A DNA stretch of 64,000 bases from Haliotis cracherodii. Lineage: Eukaryota. The position numbers and the translations under genes are program-made. Within the stretch, counting starts at the first letter, position 1, and each line of letters opens with the position of its first letter. The notes under the pieces are model-generated. The model was not told where the DNA came from, searched no databases, and saw only the letters and a list, made by a program, of their open reading frames with translations. Below are positions 1 through 64,000 of the stretch, in pieces. The stretch lies in the NCBI RefSeq assembly GCF_022045235.1, contig NW_027266330.1, positions 19,530,001 to 19,594,000 on the forward strand, in the 5' to 3' direction.

Positions 1-14
1 GTATCATTCCTTGT

Positions 15-208
15 CAGCTTAATGTGGGAGGAAAACCCGAAGTGATGCAGGTCTCAGACGTTTACCACTGTGAGGAATACCTACGAGCAGGGTATGGTGC
101 TGACAAACCTAGAAACATAATCGGGACGAACCGGGATTCGAACCCACAATTCACAGGACGCAATCTACACACCGATTTACGGTGCCTTCGACGACTGGGC
201 CACCTAGC
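15..208 (-). mobile_element. SINE family B copy (tRNA-like head), partial
   Basis: Reverse complement matches the full copies at 32776 and 40744 (gggtggcccagtcgt...tttctaggtttgtcagcaccataccc...cctcccacattaagctgac). Confidence 0.8.
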
Positions 209-1024
209 CCCTATTAAACATAGATTGCAACATGATCTGTGATTGGTCATTAAGGAACACATAATGCCCAATGAACAAATCGTTATTCGATCACGTGGTG
301 TGTCTATTTGGTCGTATATGTTCCAATCATTATGTAAGTCAATCAAGCAATTAATGATTACATTGACGTAACAATGTTGAAGTTTCACCCAGGCATAAAC
401 TGCCAATGAGCCCCAGATCATTGAGTCCCGTTTTACTTTACACAGACACATTTCATAGAATTCACCCCCATCAACCCGTAAATGCACCGGCGGATGCGAC
501 TAGTCGGCGGAGTCGTAGATGATGTTGGGTTGTTGCAATAGTTCTTTGACAGCGTTTTGGGCATAAAATGTTTGACATTGTGAAGCAGTATTACGTCTAT
601 GACAGATAAGCATACACTAGAACCATTCTGAACATGTCCGAGCTAATAACGTGAAGATATATTCAATCAAGTTTTGACTTTGAGTCCAAATTTCATAACT
701 TTCTCTCTTCAAATATATAATTCCGTAAATATAGTTTTACATAAATCTTTCTTGAACAGATCCTCGCATCAACATCACTCAAAATAAGTTTAGGAACGTA
801 TGTTTTATCTGCTTATATTTTGGCACTAGAATTAAATTTGCGATTGCTGAATCGGCGGAGCTAACACTCGCTCATATTGCAATGAATATTCAGTGTTATT
901 CATCTTAGACCAACATGTTGCAGGTTTCACAAAGAATACAGCAGGTACAGACTGGAATTGTCCGCTGAGCGTACATTCCATACAAGATGGGGTGTTTCCT
1001 AATATGGTTATGCTTACTGTAAGT

Positions 1025-1275
1025 AGGGGTATGGGTGACCCTGTCGTCGAATGCGCCGCGAACGGCTGTGAAGAGTTGCGTCCCTTAGGCGTGCCAGCAA
1101 CTTATGATCTAGGGTTCTGTTTTTAGGTTTGTTATCGTCATACCATTCCTTGTGGGTTTCACCAGTGGTAAAACGTCTGTGATTTGCATCGCTTCGGGCT
1201 TTCCTCCGACATTAACCTGCCACGCCGTGAGATAACTGGAATACTTTTAAAAGCAGCGTTAAACAAATCTTATCA
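1025..1275 (+). mobile_element. SINE family B copy, degenerate
   Basis: gagttgcgtcccttaggcgtgccag...gtgggtttcacc...cgccgtgagataactggaatac...aaaagcagcgttaaac matches family B. Confidence 0.7.
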
Positions 1276-4200
1276 CTTCGTCTAAGATGGAGACATCAAT
1301 TAGAGTATTGTTTGGGACGCAAAGCCACTCTCTCACGAAAACATAATACTTTTACTCTGCCTAGTTTTCGACAGCAGTGCCTTTACATCCAAATGATGTA
1401 TCCTGCCAATCGCCGTCTAACTGTTACATACAATAATTCATGTCATCGTAAATTCCATGTTTTATAAGTACATTTAGCAACTGAAAGATTATTGACGTGA
1501 AGCTTCCCAAATTGGTGGCCGATCCACAAACGATGGCTTTCGACAGTCATAACTTTATCATCAACACTAATGAGCTAACTTGACTTTCGGAAAGGGTGCC
1601 TTGAACTGATTGCATTCGTGACCAACTCGTGTAATTCCGAGTCAAGCGAGGCCGGGTACCGAAAGCATTTGTCACCACTCGTATGTTTCCGTAACCTACA
1701 AGGCTTGTCCCGGAATTGGACGAGTTGGTCACGAATGGTACCCAAAGAAGAGAGTTATGAAGAATGATCTGATTATTGACCACGTTTATAGTCGGAATTA
1801 TCCCGGGTTTTTTTCCGGAAATGTTCACGTGTCTTTTCGAAGTGTTTCTCACGGAAACTCCCGACGAGTCACGAACATTGCAACACAAATGTAACAATTG
1901 GAAACAACAACGACTTCGGTATCTTTCAGCCATGTTTTTGTCTTGGCAGAGTTCATCAAGAAAGTCATGAAGGGCCCCGACGGAAAAGAGGACGTCATCT
2001 GATCAATGTGCGCGCGCATCCAAATGTCAAACATTTAAGCTGTTTATTTATTATTTGACAAATAACATACGGTTAATAAATATAGTCATGCTAGGCTAGC
2101 ATATATATATAGTATATTGTCTAATTACGTACAATTCATATTTAGCATGTTAAATAATTATTGTTCATATTTAGTTGTATAGTGGTACAATTAAGGCTGT
2201 TGACTACAATCTGATGAGACAAATATGTGTGTATCTTTAACCAGAGGGCACTTACGCGTATTTATGTGTGTGAACGCATACAAGTGTTCTCTTGATTTCA
2301 GTGTAATATGAAAAAATACAACATAAGTCCTTTGTCGTTTTCCGCGAAGCAAAGACATAGTATGTCTAGATGCAAATATTGCTTTTAAGTACTTTAGATT
2401 TTGGCTGAGATACACTATTTGTGTCACCGGTTGGCGGGTTAAGCCTATATCGTGTTCGTCCTTATTAAACAGCCTTTAAGTTAACCAGACTACTTCACGT
2501 TTTGGATCATCCTCGTAACACAGGGGTATTATTTTGAACTGAGCTCCAAACACGAACTTGAGAGGCAGCCATAGTTAACCTCCAAACTATTTCCGTTTAC
2601 CGAACGACTTGTTCAAGCAAATCAGAATCGTATATAGTGGAATATTGATTTTTACAATTTCCCCGATATTTAAAATGCAACAACCTACATAAAATTAGAA
2701 TTATAAATGTTGCTTATAATGAGATGATCCCGTTTAAGTAGGTAAGGGATGGTTGTGTAGCCATGTTCCAAAGCGTTCGCTCGTCCTTTCAAAAGAGCCA
2801 GGTTCTATTCCCCAAAATGAATGCGTGGTCAATTGTTGGTATCCAAATTCGTTATATTGTTTTGAAAAGTCGGGTATAAATAGAGCCACGTCGGTTTAGT
2901 TTTACAGATAGTGAAAGTGACGTCACAGTTCACAAAATGATCGAACCTGTATGTGGAACATATAGCCCTGAGTTACGAGGATGGAGTCCGTCACGACTTT
3001 CTTCATTTGAGTGTTGACATTCAGCTGAGAAAATATCTTTTGTCTTGGGTATTATTTTGTACATTTTGCACTTGGTTCTATTTCAGCTGTATCTGTTGAT
3101 AAATTTACAAATATTGTAAACTTGGGACGCAATTTTCATGGTTATCGCTGGACAGAGGGGAAAGGTTTATTTTACAAGTTCATGTTGAAATGATGGTCCG
3201 GTTTTGAGCTCCTTTTGGATACTTTTTATATCTGTTTCGTTTTACTTTTCTCAAGTTATTTTGCTCATGTTTTGCATATATACAAAACAAGACACAGACC
3301 GATCACGAAAAATTAGAAGTAAATGTAAATGTGACATATAGATGAAAATTCTAGATGAAAAGTAATTTCGGATCAAAGGGAGACAACCCTTTCAAGCCTA
3401 AATCATCTTATGTAGATAATATTGTCTTGAGATTCCTTATATTTTTCAAAACACAAAAAATGTAATTTTATCTAAGCGTATCAGTATTACTGCTGTCAGC
3501 TCATCTTTCTTGTCTTCATAAAAAAGTGCTCATTACATGTTCTATTTATTGATATTTTACTACATATGCTCAAAATGTGTTTTGTTGTACCATTCGGATG
3601 CCCCGTAACACTGCAGACAAACCTGTAATGTATATTTAATTTGAAGACTGTTTTCTGACAATACATCTTTTAGAATGAAATAACAGTCGTATTGCTCTGT
3701 AATCAATAGGATGATTATTTTATTTCGGAAAAGAAATCCATACAATTGTAACAGAACAGACCATTTATTAAATCAAGCCATATCAGGCAGTTCAAGTATA
3801 TTCTGTTACTAGGCAACCGTCGTTAACTAAATACACCAGACATCCATCGGAAGAGTGTTGTTGACTTTAGAGGAGATTATAGACATTTAAGTAACACAAT
3901 TCCATATATAAATGTCATGAAAAATACATGAATAAATATGCATTTGATTTCTATTTCCATACCATTAAGGAGTTTTAGTGTAACATTTACAAGAGTCAGA
4001 ATTATGACTTGCCTAATAAAATAGAATACATTTTTTAAAGAAATATTAACAAATCAATTTGACATCTAAATCTAGCTTTCACAACTGGATTTAATTTTGT
4101 TTCTGTTTCACGTGCATTTTTCTTCTTCTCCATTTGTTTATTTGTTTATGTTTTACGTATTGATATATTATTATTGTTTTGTCTGCTTGTGGTTGAAGGG

Positions 4201-5976
4201 TAAATCTCTATTTTACTACTAATGTCTCATGTTGTATCATAAAGCTTAGCTTCATTTTACACATGTATTTATGCACTTCAACTTATGTCTAAGCATACTA
4301 TATAACATGTTGGCGCTCAGTAAAACATTCCTGCAAATGTGTTTGATGCTTATGTTGTTTATTCAAAATGGGGATCTGATGGTCACAATGGGTAGGAGTG
4401 TCGCTTTCAGGCTCCACTGAGCTAAATAGAATCAGTTGTGTGGCCAGCAGCCTTCGTATAGATGAGGCTCGCAGTGAAGAAGCTTGCAGCTGTGATTGGA
4501 TAATATTGTGTAAGATTTTCATGTTTTTTTTAAAGTAGATCCACCAAGTAGTTAAAATTGACCACGTTCTTTTGCAATATATAGTGCTGTTTGTTTAACA
4601 TCATTACTTATAAATGAATTTGTCCACAGATATTTTCAAGTAATTACCATTTGGTGCAGAACTGCTGTTGGGGTTTAGTTTCCTGTACCCGCTATGGACA
4701 CAAGTACATGGATGTGCTGCCTAAATATGTTTTTAAAACATATGTTTTAAACGTATTTATAATTTGTGAAGCTGGATTGGTAAACAAGTAAAGACGTATG
4801 CCAATACTACTCCAGTTGTCATAAATTATAATGTACAGTCAAGGTTAATAATAAGGTAATTATATTGTATAAAAACACAGTTGTCGACTCTGAACATGCT
4901 GAAGTCAAACGCTGTAAGCAAAAATCAGATACATTTGAGATTAATCAATAGTTTGCACTGGGAACAAAATGGGATATCTGCCAAAGGCTGATATGAAATT
5001 ATGAACAGGTATTAGTATTAAATTTTCTAAATTAAACTTTGCTGTAACATTTGCTTTTAAATAAAGAATAGAGTTTACATCATAACCTTTAGAGTAAAGA
5101 TACATGTTTCTTCTTATGCCGGTGTAGAAATTGTGAAGTGCATCTTCATGGTGGTAGCCACAAGAACAATTTGGATAAGCTGATATAAACATTAGCATAG
5201 AGGTAACTACACCCAGGTCTCAGGTGACAGTGCACAATTTGGTTGAACCTAGAGCCATTATTAATATCAAATTTGTTGCATTGCATTTCATCACCTTTCA
5301 TCATTCTTTTGAAAGCATTCAATGTACTAGTTTAAGTATATGCAACAGGCAAGGTATTCCAGGGTTTGACTGGAGCAGGAAGACAAGAATGTGCATAGCT
5401 TGCTGTTCTGCAATTTAGTGTCTCTAATTTAGAGCTATTCCTTAGGTTGTAGTCATTAGTATCTGATACTTTAGGTGGGACGAGATCACAGAGATAGCTA
5501 GGTGCAAGGTTAATGAACACTTTGTAAAAAGTATTTAAGTTTGGTTTGATGTCTTATTTCACTAAGAGGCAAACAATTTCATTCGGTATATTGTTGCAGT
5601 GACTCGTACCAGGAACCGCCCCACATATTGCCCCAAGCGCATCTAGGTTAAGCCTCTTTTCAAGCAACAGAGACTGCTCCTTTGAACAGTTATCTCAGAT
5701 GTGGCAGCAATACTAGGAATTGTGCAGCATAAAAGAGGTGTACATAGTTTCCAATGTTTTCCTATTTAAACGATATTTAAAACATCTGAGACAGTTTATA
5801 ATAGGACTTACTTTTTTAACTATTTCACTGATGTGCTCACTCCGAGAGCAGTCGTTTTGGAGAATAATTCATAAATGTTTGTGGGATTGAACTTCCTTGA
5901 TGATATTGTCACTCATTTTAGTTAAGGTTTAGGATTAGGAGTTACTTTACGGGTGGACTGGGTAGAAATTCTACTT

Positions 5977-6171
5977 GAGTGAGTGAGTGAGTGAGTGAGT
6001 GAGTGAGTGAGTGAGTGAGTGTGGTTTTACGCCGCTCTTAGCAATATTCCAGCAATATCACAGCGGGGGACACCAGATACGGGCTTCACACATTGTAACC
6101 ATGTCGGGAATCGAACCCGGGTCTTCGGCGTGACGAGCAAACGCTTTAACCACTGGGCTACCCGACCGCCC
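5977..6171 (-). mobile_element. SINE family A (tRNA-like head with GTC anticodon-like loop, (CACT)n tail)
   Basis: A-box/B-box head (tagcccagtggttaaagcg...gggttcgattccc), shared tail, 7-bp TSD tctactt at 5970-5976 and 6172-6178. Confidence 0.9.
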
Positions 6172-7461
6172 TCTACTTATAATTAAGTCATTATTCAGGA
6201 AGTTTGTAGCAATGGTCGGGTCTTCCACATGACATATATTGACGCGTCATCTGCAAAATACTGTCATTACCTTCCACAATATCATTTATATAAATAAAGA
6301 ATAATAAAGGCCCCAGTACTGATCCTTGTGGTACACCGACCATCACTGGCTTTACATTAGAACTGTAACCGTGAATGTTACCTTCTACGTACTGTTTTCT
6401 AACTAAGTAACTCTTAAACCAATAAATAATTTCCCTTGGTGCCACACGAGTTAAGTTTGAGCATGATGACCTTGTGCCAAACTATATTAAAGCTTTACTG
6501 ATATCACACAAAACGGCTCCAATTTCCTTGCCGTTATCTACAGCATGTGCTCTTAAGTCGTAAAAAATACGTTAATTAATATGAAGTGGAAATACCAGGC
6601 ATAAAGCCAGATTGTAAATTTGTGAACATATTGTTATCTCTGAAGTAATTGAATACATACTTAAACATACGTCACGATATGGCTGAAATATTGCCCATGT
6701 GACGTTAAATACTAACTCACTCACTCACTTAAACATACATTTTTTCAAATACCTTTGCTATGTAGCTTGAGAGTGCTACAGGTCTATAATTAGAAAAGTC
6801 ATTTTCAATATCTTTCTTATAGATAGGAATAACTGATGTCGCTTTCCAAATAACCGAAAAATGTTGAATTCTGGAGGGACATATTAATCAGTTTTACTAA
6901 TATTGGTGCTAATTTGGTGGCAGTTAATTTAAGTAATCTGTTTCCTCTCCCATCGGGCCCTGATGCTTTAGTTCGTGTCTTCTGAAGAAAGATACCCTCA
7001 ACCTCTTTACAACTAAGTGTAATGTCATATAAGGGAATATCTATATTTTTATCAATATCAACAAGGTGTAGATACTGTCCGATCTACAAAAAGGTCATCG
7101 TATCCCAATTGCGTGGATCGATGCTCATGATGTCAATCACTGGATTATCTGGTCCATATAGCTGGAATCAATGGAGGAAAGCGTACCTCCGTGGTATTAT
7201 TTTCACTACAAACCACCACATTTATGTTCCATGTGTATCATATATTTTTCTGTCAGTCGTTAAAACATACCCTCCTTAGTAACTTTTATGTCTTAATGAA
7301 CTAAGTTTTGTTCAGTCGTTTGGCATGTTTCGCCTTTCAACAATCTGGTGCTGACGATTACGTTTTCTGATCAATCTGTGTACCTCGTTTTTCATCCAAG
7401 GCGGATCCCTAGGTCTTATTGTTACTTCTTTACTTGGTATATGTTTGGTACATATGTTTTT

Positions 7462-7770
7462 AACCGAATCCGTGGTCTAGTGGTAGAGCATCCGCCCGGA
7501 GAGCGGAAGGTCCGGGGTTCGATACGCGGTCGCGTCGTACCAAAACACGTTAAAATATGGTACTTGTTGTTACCCTGCCTGTTAAGGGGCTAAAACAAGG
7601 ACTGTGTCTGAGTGGGGTATTCATGTTAAACTGTGAGCGCAGTGAGCTAGTACAATAAAATCGGTACCAGTCCGAACTACGCACACACACACACACACGC
7701 ACACGCATACAATTGCATGCACGTCGCTATGTAATAAGCTTGGACGTGACGTTAAACCTCATTTCACCTG
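7462..7770 (+). mobile_element. SINE family C
   Basis: ccgtggtctagtggtagagc...ggttcgat head, core ggtacttgttgttaccctgcct, CA run, gacgttaaac tail; paralogous to 28943 and 53725. Confidence 0.85.
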
Positions 7771-9329
7771 ACATTTATATTTAACTAAAGTGGTCAAAGC
7801 CCCTTCTATTAGTGTACGGTTTCCGAGGACAACAAAGAGTCCAGTGTGTTGTTTAAGACCATCTACACCAGCAAGGGCATAATTGTAAATCTGCCTTATA
7901 ATTTTGACTTCTATGGACAGTACCTACATATAGTGGGCAGTGGTCACTGCAAATCGTATCTAAAACACCCGTACGTTATTAACAACATTTGTCACGAACA
8001 ATAAATCAATCAAAGTGCAAGAAATAGGTCTAATTCTAGCATGATCTTGGTCAAACCATACATTAATTTTAGAGAATAAATTTTAAATTTGCTGTAATGA
8101 AGAATGTCTAAATTAAAATCGCCAGCTATAATAGTACACATATCTAAATCAAAAGCGTTTCCGACTTAATGATCAATGAGTTCCAAATAAGCTTTACTCC
8201 TATCTGTCCGGTAAAATGTGAATATGAGTTAACTAGTACGATGTTTAATCTGTACTCATAAAGTTTAAAGACGGAAATATTCAACTTACCCATATACCTG
8301 ACCTGGTTGCTTTTAACATACACAGCGATGCCTTCCCTCGAGCTTGCCTGTCTTTTCTAAAGGGTGGATAAAATCCAGGAATACAAATATCCCTCTCATG
8401 AATAAGCGCCATGAAGCCATGTTTCAGTTAAACAGATTACATAGTAAGAGTGAAATTCCACTAGTAATAAATCAACATTGTCCTTTAAGCTTCGTACATT
8501 AAGGTGGATGATATTATAATTTCCCCAGTGGTTGTAAGACGGCACGGGTTGGGATGAATGTCCCCACAACATAAGAGTCAAAAGGAAAGACATCTTCAGG
8601 TCATAAAGGAAAATGGCATATAATGCATATTAACAGTTTGAAATTTGCACATATCCCTAACATGTGTCGAGATTGCGAAAAAAACAACTGCTTGTCTGTA
8701 CTGTGTTCAGTCAGCAGACATCGAAAGTTAGAAGCGAATGTTCTGCACAAAAAACAGCGGGATAGTATATTTTCTACATACAGTTTTTATTGGAAATATA
8801 TTTAAACACAACAGGCAACAACTGATGACCAAAATGTCATCAGCAAGAAGAGAAAATAACGAGTGCAAAAGAGCCGAAACACGTATAGTGTCGAAATACA
8901 AACTACACAGGTAAATGGAAGATTAATGTTAATCATCATTCAAGGAAAAAAATATCCAAAATGGAAAGTATTGAATCATGAAATAGGTTTTTCGTATGAT
9001 CAACAAGTGTGGGCGAATGTCCCAGCTAACAGAAGAGCAACATTAATTTGCAGTGACGTTTTACGCAGTAACGGGTTGAACGTGAAGCAAGCGCTGCACT
9101 CTTTGCACAGAGTGAAAGCAGGCTGCTGTTATTGTCTTTTCATTGAGAAGAAATATCACCTTCAGGCCGTTGGATTTCACCACCTTGACAGACTACCACA
9201 GTGAGTTATAGTACATTAGTTCACCAGCAACTGAATGTGTCACTGTGGTTGACACACTATTGCACGCTAATTTTATTAAATATATCTGGGTCGTTTGCAA
9301 TTTTAGCATGAAGAAGCACGTGGGAAACT

Positions 9330-9930
9330 TTCATAACTTGAGACAGATGTATCATATAAAAAACATCAACCCACATAAATGAGTCTTGTGAAATTAATAA
9401 TAAACATCAACCCACATAAATGAGTCTTGTGAAATGTATAATAAATATAAACCCACATAAATGAATCTTGTCAAATTCATGATAAATATCAACCTACATT
9501 AATAACTTCTGTGAGAGTTATAATAAATATATCTTCACATTTAAGAGTCTTGTAAAATTTATAATATGTATCAACCATCAATATGTATTAATGTTTATTG
9601 TGAAACCTATAAGACACATCAACTCTAATTAGTGAGTCTTGTGAATCTGTTTTACAAATATCAACTCACATTAAATATCAATCCACATTAAAGTGTCTTG
9701 TGAGAATATTTGACAAGTATAAGCTCATTAATGAATATTATAAAACAATTTTTTTCATGAGTCGTGTGGACAAGGGATTTTGGTTTCAAACTGATAGCAT
9801 AATGTGATCAAAGTAACAAGTAGGGAACTTTCATCACTTGTGAAGACTATAATAAACATCAGCTCACTTTTATGTCCAATTATTAACTCTCATTAATGAC
9901 TAATGTAAAACTTGTGAACTATCAACCCAC
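9330..9930. repeat. Degenerate ~41-bp tandem repeat
   Basis: Recurrent unit aaacatcaacccacataaatgagtcttgtgaaattaataat. Confidence 0.75.
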
Positions 9931-9940
9931 AAAACATATA

Positions 9941-10102
9941 CAGTAAACTAACGTTATAACGAACTAATTTTAGTTCGTTATAACCTTAGTTAGTTATAAG
10001 CATGTATACAGCATAACTACAGCAAATAGTCAGGACCAAAAATATAGTTCGTTATATCCGTCAGTTCGTTATAAGCGTGTTCGTTATAACCGTAGATTAC
10101 TG
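9941..10102. mobile_element. Tc1/pogo-type MITE
   Basis: TA|cagtaaacta...tagattactg|TA termini with internal gttataacgaac repeats; a second copy lies in opposite orientation at 41193. Confidence 0.75.
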
Positions 10103-10756
10103 TAACGTTACTATAGAAGTCTGTAGGAAAACATTGGGTTGCGGGTAACCTACTTGTACGGCGATTTGTGTTATTTATTCTTCGTTCCATGCAGTTGTCT
10201 CTCCTTTCCCGAATGACATTATATTCGACCAAATCGGGGATTGGATGGTGAAAATGGTTTAGATTGCTGGTGCATAGATTCGAGTGTAATAAGACTCGAT
10301 GGGAGCGGATCTTGGCGTGCAGTGGTCTAAGACGTCACCAGATGCGTCCGTTCTCTGCCATGATCAGCAAGACCTGGATTCGGACCCATCATTCCGCCAT
10401 TAATTATTATTGACCTTTCAGCACCGACCAGCTTACCCTATGTTCTCATCAGTTCAATGTTCAACGTCAGGTGTTTCTGTTAGCCTCGGAAACGTTCTGC
10501 ATGTCGCTACGTGAGCCCCACACAACAGCTGCCACTCGATCTGGAATCCCATTTTACTTTCGATGAACGCAAGTGTACGTATTTCGAGGGAAATGATTAA
10601 GGAAGGGAATTGCCAGCCTCTATTTCCAGGGCTCGCATCTCGGGAAACCTACACTAACACCTTGATCCATTCCCCTGATTACCCGACCTTGGTTTATATT
10701 AGCAATTTTGATTGGCTACTCCACTCAGTCTAACGGACCAATCAGAATGCGACTTA

Positions 10757-11116
10757 AGCAGCTCTCACACTTTGCCGAGGTGGTTGCCGAGCTCTCCCGA
10801 GCCTAACTCGGTTAGGACTCGGGAAGAGACTACATATATACGAGTATCATACGAGTACGCTACGAGTGTGTTACGAGTCCAATAGGAGTCTAATAGGAGT
10901 CTATTAAGAGTTGCATACGAGCACAACGATCTCGATACGAGCTGTACGAGTTTGGTGCGAGTTTAGTACGTCTTTGGTACGAGGTGGCTACGAGCTGCTA
11001 AATGATTCGGCGGGAATTAGCTCATATTAGACTCGGTCAATTCGGCAATAAATTTTGCAGACGATCCTCATACGAGTTCTGTACGAGCACCACGAGGTAC
11101 TACGAGTAGGAAGAGT
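10757..11116 (+). mobile_element. Probable DNA-transposon end (Harbinger-like terminus) with 11-bp periodic TACGAG subterminal array
   Basis: Begins ttaa-gcagctctcacactttgccgag, followed by TACGAG-type motifs mostly spaced 11 bp apart. No partner TIR found. Confidence 0.45.
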
Positions 11117-11311
11117 GTGATTGATGCTCAGGAGCCACACTCTCACAACTACGAAGACGGGCAGTTCATTATCTCAGGCCTTGACACGCCCCAAAGTGTA
11201 AAAGAATCTGCCAACTACTGCCGTGACCCATCACGTAGCGGGTATTTGTGGTGTGACACCTCGAATCCAAAGGCACGTCGGGAAAAGTACGATGTCCCTA
11301 TGTGTTCCACG
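11117..11311 (+). pseudogene. Degenerate kringle-domain exon fragment
   Basis: Translation DAQEPHSH...ANYCRDPSRSGYLWCDTSNPKARREKYDVPMC matches the kringle consensus (W.SQ.PH.H...NYCRNP...PWCYT.DP..RWEYC.VP.C) but has lost conserved Y/W/C residues. TEs abut it on both sides. Confidence 0.75.
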
Positions 11312-11601
11312 TGTAACCTGGGTCCTTTTTCTTGATCTTCGCAATCAGGAGACACCACAGCAGGAACACAACAACTTGTTTCAAGTTGAGATAAGTTTTA
11401 TTTAAACGGTTTTGAATAAGGTAAAACAGATACCGCACATACGTGCTGGCAGCAATCTGAGTTACTTAGGACCCTCTGACCTATCTACTTGCGTCCCGCA
11501 AACCGTTCTCCCCGAATGACGATTTTCCACCTCGTTTTATCCTTAAACTTTTCTACGTCATTCTAATGATAAATTACTATGATGTCACGAGGTTGACCAG
11601 C
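11312..11601 (-). repeat. Outer element 3' LTR (partial; most of U3 absent)
   Basis: About 97% identical to 26018-26315 plus one indel; similarity stops abruptly at 11601. Confidence 0.9.
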
Positions 11602-11711
11602 CACACTTTTCACTTTTGTCTGCACACTTATTATCCACACCGTAGCCGCTAGTTGAACGCCTTCATTCACTTGAAACACACCGTAATTCCCCGCCATTTC
11701 GTTGAGAGTTC

Positions 11712-13881
11712 TTACTGCACCAATTGGAATGAACCTGTTCCTTGATTTGGTTTCTGACTGGGTACGCCAAGGGGTGCCGATGTAAGAGGCATGTTCTCTT
11801 CATCAGAGTTCTCATCGTGGGATGTTCGTCCTTTGCTTATCTTCTCCAGATAAACCGGTGAATGTTTTCTCTTCTGACCCGCTAGTCGTGGAGCTGGTCT
11901 AGGAAAAGCTTCTTGGGATCGTGTGTTGGTGTTTTTTTCGGTCATAGAGATCAACTCTTCCTGGACTGATCGGTGGGTTCTAGGGTTTCTCTCTCTCAGT
12001 CCTACCCGGTCATGATCATTTTGTCTGCTAGCAATATCCCTACTTCTACACTTACTCCTTAAATATGCAATACTAAGTATAAATATAACTATAACCACTA
12101 CACATACTCCAATAATAGCATAAGAAATGGCTAAGGTACTTGATGGATTAGACTGAATACCATTATTAAAATTGATATCTTCATCTGCAATATCTAGATC
12201 ATCCAGTAATTCATCAATGTTATCGACCGGTTCTATCGGTGGAATTTTAAACTGGGTAGTTCCCTTAGTGGACGTTACCAATTTAGCCGTGGGTTTGGAA
12301 ATTGGCGTCGTATACATTTCCAGACTTAGTTCCTTATGGAAACTAGGTCTAATTTTATATTGCGACTCAGGCCTCAAATAAACTGGCAAGCTAAAGTGAG
12401 TCGAGTGTGCGGAGCATCAGATGGGTTTGGATATCACACTTGCCCCCGCCTCTACTGATATAGTAGTGGGTAATTCGGAGTCTGGAGGAAGACAAGCTAA
12501 CTCAATATCTAATCTTTCCTTAGTAAACACTAACCATTTGCCTCTCGCTAATGATTTAATAATAGGAGTGTCTGACGGAGGTTTAATTTCGCTTTCACAA
12601 TTTTCCTTTATCTAATCTGATTTTTTGTAAAAACAGCGAGGTTATACACTCTGGAACCATCGTGGTAACATAAGTAGCCGCAATCAGGGGACAATACGCT
12701 ATATCCTGTCTCGTACAAGATGAAACTTCAGTTTTGTCTAATAGTGTGTATTTTCCTTTATCAGGTGATATCGCCAAAAAGTCGGTCTCGGTTTGGAAGG
12801 TATATGTTGTATTTCCGACTACATTCGGAGTAGGTACCATTACCATTTTGTATAACTCAAAGTACACTGAAATTTGTAGTAGCGGTATCGCCGTTATTAC
12901 ATGGAAGGAATTTCGATCATGTAAAAGCGTAGAATGGAAGTTTTGATAGTACAATTTGAAGGTATCCTTGCTTACTACGTAAGGTAGTCTTTGTGTAGGT
13001 GGTAACCTCCGTTTCAGGGTATACAAGACCTTACGTAGGGCATGTACAGGAATTAATGTCCTAGAGATCTGTCCTTGTATACATCTTATCACTTGATTAA
13101 ACATATCTTGAAAAGTCGCACCCAGGGAGTCAATTGCATTGTTTAACAAATGAAACATAGCGTGAATTTGACCTACTGTTTCCGTATAGGATATTACTGG
13201 CTTCATTCCCAGACTAATTTTGTCGTATAAATCATAAATTTTGGTAGCCATAGTAACCGTGAGATTTCCCAGCCTATTTATACTTGCTCGGTTTACCTGA
13301 ATGTCTGTATTCGTAACGTTTAATATAGTAAGGCTACGTTCTAGTTCATGGATAACCTTTTCCTGGCTATTTCTTAAAGAATTTATGTTCTGCCTAACTC
13401 TATCCATCTCGTCCTGACTTGCTGTACCGAATAATTGGGACAGGAATCCGCCTACATTCAGTAGCGCTCTCTTCTGTCTTTTTCGTTTGCCCTGCGTCCG
13501 TGTAACAGTTTGTAGTTTTCCATACAAAACTCTAAACTTGTTATATTTGTCCAATATCTGTTGGCTCTCCTTTTGTAGCAAAGCCTGAATGCTGTTATGT
13601 ATATATTGATTCACGTCCTCGTATTTACTCGTCGGTATTTCTAATTCGTTCACCGTATTCCGAAACATATGAATATTGTCTTTAATCTTATTTAATTGTC
13701 GGTCATAGGGTCTAAGATCCACTGTGAAAGATATTAGCCAGGGACTATAGGAAGCGTACACGGCGGTCAAGTGTACAAATTTTAGTCCCGCTAAAGCTTT
13801 CCCTGGTTGCACAGACTGCATTAATACAATTATCCCTATAAAGCTTAACACTGAGAGATACCCTAGAACCATCTGTAACAT
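11712..13881 (-). pseudogene. env: Envelope (class I fusion, baculovirus F/errantivirus env-like) glycoprotein, ~720 aa, with one frameshift (~12621) and one stop (~12418)
   Basis: Signal peptide MVLGYLSVLSFIGIIVLM; RKRQKR|ALLNVGGFLSQLFGTA furin site plus fusion peptide; heptad region; Cys-rich segment. The bridging frame IKENCESEIK...KPI*CSAHSTHFSLPVY joins ORF 12595-13881 to ORF 11712-12389, which has a TM helix (LAISYAIIGVCVVVIVIFILSIAYL) and a ~105-aa tail. Confidence 0.88.
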
Positions 13882-13912
13882 ACAATTTTAACAAGTTTGT
13901 ATTCATTCATTA

Positions 13913-13914
<2 letters not shown>

Positions 13915-13962
<48 letters not shown>
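13915..13962. repeat. (TA)n microsatellite between pol and env
   Basis: Direct sequence. Confidence 0.95.
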
Positions 13963-13964
<2 letters not shown>

Positions 13965-14382
13965 AAGCACATACATACATATATAGTTCCCATACTTAAT
14001 CCCGCCATACTATACTCGTATGCAGAGACATAACCAGTAGTTTTACTTATCTTGGCGTGACAGTACATTCCTGACGTCGCCCTGAACCGTGATTACTTGC
14101 GTTCAAGTAAATCAGGTACCTACTCCGACAATTCAACTTACTGAATTAAGTCGTGAGTTTGCCATCTGGGACCTTTACCATAGGCCTATCAGTCTCATCA
14201 CTTTACTGGTTAGTCCAGGATTCCCCGTTTCTGAAACTTCCTCCGAATCGTCGAACTCTATTTCGGTTTCACTGTCTGAATAAGTCTGCTCCATTCTGGC
14301 CCTTTTTTCCTGTTCGTTTACATGAGGGATAAGACCACCCTCCTTTTCAGACCTTCCCTACAAGAAATTGGACTATCCACGT

Positions 14383-15796
14383 CTATAGTCTCCTCAGTAG
14401 GGGAAACGGCTGACCAATGCACGAGCGGTAACTCGTCTTCTGTGTCGTACGAACTGTCACTGTCACTAGACTAAGTCCGTCATTACTCAAGGCCCTTGTT
14501 TCCTCAGCGTCAGCCTCGTTCGGGTCAAGAGGTCCTTGACCTCGTACAAGTGCATCGTTCGCACCTGCCGGTTGGTCGGAATCTGCCTCGGGGTCAGTAT
14601 CCATACTCTCTTCCCCCGAGCTGTAACCTTGCGGTTCTGTCCCTCCTAATTGGTTGTGTTCGTAGTTTCACTGGTAATTCCTTCCTAGCCTTCCCTACCT
14701 TAACCTTATTCAGTATCGGTTGGTATTGTTCCCTTTCCTCATCCCAAGTATTGTCGGGATGTGCCTCCCTTATATTTTCTGCGTGTACTAATTTTGTCTT
14801 CCCTGTCATCTGGTGTCTTATCCTAAAATTCACTGGTGAAATCTGTTCAACTATCCTGTAGTACGGTTTCCACTTTGAGGTTAGTTTCGCTGACACTTCC
14901 AACAAGGTGGTTGGGTCATAGTGGTATACTGCATCACCTACTTTAAACTTTAAACTGGATTTTGTTCTTAGCCCTACTTTCTCCCATATTCTGCTTTACT
15001 TCTAAAAAGGCTGTATTCAATCGCTGCAACATAGTAGGAACATAATCCTCCCCCATGTATTTAAGCTTGGGTTCTAACAGCGTGTCCATTGGTAATAACG
15101 GGTCTCTCCCATACATCAAGAAGTATGGTGTAAACTTTGAGCTCTCATTCACAGATGTACTTATCCCAATCGGTCTGCCTTCTATTGACATACTTACTCA
15201 TTGTGTCCTTCAGAAACCTTTGAAACCTCTCTGTTTCCCCGTTTGATGCTGCATGATAAGCTGAAGTTCTGATGTGATTTATATTTAATTGACCTGTAAG
15301 TTGGCTAATTACATCATTACAGAATTCAGTTCCCCTGTCCGAAATAATTCTTTTAGGGCAAGCATGTCTGGTATTATTTCTTCTAACAATACTCTGGCTA
15401 CCGTCTCTGCTTTCTTATCCGGAACAGGTATAACTTCGGGCCATCCACTAAAATGATCTATAATAGTGAGCATATACCTGTTCCCATTGTCACTCAGAGG
15501 AAAATCTCCACATGTGTCAATGCCAATAATCTGATAGGGATATTCCGGTTGTGGCATGTCTTGCATAAAAACCTTCTGCCTACGTAGCTTTTTAGCGTTG
15601 CACTTATCACATTTGCCCACGTAATTTACTACATCCTTGTACATGTTTGACCAGAAATACCTACTTCGTATCTTGTCATATGTCTTGTCTATGCCCGTGT
15701 GACCACTGTACACATTGTTATGCATACGGTCCAAGATAGTTTGAGACATTTCGCTGGGTATTGCTAACTGTAACGTGGGACTCTTGTTCTTTATTG
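14383..15796 (-). pseudogene. pol: Outer element integrase (frameshifted)
   Basis: HHCC (H-NNVYSG-H...C-DK-C), core IGIDTCG...IIDHFSGWPEV, TPYFLMYGRDP, and GPY/F-type KLTSKWKPYYRIVEQISPVNFRI, spread over several ORFs. Confidence 0.9.
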
Positions 15797-16339
15797 GTCG
15801 TAACTGCCTTTGGGCGTCCAGTGCGACCCTGCTACAGTTACTAAATGTATTGCCGTTCCTGGTCCTTGTGGTCAATTAAGCCATGACATTGCCACTCGCC
15901 TTGTCCACCGCGGCTCGGCTCCGTCAAGGAGTTATTGGTCTAACGACCCTTACTCCAAGTTGTCTGTATCAGCATTCACACACGCATAATAAAGAAACGC
16001 AACACCAGTTTATACTCACATAGTTTTACTTACTCTCAGCCCATCTATCAATACAGGACAGGATCAGACTGGTCAGGCTCGTCACTAGCTGGGGGAAACT
16101 TAGAACGATCGGGATTCGACTCGATCGATTGCAAACCGCGCTCTCCTCTCCTAATGTTGAAGGTATCATTTTATAGTGTTCGAGCCTGGCCTGTCCTTGT
16201 CACATGTCACAATACCTCATTTTGATTCTTTAAAAGTTAGATCTGACCATGAACTCATGCAACTCCTCATTGCAGCTATAATGGTTTTATTTGTTATCAT
16301 TTTTTAATGTTTCTGAGATGCATTTTTAATCTTATAACA
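15797..16339 (-). repeat. Inner element 3' LTR
   Basis: Direct repeat of 24413-24958; one terminal base is missing or changed at 15796; preceded on - by the purine tract aggcggagga (16340-16349). Confidence 0.95.
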
Positions 16340-16656
16340 TCCTCCGCCTGTGGACAAGAGCTGCCCACAGCTCGGAAATTCTAAGCATGAGTTCCGGTCT
16401 GAGATGTAAAATACAATCACAATAAACACAATAGAAGTAAAACAGGATCGATCATTTTCCATATATTAAATTGTAATCAATTTCATTTTTTTTAGAAAGA
16501 TCCGGAAAGCAGCGAATACTTTTACAGTCAAAATGTATTTACCTGGTAAAGAATAAGAGAAATGATCCTATGTTACTTCGTATAACCACAAAGCATAATC
16601 ACCACGAAATATTATTCAAATACAATGTAGAATTAATCAATAGCGATGCATAAATG

Positions 16657-17217
16657 TCAAATGTCACTGCACATGGCCACAATATGGCACCACCATTCAC
16701 GAAAGTTCATTTGTCGCTGGTCCCAATCGAATTCACTGGCTCCTTTCTTGTTTCGAAAAGTCAACTGGCGGAACGCTGCCCAACGTTCTTGAATCTTTGA
16801 AAACACACGGCCTATGCACACAGTCAGGTCCTCGGCTGGGGTGGCAAAGCGAGGTCGATTTTTCTTTACACTGCTTGAGTGTTGACCAGTCTCTGTCTAA
16901 AGATGTTGTATGCCGATAGAGTCACAGCGTGTATGCGGGGGACGCGAGCACCTGTATATGTAGACGGCGCTGGTGCTGACAGATATGGATAACCCTCTGT
17001 GGCTTGCGGTCTGTGTTTTAGCGGCAGAGGTGATAGGACAGTGTTCATCCTCGACAGAAAGCGTGTAGCCAGAAGCCAGATTAATGAGTTGACGTGGACC
17101 AGACGACAGCGGGGGAAGTGCTTGACTCTCCGCCCTATAGAATGGGGTACGGCCATCATCTACAACACTTAAAAATACTGGTAATTCACGAAGAACAAGT
17201 GAATAATACCATACCAA
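16657..17217 (-). pseudogene. Inner element accessory ORF4 (~186 codons, one in-frame TAG at 16897-16899), unknown function
   Basis: ORF 16897-17217 continues in the same frame past TAG (TETGQHSSSVKKNRPRF...EFDWDQRQMNFREWWCHIVAMCSDI*). It sits in a GC-richer block and is preceded by the acceptor-like tttctatag. Confidence 0.45.
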
Positions 17218-17912
17218 CTATAGAAATATGAACACATATGAAGATGTGACAGCAACAGCTCAGACTTCTGCTTGTAAAAATAAGACTATATAAACAATAA
17301 TAGTCTTCTGGCACATGCATATCTGCATATAAGGATGATAACGGCAGGAATCGAATTTTTTGATTAATTGTTACAGGTCCAATTGCGTAGCCAAATATTA
17401 TCATAAAAGACATTAATAAGCACGATCAAATCGCAAAACCCATGGACTGCTTGAACGGACTAACTATCATAAAATTCTAATCAACAACATTCAGCAAATG
17501 CTTTGTAGTTATCAATAACAAAAGGAACAACATATAAAATTATCAAGGGATGGACTGAGAGTACACATTGATACACACATAATGGACGATCAAAGACCTA
17601 GAATTACGTTTACATGAAGCAATTATTAGATAACCATGAACACGTATGCGTATAAATATATCCTTGCACTAGCAAGATAATCGGCGACTATATGTCGTTA
17701 GGATGCTTATCCGTTACCAACCTTAACTAAGTTTCATTAATCACTAACAATCCTACTTGGTAACAATAAAACAATGTCGCCATATGGTTCCTATAAACAC
17801 TCTCGTAGTACACTTATAAGAGGGGGGTAAAAATAGATGAAGGTGAGACGGACAGAAGAAGAGAAACGTATAGTTGAAAAGTAGTGAAGTCGAAGTAGCG
17901 GTTAAATCAACC

Positions 17913-18662
17913 TTACTCGAAATCCGACCACGCTATTTCTAACCGAGGCATGTCGGGATCGAAAGATGACGACCCACTGCTGGGCGAGTCGATGCGGCTT
18001 GGTGATAGGGGCCGTGGAGAAACTAGCGGAGGAGAGAAACGCCTCTCTTCTGGTAAACGCTGTAAGGTAAGTAACGGAGCACTAGAAGACCGTCGTGAAA
18101 TTTGATGGCGTCGAAGACAGTCTTCCAGCAGAGGAAGTGACGCCGTATCGGATACCACAGGGGTCACTAATGGGGCATTAAAAGTGGATGAAATAGGCGT
18201 ATGGCGCACAATTCGACACGACAGCAGCCCATACTCTATCTCCAGAAAGTCCAAAAATTGGACAGACGCTGTGAGATGTAATGGCAAGATATGGCTGGCC
18301 CGCGTTATCCATAATTCCATGGTGCGAAAGGGGGCCGTTCTGGATAATGCAGTCTGCGCACAGGCAAGGAACAGGTATTGTGATCGGAAATACTCCGCCA
18401 ATATCGTCACCTGTTCCAACGCCGCATCGTCCATTTTTCGAAGTTCAATTAGGCAGGGTAATAAACCTGCCAAGTACAAAACCACCCTCCAAAATGGTAG
18501 CGCGCGGAAATATATCGGACAGCTGATAGTCGTGTAGGAGCGCGGACCTTCAGCTATACGAGCCGAATATCCTCGTATGGTGTCCGCTAGTGTCGGGTCA
18601 ACTACCAAGACCTTATCATAAGCTAACCATTGGAAATAAGCATTGTTGTTGAGGGCATCCAT
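17913..18662 (-). CDS. Inner element accessory ORF3, 249 aa, BTB/POZ-like N-terminal half and Ser/Pro-rich tail
   Basis: Uninterrupted ORF from ATG 18662. FWRVVLYLAG...ALEQVTILAEYFRSQYLFLACAQTAL resembles the BTB helices F..IL.YL..G...L..L..A.YF.L..L...C...L. Confidence 0.6.
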   Translation of the reverse strand: MDALNNNAYFQWLAYDKVLVVDPTLADTIRGYSARIAEGPRSYTTISCPIYFRALPFWRVVLYLAGLLPCLIELRKMDDAALEQVTILAEYFRSQYLFLACAQTALSRTAPFRTMELWITRASHILPLHLTASVQFLDFLEIEYGLLSCRIVRHTPISSTFNAPLVTPVVSDTASLPLLEDCLRRHQISRRSSSAPLLTLQRLPEERRFSPPLVSPRPLSPSRIDSPSSGSSSFDPDMPRLEIAWSDFE

Positions 18663-18680
18663 GATCAAAAGTTTAACTGA

Positions 18681-18870
18681 CTGAGAAAGGAGCAAGAGGA
18701 TAAATAGCAAAAATCTCAACAATAAAATCCTTTACAAGGGAATGAGCCAAATAGCACAAAGACACCCTGTACAATGTGATAGACAAAAGTGAAAAAACAA
18801 CGTCTCACCGATACAAGTGAAAGAAGCGACGAGAGTGGGGTCGCTTGTAGGGTTGTAGGGGCCTTAAATA
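18681..18870 (-). promoter_or_regulatory. Putative internal promoter and 5'UTR intron for ORF3
   Basis: TATTTAA (18870-18864), Inr-like CCACTCT (A at 18836), donor cg|GTGAGA (18808), pyrimidine tract plus ttctcAG acceptor (18681) just upstream of the ATG. Confidence 0.5.
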
Positions 18871-19390
18871 CCTAGTATACCCTACCGACCATGATGCAGA
18901 GGGTAACACGTGGCCTGTCGTTAAAAGGTTTTTTAAAACAAAGACATTAAATTATAAAGTAACACGTGCCAAAATATCCTATTTGGGCACAGAAAACCAT
19001 CATCATTATTTCAAGGCAGCTGGCAAAAATGGAGAGGTCAACATAGCTTTTTAAAAAACCTCAGAGGATACTGCCCTCGATGTGAATCATGTCAGAGGCA
19101 ACGGAAAAGCGACTCCACAATGTTGAAGTACCATAAAACACCTGTCGTGGAAGGAAGGAATCGTTTTAAACGAAACGCCATTAGCCAACTTACATAAATT
19201 TTTCCAGAAATATATATAGATTGTGTCGGGGTTTGAATTTGCAAATTGTGACAATCAAACAGTAAATAATAAGTGAGGAATACCTGCTGAATACGAAAAT
19301 TAGTTAAAGGATTTCCAGCCGTTAACGTGAGGTCCCGGGGACAAAGATAAAACTGTGAGACCATAATTTCATGACAAGCAAAGGAATTTG

Positions 19391-22300
19391 TCAAATGTAA
19401 AACCTTGTCTTCCTGTCATAGTAATATTTCGCTTTGTTGTGGGCCTCTTGTAAATTGGTACGCGCCAATTTTCTAGTAACGTCTTTATGATGTAAAATTA
19501 CATCAAGCCGTTGCTTAATTGTTTGTGGTAGGGGTTCAAATGATTGTAATTCAACATCAACGGGTACTGAGCATTCTTGACCAAACAGGAGAAAGTAGGG
19601 TGAAAACCCAGTACTCTGCGTTGCCGGGCTAGTGTTATAGGCAAACATAACACCAGGGAGAAGCTCATCCCAATTGTCCTGGTTATCATTGATAAATATG
19701 CGGAGCGTTTGCACGATAAACGAATTTAGTCTTTCACAAGCTCCGTTGGTTTGTTGGTGATAACTACTAGTTTTCAATGGTTTGATCCCCAATATTGAAC
19801 ACACCGCTGTAAAGAGTTTGCTGGTAAAGGAAGTGCCATTATCAGTCAATAACACTCTGGGGATACCATAAACACAAATGTATTTTGAGTAGAATGTCTT
19901 GGCTACTTCCACAGCCTCCAACGAGGAAATCGGAATAGCCACGCTCCATCGGGAAAATGCGCAAGTTAACAAAAAAACATACCTATGACCTGCTTTTGTG
20001 GGTGGTAACGGCCCTAGGAAGTCAGCTTGAACACGATCAAACAATTTACCAGGGACTGGTACATGACAAAATATACTGCTTTATGTCCTCCAGCATATGA
20101 TGCCAATAGTACTTCTGTCTAATAGCATTGAATGTTCTGTCAATACCAACATGTCCAGCCAACAAGCTGTCATGGTATGCTTGTAAAACATGTTTTACCA
20201 ACGACTGAGGTATCACCAGTTGACGAATGATTCTGTCTTTCCTGTGGCCCCGGCCGGGCGGCGCATACAAGTGGTACAATATGTCATTGTCAAGGATAAA
20301 ATCCTGGCTTTGTAACAATAATGTACGTGTGGCCTTGTCATCAGTAGAAAAGGTTTGAGACTTAATGCAATCAATCAGCGCCCGTAGTTTATGGTCGTCA
20401 TATTGCCTCTGTGCTATGGAGTAATCTCCTAGGGGGTCGGACGTTACACTGAGAGGGTCGTTAATTGTGGAGGCATCATACAACTCTGATGTTACATCTG
20501 TTGCAGTCACAATCGATATTTGGTCGCCGTGGTCATCGGACTTGGCGAGAACATTGTCTGTACTGTTCGTATCAGTAGCAAACAAATAGGGGACATCTGA
20601 AAGTGGGTCATCTAACCCTGGTGGGCATTCTGGGTAAGGCAATCTGGACAAGAAATCTGCGTTACCCAAGTTTTTGCCTGGCCGATACTGAACTGTGAAA
20701 GTGTAATCACTCAATAAGAGTGACCAGCGGCTCAGTCTGGCTGAGCGGTCCTTATTGTCTTTCAAAAACTGTAAAGCTCTGTGATCTGTCACTACAGTAA
20801 ATGGGGCATGTGTCAAATATACCTTGAAATGTTTGATACCTGAAACTACTGCTAAACATTCTTTTTCTGTAATTCCATAGTTTTTCTCTGTTTTTGACAG
20901 AGCACGACCACTGTAGGCTCTGTTACTGGCATCTTTTTGACCGAGCAAATACCCTAGAGCGTCATCACTAGCATCTGTGTATAGGATAAATGGTTTTTCA
21001 AAATCTGGGAATGCTAAAATGGATGGTTTTAGCAAAGCAGATTTGAGGGTTTGAAATGCCTGTTCTTGTGCTTCCGTCCAAACAAATTTTGTATCCTTTT
21101 GCAACAATGAATGAGCTGCTACTTTGGAGAAACATTGAATGAAGCGACAATAAAATCCTACCATTCCGAGGAAACTTTTAACGTCTTTAGGCGTTGTTTG
21201 CGTCGGAAACGAAGCTATCACGCTAGTATTTTCAGGGTCTACTTGTACTCCACTATTTGAAAAAATATGTCCCAAGTAAGCAACTGACAGTTTAGCAAAT
21301 TGGCATTTTGATGGCTTCGCTTTCAAATTTGCGTTGCGTAGGCACAAAAATACTTCTTCTAAATCTGCTAAATGTGTTTCAAAATCCGAGGAGAAGCACA
21401 AAACATCATCTAAACAGCACATTGTTTTACGCCAATTGAGATTGCGGAAAACGTCATTGATCAGTCTTTGAAATGTTGCTGGGGCAGAAGCCAGACCAAA
21501 GGTCATACGATTGAAGTGATAGGTACCACTAGCTGTCACAAATGCACTTTTAGGTTTACTTTCTTCATTCAGCGCTAATGGCCAATATCCCGCTGCCAGA
21601 TCTATAGTTGTGTAATATTTTGCATGTGCTGTGCCCAAAACATCAAGAACATCTTCTAATCTCGGCATTGGGAATACTATCGGCAATGAGCACGAATTCA
21701 CAACTCTGTAGTCGATGGCTAGACGCCATGATGGAGTAGAACCCTTGGCCTGTTTCTTAGGCACCATAACAACTGGAGAAGCCCAGGGGCTATCATGATC
21801 TGGTTCAAATATGCCTAAATCTACTAACTCCTGAACTTGACGATCTATCTCTACACGCATAGCAGGATTTGTACGGTAAAATCGTTGCCTAACGGGTGGG
21901 GCATCTCCTGTAGCAATATCTCCTGCATGCACTGAATCATTTAACCCAATTTCTGAGAGATTAATGGCAAAACAGTCGCGATACCTGGCTATCAACTGAC
22001 CTATTTGTGCTTGTTGCTCCTGTGACAAGTGGGATGAAGAAAAATCAATATTCAACTCACTTAATCTCGCGTCTATTTCTGACTGAGAGAGGGAGGGTTC
22101 CGATTCGGAGGGGTAATGTGACTGTAGGGGTGTAATTTCATCGGAGTGTACCAAAGTGAAATGAGCAACTTCATGACCTTTTGGAATGTCCACAGCAAAA
22201 TCGTTAGTGTTAATGACTTGGTACACGCTTTTCCCTGAACTTGCCGAAACAAGACAACGAGCACCAACAACCTGATGTGTTTCCGACAGGACTGGGTTAG

Positions 22301-22992
22301 GTTCACATATGCCTACCTGATCAGACGGGGAGCAACCCATGTAAACTGGGAATATGATTTCAGACTGAGGGGGAATTGTGAATGCCTGCAGTGCTCGAAC
22401 CGGGATGGTTTCCTGCTCTACCGTCTGTGGATAGGGGTCCGATACTAGGGGTGGGATATCATTGTTTGCCCAAATGGAAACAACTGATGAGCCATTTTGA
22501 AGAGTTAAAGTGCAAGATTGGAAATTTAAGACAGCATCTTTCTGAATCAGAAAATCTAATCCTAAAAACATTGGTGACGCTAACTCTGCAACTACTTGAA
22601 AGCGTTGTTCCATTTGAAAATCACCAATTGTGATGGGAAGTAAAACTTGTCCTAATACTGGTACAATATTTTGACCTTTTCCCTGAAGAGAGGTCACATC
22701 AGACTTTTGAATGGGGATTTCTTTCCACAGACCCGAGTCATAAAAAAACTTCCCGACTTAAAATACTAATAGAAGCGCCTGAATCCACAATTGTAGAAAC
22801 TAATTGGTCTCCCAAAATAACATGAATCCTATGCTTGTTGTCATCTTTTGAAGTGACTTGCAAAACAGGCGATTGAGGACGACTGTAACTTGGTGAAATA
22901 GTAACCGGCGACTCACGCGAGTGCAAGTTAGTGGGGACAAAAACATGCTCAGCACAGTGGCAATGTGGCTTGCGTGGTCGGGAATTTAATTG
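19391..22992 (-). pseudogene. pol: Inner element pol (protease-RT-RNaseH-integrase), disrupted
   Basis: Protease IVDSGAS; RT SPWASPVVMVPKK...DYR...MTFGL...CLDD (catalytic YxDD mutated); RNaseH LYTDAS...EKECLA...TDH; IN H..GH...YYW, DFLGPLP, TDNG, ERLN. Frameshifts at about 22740 and 20046; IN C-terminus truncated. Confidence 0.93.
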
Positions 22993-24051
22993 CTATCTGC
23001 TTTGAGGAGCTCCTGACTGCAACCGGGCATTACAAACACGTTGCAAATGTCCCACTCTCTGACAATAATGACACCTTATATTACGGGCGGGACATCTATC
23101 AGGGTGAGAGAAATCATACTCACCACCGCATCTGTAACAGGGGCGTGCCCGAGCCATGGTCCGTCCAGTGTTGTACTGTGTGCGTTGAGGAGGGGGCTGG
23201 CGTCTCTGCTGGTGTGGTCCGTCCGGATACGAGAGTGGCTGGAACTGCTGTCGGGGAGGCTGCCACGGCCGAGTTGTATACCTAGAGGACTGTCTGGGGG
23301 GTTGGGAATATCGATTCTGTCGTGACTGGAAGGTATTAATCTGGGACGACGATGGTGCGAGCTTTGCCGCGAGTGTAGCAATCTGGTCTCTCAGAGTATC
23401 AATTGCCAACTTGACACCTGTATTTTCTGCAATTTGAGGGATTATGGATCGAGCCAAACGTGCAAACGAAACAGCTTCGTTCAGAGCTGTCGGCTGTTTT
23501 ATTAGCACGTGTTGCCTCGTACAGTCATCCAGTCCCCGAACAAATGCATCCATCAAGTCCATGTCAGTCTTACCTAATAGGCTAGCTGTCTGGGTCAAAT
23601 CCGCTAAATACGTGTCTATAGGTTCAGTTGGGGATAACCTACGACTCACGAAAGATTCTAGAAGGGCCCACCGGTCAGTTGGGTGGACGTACTTGTCCCT
23701 GAATAATTTCTCTACCTCATCCAAAATGATGATATCTTCCCCTAGCGATTGTATAAGATCTTTGTACCAGAGATACGCAGAGTCCTTCAAAAATAGTGGA
23801 AAAACTTCTACTTTCTGTGCGTCAGTCCACTTTTTAAAGTTTCCAAAATGAAGGAAACGGTCAAGCCATTCCGCAGCATGAGTCGTGTCTCTGCCAGTGA
23901 AATGTTCTGGCATCAAGGTCGAATCTCCCATATTGAAGTCAGGGGGTGGATTTTGTGCGTCGGGGCCTGAGGACGAACTTAATGAGGAAACGTCAGGGAG
24001 AACACAAGCGTACTGATGTAAAAGCTCGTCGGTAGAGGGAGATAAGTCCAA
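22993..24051 (-). CDS. gag: Inner element Gag with two zinc knuckles
   Basis: PEHFTG...EWLDRF capsid-like region; CYRCGGEYDFSHPDRC and CHYCQRVGHLQRVC knuckles. Likely ATG at 23931, or a frameshifted N-terminus from 24230. Confidence 0.9.
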   Translation of the reverse strand: MDLSPSTDELLHQYACVLPDVSSLSSSSGPDAQNPPPDFNMGDSTLMPEHFTGRDTTHAAEWLDRFLHFGNFKKWTDAQKVEVFPLFLKDSAYLWYKDLIQSLGEDIIILDEVEKLFRDKYVHPTDRWALLESFVSRRLSPTEPIDTYLADLTQTASLLGKTDMDLMDAFVRGLDDCTRQHVLIKQPTALNEAVSFARLARSIIPQIAENTGVKLAIDTLRDQIATLAAKLAPSSSQINTFQSRQNRYSQPPRQSSRYTTRPWQPPRQQFQPLSYPDGPHQQRRQPPPQRTQYNTGRTMARARPCYRCGGEYDFSHPDRCPARNIRCHYCQRVGHLQRVCNARLQSGAPQSR

Positions 24052-24396
24052 ACTCTGTTCAGAAATAGGGGAGAGGGTTCCTGGGGAGGAGGCGGCGGTG
24101 GGGGTGGTTGGGAGGGAGGTTTTGTTAGGACAACTCGGGGGGAATTCGAGAAAATCGTACCAGTAAGGAGGCGAGCTGGGGCAAGACGGTCACCTGACGG
24201 AGATGTATCAGAATTTGGTGTATGAGACATTACCAGCCCAACTACACCATGTAAGTCCAGAATACCCTATCCATACGTCAAAATGAAACCGTACCTTCAA
24301 ACGTAAGTCTGGGTGGGGCGATGGAATTGAAGGATGGGAACGACAATACGAAAAACAAAGAATGGGATCGTCTTAAACATTTTGTTCAAGAGAAAA

Positions 24397-24412
24397 CCCG
24401 CATACTCCACCA
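24397..24412 (-). promoter_or_regulatory. Primer binding site, tRNA-Ala-like
   Basis: TGGTGGAGTATGCGGG directly follows the 5' LTR; complementary (1 mismatch) to a tRNA-Ala 3' end CCCGCATTCTCCACCA. Confidence 0.75.
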
Positions 24413-24958
24413 TGTCGTAACTGCCTTTGGACATCCAGTGCGACCCTGCAACAGTTACTAAATGTATTGCCGTTCCTGGTCCTTGTGGTCAATTAAGCCA
24501 TGACATTGCCACTCGCCTTGTCCACCGAGGCTCGGCTGCGTCAAGGAGTTATTGGTCTAACGACCCTTACTCCAAGTTGTCTCTATCAGCATTCACACAC
24601 GCATAATAAAGAAACGCAACACCAGTTTATACTCACATAGTTTTACTTACTCTCAGCCCATCTATCAATACAGGACAGGATCAGACTGGCCAGGCTCGTC
24701 ACTAGCTGGGGGAAACTTAGAACGATCGGGATTCGACTCGATCGATTGCAAACCGCGCTCTCCTCTCCTAATGTTGAAGGTATCATTTTATATAGTGTTC
24801 GAGCCTGGCCTGTCCTTGTCACATGTCACAATACCTCATTTTGATTCTTTAAAAGTTAGATCTGACCATGAACTCATGCAACTCCTCATTGCAGCTATAA
24901 TGGTTTTATTTGTTACCATTTTCTAATGTTTCTGAGATGCATTTTTAACCTTATAACA
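24413..24958 (-). repeat. Inner element 5' LTR (546 bp, TG...CA)
   Basis: tgtcgtaa...ttataaca; direct repeat of 15797-16339. Confidence 0.95.
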
Positions 24959-25469
24959 CTTCTAATTCTATTTGGAAATAACCACTTTTTAAATCCAGCA
25001 CAGTGTAATACTTTGCCTCGCCCAAATCTGATCTCACATCTTCCATGTGCGGGAGAGGGTAGCTGTTTTGCCTTAACCGACGGTTCAACATTCTTATGTC
25101 TATACATACTCTCAGTGGTTTGTGCGGCTGTTGTACTAACACTACTGGAAAAGCATATTCGCTCGTAGACGGTCTGACAATACCTGCATCTAACAGATCC
25201 TTAATCTTCTGTTCTAACTCTGGTATTTGATTTAGAGGTACCCGGTAGGGTTTCTGCCTAAAGGGGGACTGACCCCCTGTGTCCAATTCTGCCTTGATAA
25301 CGTCAGTCTTTCCTAATTTCATATCCGACTCTACAAATAGTTCTGAATTTGCTCTAAATATTTTCCGTATTGCATAGCGCTGGCCGGGCGGTACATGGTC
25401 AAGTTGTATTTTTCTCAATTTGGCTGTCGTAGGTGTTACTTCTGCTGTTCTTACATGAGTAGTCCCCAC
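24959..25469 (-). pseudogene. pol: Outer element RT N-terminal fragment
   Basis: FRQKPYRVP...IVRPSTSEYAFPVVLV...RVCID.RMLN...YPLPHMED...LDLKSGYFQI, cut by the inner LTR before the YxDD motif. Confidence 0.9.
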
Positions 25470-25752
25470 TCTCCGTATTTGTTCTTCTCAATACCTCTAT
25501 TCTGTGTCTTTCCCTTGCCAGTACTCCTTCTATCCTTCTCCCTTGCATTAGAGAATGATATGCAGTAATAATCTGGGCGGAAGAATTTTCTTGATGCTCC
25601 GTGCCACAAAACTTATGGTACACTATCCAAGCGTTTAGCAGGGGAGACCTTCCTACCCTTTCCCCTAAATTCCTTTCTATGGTTGCTGCACTAACCGGAC
25701 TAACTCTGGCTAGTTCTAATGCTACGTCCCACGGTAGGGAATGGGCGTTCAT
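25470..25752 (-). pseudogene. Outer element first ORF remnant (probable gag N-terminus; rest of gag and protease deleted)
   Basis: ATG ORF about 270 bp after the 5' LTR that abuts the pre-RT region; no capsid, knuckle or protease motifs remain. Confidence 0.45.
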
Positions 25753-26017
25753 TCTATTTCCATCAATTACCTTCCTTTTTAATTTTACTTATATCTATAT
25801 ATTTCCTTAACTTAGTTCTTTGTTAGTTAATTTCTTCTTAACTAAAATCTATACACTAAATGCTAGCAGAACAAATTGAGTCATTTAGGGCAAAACTTAC
25901 CTTGAGAGATTTTCCTAACTGTATTGGTTCCTGGGGTGCTCCTGATTGGAGATTTGTTGTCCAAGATCCGGGTTTCTTGCAGCACCATAACATTTCGACT
26001 CCGGGATCAGTCTAGCT

Positions 26018-26834
26018 TGTAACCTGGGTCCTTTTTCTTGATCTTCGCAATCAGGAGACACCACAGCAGGAACACAACGACTTGTTTCAAGTTGAGATAA
26101 GTTTTATTCAAACGGTTTTGAATAAGGTAAAACAGATACCGCACAAACGTGCTGGCAGCAATCTGAGTTACTTAGAAGCGCAGTGACCTCTGACCTATCT
26201 ACTTGCGTCCCGCAAACCGTTCTCCCCGAATGACGATTTTCAACCTCGTTTTATCCTTAAACTTTTCTACATCATTCTAATGATAAATTACTATGACGTC
26301 ATGAGGTTCACCAGCACGTCACTATTTATTATTATGAAGACTGAGTAGTTAAACAGCTTCTTAGTGACTTATCCGAGGTTTTGACCTCGTATTCTAAGGT
26401 TAATCTCATCTATCAAGTCCTTGATATACCTACAACTATGGAGGTCGGACCAGTTCTCTCCTCGTACAATTCGTATAGTTAATGCTATCTAATAATTTCT
26501 CTTCAATCACCTTGGCTGTTTCGTGACAACCTTAACTCTCTACTTGACTCCGAGATGTCATATTCCTCCCCGTACTCTACACCCTGTCATTCTCAATAGA
26601 AAACCAATTAATTAAATATAATTGGTCGCCACCTGCGCTCCTCGTACATATAGTTATACAACGTGAGTACATTAACAAACCATGTAGTTGTACATATTAA
26701 TTCCTTCACATCATTTCATATCATAGTCAATTTAACACTTTCATATTAATATATAATTCATGTACACAAATATACTTGCATTTATCTTAATTATTTATAT
26801 ATAATTATAACCGGGAGTGCAACCCCTGGTTACA
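26018..26834 (-). repeat. Outer element 5' LTR (817 bp)
   Basis: Inverted termini tgtaacc/ggttaca; - strand AATAAA near 26103-26108; CRE palindrome TGACGTCA at 26294-26301. Confidence 0.88.
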
Positions 26835-28444
26835 CATGCCAAATTGACTTGATTACAAGCACAATATTGACCCAATGGACCTCCCTCTCCTTCACCCTCC
26901 TATTGACGGAAGCTATTGTCTGGTCTAGGTTCTTTGCTATATTTCTATGGCGAGGTGTCGGATAGATTTGCCATTTTGCAACATTAAAATCTGTCAATGT
27001 CAAAAGAAAATAACTGTGATTGTACGTACGCTTCTTATAATAAAAGACTGGACTTATGGCCTCCAGAACGTAGACTGGTTTCCCGTGCGTTCCTGCGACA
27101 GACTGCGAAGGAAGAGCAGGGACACTGACACCAAGCGGAGGATCTGGGAACCAGTGCGTGTTTGTGTGTTTCTTAGGCGAGTTCATAGTGCCATAGTCCA
27201 CTGTGATCCCACGGGATACCCCAGTGAGACACAGTATACAGTCTCTGAGCTCGAGCCGACCTGGCCTTCCTAAATGCAGAGCGTCAGGCAGGGTAATAAC
27301 AAGTGCCATCTGTTAACGTCTTTTGGTATGACGAGGCTGGGGATCGAACCACAGAGATTGCGCTCCCTCATGCTTGATTATATATCCCTATAAGGGAACA
27401 TTTTAAGATAAAACCAAAGATTTTTGAGATTTTCGTTATAACACGCATGTAGAGGCCGGATTGACATGCACATTTCTGTTTTCCCATATTGAATTCGCTC
27501 AAAATTGCTCTGTTACTGAGCCGAATGTATAAATGTTTAAACTCTAAGATAAGAAGTCACTGGATCATGGTCAAGTTTGGTATTTTAACTAAGTACAATG
27601 TTTTTACCACGCTTGCCGCGATCAGTAGTGTTCGACCTTCACCTCACTACACGTCCACTTGGATGGCTTTATGTCGGCGGCAAGTCGATGTCAGCGAGTA
27701 GTTTATATTTGTACATCTGTATTGAATTTATCGAATCTGGACCAGATAAACCAACAGTAGGTTGTAGCATCACCGACCCCACGGAATAATGATACATAGT
27801 TATCCTCTAGTTCACTGTCAGCGCCCGTACACCCAGGTACATCACACCTCGATATTGGTTGCTAAAGTATCACGCTAGTTCGGATTTTAACACATATAGA
27901 AGAAGCTTCATTACCAGAATCTTCAAATCAATATAAACCAGATGATATGTTTTGTCTTCACAAACAGTTGACCTTTGCTTTGGATTTCCTGCATTGCCTG
28001 TAAGATAAAACACATTCGTGATCTCTCGTGTCTTTACGGGAAATACCGAATACGGGAAAGGGATTAGAAACGATCCATTCTGCTTGTCTCGAAATGAATA
28101 CGAGAGGTCACGAATGGAAACGATAGGGTTCAACGCAAACTTGACCCAATCCGGCTTGTTCCGTTGTGGATTCACACAACCTTTCTCTTGGACTGGTTGT
28201 CTGATTCTGTATAACGTTTTATTTCTACCAAGGAATGCGTGAACAAGGTCATATTATTCATCGGAACCAGCCCAAGAACGCCCTCAACATCGAGGCTGGT
28301 TTCAGATAACGAACCCCCTGGATAACCCTGCAAACCATCGAGACTTACTCATGCGCATTCCCAGAACGGGTTATAGGCAGTTTCAGTGTTGGCCAGATAG
28401 CCCACACTGGGAGTACAGGATAACATGGTAAGGCTATTATTATC

Positions 28445-28838
28445 GCTACTACTACTGCTACTACTACTACTGCTGCTGCTGCTGCTACTACTACTACTAC
28501 TACTACTACTACTGCTGCTGCTACTACTACTACTACAGCTGCTGCTACTACCTCTACTACTGCTGCTACTACTACTACTACTACTGCTGCTGCTGCTACT
28601 ACTACTACTACAACTGTTGCTACTGATGCTGCTGCTGCTACTACTACTACAACTACAGCNNNNNNNNNNNNNNNNNNNNNNNNNNNNNNNNNNNNNNNNN
28701 NNNNNNNNNNNNNNNNNNNNNNNNNNNNNNNNNNNNNNNNNNNNNNNNNNNNNNNNNNNNNNNNNNNNNNNNNNNNNNNNNNNNNNNNNNCTGGGAGAAC
28801 TGGATATAACTTGGAAAGGCTACTACTACTACTACTAT

Positions 28839-28870
<32 letters not shown>

Positions 28871-28873
28871 GTA

Positions 28874-28908
<35 letters not shown>

Positions 28909-28935
28909 GCTACTAATGCTGCTGCTACTACTACG
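28445..28935. repeat. (CTA/CTG)n microsatellite spanning assembly gap 28660-28790
   Basis: Direct sequence. Confidence 0.95.
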
Positions 28936-28942
28936 ACAACTG

Positions 28943-29290
28943 ACCGCCTCCGTGGTCTAGGGGTTGAGCGTCTGCCCGGAGAGACGAAGGTCACACCAAA
29001 ACACGTGGTACCAAGATGGTACTTGTTGTTACTCTGCCTGGCGCTCGGCCTTAAGGGGCTAACAAGGATTGGTCGGCTCGGAGTCAGTAAACTGTGTCTG
29101 AGTGGGGTATGCATGTTAAACTGCGGCATGATATCTCAGTGGGCTTCCACTTTAAAACCGGCATCAGTCCGAACTAGTCCTGTACTTTGTCCTAGCTAGT
29201 AGTAGCAACCACATACACACATGCATGTACGTAGCCTTTTCAGTGCAATAATCTTGAGCGCGACGTTAAAAAACATTTCACCTCACCTCA
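28943..29290 (+). mobile_element. SINE family C
   Basis: accgcctccgtggtctag...ctgcctggcgctcggccttaaggggct...gcgacgttaaaa. Confidence 0.85.
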
Positions 29291-29479
29291 CCACAACTAC
29301 TTCTACTTCTACAGCTGCTACGTATTTGACAAATACACCGATTTCTGCTGTGATCTTTATTATTGTGCTACTACCACTCTACTATTGTTATTACTTCTTA
29401 CTGCTACTGATTAGCCTACTAACAGGCAGCTATATTCGTCTGGAGCATTTCTTTTTGCGACTCAAAAACAAGCAACCTA

Positions 29480-29512
<33 letters not shown>

Positions 29513-29552
29513 GTTGCTATTGCTGCTGCTACTACTACTACCACTTCTTGTA

Positions 29553-29717
29553 GGAGCGGTGGTGTAGCCTAGTGGTTAAAGCGTTCGCTCGTCACGCCGA
29601 AGACCCGGGTTCGATTCCCGACATGGGCACGATGTGAGAAGCCCATTTCTAGTGTCCCCCGCCGTGATATTGCTCGAATATTGCTAAAGGCTGCGTAAAA
29701 CCATACTCACTCACTCA
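29553..29717 (+). mobile_element. SINE family A
   Basis: Full head and tail, inserted in the CTA tract. Confidence 0.9.
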
Positions 29718-29735
29718 TTACTACTACTACTACTG

Positions 29736-29770
<35 letters not shown>

Positions 29771-31064
29771 GGTTACAGGCCGGCAAAGCCACATTTCGAA
29801 AATAGATAGCCCAAATTGATGTGGCGCTCCCGGCAATGGTTATGGTTGCGTGATTGTATAATGTGGCTCTCGCGGCTATGCTGTCAAAACATGCTTTGTG
29901 ATTCTAACAGGTTACCGTATATCACAAAACAAGTCTTGTTTTCTCATTTCTTATTCAACAAGGATAACATATTCATCAGAACTTTACATTGATGAATATG
30001 AATAGCATATGAATATCATAATGGATCATAACTGCAGATGAAGGAGGTCGCCCACGTGGTCAGCATATTCCATCTCACTCAGGTGTTGGTTCAGGAGCTG
30101 GATCTTGAGGGACGCAATACGTGCATCGATTGCCTTGTTCTTCGTGAAGGTTCTGACCACTGGTGAGAGAGTCTGAGGACTGCAACCTCTTTGAGTGACT
30201 GCTCTCGCTGAAATAGCTTCACTACCTCGTAGATGTTCGGGTGGCACTTCTTGGCAAGTTTCTTTATCTTGTTGTGCCACCCTTCCAGGTGATTGTTGGT
30301 ACGGTGGCCTTGGTTTTCGAAATGGTTCCAAATCTCTGGCATTAAGGCCTGTCCTTGAACCCAACTGGTTGTCACGTAGTCCATGAAAGCAGTCACTTTA
30401 GGGCCAGCAGGAGAGTCAGCAATGGCATCAAGCCACACATCATCCACTTTGTCACTTTGTGAAAGAAACACCCTCTAACTAATGTTCCAGGAAATACATC
30501 AGTCACGGCATTGTGAGCTGCACGTTCAAAGTCCAACTGAATTGTAAGTGGGGCAAACTCTAGACCTCCTCTACTAGCAAAATCGCATAGGTACTGAAAC
30601 ATGTTGACATAACACTCTTTTTTTCGATTGGACAACAAACAGTAAACTAATAGAAACATATGGCCAAACACCTCAGCATGTAAACAATAAATCTGATCAA
30701 ACAACTTGGGACAGGCATAAAATGTACCATCACAAAATACAATGTCTGCAGTACACAAATGTTCAATGTTCTTGTCTGTAGTGAAGATGAGGATGTCGTC
30801 ACTAACACGGTGTAGGAACTGGTCGCCTCATTTAAAGGTATCTCTAAAGAACACCACGCTTAGTAATTTAAATGTGAGATACTCATTTAAAGGTATCTCT
30901 AAAGAACACCACGCTTAGTAATTTAAATGTGGGACACTCATTTAAAGGTATCGGTAATCGGATTAATTAATTACCCGCTAGAATAGGTGAAATGCACTCA
31001 GCTGAAAATGTGGCTCTACCGGCAATAGCCATTTCTGAAATGTGGCGCTCCCGGCTAGACACCC
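29771..31064 (-). mobile_element. Internally deleted Mutator (MULE) DNA transposon
   Basis: Transposase motifs FCDGTFYACP...LVYCLL...LDFERAAHNAV..VFP...RGCFFH and RTNNHLEGWHNK...HPNIY; imperfect TIRs sharing gccgg..gccacatttc; CTA repeats on both flanks. Confidence 0.85.
30827..30952. repeat. 55-bp tandem duplication (2.3 copies) inside the MULE
   Basis: Units start at 30827, 30882 and 30937. Confidence 0.9.
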
Positions 31065-32540
31065 TACTACTACTACCACTACAAATACGGGCGTTCCTCC
31101 CACATGAAGCTGACACGATCTGATATAACTGGAAAATTAGACTGCTGCGACGTTAAACTCACTCAAACACTACTGCTGCTTCTACAAGTCTGCCGATGCT
31201 AACAATATACAAACAATATTAAAATATAATGCAATTGTAAAGCGTCTGACTTCAAACTTGGTAAGGAGCTCAGCGCTACACGATAGTATTACCCCGGTCA
31301 ATAAATCAGTGTGCACTCGAATTTCATTCACATCCCCCTGAGGAGTATGCAAACCAAGATGCCTATGAGGCTCTAGAACGTTAACAATCACCATCTCATC
31401 CACCATGCCATCCTACCGGGTACCCATTCGTTGCTGTGTGAATCGAGGCATACTTCGAACAAGGACACTTAATTGTTTACGGAGACATCACATGTTGCGT
31501 ACTTCGTTATGGGGAGGGACCAAAGTCCTAGAAACTATACCAGTGTAAAATACACTCAATATTGTTCCAATATGTTATGTAAATATTAGCATTTTCTGAT
31601 ATAATTGTTAACTAAATATAAATGGAATCAAAATATTCATAAAGGTTTCATTACCTACAACATATCAACAAGCAATTAAATCTTGTAGACGTTCACGTGT
31701 CACACTGAACACTGACAGCTACATAGCAGTCTACAGTGATGTAAGATGGACGTATCCATCAAACCCATCGCCCAAAGTGAATTCTATTGCCCAGAGGCCG
31801 CAGTCACACCGGCGTAGAAGTTAATATTATGTAATAATACAGCATCATTACCTCGTGACGTATCATCGGTCAACAATTAGATGAAGACAATGCACAATTC
31901 ATTGACTAGGGAATCACTCAAAGTCAAAATGTACGAGGCGATTACTATAAAAGTCAAGCATCTCCACTGGTCAGTACACAACACCACTGACAGTAAACTG
32001 CTTGACTGTAATCGTTCCTCTTCTTCTTATTAAGGTATAATCAAGTTCCCAAACCCGGGACAAAACCTTGATTATAAAACTTTCAAGAGGCAAGCTTGCC
32101 GAATACTGTCACCCATCCAGCTACTCTCCACGATCAACATTGCTCAAATAAACGCTTCAAATGTCGGATTGTAAAATTATAGACCTTTTTATAACAGCGT
32201 GAAGCCCCATGACACAGCCGATGCATAACGTAACAAAACACTTAATAGACAAATACAATTTACAAGCATGATTACTTTTCCAGAAACAGATTATAGCTCA
32301 AACAGACAGATAGCGCCAGCGCTGCCGCGAGCAGACTGCCTTCGCGTGGTGGAGATATTGTTTGCAGGTGTTGCATTGTAAAAAGGATGGAAGCCGTGAC
32401 GAGCCATAACTCAACTTCCTGGAGTATTGTTGGGGTAGTTTTGTGGTTAATGTTGTTCGTTTTCTCACATGGGTACAATTTGGGATTTGGTCATTGAATT
32501 GCCACATAAACAAACAGGATAAAATATATTTACGGTATAC

Positions 32541-32698
32541 TCCGAGCCGACCAGTCCTTGTTTTAGCCCCTTAATGCCGAGCGCAAGACAGGGTAACAAC
32601 AAGTACCATCTTTTAACGTCTTTTGGTATGACGCGGCCGGGGATCGAACCCCGGACCTTCCGCTATCCAGGCAGAGTATCTATCCACAAGACCACGGA
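32541..32698 (-). mobile_element. SINE family C, 5' half
   Basis: Reverse complement of the family C head and core. Confidence 0.8.
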
Positions 32699-32775
32699 TG
32701 ATGATACACATTAATATGATGCCAACGTATACACATATATAAGGCTCTCGTACTACTACTACTACTACTACTACT

Positions 32776-33064
32776 GGGGGCACGGGTGGCCCAGTCGTCT
32801 AAGGCGCCGCGATTCGCTGTGCAGAGTTGCGTCCCTTGGGCACGCCAGAAACCTATGATTGTGGGTTCGAATCCCGGTTCGCCACGATTATGTTTCTAGG
32901 TTTGTCAGCACCATACCCGTGCTCGTGGGTTTCACCGAAGTGGTAAACGTCTGAGACCTCCATCACTTCGGGCTTTCCTCCCACATTAAGCTGACACGCC
33001 GTGATATAACTGGAATACTGTTAAAAGCGGCATAAAACCCAACTCTCTCACTCACTCACTCACT
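32776..33064 (+). mobile_element. SINE family B, full length
   Basis: Near-identical to 40744-41023 and the reverse complement of 54157-54430. Confidence 0.9.
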
Positions 33065-35189
33065 ACTACTACTACTACCGCCGTCCTACTACTACTACCG
33101 CGGTCATATAGCTTCCGGACCTTCCGCTCTCCGGGCAGACGCTCTACCGCTAGACCACGGAGGCGGTCCACTGGTGTAACGCTGACATACTGATAATGAT
33201 CATGGATTCCAACCTACGATCATAAGGTTTTGTTTATATTTAAAATTTTGTTTGTTCATATAGTAGTGAATATATTCCAATAAAACCTTAAGCAGAGATG
33301 GGCACTTGGGCCGCTTTATGTCATCATAAAAAATGAGTAAATCTGAAATTATTTCACACAAAAGGCCGCTTCTCAGGAACAAATAACGCAGTCCTGAGGT
33401 AGTTTCTTTGAAAACTTGTCCCCATTGCACGCACTATGGGCCAAGTAAAATAAAATGGATCACGGGCCGTAACTCTGTAAAAATAATTGACGGGACCAGT
33501 TTTCCAACTCGTTCTTGACAAGTATCTCTTAGGTGAACATGCAAGCTTTCATTCATGTAACTTCAGTAGTTTCTGAGAAAACTTCCCCATTTCACATACC
33601 ATGCACAATGTTGAAAAGCGCGGAGCAAGGGCCATAACTCTGTAAAAAATGAATGTACGACAGCAATTTTCGAACACATTTGAAATCATGACCATTACAA
33701 TCAGTGTGTAAAATTTCTGACTAAAATAGTTTTTGATAACATTTGTCCCCTTTGAGAAGCGGACGGACGGAAGGACGTGGCGAGGGATAACTACGTCAAA
33801 TATAACGTGGTGGCCTCAAGAGGGTTCCATACTTGTGGCAAGTTTACAAGACGGCTCAGTCGTGTATTGCAGCCTGCACAGGTTAACTTATTTCCACCGA
33901 CCTGGAAGCTTCCTCCAGGGCCGCTAAGACACACGATGGAATTTGATGTTACTCTCAAAGATAGATTTACCACTACAGATGATTTTTAGATATTTTAACA
34001 CTTTAAATTAACATTTTTTTCAAATGTTATGATCCATAATCGTCGTAGATCCAGAATATGCTAAGACGTGTGTTGATTGGTAACGTATAACATATTGACG
34101 TAATACAATAAAAGAGTCACAAAGAAGCATAACGGGATTTTCCGTCCAGCCTTCCAGTCGTCCAGATGACCTTATTGGCAAATCAGGTCATGCCAAAACA
34201 ATGTTCTTATCCTCGGAATTTCCCGGAACGAGATCCGGTTTACCGACGAACCTGTGCCTTCCCTTATTCCCCTAGGTGCCAACATGGCAGGCTGCGCAGT
34301 TGTTAAATACACGTGTTGGCCTGCGCAGTTGTTAAACACACGTGTTGGCTGCGCAGATCAGATATATAAATAATGTTTGCATTATTTCATTTATATGAAC
34401 GATTAAATCATAGTTATGCAGGAGTTTCTTTAGTTTGAAAATCTTTATACTCAGTGAACATATTGTCTACACATTTTACCCCATTTTTTGGCTAGTGTTG
34501 GTTTCATGTGAAACGCGCACGTCCAGCGCAGCTGAAATATTTGTTTCGGAAGCGAGTTTAATGAAACTGTTTATGCATAATGATGAATGGTGAAGCCAGC
34601 ATGTAGAGGATGAACAATATTGATGAATATTGATGAAGATTGATGAACTTTGTAACTCACGAGCGAACGCCCTGTATTACGGGATAGACCAGTTGATTAT
34701 CTGGGGCAGGGGCCTTTGGATTTAATGAAACCCTTGCCTGGATTAGCATCGGCGGGTACAGGTCAAGTTGCGAACAGATCAAGTTAACATACAATTGCAA
34801 AATATGAAAAAAGAATTCACCATCAATTTGAGTCCACAAAATTGATTGGTCATAGTTTATATAAACTCTTATAATATATAACTTCCAAATGTATAACTGA
34901 TAAGAATGTTTCAAAATGGGGGTGCGCACTCCTGCAACAATACCACCCCCACCCTCCGTCCTTTAAATGTTTTCGTAACTGAATTTGATGCAGGTGAAAA
35001 TTGGCTGAATGAACCAATAACCGCAGTGAATGATTATTGCTTAACGCCGCATCAGCAATTGAGCAGCTGTTCGCGACAGAGACACGTTATATATAGATTA
35101 TCAGAGATCCACATACAGGGTATATGGTCTATTATACATACGTACGTACGTATCTAAAAACCTACCTACCTACCTCCCTACCTACCTAC

Positions 35190-36412
35190 AGGGTAATGGT
35201 CTGTGATCACCATATACATACCTACAGGGTACATAGTCTGTGATACCATAAAAGCTACCTACAGAATACATCGTCTATGATTACTATAAAACCTGCCTAG
35301 TGGGTACATGCTCTGTGATTACCATATACGTACCTACAGGGTACTTTGTCTGTGATTACCAAGTACCTACCTACTGGGTACATGGTCTGTGATTACCATA
35401 TACCTACCTACAGAATACATGGTCTGTGATACCATAAAACCTACCTACAGAATACATCGTCTGTGATTACCATATACCTACCTACAGAATACATGGTCTG
35501 TGATTACCATATATCCACCTTCAGAGTAAATGGTCTGTGATTACCATAAACCTACCTACAGAGTACATGGTCTGTGATACCATAAAACCTACCTACAGAG
35601 TACATGGTCTGTGATTACTATATACCTACCTACAGAATACATGGTCTGTGATTACCATATACCTACCTACAATATACATGGTCTGTGGTTACCATATACC
35701 TACCTACAGAATGCATGGTCTGTGATTACCATATACCTACCTACAGAATACATGGTCTGTGATTATAACTACCTACAGAGTACAGGGTCTGTGATTACCA
35801 TATACCTACCTACAATATACATGGTCTGTGATTACCATATACCTACCTACAGAATGCATGGTCTGTGATTACCATATACCTACCTACAGAATGCATGGTC
35901 TGTGATTACCATATACCTACCTACAGAATACATGGTCTGTGATTACTATATAACTACCTACAGAGTACAGGGTCTGTGATTACCATATACCTACCTACAA
36001 TATACATGGTCTGTGATAACCATATACCTACCTACAGAATGCATGGTCTGTGATTACCATATACCTACCTACAGAATACATGGTCTGTGATTACTATATA
36101 ACTACCTACAGAGTACAGGGTCTGTGATTACCATATTACTACCTACAGAGTACAGAGTCTGTGATAACCATATACCTACCTACAGAGTACATGGTCTGTG
36201 ATTACCATATACCTACCTACAGAGTATATGGTCTGTGATTACCATATACCTACCTACAGAGTATATGGTCTGTGATTACCATATACCTACCTACAGAATA
36301 CATGGTCTGTGATTACCATATACCTACGTACAGGGCACATGGTCTGTGATTATCATTTACCTACCAACAGAGTACATGGTCTGTAATTACCATATACCTA
36401 CCTACAGAGTAC
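35190..36412. repeat. 37-bp minisatellite (~32 copies)
   Basis: Unit atatacctacctacagaatacatggtctgtgattacc. Confidence 0.95.
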
Positions 36413-36569
36413 GTGACCAGAACATACGTTTTTTTATCATGAGAGCCGTATATTCAGAGTAAATGTTCTGTGATTGTCAGACCCGCATAGTCATTGTTGT
36501 CGGAGAACTACCTGCGGAGTATTTGGTCTCGGATTAAACGTATCAGTGAAGTTTGTGGGTCCACAGTGG

Positions 36570-36665
36570 GTAATCAGTGCTGAATTACATAGTTATGATG
36601 TTGTATGTTTAACAGAAACCTGGTTGCACCATGCTATTCTCGTCACTGATATTACACTGATTCCA
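36570..36665 (+). pseudogene. LINE APE endonuclease fragment
   Basis: ELHSYDVVCLTETWLH, closely similar to the motif at about 8420-8460. Confidence 0.6.
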
Positions 36666-37579
36666 TTTTCAAACGTAGCCTGTATTAAGGAATATATTTT
36701 AGATCTTAAATCAGAGTTTTACGGACAGCCTGAGCTGAGGCGCGCGTGGATATGTGTTGACAGTTTTAACGTACTTAGTGTTAAAACCGAATGTTTGCGA
36801 GGATTAATACGATTTCTGAATTCAGTTACAACAGTAACCGTACATGTGTTGTTTACATTAAGTCATTTCATTCACATTTGTTTGATTATGTCTTATACTT
36901 GTTTTAGGATGGAAGGTACAGTTACCAAATAAAATATGCTGAAATATCAATTCATTATGACCATATTTTATAATCTATTTTTTAAAGTAACCCTCCTTAC
37001 ATTAAAGATAACTATCTAAAGAATATAGTACTTAAAAACATTGCAACAAACCGAATTATCAAGGAGGAGACTTTATACTGAGGGGGGCGCGAAATACATC
37101 CGCCCGGGGGAGATTTTATTTCAGAACGGATTCTCCGGGGGAGAATCTGTACCGGTATAAAATCTCCGGGGGGAGAATTTGTACGGGGGAGAGTTTATAC
37201 CAGGACACCGGCGCGGTGTGCATGCTGGCAAGAGTCTCGCTCTGATAACAGCTGTTTAATGTACGCGTGCTGGTTACGTCATCAGTTGATAAATCTCGCG
37301 AGGAATGCCGTGACTTAGCAAGTGCATGGGTCCCGAGAACGGGTCTTCTTACGTCAGTGAATGGTGGTATTTCATGATACTAACATATACTTAGTGATCT
37401 ATAGAATTCGTCTCTGCAGACTGAAACCTGTTTCCCACATACATGTGACCGTGCCATAACTAATTAACAAACCCAACACCCCTCCCTAATCGTGATATTA
37501 TGATATTCATTATCTGATAACGTGAACATATATGCTTCAGTATCCGTTTCATATAACTGTGACACATGCCTTCAGACTT

Positions 37580-37740
37580 CACGGGTAGCCAAGTGGTTAA
37601 AGCGTTCGTTCGTCACGCAAAGACTAGGGTTCGATTCACGACATGGGTACAATGTATGAAGCCAATTTCTGGTGTCCCCCGCCGTGATATTGCTGGACTA
37701 TTGCTAAAAGCGGCGTAAAACCATACTCACTCACTCACTC
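37580..37740 (+). mobile_element. SINE family A
   Basis: Head and tail match the other family A copies. Confidence 0.88.
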
Positions 37741-38159
37741 AGATTTCAGACATATCCTTAAAAATAGGAGCTGATGCAGCTCTTTGAAAGAGAGTAAAAA
37801 GTCTGTGGTCACAGCTGGCTAATGTGAAAGTGATATATGAAAAAACTACAAAAATTGGGTTTGTAATTCGAGTAACTTTTTTTTGTTTATTTTTTATTCA
37901 GCAATATCTCAGCGCCACGACGGCATTATAATAGTTTAATAATAGCATTTTGTCGGGCAGATTTGATTGAATTATTGTAACCGAAACAGATGGAGGGCTT
38001 GGAACTCTTCTTGCCTTGTCCTGAGTTTGTTAAAACATAACATAAAATGAGTTAATTGTAGCATCTAAATGTTGCAATATGTTTATCTGTTCACAGTTAT
38101 AAACCTATGTAAGTTATTCCGATCAATTAAGTAAAATATCAAAATCACACAAGCCGGAA

Positions 38160-39270
38160 TTCCCGTCACAAATGTCAACCATTCTCACCACACAAGTCAT
38201 ACATTCCGATCAACTAGTCAACCATTCCCATCACACTCGTCAACCATTCCCATCACAAAAGTCAGACATTCCCATCACACTCGTCAACCATTCCCATCAC
38301 AAAAGTCAGACATTCCCATCACACCAGTCAGACATTCCCATCACAAAGTCAACCATTCCTATTACAAAAGCCAGATATCCCATCACAATAGTCAACCATT
38401 CCCATCACGTAAGTCAGACCTTCCGATCAACTATTCAACCATTCCCATCACAAAAGTCAACCATTCCCATCACTAAAGACATTTCCATCACACTAGTCAA
38501 CCATTCACATGACACAAGTCAGACATTAATATCACAAAGTCAACCATTTTCCATCACAAAAATCAACCATTCACATCACAAAAGTCAACCATTCACATCA
38601 CACAAGTCAACGATTCCCATCACAAAAGTCAGACATTCCTATCACAAAGTCAACCATTCACATCACAAAAGTCAGACATTCCGATCACACTAATCAACCA
38701 TTCCCATCACACAAGTCAACCATTTCCATCACAAAGTCAACCATTCGCATCACAAAAGTTAATCATTCCCATCATACAAGTCAACCATTCCCATCACAAA
38801 AGTCAACCATTCCCATCATAAAAGTCGACCATTCACATCACAAAAGTCAACCATTCCCATCACAAAAGTCAGACGTTCCCATCACAATAGTCAACCATTC
38901 CCATCACAAAAGTCAGACGTTCCCATCACAAAAGTCAACCATTCCCATCACAAAAGTCAACCAGTCACATCACAAAAGTCAACCATTCACATCACAAAAG
39001 TCAACCATTCACATCACAAAAGTCAGACGTTCCCATCACAAAGTCAACCATTCACGTCACACAAGTCAACCATTCCCATCACAAAAGTCAACCATTCACA
39101 TCACAAAAGTCAACCATTCCCATCACAAAAGTCAGACGTTCCCATCACAAAAGTCGGACGTTCCCATCACAAAAGTCAACCATTCACATCACAAAAGTCA
39201 ACCATTCCCATCACAAAAGTCAGATATTACCATCACACTAGTCAAGCAGTCCCATCACACAAGTTAGATA
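38160..39270. repeat. 21-22-bp minisatellite (~50 copies)
   Basis: Unit caaaagtcaaccattcccatca with an agac variant. Confidence 0.95.
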
Positions 39271-39590
39271 TACCATGGGGGAAAGAGTCGTTAAAAGAAT
39301 AATTATTCCAGAAAATACATTAATTAATTTTTTTAATTGTTTTCAAAAACATGCTGGACATGCTGTACACCCTGAATACAAATGGTAGTTTCCAGGGGTA
39401 AACCTTGCGTGTCTCACAGCGGTGACAGAGACAACAACAAAAAACAAAACCTGACATAATTCCCCCCGGGGAATGGAACCAGAATACACCATCGACATCG
39501 ACATTTCTGACATTGAGGTGTCATACCCTTTTCTGAATAAAAGTATACAACAATTTCAGCTTGCATGTTATCTTCGTGAGTGGACAATAA

Positions 39591-39753
39591 GAGTGAGTGA
39601 GTATGGTTTTACGCCGCTTTTAGCAATATTCCGGTAATATCACGGCAGGGAACACCAGAAATTGGCTTCACACATTGTACCCATGTCGGGAATCGAACCC
39701 GGGTCTTCGGCGTGACGAGCGAACGCTTTAACCACTTGGCTACCCGACCGCCC
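39591..39753 (-). mobile_element. SINE family A
   Basis: TSD ggacaataa on both sides. Confidence 0.9.
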
Positions 39754-40743
39754 GGACAATAAGAGGCGACTGAAATGCCACATGGGTATCGCATGGTCAA
39801 AATGGATGCTTCTTGGAGAGGTCATAACTTGGGGAAACCAAGCATCATCAGTGACCCGGGTCAGGTGGTCCCTAACGCTGCCCTATAATTATTTCATAAC
39901 CATAATGATCATATTTCAATAATACATATTGATAAAGTACAAAACTTATTATTTAAATATGAAGATAATTATTTTGAAGCATAGTGTTTTAGGAGTATTA
40001 CAATATTTAGAACAATGTCAGTTGTATAGAATCTTTCACTCGTCTGGCTTCCAGACCCTTGAGAATTAATTAAAAAGGGAACACAACTCAGGTCTAGAAT
40101 GATTTGGCAAGTCTAGCCTGAAATTAAGTATTGTTCTTGGCTCCATTTGGATTGTATTTTATTTTTTGGAGATATATATTTTTGAATAAGATTTTATTTC
40201 TGGAAATAAATGTTAGTCTTAATCTTCACTGAAACGGACGGAAACTTATAATTGCAATCACGCGTTGCATTAGACTTGCACACGTCTCCAAGGCAATACT
40301 TATTAGTTTAAATCATAATTTCTAGATTATATATAACAAGTTGCCATTATGTAAGAACGTCATCGTTAGACTGTCCGCTTCCCTCGACTTGCATATTATA
40401 TGTGTAGGATTACTATACATCCATGGCCTTATCGTTCAGTATTGCCTTGGGGCAAGGCTAGATTTACACAAGTCTCTAAGGCATTAATTAGAGTTTAAAT
40501 CATAATTTCTAGATTATATAAACAATAAGAACAAGTTTTCCCTATAAAATAATGTCGTCCTTAGACTGTCGGCTTATCTAATCTGTCCTACTATAAGGAT
40601 AGAATTACGATACACCCATGGACTATCGTTATATACAGCCTAGGAGAAAGGCTAGCGTTGTTTGTACGGTGCACAAGTGAAATTGTAATCTTCGCGGTGC
40701 TGTTGGGCATGTGCATTGCATTACTGATGTCATGACCCTCTGA

Positions 40744-41023
40744 GGGAGCACGGGTGGCCCAGTCGTCTAAGGCGCCGCGATTCGCTGTGCAGAGTTGCGT
40801 CCCTTGGGCACGCCAGAAACCTATGATGGTGGGTTCGAATCCCGGTTCGCCCCAATTATGTTTCTAGGTTTGTCAGCACCATACCCGTGCTCGTGGGTTT
40901 CACCAAAGTGGTAAACGTCTAAGACCTGCATCACTTCGGGCTTTCCTCCCACATTAAGCTGACACGCCGTGATATAACTTAAATACTGTTAAAAGCGGCG
41001 TTAAACCCAACTCACTCACTCAC
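40744..41023 (+). mobile_element. SINE family B, full length
   Basis: TSD tcatgac(c/a)ctct. Confidence 0.9.
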
Positions 41024-41192
41024 TCATGACACTCTAACCTCATCAGTGCATGAACGCAGAATAAAGGGTTACTGGGTGCGAGTATAAAAAATAATATATC
41101 GTATCTGCATACATCAATATTTATACAATTGAATAAATGCGCATATAACAATAACGCTTCATGGTGTTGTGAAATATCAATAGTTTAAAGTA

Positions 41193-41364
41193 CAGTAAAC
41201 TACGGTTATAACGAACACGCTTATAACGAACTGACGGATAGAACGAGCTTACTATTTTGGTCCCGACTATTTGCTGTAGTAATGCTGTATATATGCTTAT
41301 AACGAACTACGGTTATAACGAACTAAAACTAGTAGTCCCTTTGAGTTCGTTAAAACCGTAGTTT
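41193..41364. mobile_element. Tc1/pogo-type MITE, right end truncated
   Basis: Inverted copy of 9941-10102. Confidence 0.75.
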
Positions 41365-41712
41365 CATTTGCCGGAACAGGAAATAGTCACTGGGGGCTAA
41401 GTCTGGGCTGTAGGGTGGGTGATTAAACAGTACAGCCCAGACCTCGACCCCAGTGACTATTTCCTGTTCCGGCAAATGAAATCTGTCCTACGTGGAAGAC
41501 GCTTCCAGGATGACGAGGGTATAAAGGCTGCCGCAGAGGCGTGGTTAGAGGGCCAATCTGCGGGTTTCTATAAAAGTGTTATTTAAAGCTTGAAGGACAA
41601 GTGGAATAAGTGTATTGAGGTGAATGGAGATTATATTGAAAAATAAAAGTGCAAAAGATATTTTGCGACTTGGTCTTATATTGAAGTTGCAAAACTTATT
41701 GAATGCCCCTCG
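41362..41712 (+). mobile_element. Mariner transposon 3' fragment with local inverted duplication
   Basis: YSPDLDPSDYFLF...LRGRRF...WNKCIEVNGDYIEK*, followed by a TIR ending gcccctcg|TA. Confidence 0.85.
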
Positions 41713-42269
41713 TATATCATGGCGTGTCGGCTTCAAGTGGGAGAAAAACCAGAAGCAATTTCAGGTCTCAGGCGTTTAATTACCACTTTGGTAAAACTCA
41801 CGGGTAGTGATGGTCGATAGCATGAGCATGGATGTCAACANNNNNNNNNNNNNNNNNNNNNNNNNNNNNNNNNNNNNNNNNNNNNNNNNNNNNNNNNNNN
41901 NNNNNNNNNNNNNNNNNNNNNNNNNNNNNNNNNNNNNNNNNNNNNNNNNNNNNNNNNNNNNNNNNNNNNNNNNNNNNNNNNNNNNNGAGCANNNNNNNNN
42001 NNNNNNNNNNNNNNNNNNNNNNNNNNNNNNNNNNNNNNNNNNNNNNNNNNNNNNNNNNNNNNNNNNNNNNNNNNNNNNNNNNNNNNNNNNNNNNNNNNNN
42101 NNNNNNNNNNNNNNNNNNNNNNNNNNNNNNNNNNNNNNNNNNNNNNNNNNNNNNNNNNNNNNNNNNNNNNNNNNNNNNNNNNNNNNNNNNNNNNNNNNNN
42201 NNNNNNNNNNNNNNNNNNNNNNNNNNNNNNNNNAGTGGTGGCCGATAGCATGAGCACGGCTTGTTGAGT

Positions 42270-42505
42270 GAGTAGTACTAGTAGTAGTGGTGGAAGCAGT
42301 AGTAGTAGTAGTGGTAGTGGTAGTGGTAGTGGTGGTGGTGGTGGTGGTAGTAGTAGTAGTTGAGGTTGTAGTAGTAGTGGTGATGGTAGTAGTAGTAGTG
42401 GTCGTTGAGGTAGTAGTAGTAGGAGTAGTAGTGGTGGTGGTAGTGAACATGGTTAATAAAACGGCTTCTTGTGTGAGTAGTAGTAGTAGTAGTAGTTGCA
42501 GTAGT
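42270..42505. repeat. (GTA/GTG)n microsatellite next to gap 41841-42233
   Basis: Direct sequence. Confidence 0.9.
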
Positions 42506-43384
42506 TTTATGTAATATATCTATAATTTTTCTTGTTCGTTATATAGTTGACACGTCGCAGCGACATTTGCCGTAACAAACGATTGTCCAATGGTTAATGT
42601 TTTTATGTCATCACCCTCAGACACATCAGTGTTAAATACTGCACCAGTGCTGTTAACAACCTGCTGTTACCAAGCAAAATGATCTTAACGCATGTTCCTA
42701 AACAAACACTTCAGTTACATACTAAACCACACGACACAACAGCGCGAAACAGACCAGATGGTGGCACAAATAGAATACCATGAACATACAGCTCGTTACC
42801 TACTTAGCCAATAATGTAAACAAGGCACGCGCAGACGTGATGTGACACGCACGTTCTGCACGAGACGTGTTAACAGCATACCAGTGCCAGACGGTAATTT
42901 GATCTACTGACAGACGACGGTAATTGCTCGAGACACATCACGTGACAATGGCATGCCATTCATAAAGTACTTTAAGACATAACATGGTAGTACGCATGTG
43001 TGTTTTGACGACATTCCTGTCTGGAAGGCGAATGTTTGGTGGTTGAAAGGACTTGCTTCGCTGACAGGGTGAGCGGTAAGGACAGCTTTTCTCTGTTTTA
43101 TTCAGCGGTGCATCTAGTTTAACTTAGGTTGCCTCTAGAACAAAGGTTCTCCTTTATTCGTGAAAGCTTATTGTGGGATGGAGGCCCTGAGTAACGCTAG
43201 ACACCTGTGATAAGGAAATAAAGATGCTAACATGCCCATTATTAAGAAATAATTAAACAATACCATTCACTTTTGAAGTCTCCTCGTTTCGGCGTTACTG
43301 CCAATCATATGATTCGTGTTTTGAAACGATTATATCCGAGCCATTACGAACAGGAACAAGTGATAACAGTAATCGAATGGATGT

Positions 43385-43712
43385 GGCGATGAAGATGGTG
43401 ACACTGATGAAGGTGATGATGATGATGATGATGTAACAATGATGAATGTGGGGGATGATGATTATGATGTTANNNNNNNNNNNNNNNNNNNNNNNNNNNN
43501 NNNNNNNNNNNNNNNNNNNNNNNNNNNNNNNNNNNNNNNNNNNNNNNNNNNNNNNNNNNNNNNNNNNNNNNNNNNNNNNNNNNNNNNNNNNNNNNNNNNN
43601 NNNNNNNNNNNNNNNNNNNNNNNNNNNNNNNNNNNNNNNNNNNNNNNNNGGGGGATGAATGTGGCTCAAACCACAAGTCTACCCCAATTATCAAGATGAT
43701 GATGATGATGAT
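43385..43712. repeat. (GAT)n-rich tract around gap 43473-43649
   Basis: Direct sequence. Confidence 0.8.
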
Positions 43713-44780
43713 TTTGTTGACAAATGCAGGGCTCTATAATTACGATCCCGACTGACAATCTGACTGTTTCTGTATATGTTCCTCTTCATCATCTTCAGTT
43801 ATCTCACGGACCTGCCATAAACCCATTTTAACGAGAAGACGTTCCCCCCTTTTTGCTTGATGATAGATTTCACATGGGCGTTAAATTAACCATATATTTC
43901 TTTACAAACACACTTACATGACAGAAGCTAGACTAACCAAAAATCAGTAAAGTTGCAAATACCTCCAGAATTAAATAAAACTTATGCAAACCGACCTTCA
44001 TCTTCTATAGAGGGATAAAAAAACCACCTAGCCATATTCTCTCATTTCCGCCTCCACAAACAATATCGTCTGCTCCGACAGATTAAAATGGCGGCGTTCG
44101 CCGGCTCCTTCAAAGTCAGAAGTTGAAGATTCCTAACACAAGCAACAATGCCGACATCGGCGATTACAGTGAATCTCTTGCCCATTCTGTTGCCACGGTT
44201 ACCTACGGTATCCCCTCGTTTACTCCAGCCAGCTGCCTAGTATCAGATTGCTCTCATACCAAGTTTGGCACATGTCTAACAATACAGGTCTGACTCGTCC
44301 CTTACTCTCCAAATATGTCCAAAGCTGCTGTAAACGTAGGCCCTAGCAACGGCACCGCTACTGTCCGCCATATTGAATGGAAAGCAAATGGCTTGGATTA
44401 AAGATTTGCGCAATATAATTTTATATAAAACTATAAGTTACAGTTTTCATTTTTAAAGCAAATATAGTCGAAAGAGGTATTAAATGCATGTTATTTATTA
44501 CCCTGAGAATTATTATTACTATTTTCGAAACTCGTTCTTCTTCATGCCTTGAGCTGAGATATATTGTTACCTTTTTGCGTCACTTCCGTTTAAATGGCGT
44601 AAATGATAGGTAGACTAAGTTGTATAGAAAGGAACCACAAACTGTTAAATCTCAATCGTCCCTTCTCATTCATGTTGACAAACAAGATGTCAACAATAAC
44701 CAAACATTGCCATAACAGAGAAGTCTTAGAATGGCTTAACAAGAACAGACGTACGACCTCAGGCCATCACCCCCCTGCTT

Positions 44781-44820
44781 GCCACGCCCCTATTGTAAAA
44801 ATGGGCTCGTCCTATAAATA
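44781..44820 (+). promoter_or_regulatory. Core promoter of the myosin essential light chain gene
   Basis: Sp/KLF box GCCACGCCCC (44781-44790) and TATAAATA (44813-44820), about 100 bp upstream of ATG|GTAAGT. Confidence 0.7.
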
Positions 44821-44921
44821 CAGTCGATGCTTGATGAAGCACCACACGGCATTTTTAGCATTCCGTGGGTAGTCCTTTCTCGATCAACCATCTTTACGGC
44901 AGCAGCGAAAGAACATACAGG

Positions 44922-44924
44922 ATG
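44922..44924 (+). CDS. ELC: ELC coding exon 1 (ATG only)
   Basis: gATG|gtaagt downstream of the TATA box; phase 0 matches exon 2. Confidence 0.8.
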
Positions 44925-47900
44925 GTAAGTACAAAATCCGTCAAAATTATTAATGTTATATTTTATTTGCTGTAAGTATACGCGGTCTATATTGATCAAT
45001 GTTACTGTCTATGACTCACAAAATCAATTTTAAATCTTACGAATGTCATAATTCGTTTAAAATGTATAAAAAGATTATTTTTGAAATATTACAAATATTT
45101 TTCAACTATTATAGGAGTAATGTTCAGTGTGTCTGTCACCGTTGAAAATATCATGCCTGAAAACATTGATTATGTAGGTAATTTCTACTTTTTAATTAAT
45201 TGTCGTTAAAGCAATATTTTTAATAAATGTCCCACTGCTATAGAACCTGTTGTATCAGAGTCGTTATGCCGCAGAGAAACAGACACCTGTCGAGCAATAA
45301 AATTACATTCCGTTAAGCCTCGTTACAACACCGTTAGCTGGTAATTGCATTACCATCAGGCTAAGCGATAAGTCACATGCTTGGCTGTCAGAATCTCTAT
45401 CATGTGAAATTAACGGTAAACTGTAAATTGACCACGGGGCGTATAACACAAATTTACCATAGCCGCCATTGAACTGGCCATGTGGGTTGTTTGCCCTTCT
45501 CAATGACACGCCTGCCTCAAACCGTGGTATGGATTTTAAATCATCGGTACTTTGCAAAATATTTCGCAATAATATAATGTATAAAAATATCAAACATTTC
45601 TTTTTATAAACGTTTTTTTTCGCCTTTCAAATCTTTAACAATTCTATGAAATATTCGACTTCCCCTGTAAGGTCATAACATGTTACATTCTATAGCTTTT
45701 GTGGAAATAAATGTTCGAATGTATAAATGTGATATTTTTTCTTTCAGTCTTCTTTATCTCGGGACGAGATTGACGGTGAGTGCCCTGTACATGTGTTTGT
45801 GGAGTACTAGATCTTGTATATGTGGATACCATGTACCACGTGGGTGGAGGTATTGTGAGGTGTTGTGGTAACCTCTGGTGACAGGTAAGGCAAAGCTCGG
45901 CAACATGTGCTTTAGAAAACCAAACTTAGGATATGTTTAAGAAGTAAGTTCAATTTTATGGATACTCGACCTAGTATTGGCCAAAAAACAAATTAAACTG
46001 ATAAATATGAACTCAAAAGGCGCCATTGTTCCGAATAACGGTAGAATAACACCGTTTGGGGATAACCAAAATAGATAGGGTTATAACCAGGTTGAAGAAA
46101 GTCCAAATGCATTACAAAATACACAAAAAAATAAATTAAATAAAAATAAATTATGATTACATGAACAGCAAACATAACGATCAATACCCAGCAAACAATA
46201 CAATGTATATTTTGATTACACTGAAGACAAAAATATATTTGTCTACATGATTATATATGTCAGTCGTTCATGTTAAAGTTGTATCAATAATCGAATCCCT
46301 AATCCTTAGAATACAGAACAGCGGATCGACCTCTGTAGAGGATGTTACCAAATAACGGTTCGACGAGGGTACCGATTCCATATTTAGACTCTTGAAGGTC
46401 AAATATTTCCGTCCTCACATAATGAGGTATGCGGCCATTACGTATATTGAGAAACACAAGCCCAAAAATCCTTAAAAAAAGATTTATAGAAAACGAGGTT
46501 AATTAAAAAAAGGGCTGAAATGACGCTAATGGAACCATTATAAAGGTCAAAGTATTGGCAGGTAGCCGACCATGAGCCGATCTTGGAGGTAGGCTGAATT
46601 ACTAGCAGGTGATGGTTGTGCAGTGAACCTTTAGGACTGTTGCATGGAAGCATCCGGATTGCTTAGAATTTTATGTTATCAGAAACGGTTGTCTAATGTA
46701 ATTTTAGCCGCAAGTTAATTCAGACAAATAAAGTTTTACCAAAATTATTATGTGATTGAGCAATGGGGACCATGTCCCGTGTATGTAGCATGGCCATGGT
46801 GAATCGCGCTGGAAACTGCTGTGTTTGTAAACAGGAGTAATTGGCGTGAACCGAAGGACCCCCGAGAGTGCTTACATGCTTCCACATGAATGAATAAGAC
46901 ATATATAACGCGTTCTTGTCAGCCGCGTTAAGACACAGTGTGAGAAAATGTCGACGTCAGCCAAAAATAAACGGCGAGAGACGATTTCATTTGAAACCGG
47001 ATATCGTCTGCTCAAGGCCACGAGCTGTTAGCGCGCCCATCTCGCATGTGTGAAGGGAAGGATTAACTAATAGCTCTTAGATCGTTGCTTTCGAATGGAA
47101 ATTAGTCAAAAATTGTGTTGTGGAACTGAGCCATTTTTGACAAATAGTCTTTACACCACCCGCTCACCACACGAATTGCAGATTTCCGTAACTTTTTATC
47201 CCATGATGATAAAAGAAGGATTCTATGTATGCACGTTTGCTTGTCTGTCCCACAGTCCCTGAATCATATCATTGGCCCTTCCGCCCAGCCCTTGCCATAA
47301 CACATAACCCTAAATGAAGCAAGTTCAGATTTTCCACTGCTTCTGAATCTCCAATCTCACTGGGGCTTCTTTTTAAATTTAACTAGAGTTGTTATTATAT
47401 ATTTTCTGAGAGACTGGGCGTTGGTCCAGCACGTATACCAACGTACATCTCTTTGAAAACAGCTGTCTAAGGAGTGTGATCGTACATCTGCTGCTTTTGG
47501 TCTATGTATAGATGCACTCATTGTGTTTATAGGAAGAGACAATAAGAACATATTCATGTTAACGAGGTGACGAGCAAACGCTTTTATATAAAAAACCACG
47601 AGACAACTACACTGCCCTATCCTCAACTTAAGCAGGCATTTGGTTAAACAGGTTTTACGATTAGACAAGTATTTTTTAGACAGTGTTTTTATTAGTGAGT
47701 AAGTGAGTATGGTTTTACGCCGCTTTTAGCAATATTCCAGATATATCACGGGGGGTGGGGGGGTGGAGACACCATTGTACCCATGTCGGGATTCGAACCC
47801 GGGTGTTCGGCGTGACGAGCGAACGCTTTAACCACTTGGCTACCCGACCGCCCCTGTGTTTATTAGAAAATGTATACTTCGTCAGGCACGCTGATCCAAA

Positions 47901-50900
47901 TGTCCAAACTAAACACATATTCATGATATTGGGTTTAGACCTCGGTAGATTAGTATTTGTTTACCTAACACAGGGGGCACTGCTTTTGGAAACAGAAGCA
48001 ATTGCACTTGCATAATCGTCGTAAAGCCGCGATTCCTTGTGGTTGAAAAATGCGTTTAAGAATCCTTTGACCGTGTTTGAATCCCGTATTGTCCTAGACT
48101 CACCCTGGTTGAGATTCTTGGTTTGTCAGCACCGTGCTCGTGGTTTTTCACCACTGTGGTAAACGTTGATGCGCCTCTTCGGGGTTTCTCCCACATTGAG
48201 ATGAAGCGCCATGGTAAACATGATATACATAGCCGAGTCAATGTCCAAAAGGAGTTAAACCGAACTTATTCCTCCAGGGTGTTTATTTCTTGCAAGGTGG
48301 TGTGCCTACATTTGATCAGTAAGTAAAGATCAGTAAAGAAATACAAGAAAGCAAGTTGAACAGACGCCTTGCGTAATTACGTACAGTATTTTTTATACTT
48401 TTGTGTTTTCGATTTTTGTCATGCGTATATATACGCTAACTACTCATAAAGATTTGGGTAATGGTGATACGCAGCATATCTGTAGTTTAGTTACAGACAA
48501 TATTTAACCTAGTCTATGCCTCACAATCCTAACTGTCTGAAGGAAATCCACTTCTGGAGATATTCTCAGAACATGGTTATTTGACTTCTAGAAGTTTATA
48601 ATTACCCGCGAAAGTGGCGAAATTAACGTTCATTCATTGCATTCAAGAAGAGCTATTTCTTCCACGCCAGAAACCTATGATCCTGGGTTCGAATCCCTGT
48701 TCGCCCCGAATATGTTTCTAGGTTTGTCAGCACCATACCCGTGCTCGTGGGTTACACCGAAGTGGTAAACGTCTGAGACCTGCATCACTTCGGGCTTTAA
48801 TCCCACATAAGTCTGACACTACGTGATAATACCAGAATACTGTTCAAAGCGGCGTTAAACCCATCTCACTCTCTCCCATGTACGTAATGTCTCGAAATAA
48901 AACGTGACACGTTAATGTAAATCGCGCTAAATACCAACTTCTAAGTTGGTTGGTTGGTTTGTTGTTTAACGCCGCAGTCAGCAATATCCCCGTTATATGA
49001 CGGCGGTCTGTAAATAATCGATCCTGGACCAGACAATCAGACAAGTCAGCGAGCCTGACCACCCAATCCCGTTAATTGCCTCTTACGACAAGCATAGTCG
49101 TCTTTTACGGCAAGCAAGGGTTGCTGAAGACCTATTCTATCCCGGATCTTCATGGGTCCCAACTTCTAAGGAATTATATAATCGACATAGTTAATAGCAA
49201 AGAAGGCGATACCGATTTACAAGTATCGCAATTTCGTGTGACTTCATAAACAAAGTCACGTGTAAATACTCTCGGGAATCAAGACTTCATAGTTCACGCA
49301 ATTTTTAACTAGTACTCATTCTCTCCATTAATCATACACCTCTCACCCCTTCTTTCATCTTCAGACAGAGAAACGCTGAAGTCGTCTTGAAATAGGTCAG
49401 TTATCCAGATTAACTAATTATTACATTCGTACGTCAGATCTTTTCGCCCAAATTTGCAGGTTTGCAGGCTACTTTTCCTTTTTGCAAAATTTCCCTTCTA
49501 AGGCACCTCAATTTGTTGTGTATGCTAAATTTGTACCAGAATCCTTGAATCGTACTTGAATCGTGCATTATGTCACATTTGCCCAAATTGTTATTCGTTG
49601 TTTGTGATTCGGACCCATTCACCTCATTAAGCATCCAGACCGTGGTCTGGTGGGCAGAGCGTCTGCCCGGAGAAGGGATGTCGGGGATTCGAACCTATTC
49701 ACCTCATTAAGCATCCAGACCGCCTCCGTGATCTAGTGGGCAGAGCGTCTGCCCGGAGAGCGGATGTCGGGGATTCGAACCTATTCACCTCATTAAGCAT
49801 CCAGACCGCCTCCGTGATCTAGTGGACAGAGCGTCTGCCCGGAGAGCGGATGTCGGGGATTCGAACCCATTCACCTCATTAAGTATTCAGACCGTCTCCG
49901 TGGTCTGATGTGCAGAGCGTCTGCCCGGAGAGCGGATGTCGAGGGTTCGATCTCCGGCCGCGTCATACCAAAAGTATTCCTCTTGAAATAGGTCAGCCAC
50001 CATATGCGCTCCAACCTCCCAACCTTTGAACTTTAGGCGATATTCGAGATAAGACAGTTGCACATGCGCCCCGGCTGAAGCAAATACCTGTCCATATCGG
50101 TGAGGATTATTTATACATAGATAGGCGCGAGCTACAGTACTGCCAAGATAAAGGTTCTTTGTGTTTAGATGTTTGTGTTTGAGTTACATGATAGTTCTGT
50201 TTCGCTTAACAAGATGATGATAGCAGGGCAATGATAGCATTGAGTATGACTTATATATCCATAAACGTAAGACTAGCATGGCTGTTTGCAAAGAAATATT
50301 TTAATTGTTTGACAGGCATTACTAAGAAGTTGAAGGATGACACAGTAGACACAATGTATGGATAACAACTTCTTTAATACTGTAAAGGCGACGTTTGATC
50401 CTTATACCGTTGTCAAGAAAGACTTGCCAACGGTATAAGGATCTATACTGAAACGCCGCCTTTACAGTATTAAAGAAGTTGTTATCCATAAATTGTGTCT
50501 TCTTTGTAAAGAGATATTTCTCAATTAGTAATCAATCAATTAAAATAATTCTCGTCGAATTGAATTTTTTTTCAAACTTTTTGAAATATGAGGAGGATTA
50601 TTCTTTAGTTCAAAAGATCAGGCAATGAAAACATTTGTCGCACACCGGTAACTTTAGGCCACGCCCCCAAATAGGTTTGTTATAGAAGCCAATTACGGAG
50701 TGTGTAATTTCAGCACTTTCAGTTGGATACTTTCTACGAATGGCATGAAATTGTCTTAATGTACCTAGGACAATTGATAATCGCAAGACAATCGCAATAT
50801 CAAAATGTCGTTTTGAGTTTAGACACATGTACCAGGAGTAAATGGCTTCATTCAATAATTGTTTTTAATTGTCAGTTCGAATGAGGGAGTTGGGTTGTAC

Positions 50901-53900
50901 GACACTTTCAGCGATATCCCCGCAATATCACGGCGGGCACACGGCTTTACACATTATACCCACTTCTGCTCCTGCTCTTATAAATAAAGTGTTTGTCATG
51001 AAACAACAGAAAATTGACAAGCCATGTCCAGGCCTATATAATGTTTGTGCGAGTTTCATGATTGCACATCACACCAATAATACGTAACGTTTAAATGTGC
51101 GAAAACCTCTTTTAATATTCTCAAAACAGGTTTATTCTCTATACAGGTAATAACATTTGACATATATTTCACTTACTTTACCCTTGTATTGCATGTGGTG
51201 TGAATACAATTTCACATGTATATACACAAGTCTCTCATTACTCGTACAGTGAGTGAGTGAGTATGGTTTTACGCCGCTTTTAGCAATGTTCCAGCAATCA
51301 AGGCGGGGGAACCAGAAATGGGGTTCAAGCATTATACCCATGTGGGGAATCGAACCCGGGCCATCGGCGTGACGAGCGAACGCTTTAACCACTAGGCTAC
51401 CCCACCGACCCTTACTCTTGCAGAGTGGCTCGTGTAAAATTGTATCATACAATTGTATTCTTGTGTATTCTTATGTACTTATGTACTGTGGTCATCGGTT
51501 TTCAATGACAGATTTGGATAGGGTCGCTTAATCAACAACCTACATGAAACAAGGGCCCGATGGATGATTGTCTGGCTTATCTATATAACTTATGTAACTT
51601 TGTTTTGCAGATTGTACAGAGGTGTTTGACTTGTTTGATTTCTGGGACGGTAGAGACGGCGATGTAGACGCAGCCAAAACCGGCGATATGTTGTACTGTC
51701 TCGGGCTGAACCCCACACAAACCACCATCAAAGGCAACGGCGGTGTCGATAAGTTCGGTGGGTATACAAACACTGGCCGAATGTGTGTTTGTTTGTTTGT
51801 TTGTTTGTTGTTTAACGCCGAACTCAGCAGTATTCCAGCTATATGACGATTGTCTGTAAATAAACGAGTCTGGACCAGATAGTCCAGTGATAGATGAGCA
51901 TCGATACACGCAATAGGGATGCGATGACATGCATCAACCAAGTCAGCGAGCCTGACCATCTGATCCCGTTAGTCTCCTCTTACGACAAGCACAGTCGCCT
52001 TTTACGACAAGCATGGGTTGCTGAAGACCTATTCTAACCCGGATGTTCACGGGTCGGTTATCTCACTGAGTTGGCAACACTGATTTCAGAAGGAGATGAC
52101 ATTCTTCGCAAACATCTGCCATGATGTTGTTGTCAAAGGTTTTAAAACAGGGGGAGGGGAGTTGTACAAACAACTGTATCGGTACTGAATATTACAATAT
52201 AGATCCAACGATACATTGTATGTTATTTTGAGTGTATGAACTATATAGTAGTAAATTTAGAAATATAGCCCATGTACATATTATTAATATAGACTTAGCA
52301 AATATTCCCATATTGAGAATCGAACCTTGGTCGTCTTCGTTACGAGCGTTTTTTGAACACCTCACCGCCTCCTCCATATACCACATTCGACTCAATTAAC
52401 AGAAAACAGGGAAATCCCTTACTTTTAATTGATTATACTTTTAAGTGTGCATCTATTAGTTCAGTAGGATACAATAGAGCCTTTCGATCAATGGCTGCAA
52501 GACAAACTTCACACTGAAAGAAGCTTTAACTCTTTTTTCATAACACGTTTTTGGGGCATCCATTAATTTGATTTGCTTGGAAAAGCCAGAGGCAGAATGT
52601 CAGATGACCTCTCCCTTTTGATATTCAGCGACACGTATAAAACTTACCTGGACCCCTTGTCACTCGCATCTCCCTTGTCACTTCGCCGTTCTAACTGTTA
52701 CGTCTACAAAAACACATTCAATCTGAACTCCTGGAATATCCAGGTTTTGACTTTTAACAGCACTCTTTGATTGTATTTTTGTTTGTGATTAAACACCATT
52801 AGGGACTAAAACGTAATTTTCTTTTCAGGTGAAAAATCCTATCAATTAGAAGAATTCCTCACAATTTACGAAGCATGCGCGAAAATACAGGACACCGGAA
52901 CGTTTGCTGACTTCATGGAGGCCTTCAAAACTTTCGACAGGGAAGGACAAGGTTTCATTTCATCCGCCGAGTTAAGACACGTGTTGATGTCACTGGGTAC
53001 GGCGTCTTGAATACAACTTGAGTGAGTGAGTGAGTGAGTGTGGTGTTGTTTTACGCCGTTAACAGCAATATTGCAACTACCTCACGGCCTGCTAATATGA
53101 TATCACTGGTAGACAAGTTGGTGATAGTCTCTTGGAGACCCTGCAACCAACATATCCGAAAATTACCAAGCAAGTCAGGATCCGTTGATCGTGATTCTGA
53201 TTCTGATCTTTGGTATGTCAGTATTATACTCACCTTCCCGAGGCAAGGGCGTTAACTGACTATAAAAGTCCAGTATCCACCCTTGCCGAACAAGGCTGGG
53301 TTAAGGTAGTAACATTTTGGCTGGACTAACGAGTCTATGCATAGTCCAATCAAAATCGCGTAACGAACGACATAGATTTCAACTTGCAGATTTCGGTCGA
53401 CTGCAGGATTTGTAAAGCATGTGTCCTGCCAATAGTCCGATGCCGTGATTATCGATCAGTTCGACTTGACATGACGCCGCCGATTTGTTTGAAGCAAAAA
53501 TGAGGGACATAGAAGGGGCATAACTCGTCATAGCCACAGGTGGCGCTACGATCGAGCCTGGAAATTCCAGCCTATTTGGCAAGGGTGGAAACTGGACGTG
53601 TTTAGTCAGTTAACGCCCTTGCATCGGGAAGATGTATTATACTTGGCTTTTTAGTTTCATGTATAATACTGACAAACCAAAGATAATAATCATAATCATA
53701 CTATACTTGGCTCATTTGTAACAAACCGCCTCCGTGGTCTAGTGGTAGAGCGTCTGCCCCGCGAGCGGAAGGTCCGGTTTTCGATCCCCAGACGCGTCAT
53801 ACCAAAAGGCGTGAAAAGATAGAACTTAATGTTCCCCTTTCTGGCGCTCGGCATTAAGGGGCTAATACAAGGACTGGTCGGCTCGGAGTCAGTTTTCTGT

Positions 53901-53997
53901 GTCTGAGTGGGGTATTCATGTTAAACTAGGCTTGGTACGTGTATCTCAGTGGGCTAGCACTATAAAATCGGCATTGGTCCGGACTTGTATGAGCGGC

Positions 53998-54030
<33 letters not shown>

Positions 54031-56706
54031 ATGCACGTGGCTACATAAGTGCAATTATCTTAGACGCGACGTTAAACCCCATTTCACCTCACGTCATCTA
54101 ATTAGTTTCACGTATTAAGCGTCCTTGACCTACGTCCTTCCTCCAACGACATATAGTGAGTGAGTAAGTGAGTTTGGTTTAACGCCGCTTTTAACAGTAT
54201 TCCAGTTATATCACGGCGTGTCAGCTTGATGTGGGAGGAAAGCCCGAAGTAATGCAGGTCTCAGACGTGTACCACTTCGGTGAAACCCACGAGCACGGGT
54301 ATGCTGACAAACCTAGAAACATAATTGGGGCGAATCGGGATTCGAAACCACAATCATAGGTTTCTGGCGTGCCCAAGGGACGCAACTCTGCGCAGCGAAT
54401 CGCCCTTTGACGACTGGGCCACCCGTGCCCCCTCCAACGACATATAGCTTTCCTCCCACGTCTTGCTGAAATGCCGTGATATACAACTCTTTAAGCACAT
54501 TCTCCGCGTTTTGGTGGCGGACACTTCGTACAGATACATTCAGACACATTGTAAGTAACAGTACAAGTTGTTAAAGATAGTTGGAAGTTTACACGGTGAA
54601 TGGTTTGTGAGTGAGTTGGGTTTAACGCCACTTTGTGCGGTATTCATTCCTATCACGGCGTGAATGGTTTCTGAAATAGGATTTACTCATGCAGTGTCTC
54701 ACGTGTTAGTGTGTTTCTGTTTGCAGGTGACAGACTGAAGGACGCTCAGGTTGACGATATCATTAAGTGTGTGGACTTGAGAGAAGATCTTGAAGGAAAT
54801 GTCAAATATGAAGGTAAGAAAATACTAGATTCTATCACTAAAGGCCTCAAACAAATACAACAGAAACCGCCCTTGACACAAATCGGTAATTAACAGTTCA
54901 TTCAAAACTTGTTATGCAGTGATGATAAACTACGCTTTTCTATTAACGTAGGATCTTTGTAATTTGTGTTTTATTTATAATCAGCTACTCTTAAATTGCC
55001 TCTAGTTTTGTTTTGAATTAACGATTAATTTTAGTACCTATTATTTTTACGATTCCAGCCAAGACCTACTATTTTAACGAATCATGCAACGGCTTGCTAT
55101 TCATTCCACCAACTGCTAGTTGTTTTAACGATTCCATCCACGGCCTCCTATTTTAACTCTTTATCCACGGCCTCCTATTTTAACTCTTTATCCACGATCT
55201 ACTATTTTAACTCTTTATCCACGATCTACTATTTTAACGATTCCATCCACGGCCTACTATTTTAACTCTTAATCCACGGCCTACAATTTTAACTCTTTAT
55301 CCACGGCCTCCTATTTTAACTCTTTATCCACGATCTACTATTTTAACGATTCCATCCACGGCCTACTATTTCAACTGTTAATCCACGGCCTACTATTTTA
55401 AATCTTAATCCAGGGCCTCCTATTTTAACGATTCCAACCAGTGCCTACTATTTTACTGATTACCTCCACGATCTACTATTTGAATGATTCCATCCACGGC
55501 CTACTATTTGAACGATTCCGAATCCATCCACGGCCTCCTATTTGAAGATTCCATTCGTTGCCTACAATTTGAACAATTCCATCCACGGCCTCCTATTTGA
55601 ACGATTCCATCCACGGCCTCTTTTTTGAACGATTCCAACCACGGCCTACTATTTCAATGATTTCACCATCCACGGCCTACTATTTGAATGAGTCCATCCA
55701 CAGCCTACTATTTGAATGATTCCATCCACGGCCTACTATTTGAACGATTCCAACCATGGCCTACTATTTGAACGATTTCCTACACGGCCTACTATTTGAA
55801 TGATTCCATCCACGGCCTACTATTTTAGCGATTCCACCCACGGCCTACTATTTGAATGATTTCATCCACAGCCTACTATTTGAATGATTCCATCCACGGC
55901 CTACTATTTGAACGATTCCAACCATGGCCTACTATTTGAACGATTTCCTCCACGGCCTACTATTTGAACGATTCCATCCATGGCCTACTATTTGAAAGAT
56001 TCCATCCACGGCCTTCTGTATTTACGATTCATTTCACGGTCTACTGTTAAGTGAATTATTTAATGACAGGCTCAGACGTAATACCCCATACTAGAGATAT
56101 AAATGCTAAAATGTTAGTCAGTTAGTACACATGTATACTTAAATATAAATTGTCAATGCAAAAGAATAACCAATTTAGTTTATCCTTAGAAACAGATTTC
56201 ATTTATGGAAAAGGGCAAAATAGCTATGAATATTATTTCTGGTGTCCCCCGCCGTGATATTGTTGGAATTTTGCTAAAAGCGGCGTAAAACCAAACTCAA
56301 TCACTAACTCACTCCATGTTAAAGGCCACTGATAAACCTCGACCCGTGAAGGTCCGGGGTAGAATAGGTCTCCAGCAACCCATGCGTGCTGTAAAAGGCG
56401 ACTATGCTTGTCGTAAGAGGCGACTGACGGGATCAGGTGGTCAGGCTCTGACTTCATTGATGCATGTTATCGTATCCAAATTGCGTGGATCTATGCTCAT
56501 GATATCAATCACTGGATTGTCAGGTCCAGACTCGATTTGTTTACAGACCGCCGTCATATAGCTGGAATATTGCTGAGAGCGGCGTTAAACAACAAGCAAA
56601 GATAAACCTTGACCAGGGACGTCATGTAGTGATGGCGGTTTCTATTGTTCTTTCAGATTTCATTACCAAAGTGATGGCTGGACCTTACCCAGACAAGGAC
56701 AAATAA
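44922..56706 (+). CDS. ELC: Myosin essential light chain (molluscan type), 160 aa; join(44922-44924,45748-45775,51611-51757,52829-52996,54727-54813,56657-56706)
   Basis: All GT-AG introns with compatible phases give MSSLSRDEIDDCTEVFDLFDFWDGRDGDVDAAKTGDMLYCLGLNP...GEKSYQLEEFL...[37 protein letters not shown]...[25 protein letters not shown], collinear with scallop ELC. Confidence 0.95.
45748..45775 (+). CDS. ELC: ELC exon 2 (28 nt, SSLSRDEID)
   Basis: ttttctttcag|...g|gtgagt; matches the ELC N-terminus LS.DEID. Confidence 0.9.
47695..47854 (-). mobile_element. SINE family A (intronic)
   Basis: Matches family A. Confidence 0.88.
48663..48872 (+). mobile_element. SINE family B, 5'-truncated
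   Basis: Matches the family B body and tail. Confidence 0.85.
48946..49158 (-). mobile_element. SINE family D (non-tRNA head, (CAAA/CAAC)n tail)
   Basis: 12-bp TSD ccaacttctaag; homologous to 56341-56600. Confidence 0.88.
49617..49975 (+). repeat. Tandem array of four SINE-C heads (80-86-bp unit)
   Basis: Units start at 49617, 49697, 49783 and 49869, each with A-box and B-box-like sequence. Confidence 0.88.
50347..50500. repeat. 154-bp near-perfect palindrome (hairpin/MITE)
   Basis: agacacaatgtatggataacaacttctttaatactgtaaaggcg... pairs with ...cgcctttacagtattaaagaagttgttatccataaattgtgtct; 5-nt loop, one 7-nt bulge. Confidence 0.9.
51249..51411 (-). mobile_element. SINE family A
   Basis: Matches family A. 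Confidence 0.88.
51611..51757 (+). CDS. ELC: ELC exon 3 (EF-hand I, DFWDGRDG)
   Basis: ttttgcag|...g|gtgggt. Confidence 0.95.
51787..52054 (-). mobile_element. SINE family D
   Basis: Reverse complement of 56341-56600. Confidence 0.88.
52829..52996 (+). CDS. ELC: ELC exon 4
   Basis: ttttcag|GEKSY...[13 protein letters not shown]...MSL|gtacgg. Confidence 0.95.
53192..53700. mobile_element. MITE with long imperfect TIRs
   Basis: cttcccgaggcaagggcgttaactgact...cccttgcc (53235-53300) is inverted at 53567-53631; the outer tctttgg.tgtcagtattatac is also inverted. Confidence 0.75.
53725..54092 (+). mobile_element. SINE family C, full length with (CA)n
   Basis: Matches 7462 and 28943. Confidence 0.88.
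54157..54430 (-). mobile_element. SINE family B
   Basis: TSD cctccaacgacatatag on both sides. Confidence 0.92.
54727..54813 (+). CDS. ELC: ELC exon 5
   Basis: tttgcag|GDRLKDAQVDDII...GNVKYE|gtaaga. Confidence 0.95.
55040..56045. repeat. 25-28-bp minisatellite in ELC intron 5
   Basis: Unit ccatccacggcctactatttgaacgatt. Confidence 0.93.
56341..56600 (+). mobile_element. SINE family D, full length
   Basis: acccgtgaaggtccgggg...tgcttgtcgtaagaggcgact...gcggcgttaaacaac; TSD gataaacct(c/t). Confidence 0.9.
56657..56706 (+). CDS. ELC: ELC exon 6 (terminal coding)
   Basis: ctttcag|[16 protein letters not shown]; candidate polyA signal ATTAAA at 57195-57200. Confidence 0.93.
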
Positions 56707-57273
56707 AGAGTTCAACACAAAACTAATATGATGCGCCAATCAGAGTCAATCATCAACCAATTGTATCGTTTGTATAGATTATCCAAGGTGAAGGTCCTTT
56801 GAGAAGCTGCTGCCGGAAGTTGCCCATCTCGGGACCTGAAGCGACACCTAGCGAACGAATTAGTCATAGACCAACGAACATCTAGTGCACAGTATTTGAA
56901 TTTCGCCGCCTTTTCATGGAGAAGCACCGTTCACGATGATTTCGTAATACCTACCTCGTAGGGAATATTTGCCGTGTGACAATTTTTCTATTCATTTGTG
57001 CAATATTTTTTTCAGAAACCGGTTCCGGTATGTGTTTTCCATGAGAAACCGGTTTCGGTGCCCGTTTTTCATGGGAACGATCTGATTCTTTCACATAAAC
57101 AGTGAATTCATCAACAATGTAGACACAAAATGAACTTCTACGTGGGTATCCTGCCTATAACCTCGACGGTGTGTATAGTGAAATAAGTCCCCCAATTAAA
57201 GATTTTTCACTCAAGAAATCAACAGCGTTTGTCGTGTCTCAACACTTAAATTGTGGGCATGCTAACAGCGGTC

Positions 57274-57440
57274 GGGCGGTCGGGTAGCCTAGTGGCTAAA
57301 GCGTTCGCTCGTCACGCCGAAGACCCGGGTTCGATTCCGGACAAGGCACAGTGTGTGAAGCCCATATCTGGTGTTCCCAGCCGTGATATTGCTGGAATAT
57401 TGCTAAAACCGGCGTAAAACCATACTCACTCACTCACCCA
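57274..57440 (+). mobile_element. SINE family A
   Basis: TSD ctaa(c/t)agcggtc. Confidence 0.9.
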
Positions 57441-57649
57441 CTAATAGCGGTCACAGACATTTGCCGCAATATTGAGTTGGGTGAGTGAGTTAGATGATAT
57501 CGTTTAACACCGCTGTCAGCAATATTCCAGCTATATCACTGTGGCTTGTGAGTAGTTGCAACTGGACCAGGCAAACCGTGACTAACATGACTAACGGGTC
57601 AGCCACAAGGAGAGTCAGAATCTGCAGAGCAAAGAACAATATTTCAGTT

Positions 57650-57910
57650 ATATCAAACGGGATCGGGTGGTCAGACTCGCTGGGTAGAGAATAGGTCATC
57701 AGCAGCCCATGCTTGCCGCAAGAGGCGCTATGCTTTACGAAAGAGTCGACTAACGGGACCCCTGACGTGGTTGATGCATGTCATGGTATCCCAATTGCGT
57801 AGATCGATGCTCATGATGTCAATCACTGGATTGTCTGGTCCAGATTCGTTTATTTACAGACCTCGGTCATATAGCAGTAATATTGCTGAGCGTTAAACAA
57901 CAAACAAACA
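57650..57910 (+). mobile_element. SINE family D, rearranged
   Basis: Family D body and tail. Confidence 0.8.
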
Positions 57911-58209
57911 GTCAGATAAATCACATCATGCCTGCTGAGTGTGAGAGTAAGCTGAGAGTCGAAAAAGTTAAACACCGCTCACTATATATTTCCATATGAA
58001 ACAGTCTTTTATAAATCCTATCTTTTTTTGTTTTATGACAAAACACATTTATATTTGTTTACTAAGCGAAAAATCATTTTGAAAACCGAAATCGATTATC
58101 GATTATACCATGCCATGTTTGTAGCTGCTCTTCGGCAACAGATCCTGGTATTTGACCCCCCTGCTTCCTCTGATACTCTGCATCATGATTGGAACAAGTA
58201 CATCTGGAG

Positions 58210-64000: not shown

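Follow-up and report, generated by a model that had tools for sequence, protein, structure and literature searches.

Within a 64-kb stretch of DNA (the window, taken at its full length), a decayed retroelement on the minus strand carries, behind a Gypsy integrase, a gene for an F-type envelope (Env) protein. We put the probability at roughly four in five that the locus is one dead insertion of a gag-pol-env Ty3/Gypsy LTR retrotransposon with an F-type env, which later decayed neutrally. The anatomy of the gene, its family, its predicted fold, its place behind the integrase and its damage are what the analysis itself shows.

An env gene in three collinear pieces

The env locus begins with an ATG at 13881 and ends with a stop codon at 11712-11714 of the minus strand, a span of 722 codons that gives exact coordinates to the ~720-amino-acid ORF that an initial annotation of this DNA had placed between the integrase and the 3′ LTR. 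It lies behind the Gypsy integrase, with 110 bp between its end and the LTR copy that follows (11312-11601), and is divided into three pieces:

12595..13881, minus strand: env piece 1, 428 aa, with a hydrophobic leader, furin-type site (13479-13468), fusion peptide (13467-13420), heptad helices and Cys cluster
12417..12611, minus strand: env piece 2, 64 aa in another frame, the start of a second beta-rich domain, closing at the in-frame stop 12417-12419
11712..12416, minus strand: env piece 3, 234 aa, with the end of the ectodomain, a TM helix (12116-12060), a 115-aa cytoplasmic tail and a basic patch (11879-11862)

A (TA)n microsatellite, some 45 bp in length (13918-13962), sits directly upstream of the ATG.

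The only breaks in the gene are a frame switch at about 12600-12640 and the stop at 12417-12419. Among the 60 best relatives in a tblastn search, 39 carried on into the second frame near the frame switch and 36 spanned the stop. A profile of env built from 149 relatives, with the window sequence left out, mapped pieces 1, 2 and 3 collinearly to 6-414, 418-476 and 481-624 of its 652 positions (E 3e-121, 1.2e-10 and 5.8e-15, respectively); when it was searched against the window's 1622 six-frame pieces, nothing beyond these three scored better than E 0.16.

The motifs noted in the initial annotation, namely a signal peptide, cleavage site, heptad repeats, Cys cluster, TM helix and long tail, could each be located, the signal peptide as a putative one. 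Hydropathy marks a hydrophobic N terminus at residues 2-20 (Kyte-Doolittle 19-mer mean 2.24), and the cleavage motif RQKR occupies residues 135-138, followed by a hydrophobic fusion peptide with a mean Kyte-Doolittle (KD) value of 1.2. In the alignment of 149 relatives, R138 is conserved in 141 of 145 non-gap rows and the fusion-peptide residue G152 in 143 of 149, and, taken together, R138, G144, G152 and the cysteines at 389, 397 and 412 are each conserved in 95-100% of non-gap rows. Heptad periodicity extends over residues 156-223 and 228-268. The TM helix (KD 3.17), which in this copy lies behind both breaks, has a C-terminal counterpart in 100 of the 106 relatives of at least 600 aa among the matches listed. 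At 115 aa the cytoplasmic tail is long, yet within the range of its relatives, whose tails have a median of 75.5 and a maximum of 149 residues, with at least 110 residues in 6 of 100.

The basic patch in the distal tail is common to P0002, P0003 and P0004, three of the four full-length members of the clade in which this env falls, which has a support of 99, and is not enriched across the family; spotted post hoc, it resembles in its sequence a trafficking or nuclear-localisation signal. A tail motif, GxKR, was rejected as a family-wide feature, having occurred in 4 of 100 tails against a shuffle mean of 1.0 and a shuffle maximum of 4, and stays a lead for the nearest clade only.

Env resembles baculovirus F proteins in sequence and predicted fold

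The likeness to baculovirus F and errantivirus Env proteins that had been proposed for this gene was borne out by profile, homologue and fold searches. Piece 1 matched the Pfam family Baculo_F (PF12259) at E 3.7e-15 with 56 bits, compared to a curated cut-off of 24.1, and a 50%-representative library yielded 1348 relatives at E<=0.001, the best of them 34-38% identical and most of them 630-770 aa long. Baculo_F was likewise matched by 18 of 25 relatives scanned, and 7 were without a match. The stop-free env pieces, which were the part scanned, gave no match to the Pfam family Gypsy (PF07253) at E<=0.1. An Atlas ranking placed Baculo_F first and gypsy-Env clusters second and third, at 0.95-0.97, with low recognition value.

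A search of the PDB with the Env family profile returned two entries labelled 'fusion protein', 9w4d and 9w4c, at E 2e-31, and the next match at E 0.007; the corresponding single-sequence search reached E 0.2 at best. A word-index homologue search with piece 1 found none of 2707 candidates at E<=0.001, and the same kind of search with a 150-row Env alignment found 2 matches only. Of 51 pattern matches in genomes of bacteria and archaea, none was confirmed as an env relative.

The class I fusion fold postulated for the protein was likewise recovered in a model of piece 1. Predicted with AlphaFold2 (pLDDT 83.8, pTM 0.73), the model matched baculovirus F proteins in BFVD at E 6e-17 to 2e-16 (TMq 0.50-0.61) and RSV F in the PDB at E 2.7e-7 (with a low TM-score of about 0.3, as for solved F proteins in general), and a full structural alignment with HMPV F gave Z 11.3 and an rmsd of 4.5 over 299 residues, a Z score to be read against unrelated helical bundles that reach Z 10.2, about 1 lower, over about 110 residues. 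The fold of the C-terminal part comes from a model of the intact natural relative P0004, with the piece 1 model covering the N-terminal part only. In that model an extra beta-rich domain (419-480) is followed by two helices, one membrane-proximal and one TM, and the tail is disordered. Piece 2 corresponds to residues 414-474 of P0004, which are beta-rich in its model; because pieces 2 and 3 map onto the beta-rich domain and the anchor parts of P0004, piece 1 alone would be without that domain and without an anchor. Together, sequence and models support the view that this env, borne by a Ty3/Gypsy element, encodes a class I fusion protein of the F type, similar to baculovirus F and errantivirus Env.

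The element that carries env

The element to which env belongs, hereafter the outer element, extends over 11312-26834 on the minus strand and comprises, besides env, the following parts:

26018..26834, minus strand: 5′ LTR, 817 bp, bounded by TG...CA and with short inverted repeats at its termini
25977..25988, minus strand: candidate primer-binding site, starting TGG, 29 nt from the 5′ LTR
25488..26017, minus strand: leader remnant, about 530 bp between the 5′ LTR and RT
24959..25487, minus strand: N-terminal part of RT, cut at a nested element; RVT_1 E 1.7e-4, under the curated cut-off
14597..15796, minus strand: integrase, broken into four pieces with three frame changes and comprising the H2C2 zinc finger, core and p58-type C-terminal domain
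11312..11601, minus strand: 3′ LTR remnant, the last 290 bp only, with the upstream ~519 bp and the adjoining polypurine tract (PPT) missing

Between the 3′ remnant at 11312-11601 and 26018-26315, 281 of 290 ungapped columns are identical. The 9 mismatches amount to 3.1%, in agreement with the LTR divergence of ~3% given by the initial annotation, over the 290 of 817 bp that the two ends have in common. That figure did not come from the LTRs of the nested element, a possibility that we ruled out, those LTRs differing by 1.8%. The remaining 519 bp of the 5′ LTR, sought in 11602-14600, gave nothing above shuffle level, and no purine tract was found next to the 3′ LTR. Both termini of the element are intact, flanked by CACG on the left and CATG on the right, which is probably a 4-bp target-site duplication with one CpG-type change, although with one mismatch in four the resemblance could be due to chance.

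Toward the 5′ end, the candidate primer-binding site had no identical entry in the accessible part of the table of Chary and Hayashi (eLife 2026; PMC13524379). Neither gag nor protease was found in the leader remnant, in which the longest ORF had no Pfam match, and pol relatives align from about 25480 only. The RT piece is 38-51% identical to 5 full-length pol relatives and ends at the junction with the nested element, where a median of 417 pol residues (range 391-453), comprising RT and RNase H, is missing before the integrase, as estimated from the 26 scorable of 45 pol relatives. The integrase matched the Pfam families H2C2 (E 1e-20), rve and Integrase_p58_C (E 7e-8), and its pieces are collinear on relatives.

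The RT and integrase pieces have the same nearest relative, P0152, which groups with the RT piece at a support of 98/93 in a tree of library pol relatives and is the top match of the integrase; this agreement favours a single element, in a comparison that is not fully independent, the relatives having been chosen through the integrase. In addition, for all 26 scorable relatives (of 45) the outer RT was a better match than the inner one, a preference partly built in by their having been picked with the outer integrase; the correlation with the outer-integrase score was only slightly higher for the outer RT (rho 0.54) than for the inner RT (rho 0.44).

The order of RT upstream of integrase, the combination of H2C2 finger, core and p58-type C-terminal domain, and the TG...CA LTRs with a probable target-site duplication of 4 bp (4-6 bp in the group) are those of Ty3/Gypsy elements. 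By its anatomy the element counts as an 'errantivirus' as Chary and Hayashi use the term operationally. An intact errantivirus, in the accessible text of these authors, has uninterrupted gag and env and a pol with full RT and integrase; in the outer element gag and protease were not found, pol has a gap, the integrase is in four pieces and env is in three. The 'only two lesions' of the initial annotation thus describe env correctly but not the element, in which gag and protease, RNase H and the PPT are missing, as are most of both RT and the 3′ U3, and the integrase is no longer intact.

A second Gypsy element nested in pol

Between the RT and integrase pieces lies a second element:

15797..24958, minus strand: nested Gypsy element, with LTRs at 24413-24958 and 15797-16339, gag at 22993-24189 and pol at 20046-22757 and 19391-20080
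17913-18731, minus strand: extra ORF of the nested element, 272 codons stop to stop with a Met at 18659, between its integrase and 3′ LTR

It matched Pfam families for gag, RT, RNase H and integrase, and a single frame change interrupts its pol near 20060. No piece of it matched the env profile, and no target-site duplication was found around it. Its LTRs differ at 10 of 543 bases (1.8%), so that the LTR ages of the outer and nested elements are indistinguishable (9/290 versus 10/543, Fisher p 0.33). The extra ORF, for which there was no Pfam match, no env-profile match and an Atlas score of at most 0.86 with low feature overlap, is possibly a captured or accessory gene. A primer-binding site at 24395-24412 abuts the 5′ LTR and is akin to tRNA-Ala entries in the accessible part of the PMC13524379 table, and a purine tract (16340-16349) is present at the 3′ LTR.

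Surroundings in the window

A kringle-domain fragment on the plus strand (11021-11311; Pfam E 3.1e-5, under the cut-off) ends at the left terminus of the outer element, and its frame would stop two codons past the element's right flank. From this sequence context, the outer element appears to be inserted at the end of a host exon or pseudo-exon represented by the kringle fragment. Elsewhere the window contains MULE transposase fragments (30026-30827, minus strand; Pfam E 2.5e-12), several minisatellites with units of 37, 22, 28 and 61 bp, and numerous short repeats, dispersed and with (GAGT)n or (CAAA)n at their ends (6004-6171, 29541-29721, 37569-37741, 39588-39766, 56216-58627 and others). 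These repeats, of which two copies score as tRNA-like, are probably tRNA-derived SINEs. A search for an abundant repeat of the host gave no match in genomes of bacteria and archaea and no paper in the literature covered. A PirA-like Pfam match at 26830-27312 (minus strand; E 0.011, 16.6 bits versus a cut-off of 27), whose frame overlaps a dispersed repeat, was taken as chance.

Discussion

The history that we propose for the locus starts with an intact member of the family, in which Env would enter the secretory pathway, be cut at the RxKR site by a furin-like protease, and be carried on the particle as a TM-anchored trimer. The heptad helices would then refold, the fusion peptide would insert and the membranes would merge, and the RNA genome would pass from the producing cell to another cell, most likely a germ cell. 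We infer the cleavage, trimer formation and membrane fusion of this Env from baculovirus, paramyxovirus and Drosophila systems. Any spread of the family from soma to germline is likewise carried over from Drosophila, in which, according to the accessible portions of PMC12992720 and PMC13524379, Env lets soma-expressed elements reach the germline. During the decay of the inserted copy, a second Gypsy element would have inserted into pol, three large deletions would have taken gag–protease, RT–RNase H and PPT–U3, and small lesions would have struck the integrase and env. Neutral decay at the 1.55% divergence per LTR would be expected to leave about 1.3 stops and 2.6-3.9 indels in env (the indel rate being based on 2-3 events), and we observed one of each, which fits neutral drift and gives no sign of env being preserved.

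Three other histories of the locus, and one broader view of its family, have to be set against this one. The 5′ LTR and RT half and the integrase–env–LTR half might derive from two copies of the family, joined via the nested element in a chimera or mis-assembly. Such a join would be in keeping with the lack of a target-site duplication around the nested element, with the loss of about 417 aa of pol exactly there, with the 519 bp of 5′ LTR that have no counterpart at the 3′ end, and with four N gaps elsewhere in the window; however, the outer flanks form a near-perfect 4-bp duplication, both termini are intact, no N falls inside 11312-26834, and even in a chimera env would remain linked to a Gypsy integrase and LTR. 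We consider this origin unlikely. It is also rather improbable that the element was non-autonomous or env-defective already at insertion, either as a deletion derivative copied in trans or as a member of a lineage that had traded infectivity for germline expression. Normal reverse transcription cannot yield a lost PPT or unequal LTRs, so at least the PPT–U3 deletion must be later than the insertion; moreover, the damage to env, with 2 breaks in 2.2 kb, is lighter than that to the integrase, with 3 in 1.2 kb, and is consistent with decay after insertion. In favour of such an origin are the absence of gag and protease without a visible cause and the repeated decay of env-F in active Drosophila lineages described in the accessible part of PMC12992720.

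A more far-reaching view would have the family recently active, with intact members remaining, and working as an infectious retro-element of a marine mollusc that moves between cells or, via sea water, between animals, its Env and the fusogen of abalone herpesvirus deriving from exchange between mollusc Gypsy elements and malacoherpesviruses. We give this little credence; the pointers to it are only the intact-looking motifs, the 3% LTR distance and a fold match. Least probable, in our estimation, is a role for piece 1 in the host, which would retain it as a secreted Env without a membrane anchor to keep related elements from infecting. Truncated Env restriction factors exist in mammals, and piece 1 has an open frame of 428 aa, its own ATG and leader, and a confidently predicted fold. 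Nevertheless, an open stretch of that length is expected at 1.5% divergence per LTR, the frame stops just short of the second beta-rich domain, and the 5′ LTR is 12 kb away with the nested element between.

With the locus read as one dead insertion of an env-carrying Ty3/Gypsy element, its family is one more, apparently uncatalogued (best listed Env relative 38% identical), in a class widespread in molluscs and other invertebrates. The outer element is probably a copy of a family without a name so far, a judgement in which published mollusc elements were compared by description, not by sequence; no paper on this particular LTR family was found in a literature whose coverage left subscription journals and Repbase outside. 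The field's open question, as it emerges from the accessible literature, is whether such envelopes make particles infectious outside Drosophila, which a dead copy cannot answer and for which the intact, multi-copy elements already published from molluscs are better suited. This copy is useful for probing for its sister copies, and it gives an example, with a date attached, of how such elements decay.

The initial annotation had regarded such elements as poorly characterised in lophotrochozoans, a view overtaken by PMC13524379, which reports 1512 intact env-carrying Ty3/Gypsy elements and, in its accessible tables, lists 46 elements from molluscs, 36 of them from bivalves and 10 from gastropods, each classed as ENV_F and designated 'ancient errantiviruses'. 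The outer element is like these mollusc elements in its pol-env order, in an LTR length within the tabulated range, and in an F-type Env that combines a furin site and fusion peptide with stalk helices and a TM. Those elements are intact and mostly multi-copy as tabulated, whereas the outer element is not intact; many of them have a chromodomain, and none was found behind the outer integrase in the 4 pieces scanned. According to the same source, the 'ancient errantivirus' group has RNase H plus a 'mini' domain in the bridge region, the region that is deleted in the outer element. The accessible part of PMC13524379 also lists pol-env matches in three Haliotis genomes, two of them annotated 'No intact copies', which, if the host is an abalone, as its repeats may suggest, weakens the hope of intact sisters.

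Among viral proteins, the predicted fold of A0A145VUZ2, an 801-aa 'uncharacterized' protein of abalone herpesvirus, matches the env model at E 1.9e-10 and P0004 at E 3.4e-20, with 9-13% identity. It ranks 12th for the env model and 7th for P0004, under baculovirus F and some chuvirus-like glycoproteins, and the fold-match rank thus does not support a special kinship of Env with abalone herpesvirus. An 'envelop fusion protein' is annotated in the abalone-herpesvirus group in the accessible part of PMC6353905, and the accessible part of PMC13030845 describes a class I-like protein in an alloherpesvirus. The piece 1 model also fold-matches Ranid herpesvirus 2 ORF72 and chuvirus-like glycoproteins, as would be consistent with F-type fusogens in allo- and malacoherpesviruses. 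Baculovirus F (Ld130-type) and the pneumo- and paramyxovirus F proteins share with Env a cleavage site followed by a fusion peptide, a class I fold (predicted for Env) and the Pfam family, at identities of 12-17% to four baculovirus F proteins and 9-12% to RSV and HMPV F; unlike them, the outer Env is borne by a retroelement and has a longer cytoplasmic tail.

Infectivity has been demonstrated for the insect ERVs of Drosophila only, and the transmission mode outside Drosophila is still unknown according to the accessible text of PMC13524379. The env of insect ERVs is a spliced ORF, whereas env of the outer element has a complete leader after an in-frame ATG. In domain layout the two are alike: as described in the accessible portion of PMC12992720, the Env-F of gypsy, ZAM and Idefix also has a signal peptide, furin site, fusion peptide, cysteines, TM and tail.

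Follow-up and report, generated by a model that had tools for sequence, protein, structure and literature searches.

The window analyzed here, a 64,000-nucleotide stretch of the Haliotis cracherodii genome, contains one Gypsy retrotransposon lying within another. The inner element runs along the minus strand, as do all of its features given below. It possesses gag, reverse transcriptase (RT), RNase H and integrase (IN) genes identified by Pfam matches, and is bounded by a 5′ LTR (24414..24958; TG...CA ends) and a 3′ LTR (15797..16339; AATAAA at 16291) that are 97.8% identical (divergence 2.2%). Both LTRs lack about 250 bp present in sister LTRs (796 bp), and this common loss suggests that the shortened LTR form was copied before insertion. 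A tRNA-Ala-like primer-binding site (PBS; 24397..24412) directly follows the 5′ LTR and precedes gag (22993..24189; Retrotrans_gag, Ty3_capsid and zinc knuckle), which has indels near its 5′ end, and pol (19407..22990; protease, RT, RNase H and IN). A long non-coding 3′ region (16340..17912) has a polypurine tract at its end. Thus, LTRs, PBS, polypurine tract, gag and the order of pol domains are all those of an env-bearing Ty3/Gypsy element.

The first-pass annotation, made from the letters alone, had described pol of this copy as disrupted, and we find three lesions in it: a 1-nt insertion shifting the frame near 22748, a 56-nt deletion shifting it near 20061 and a truncation at ~19407. Comparison with sister copies places at 19406..19407 the junction of a ~3.27-kb deletion, which removed the IN C-terminus, the chromodomain and most of an F-type env; loose contig ends fall close by, at 19404/19410. 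Only the last ~100 codons of env, recognized by comparison with sister env, remain (19092..19406). Surrounding the inner element is another, different Gypsy that also bears an env (11312-15796 and 24959-26315 of the window), with a Baculo_F match (3e-15) at 12595-13887. The LTR parts of this outer element are 94% identical, and it is older than the inner one, which splits its pol into RT on one side and integrase on the other. As no target-site duplication accompanies this split, outer sequence was probably lost at the inner insertion.

Between pol and the 3′ LTR of the inner element lies a 249-aa open reading frame in the sense orientation, ORF4 (17913..18662, ATG to stop), consisting of an N-terminal alpha/beta and then helical domain (aa 1–170) joined to a Ser/Pro-rich tail. 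The annotation had called it an intact ORF in this position. The location and the open frame stand, but in sister copies a chromodomain and env precede the gene, and relative to them the window ORF4 has lost 246 bp in frame (junction 18150..18151). In sister copies the 82 codons missing here specify a C4HC3 zinc finger with eight ligands, C-x2-C-x18-C-C-x4-H-x2-C-x18-C-x2-C. The open frame of the window copy is by itself weak evidence of selection, since its LTRs diverge by only 2.2% and one third of deletions are in frame. Its proposed distinctness from env proved correct: signal peptide, furin site or fusion peptide, C-terminal transmembrane segment and Baculo_F similarity were sought in ORF4 and not found, it has no Pfam match, and a true env lies upstream in the sisters. 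A single 19-aa window within aa 54–72 reaches a borderline hydropathy of 1.8.

Searching the H. cracherodii genome with ORF4 revealed seven other insertions and two fragments, i.e., 10 loci including the window, and all 10 have flanks of the same LTR family, as a gene belonging to the element should. One-off capture of a host exon, the refuting outcome named by the annotation, is contradicted by these element-borne loci, and no host source was found. Specifically, a finger-only search of the genome returned six weak matches outside the family, none of them finger-like. In these sister copies, collectively family A, the gene order is gag-pol(chromo)-env-ORF4, with an ORF4 of ~330 aa, a chromodomain after integrase (Pfam Chromo, 3.6e-12) and an env matching Baculo_F over the cut-off (6.5e-6), possessing a furin site and open frames of up to 796 aa. 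A long open ORF4 frame (327 aa) is retained in one of the seven sister insertions, the rest containing stops, frameshifts or deletions. The 18151/18150 junction is found in the window copy alone (1/8 insertions). The copy C25 also lacks the finger, with other breakpoints and with part of the N-terminal domain gone too. In the window, deletion has left a finger-less version of this fourth gene, which is located after env and encodes ~330 aa in full length. With the finger, the integrase end and env all missing, the window copy as a whole is in all likelihood dead, and its ORF4 product, if expressed, would be ligase-dead.

Several other features of family A were observed along the way. At C6:5476000-5496000 (L040-L041), four tandem 3.58-kb units comprise an LTR, the env 3′ end, ORF4 and the 3′ region; they lack gag, pol and the TATA box and adjoin ~18 single-exon host BTB genes of ~200 aa (C6:5.35-5.46 Mb). 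Two copies, at C2:44.89-44.90 Mb and C26:0.357-0.368 Mb, have an identical 1.7-kb RT deletion, indicating that a non-autonomous subfamily was mobilized; the LTRs of the C26 copy are 99.7% identical. About 850 bp separate the pol stop from the env start (L028 ~5290-6130); no ORF of at least 75 aa occurs in this gap, which is possibly an env promoter or splice region.

Pairwise dN/dS of ORF4 was computed by a method without transition correction, and the ratio among variants private to one copy (0.68) was therefore taken as a neutral yardstick. Across 28 pairs the values range from 0.33 to 0.99 (at most 0.73 in 27 of them); the annotation had asked for values below 1 among copies. The ratio among shared variants is 0.49 for ORF4, 0.38 for env and 0.13 for integrase. 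A bias-free test counts shared ORF4 variants at codon positions 1/2/3 as 33/25/49 (P=0.005); private variants are flat (78/75/83), and so are both non-coding flank controls. The signal comes from codons 1–170 (21/17/37, P=0.003). The finger segment alone shows no constraint by this measure (6/2/4, P=0.61), and its pN/pS is 1.52 (2 synonymous and 9 non-synonymous among 11 changes). Its ligands are kept in 62 of the 63 covered cells across eight loci, while the fingers are 54–96% identical. Judging from the variants common to copies, ORF4 is under purifying selection.

ORF4 is not a fixed component of its family. An env search of the genome produced 152 matches, and the sequence downstream of env was read for 40 of them besides the ORF4-plus copies (12 close and 28 distant). 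All 12 further close family A copies lack ORF4; where carriers have 1,775 bp, they have ~440 bp of non-coding, AT-rich DNA. Loose homology between the plus and minus alleles extends to within a few bases of the TATA box, on its upstream side, and ends there (~18878); contigs with loose ends at 18878 mark the same cassette edge. Carriers and non-carriers interleave on both the env tree (window and C9 excluded) and the 3′-region tree (C26, C25 and L111 excluded). L107 and L108 were dropped as near-duplicates of L106, and one of the four C6 tandem units was used. Monophyly of carriers is rejected (AU test, 5,000 replicates; deltaL 144 for env and 222 for the 3′ region). Synonymous divergence of ORF4 is about twice that of integrase in the same pairs (0.135 vs 0.063; 0.377 vs 0.201). 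From these comparisons we infer that the presence or absence of ORF4 is an old dimorphism moved by recombination. The youngest family A copies seen are two ORF4-minus ones, with LTRs 99.4–100% identical, which indicates that ORF4 is dispensable in cis.

The cassette begins with putative expression signals. A TATA-like box, TATTTAA (18864..18870), the sole one on the sense strand of the element, is followed by a candidate 5′-UTR intron (18681..18808; GT donor at 18808, AG at 18682-18681) whose acceptor lies 18 nt before the ORF4 ATG. These sites, proposed in the annotation, are present, and the TATA box is kept in 6/6 copies covering it and the donor in 8/8, but the acceptor at 18681 is shared by only 4/8; another AG ~60 nt upstream is present in sisters. 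The TATA-to-donor block is 93% identical among copies vs 89% upstream of it. The spliced 18808/18681 junction did not appear in the four runs compared, although contigs cannot show absence. Finger-bearing contigs occur in all three runs that are probably RNA (a guess as to their nature), one of which comes from another organism label and provides a 2,568-nt contig covering ORF4. The probable-RNA contigs retain the candidate intron and extend upstream as far as env, and contigs crossing the ORF4 deletion site carry the finger. In a small-RNA run all 31 placed reads are antisense, and 19 of them start at 18524, defining a ~30-nt species with 5′ U (18524..18553, plus strand). This species is piRNA-like but may represent one molecule.

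A post-env ORF was also found at 2 of the 28 distant env loci, whose env proteins are ~23–33% identical; the other 26 lack one. The two ORFs, of 467 aa (family B) and 457 aa (family C), lie within LTRs that are 100% and 99.9% identical, respectively, and both have sister copies. For B, dN/dS is 0.12–0.42 (45 pairs); for a subfamily of C it is 0.25–0.40 in 12 deep pairs and 0.68–1.47 in 3 close pairs. Both proteins possess a finger with the same C4-H-C3 order and with ligand 6-to-7 gaps of 43 and 63 aa, longer than in A. The finger pattern, which was written post hoc, matched 0 of 20,000 shuffles for each of the three proteins, and within 1.44 Mb of loci including 30 host RING and ~50 host BTB genes it occurs only in post-env ORFs. 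TATA-like boxes lie between env and the ORF in B and C too, in AT-rich DNA where chance occurrence is possible. The proteins of A and B both terminate in an acidic Ser/Pro tail. Homology between the finger of B and that of C is supported by HHalign (P 94%); family A has no significant match to B or C (HHalign P<1%). On RT and IN trees (11/23 and 9/23 rows excluded, respectively, as short or broken matches), A stands alone on a long branch, and two families in which no ORF4 was seen fall together with B and C. The chromodomain is found only in family A among the loci tested.

Additional copies illustrate the state of these families. A family B copy with identical LTRs (C67:42155300-42164600; L230, L113) has lost gag and most of pol and keeps open env and ORF4 frames. 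A 16-kb family C element (C20:1.245-1.261 Mb; L119, L231, L322) contains three stop-separated frames (316, 444 and 627 aa) in the gag-to-RT region, suggesting that gag and pol are separated by an additional domain or joined by repeated read-through. Recent activity of env-bearing Gypsy families in this genome is evident from more than 12 loci with open env frames of 740–860 aa, several of which have LTRs over 99.5% identical. At C6:0.6-5.6 Mb, numerous copies from each of the three ORF4 families are concentrated; this region may be rich in repeats or resemble a piRNA cluster. ORFs downstream of one env copy on C24 (L117:5406-7079), including a packaging-ATPase-like frame, resemble Polinton/Maverick genes.

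Database searches yielded little. A phmmer search with the 249-aa form against 1.84 billion representatives returned only two repetitive chance matches. A word-index search, which covers near lengths only, found nothing for the 327-aa copy or for a mixed A/B/C alignment. A tblastn search of phages found none, and PDB sequence searches gave no significant match. The one database relative of family C is an uncharacterized Haliotis rufescens gene model, 95% identical.

We hypothesize, and lean towards the view, that full-length ORF4 is a RING-type ubiquitin ligase whose target, reached in trans, would be a host factor of restriction or silencing. The cassette would produce its own TATA-driven mRNA, probably spliced in the 5′-UTR and with its end in the 3′ LTR. 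Dimerization, or binding of a cullin or the substrate, would fall to the N-terminal domain (possibly a degenerate BTB), and the finger would recruit an E2 and tag the target for degradation. Since the product would be diffusible, copies without the cassette could ride on carriers, which would explain why both cassette forms persist.

The eight Cys/His ligands of the finger, present in sister copies and absent from the window copy, have RING-compatible spacing. No Pfam RING profile reaches its curated cut-off (the best, Prok-RING_1, falls under it with E 0.002), the best PDB sequence match, the RING of RNF31, is not significant (E 0.37), and the finger has pLDDT under 30 in the predicted model. 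The ten best named ESM-Atlas clusters all belong to one RING-type clan, with scores of at most 0.80 that serve as a lead only. The adjacent Cys-Cys as ligands 3 and 4 is shared with the atypical PCC-type RING fingers of G2E3 and PHF7, with which the ORF4 finger has no significant profile or fold match. The best match of the family B finger is C1 (Pfam C1_1, E 2.4e-6, passing the cut-off), an identity that we rejected: B has the His 13 positions before Cys1 and lacks the single Cys ~8 after ligand 6, while A and C lack both C1 marks and end, both of them, in C-x2-C. We regard RING as the probable identity of the finger, PHD as an unlikely one and any other type as still less likely.

If the finger were of PHD type, ORF4 could instead be a chromatin reader with an anti-silencing or transactivating role, its N-terminal domain oligomerizing and its acidic Ser/Pro tail activating element transcription. 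The C4-H-C3 ligand order, the C-x2-C-x4-H-x2-C core of B and C, which fits PHD spacing, and the weak matches of the B finger to PHD and zf-HC5HC2H are consistent with such a function, as are the acidic tails of A and B and the antisense ~30-nt small RNA against ORF4. However, PHD fingers are marked by a Trp two residues before ligand 7, which is missing in families A, B and C, the 43- and 63-aa gaps of B and C are long for PHD, and the Atlas and PDB leads point to RING. We consider the chromatin-reader role rather unlikely, though it survives better than the other alternatives.

ORF4 might also be a decaying passenger with a structural or marginal role, e.g., in the virion or in RNA binding, gained separately in A and in B/C. 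Its absence from 12/12 extra close copies and from 26/28 distant env loci fits this explanation, as does the position of A on an RT/IN branch separate from B and C. It is made improbable by purifying selection in three families and by the conserved TATA-to-donor block. B and C copies of very recent origin also have intact ORFs, and one such copy has lost gag-pol while keeping env and ORF4.

The annotation had assigned the N-terminal part to the BTB/POZ fold, a claim with observations on both sides. An AlphaFold model built from a nine-row alignment predicts strands at 10–14 and 17–20, helices at 23–32 and 34–37, a strand at 44–47 and helices at 57–67, 79–94 and 97–107, which completes the BTB order of elements (B1-B2-A1-A2-B3-A3-A4-A5), at pLDDT of ~45–60 in this region and 35 overall; a second AlphaFold model averages 34. 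The best family-bearing ESM-Atlas cluster, likewise a lead only, is BTB (0.88; 26% of members, with 9/10 in the clan). Yet profile comparisons fail: no Pfam match to PF00651 was found, HHalign P is below 1%, and the domain scores −7 to 14 on a host-BTB profile vs −4.6 ± 10.7 for 84 unrelated windows, with nine held-out host BTBs reaching 82–180. When alignment is forced, a number of BTB motifs coincide, among them the two final helices pointed out in the annotation, with a score within the unrelated range. Fold searches with the low-confidence model gave no informative match, and no host donor for ORF4 was found in the genome. Compared with BTB/POZ Cullin-3 adaptors, the modeled element order and some motif positions are alike, with no significant profile or fold match. 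On balance, we slightly favor a degenerate BTB. That this BTB-like domain acts as a Cullin-3 adaptor or decoy, with the finger-less 249-aa form itself functional, would agree with the modeled BTB order, the Atlas clan assignment, the selection being clearest in codons 1–170 (P=0.003), the in-frame deletion and the second finger-less copy C25, but is very improbable given the single occurrence of the junction (1/8), the different breakpoints and N-terminal loss in C25, the finger-bearing contigs across the junction and a score on the host-BTB profile no different from that of unrelated windows.

The RING-ligase reading has functional parallels among viruses. Descriptions of env-bearing Ty3/Gypsy elements give them three genes, and complex retroviruses of vertebrates are characterized by accessory genes that attack host restriction. 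Retroviral accessory proteins include Vif, Vpx and Vpu, and viral RING ligases include HSV ICP0, KSHV K3/K5 and baculovirus IE2/PE38. As proposed here for ORF4, these are products of small non-structural genes that turn ubiquitin against host restriction and are dispensable in cis. The lentiviral proteins borrow host ligases and are expressed from spliced LTR transcripts, whereas ORF4 would supply the finger itself and have a TATA box inside the element. No sequence similarity of ORF4 to viral accessory proteins or ligases was found in protein database searches. Element-encoded counter-defense is also known from the VANC anti-silencing proteins, which belong to DNA transposons, whereas ORF4 resides in Ty3/Gypsy. 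The additional ORF of Grande is reportedly expressed from its own promoter.

The nearest relatives by gene content are the errantiviruses with a chromodomain and F-type env described in Cnidaria, Mollusca and Annelida (PMC13524379, eLife 2026). They share with family A the Ty3/Gypsy gag-pol, the chromodomain after integrase and a Baculo_F-type env, and some gastropod members have an Ala-type PBS resembling that of the window; the selected fourth gene after env sets family A apart from them. The main text of that paper makes no mention of accessory, RING or post-env genes, although such ORFs may be present among the element sequences of its supplement. In bdelloid rotifer LTR elements the place of env is taken by ORF3s encoding GDSL esterases or DEDDy exonucleases, for which no deviation from neutral evolution is reported (PMC5408684). 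These ORF3s resemble ORF4 in being non-env, near the 3′ LTR, patchy and present in diverse element types; in contrast, ORF4 occurs alongside env and is under selection. The additional ORFs of the plant elements Grande, RIRE2 and Retand, antisense and of unknown function, also occupy a long 3′ internal region, as ORF4 does (PMC7264820). Other extra ORFs of plant elements differ from ORF4 in content (PMC8220671), and the elements of PMC12440569 are of a different lineage. The annotation knew of no molluscan Gypsy with such a gene, and our search of the openly searchable literature, which leaves repeat databases and closed papers outside its scope, agrees with it in finding no post-env BTB or RING gene described in Ty3/Gypsy.

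We speculate that the env-bearing Ty3/Gypsy elements of molluscs amount to “complex” retroviruses, and that a number of their lineages possess a self-promoted post-env BTB-RING ligase that would destroy a host restriction or piRNA-pathway factor and be swapped by recombination as a public good; this combined picture is possible rather than probable. The presence of a selected fourth gene with a RING-like finger in as many as three families within a single mollusc genome suggests that invertebrate errantiviruses have proteins dedicated to combating their hosts. The binding partners of ORF4 would then name molluscan anti-retroelement factors, and the plus/minus dimorphism of family A would offer a natural, population-level test of the benefit of ORF4 to the element.
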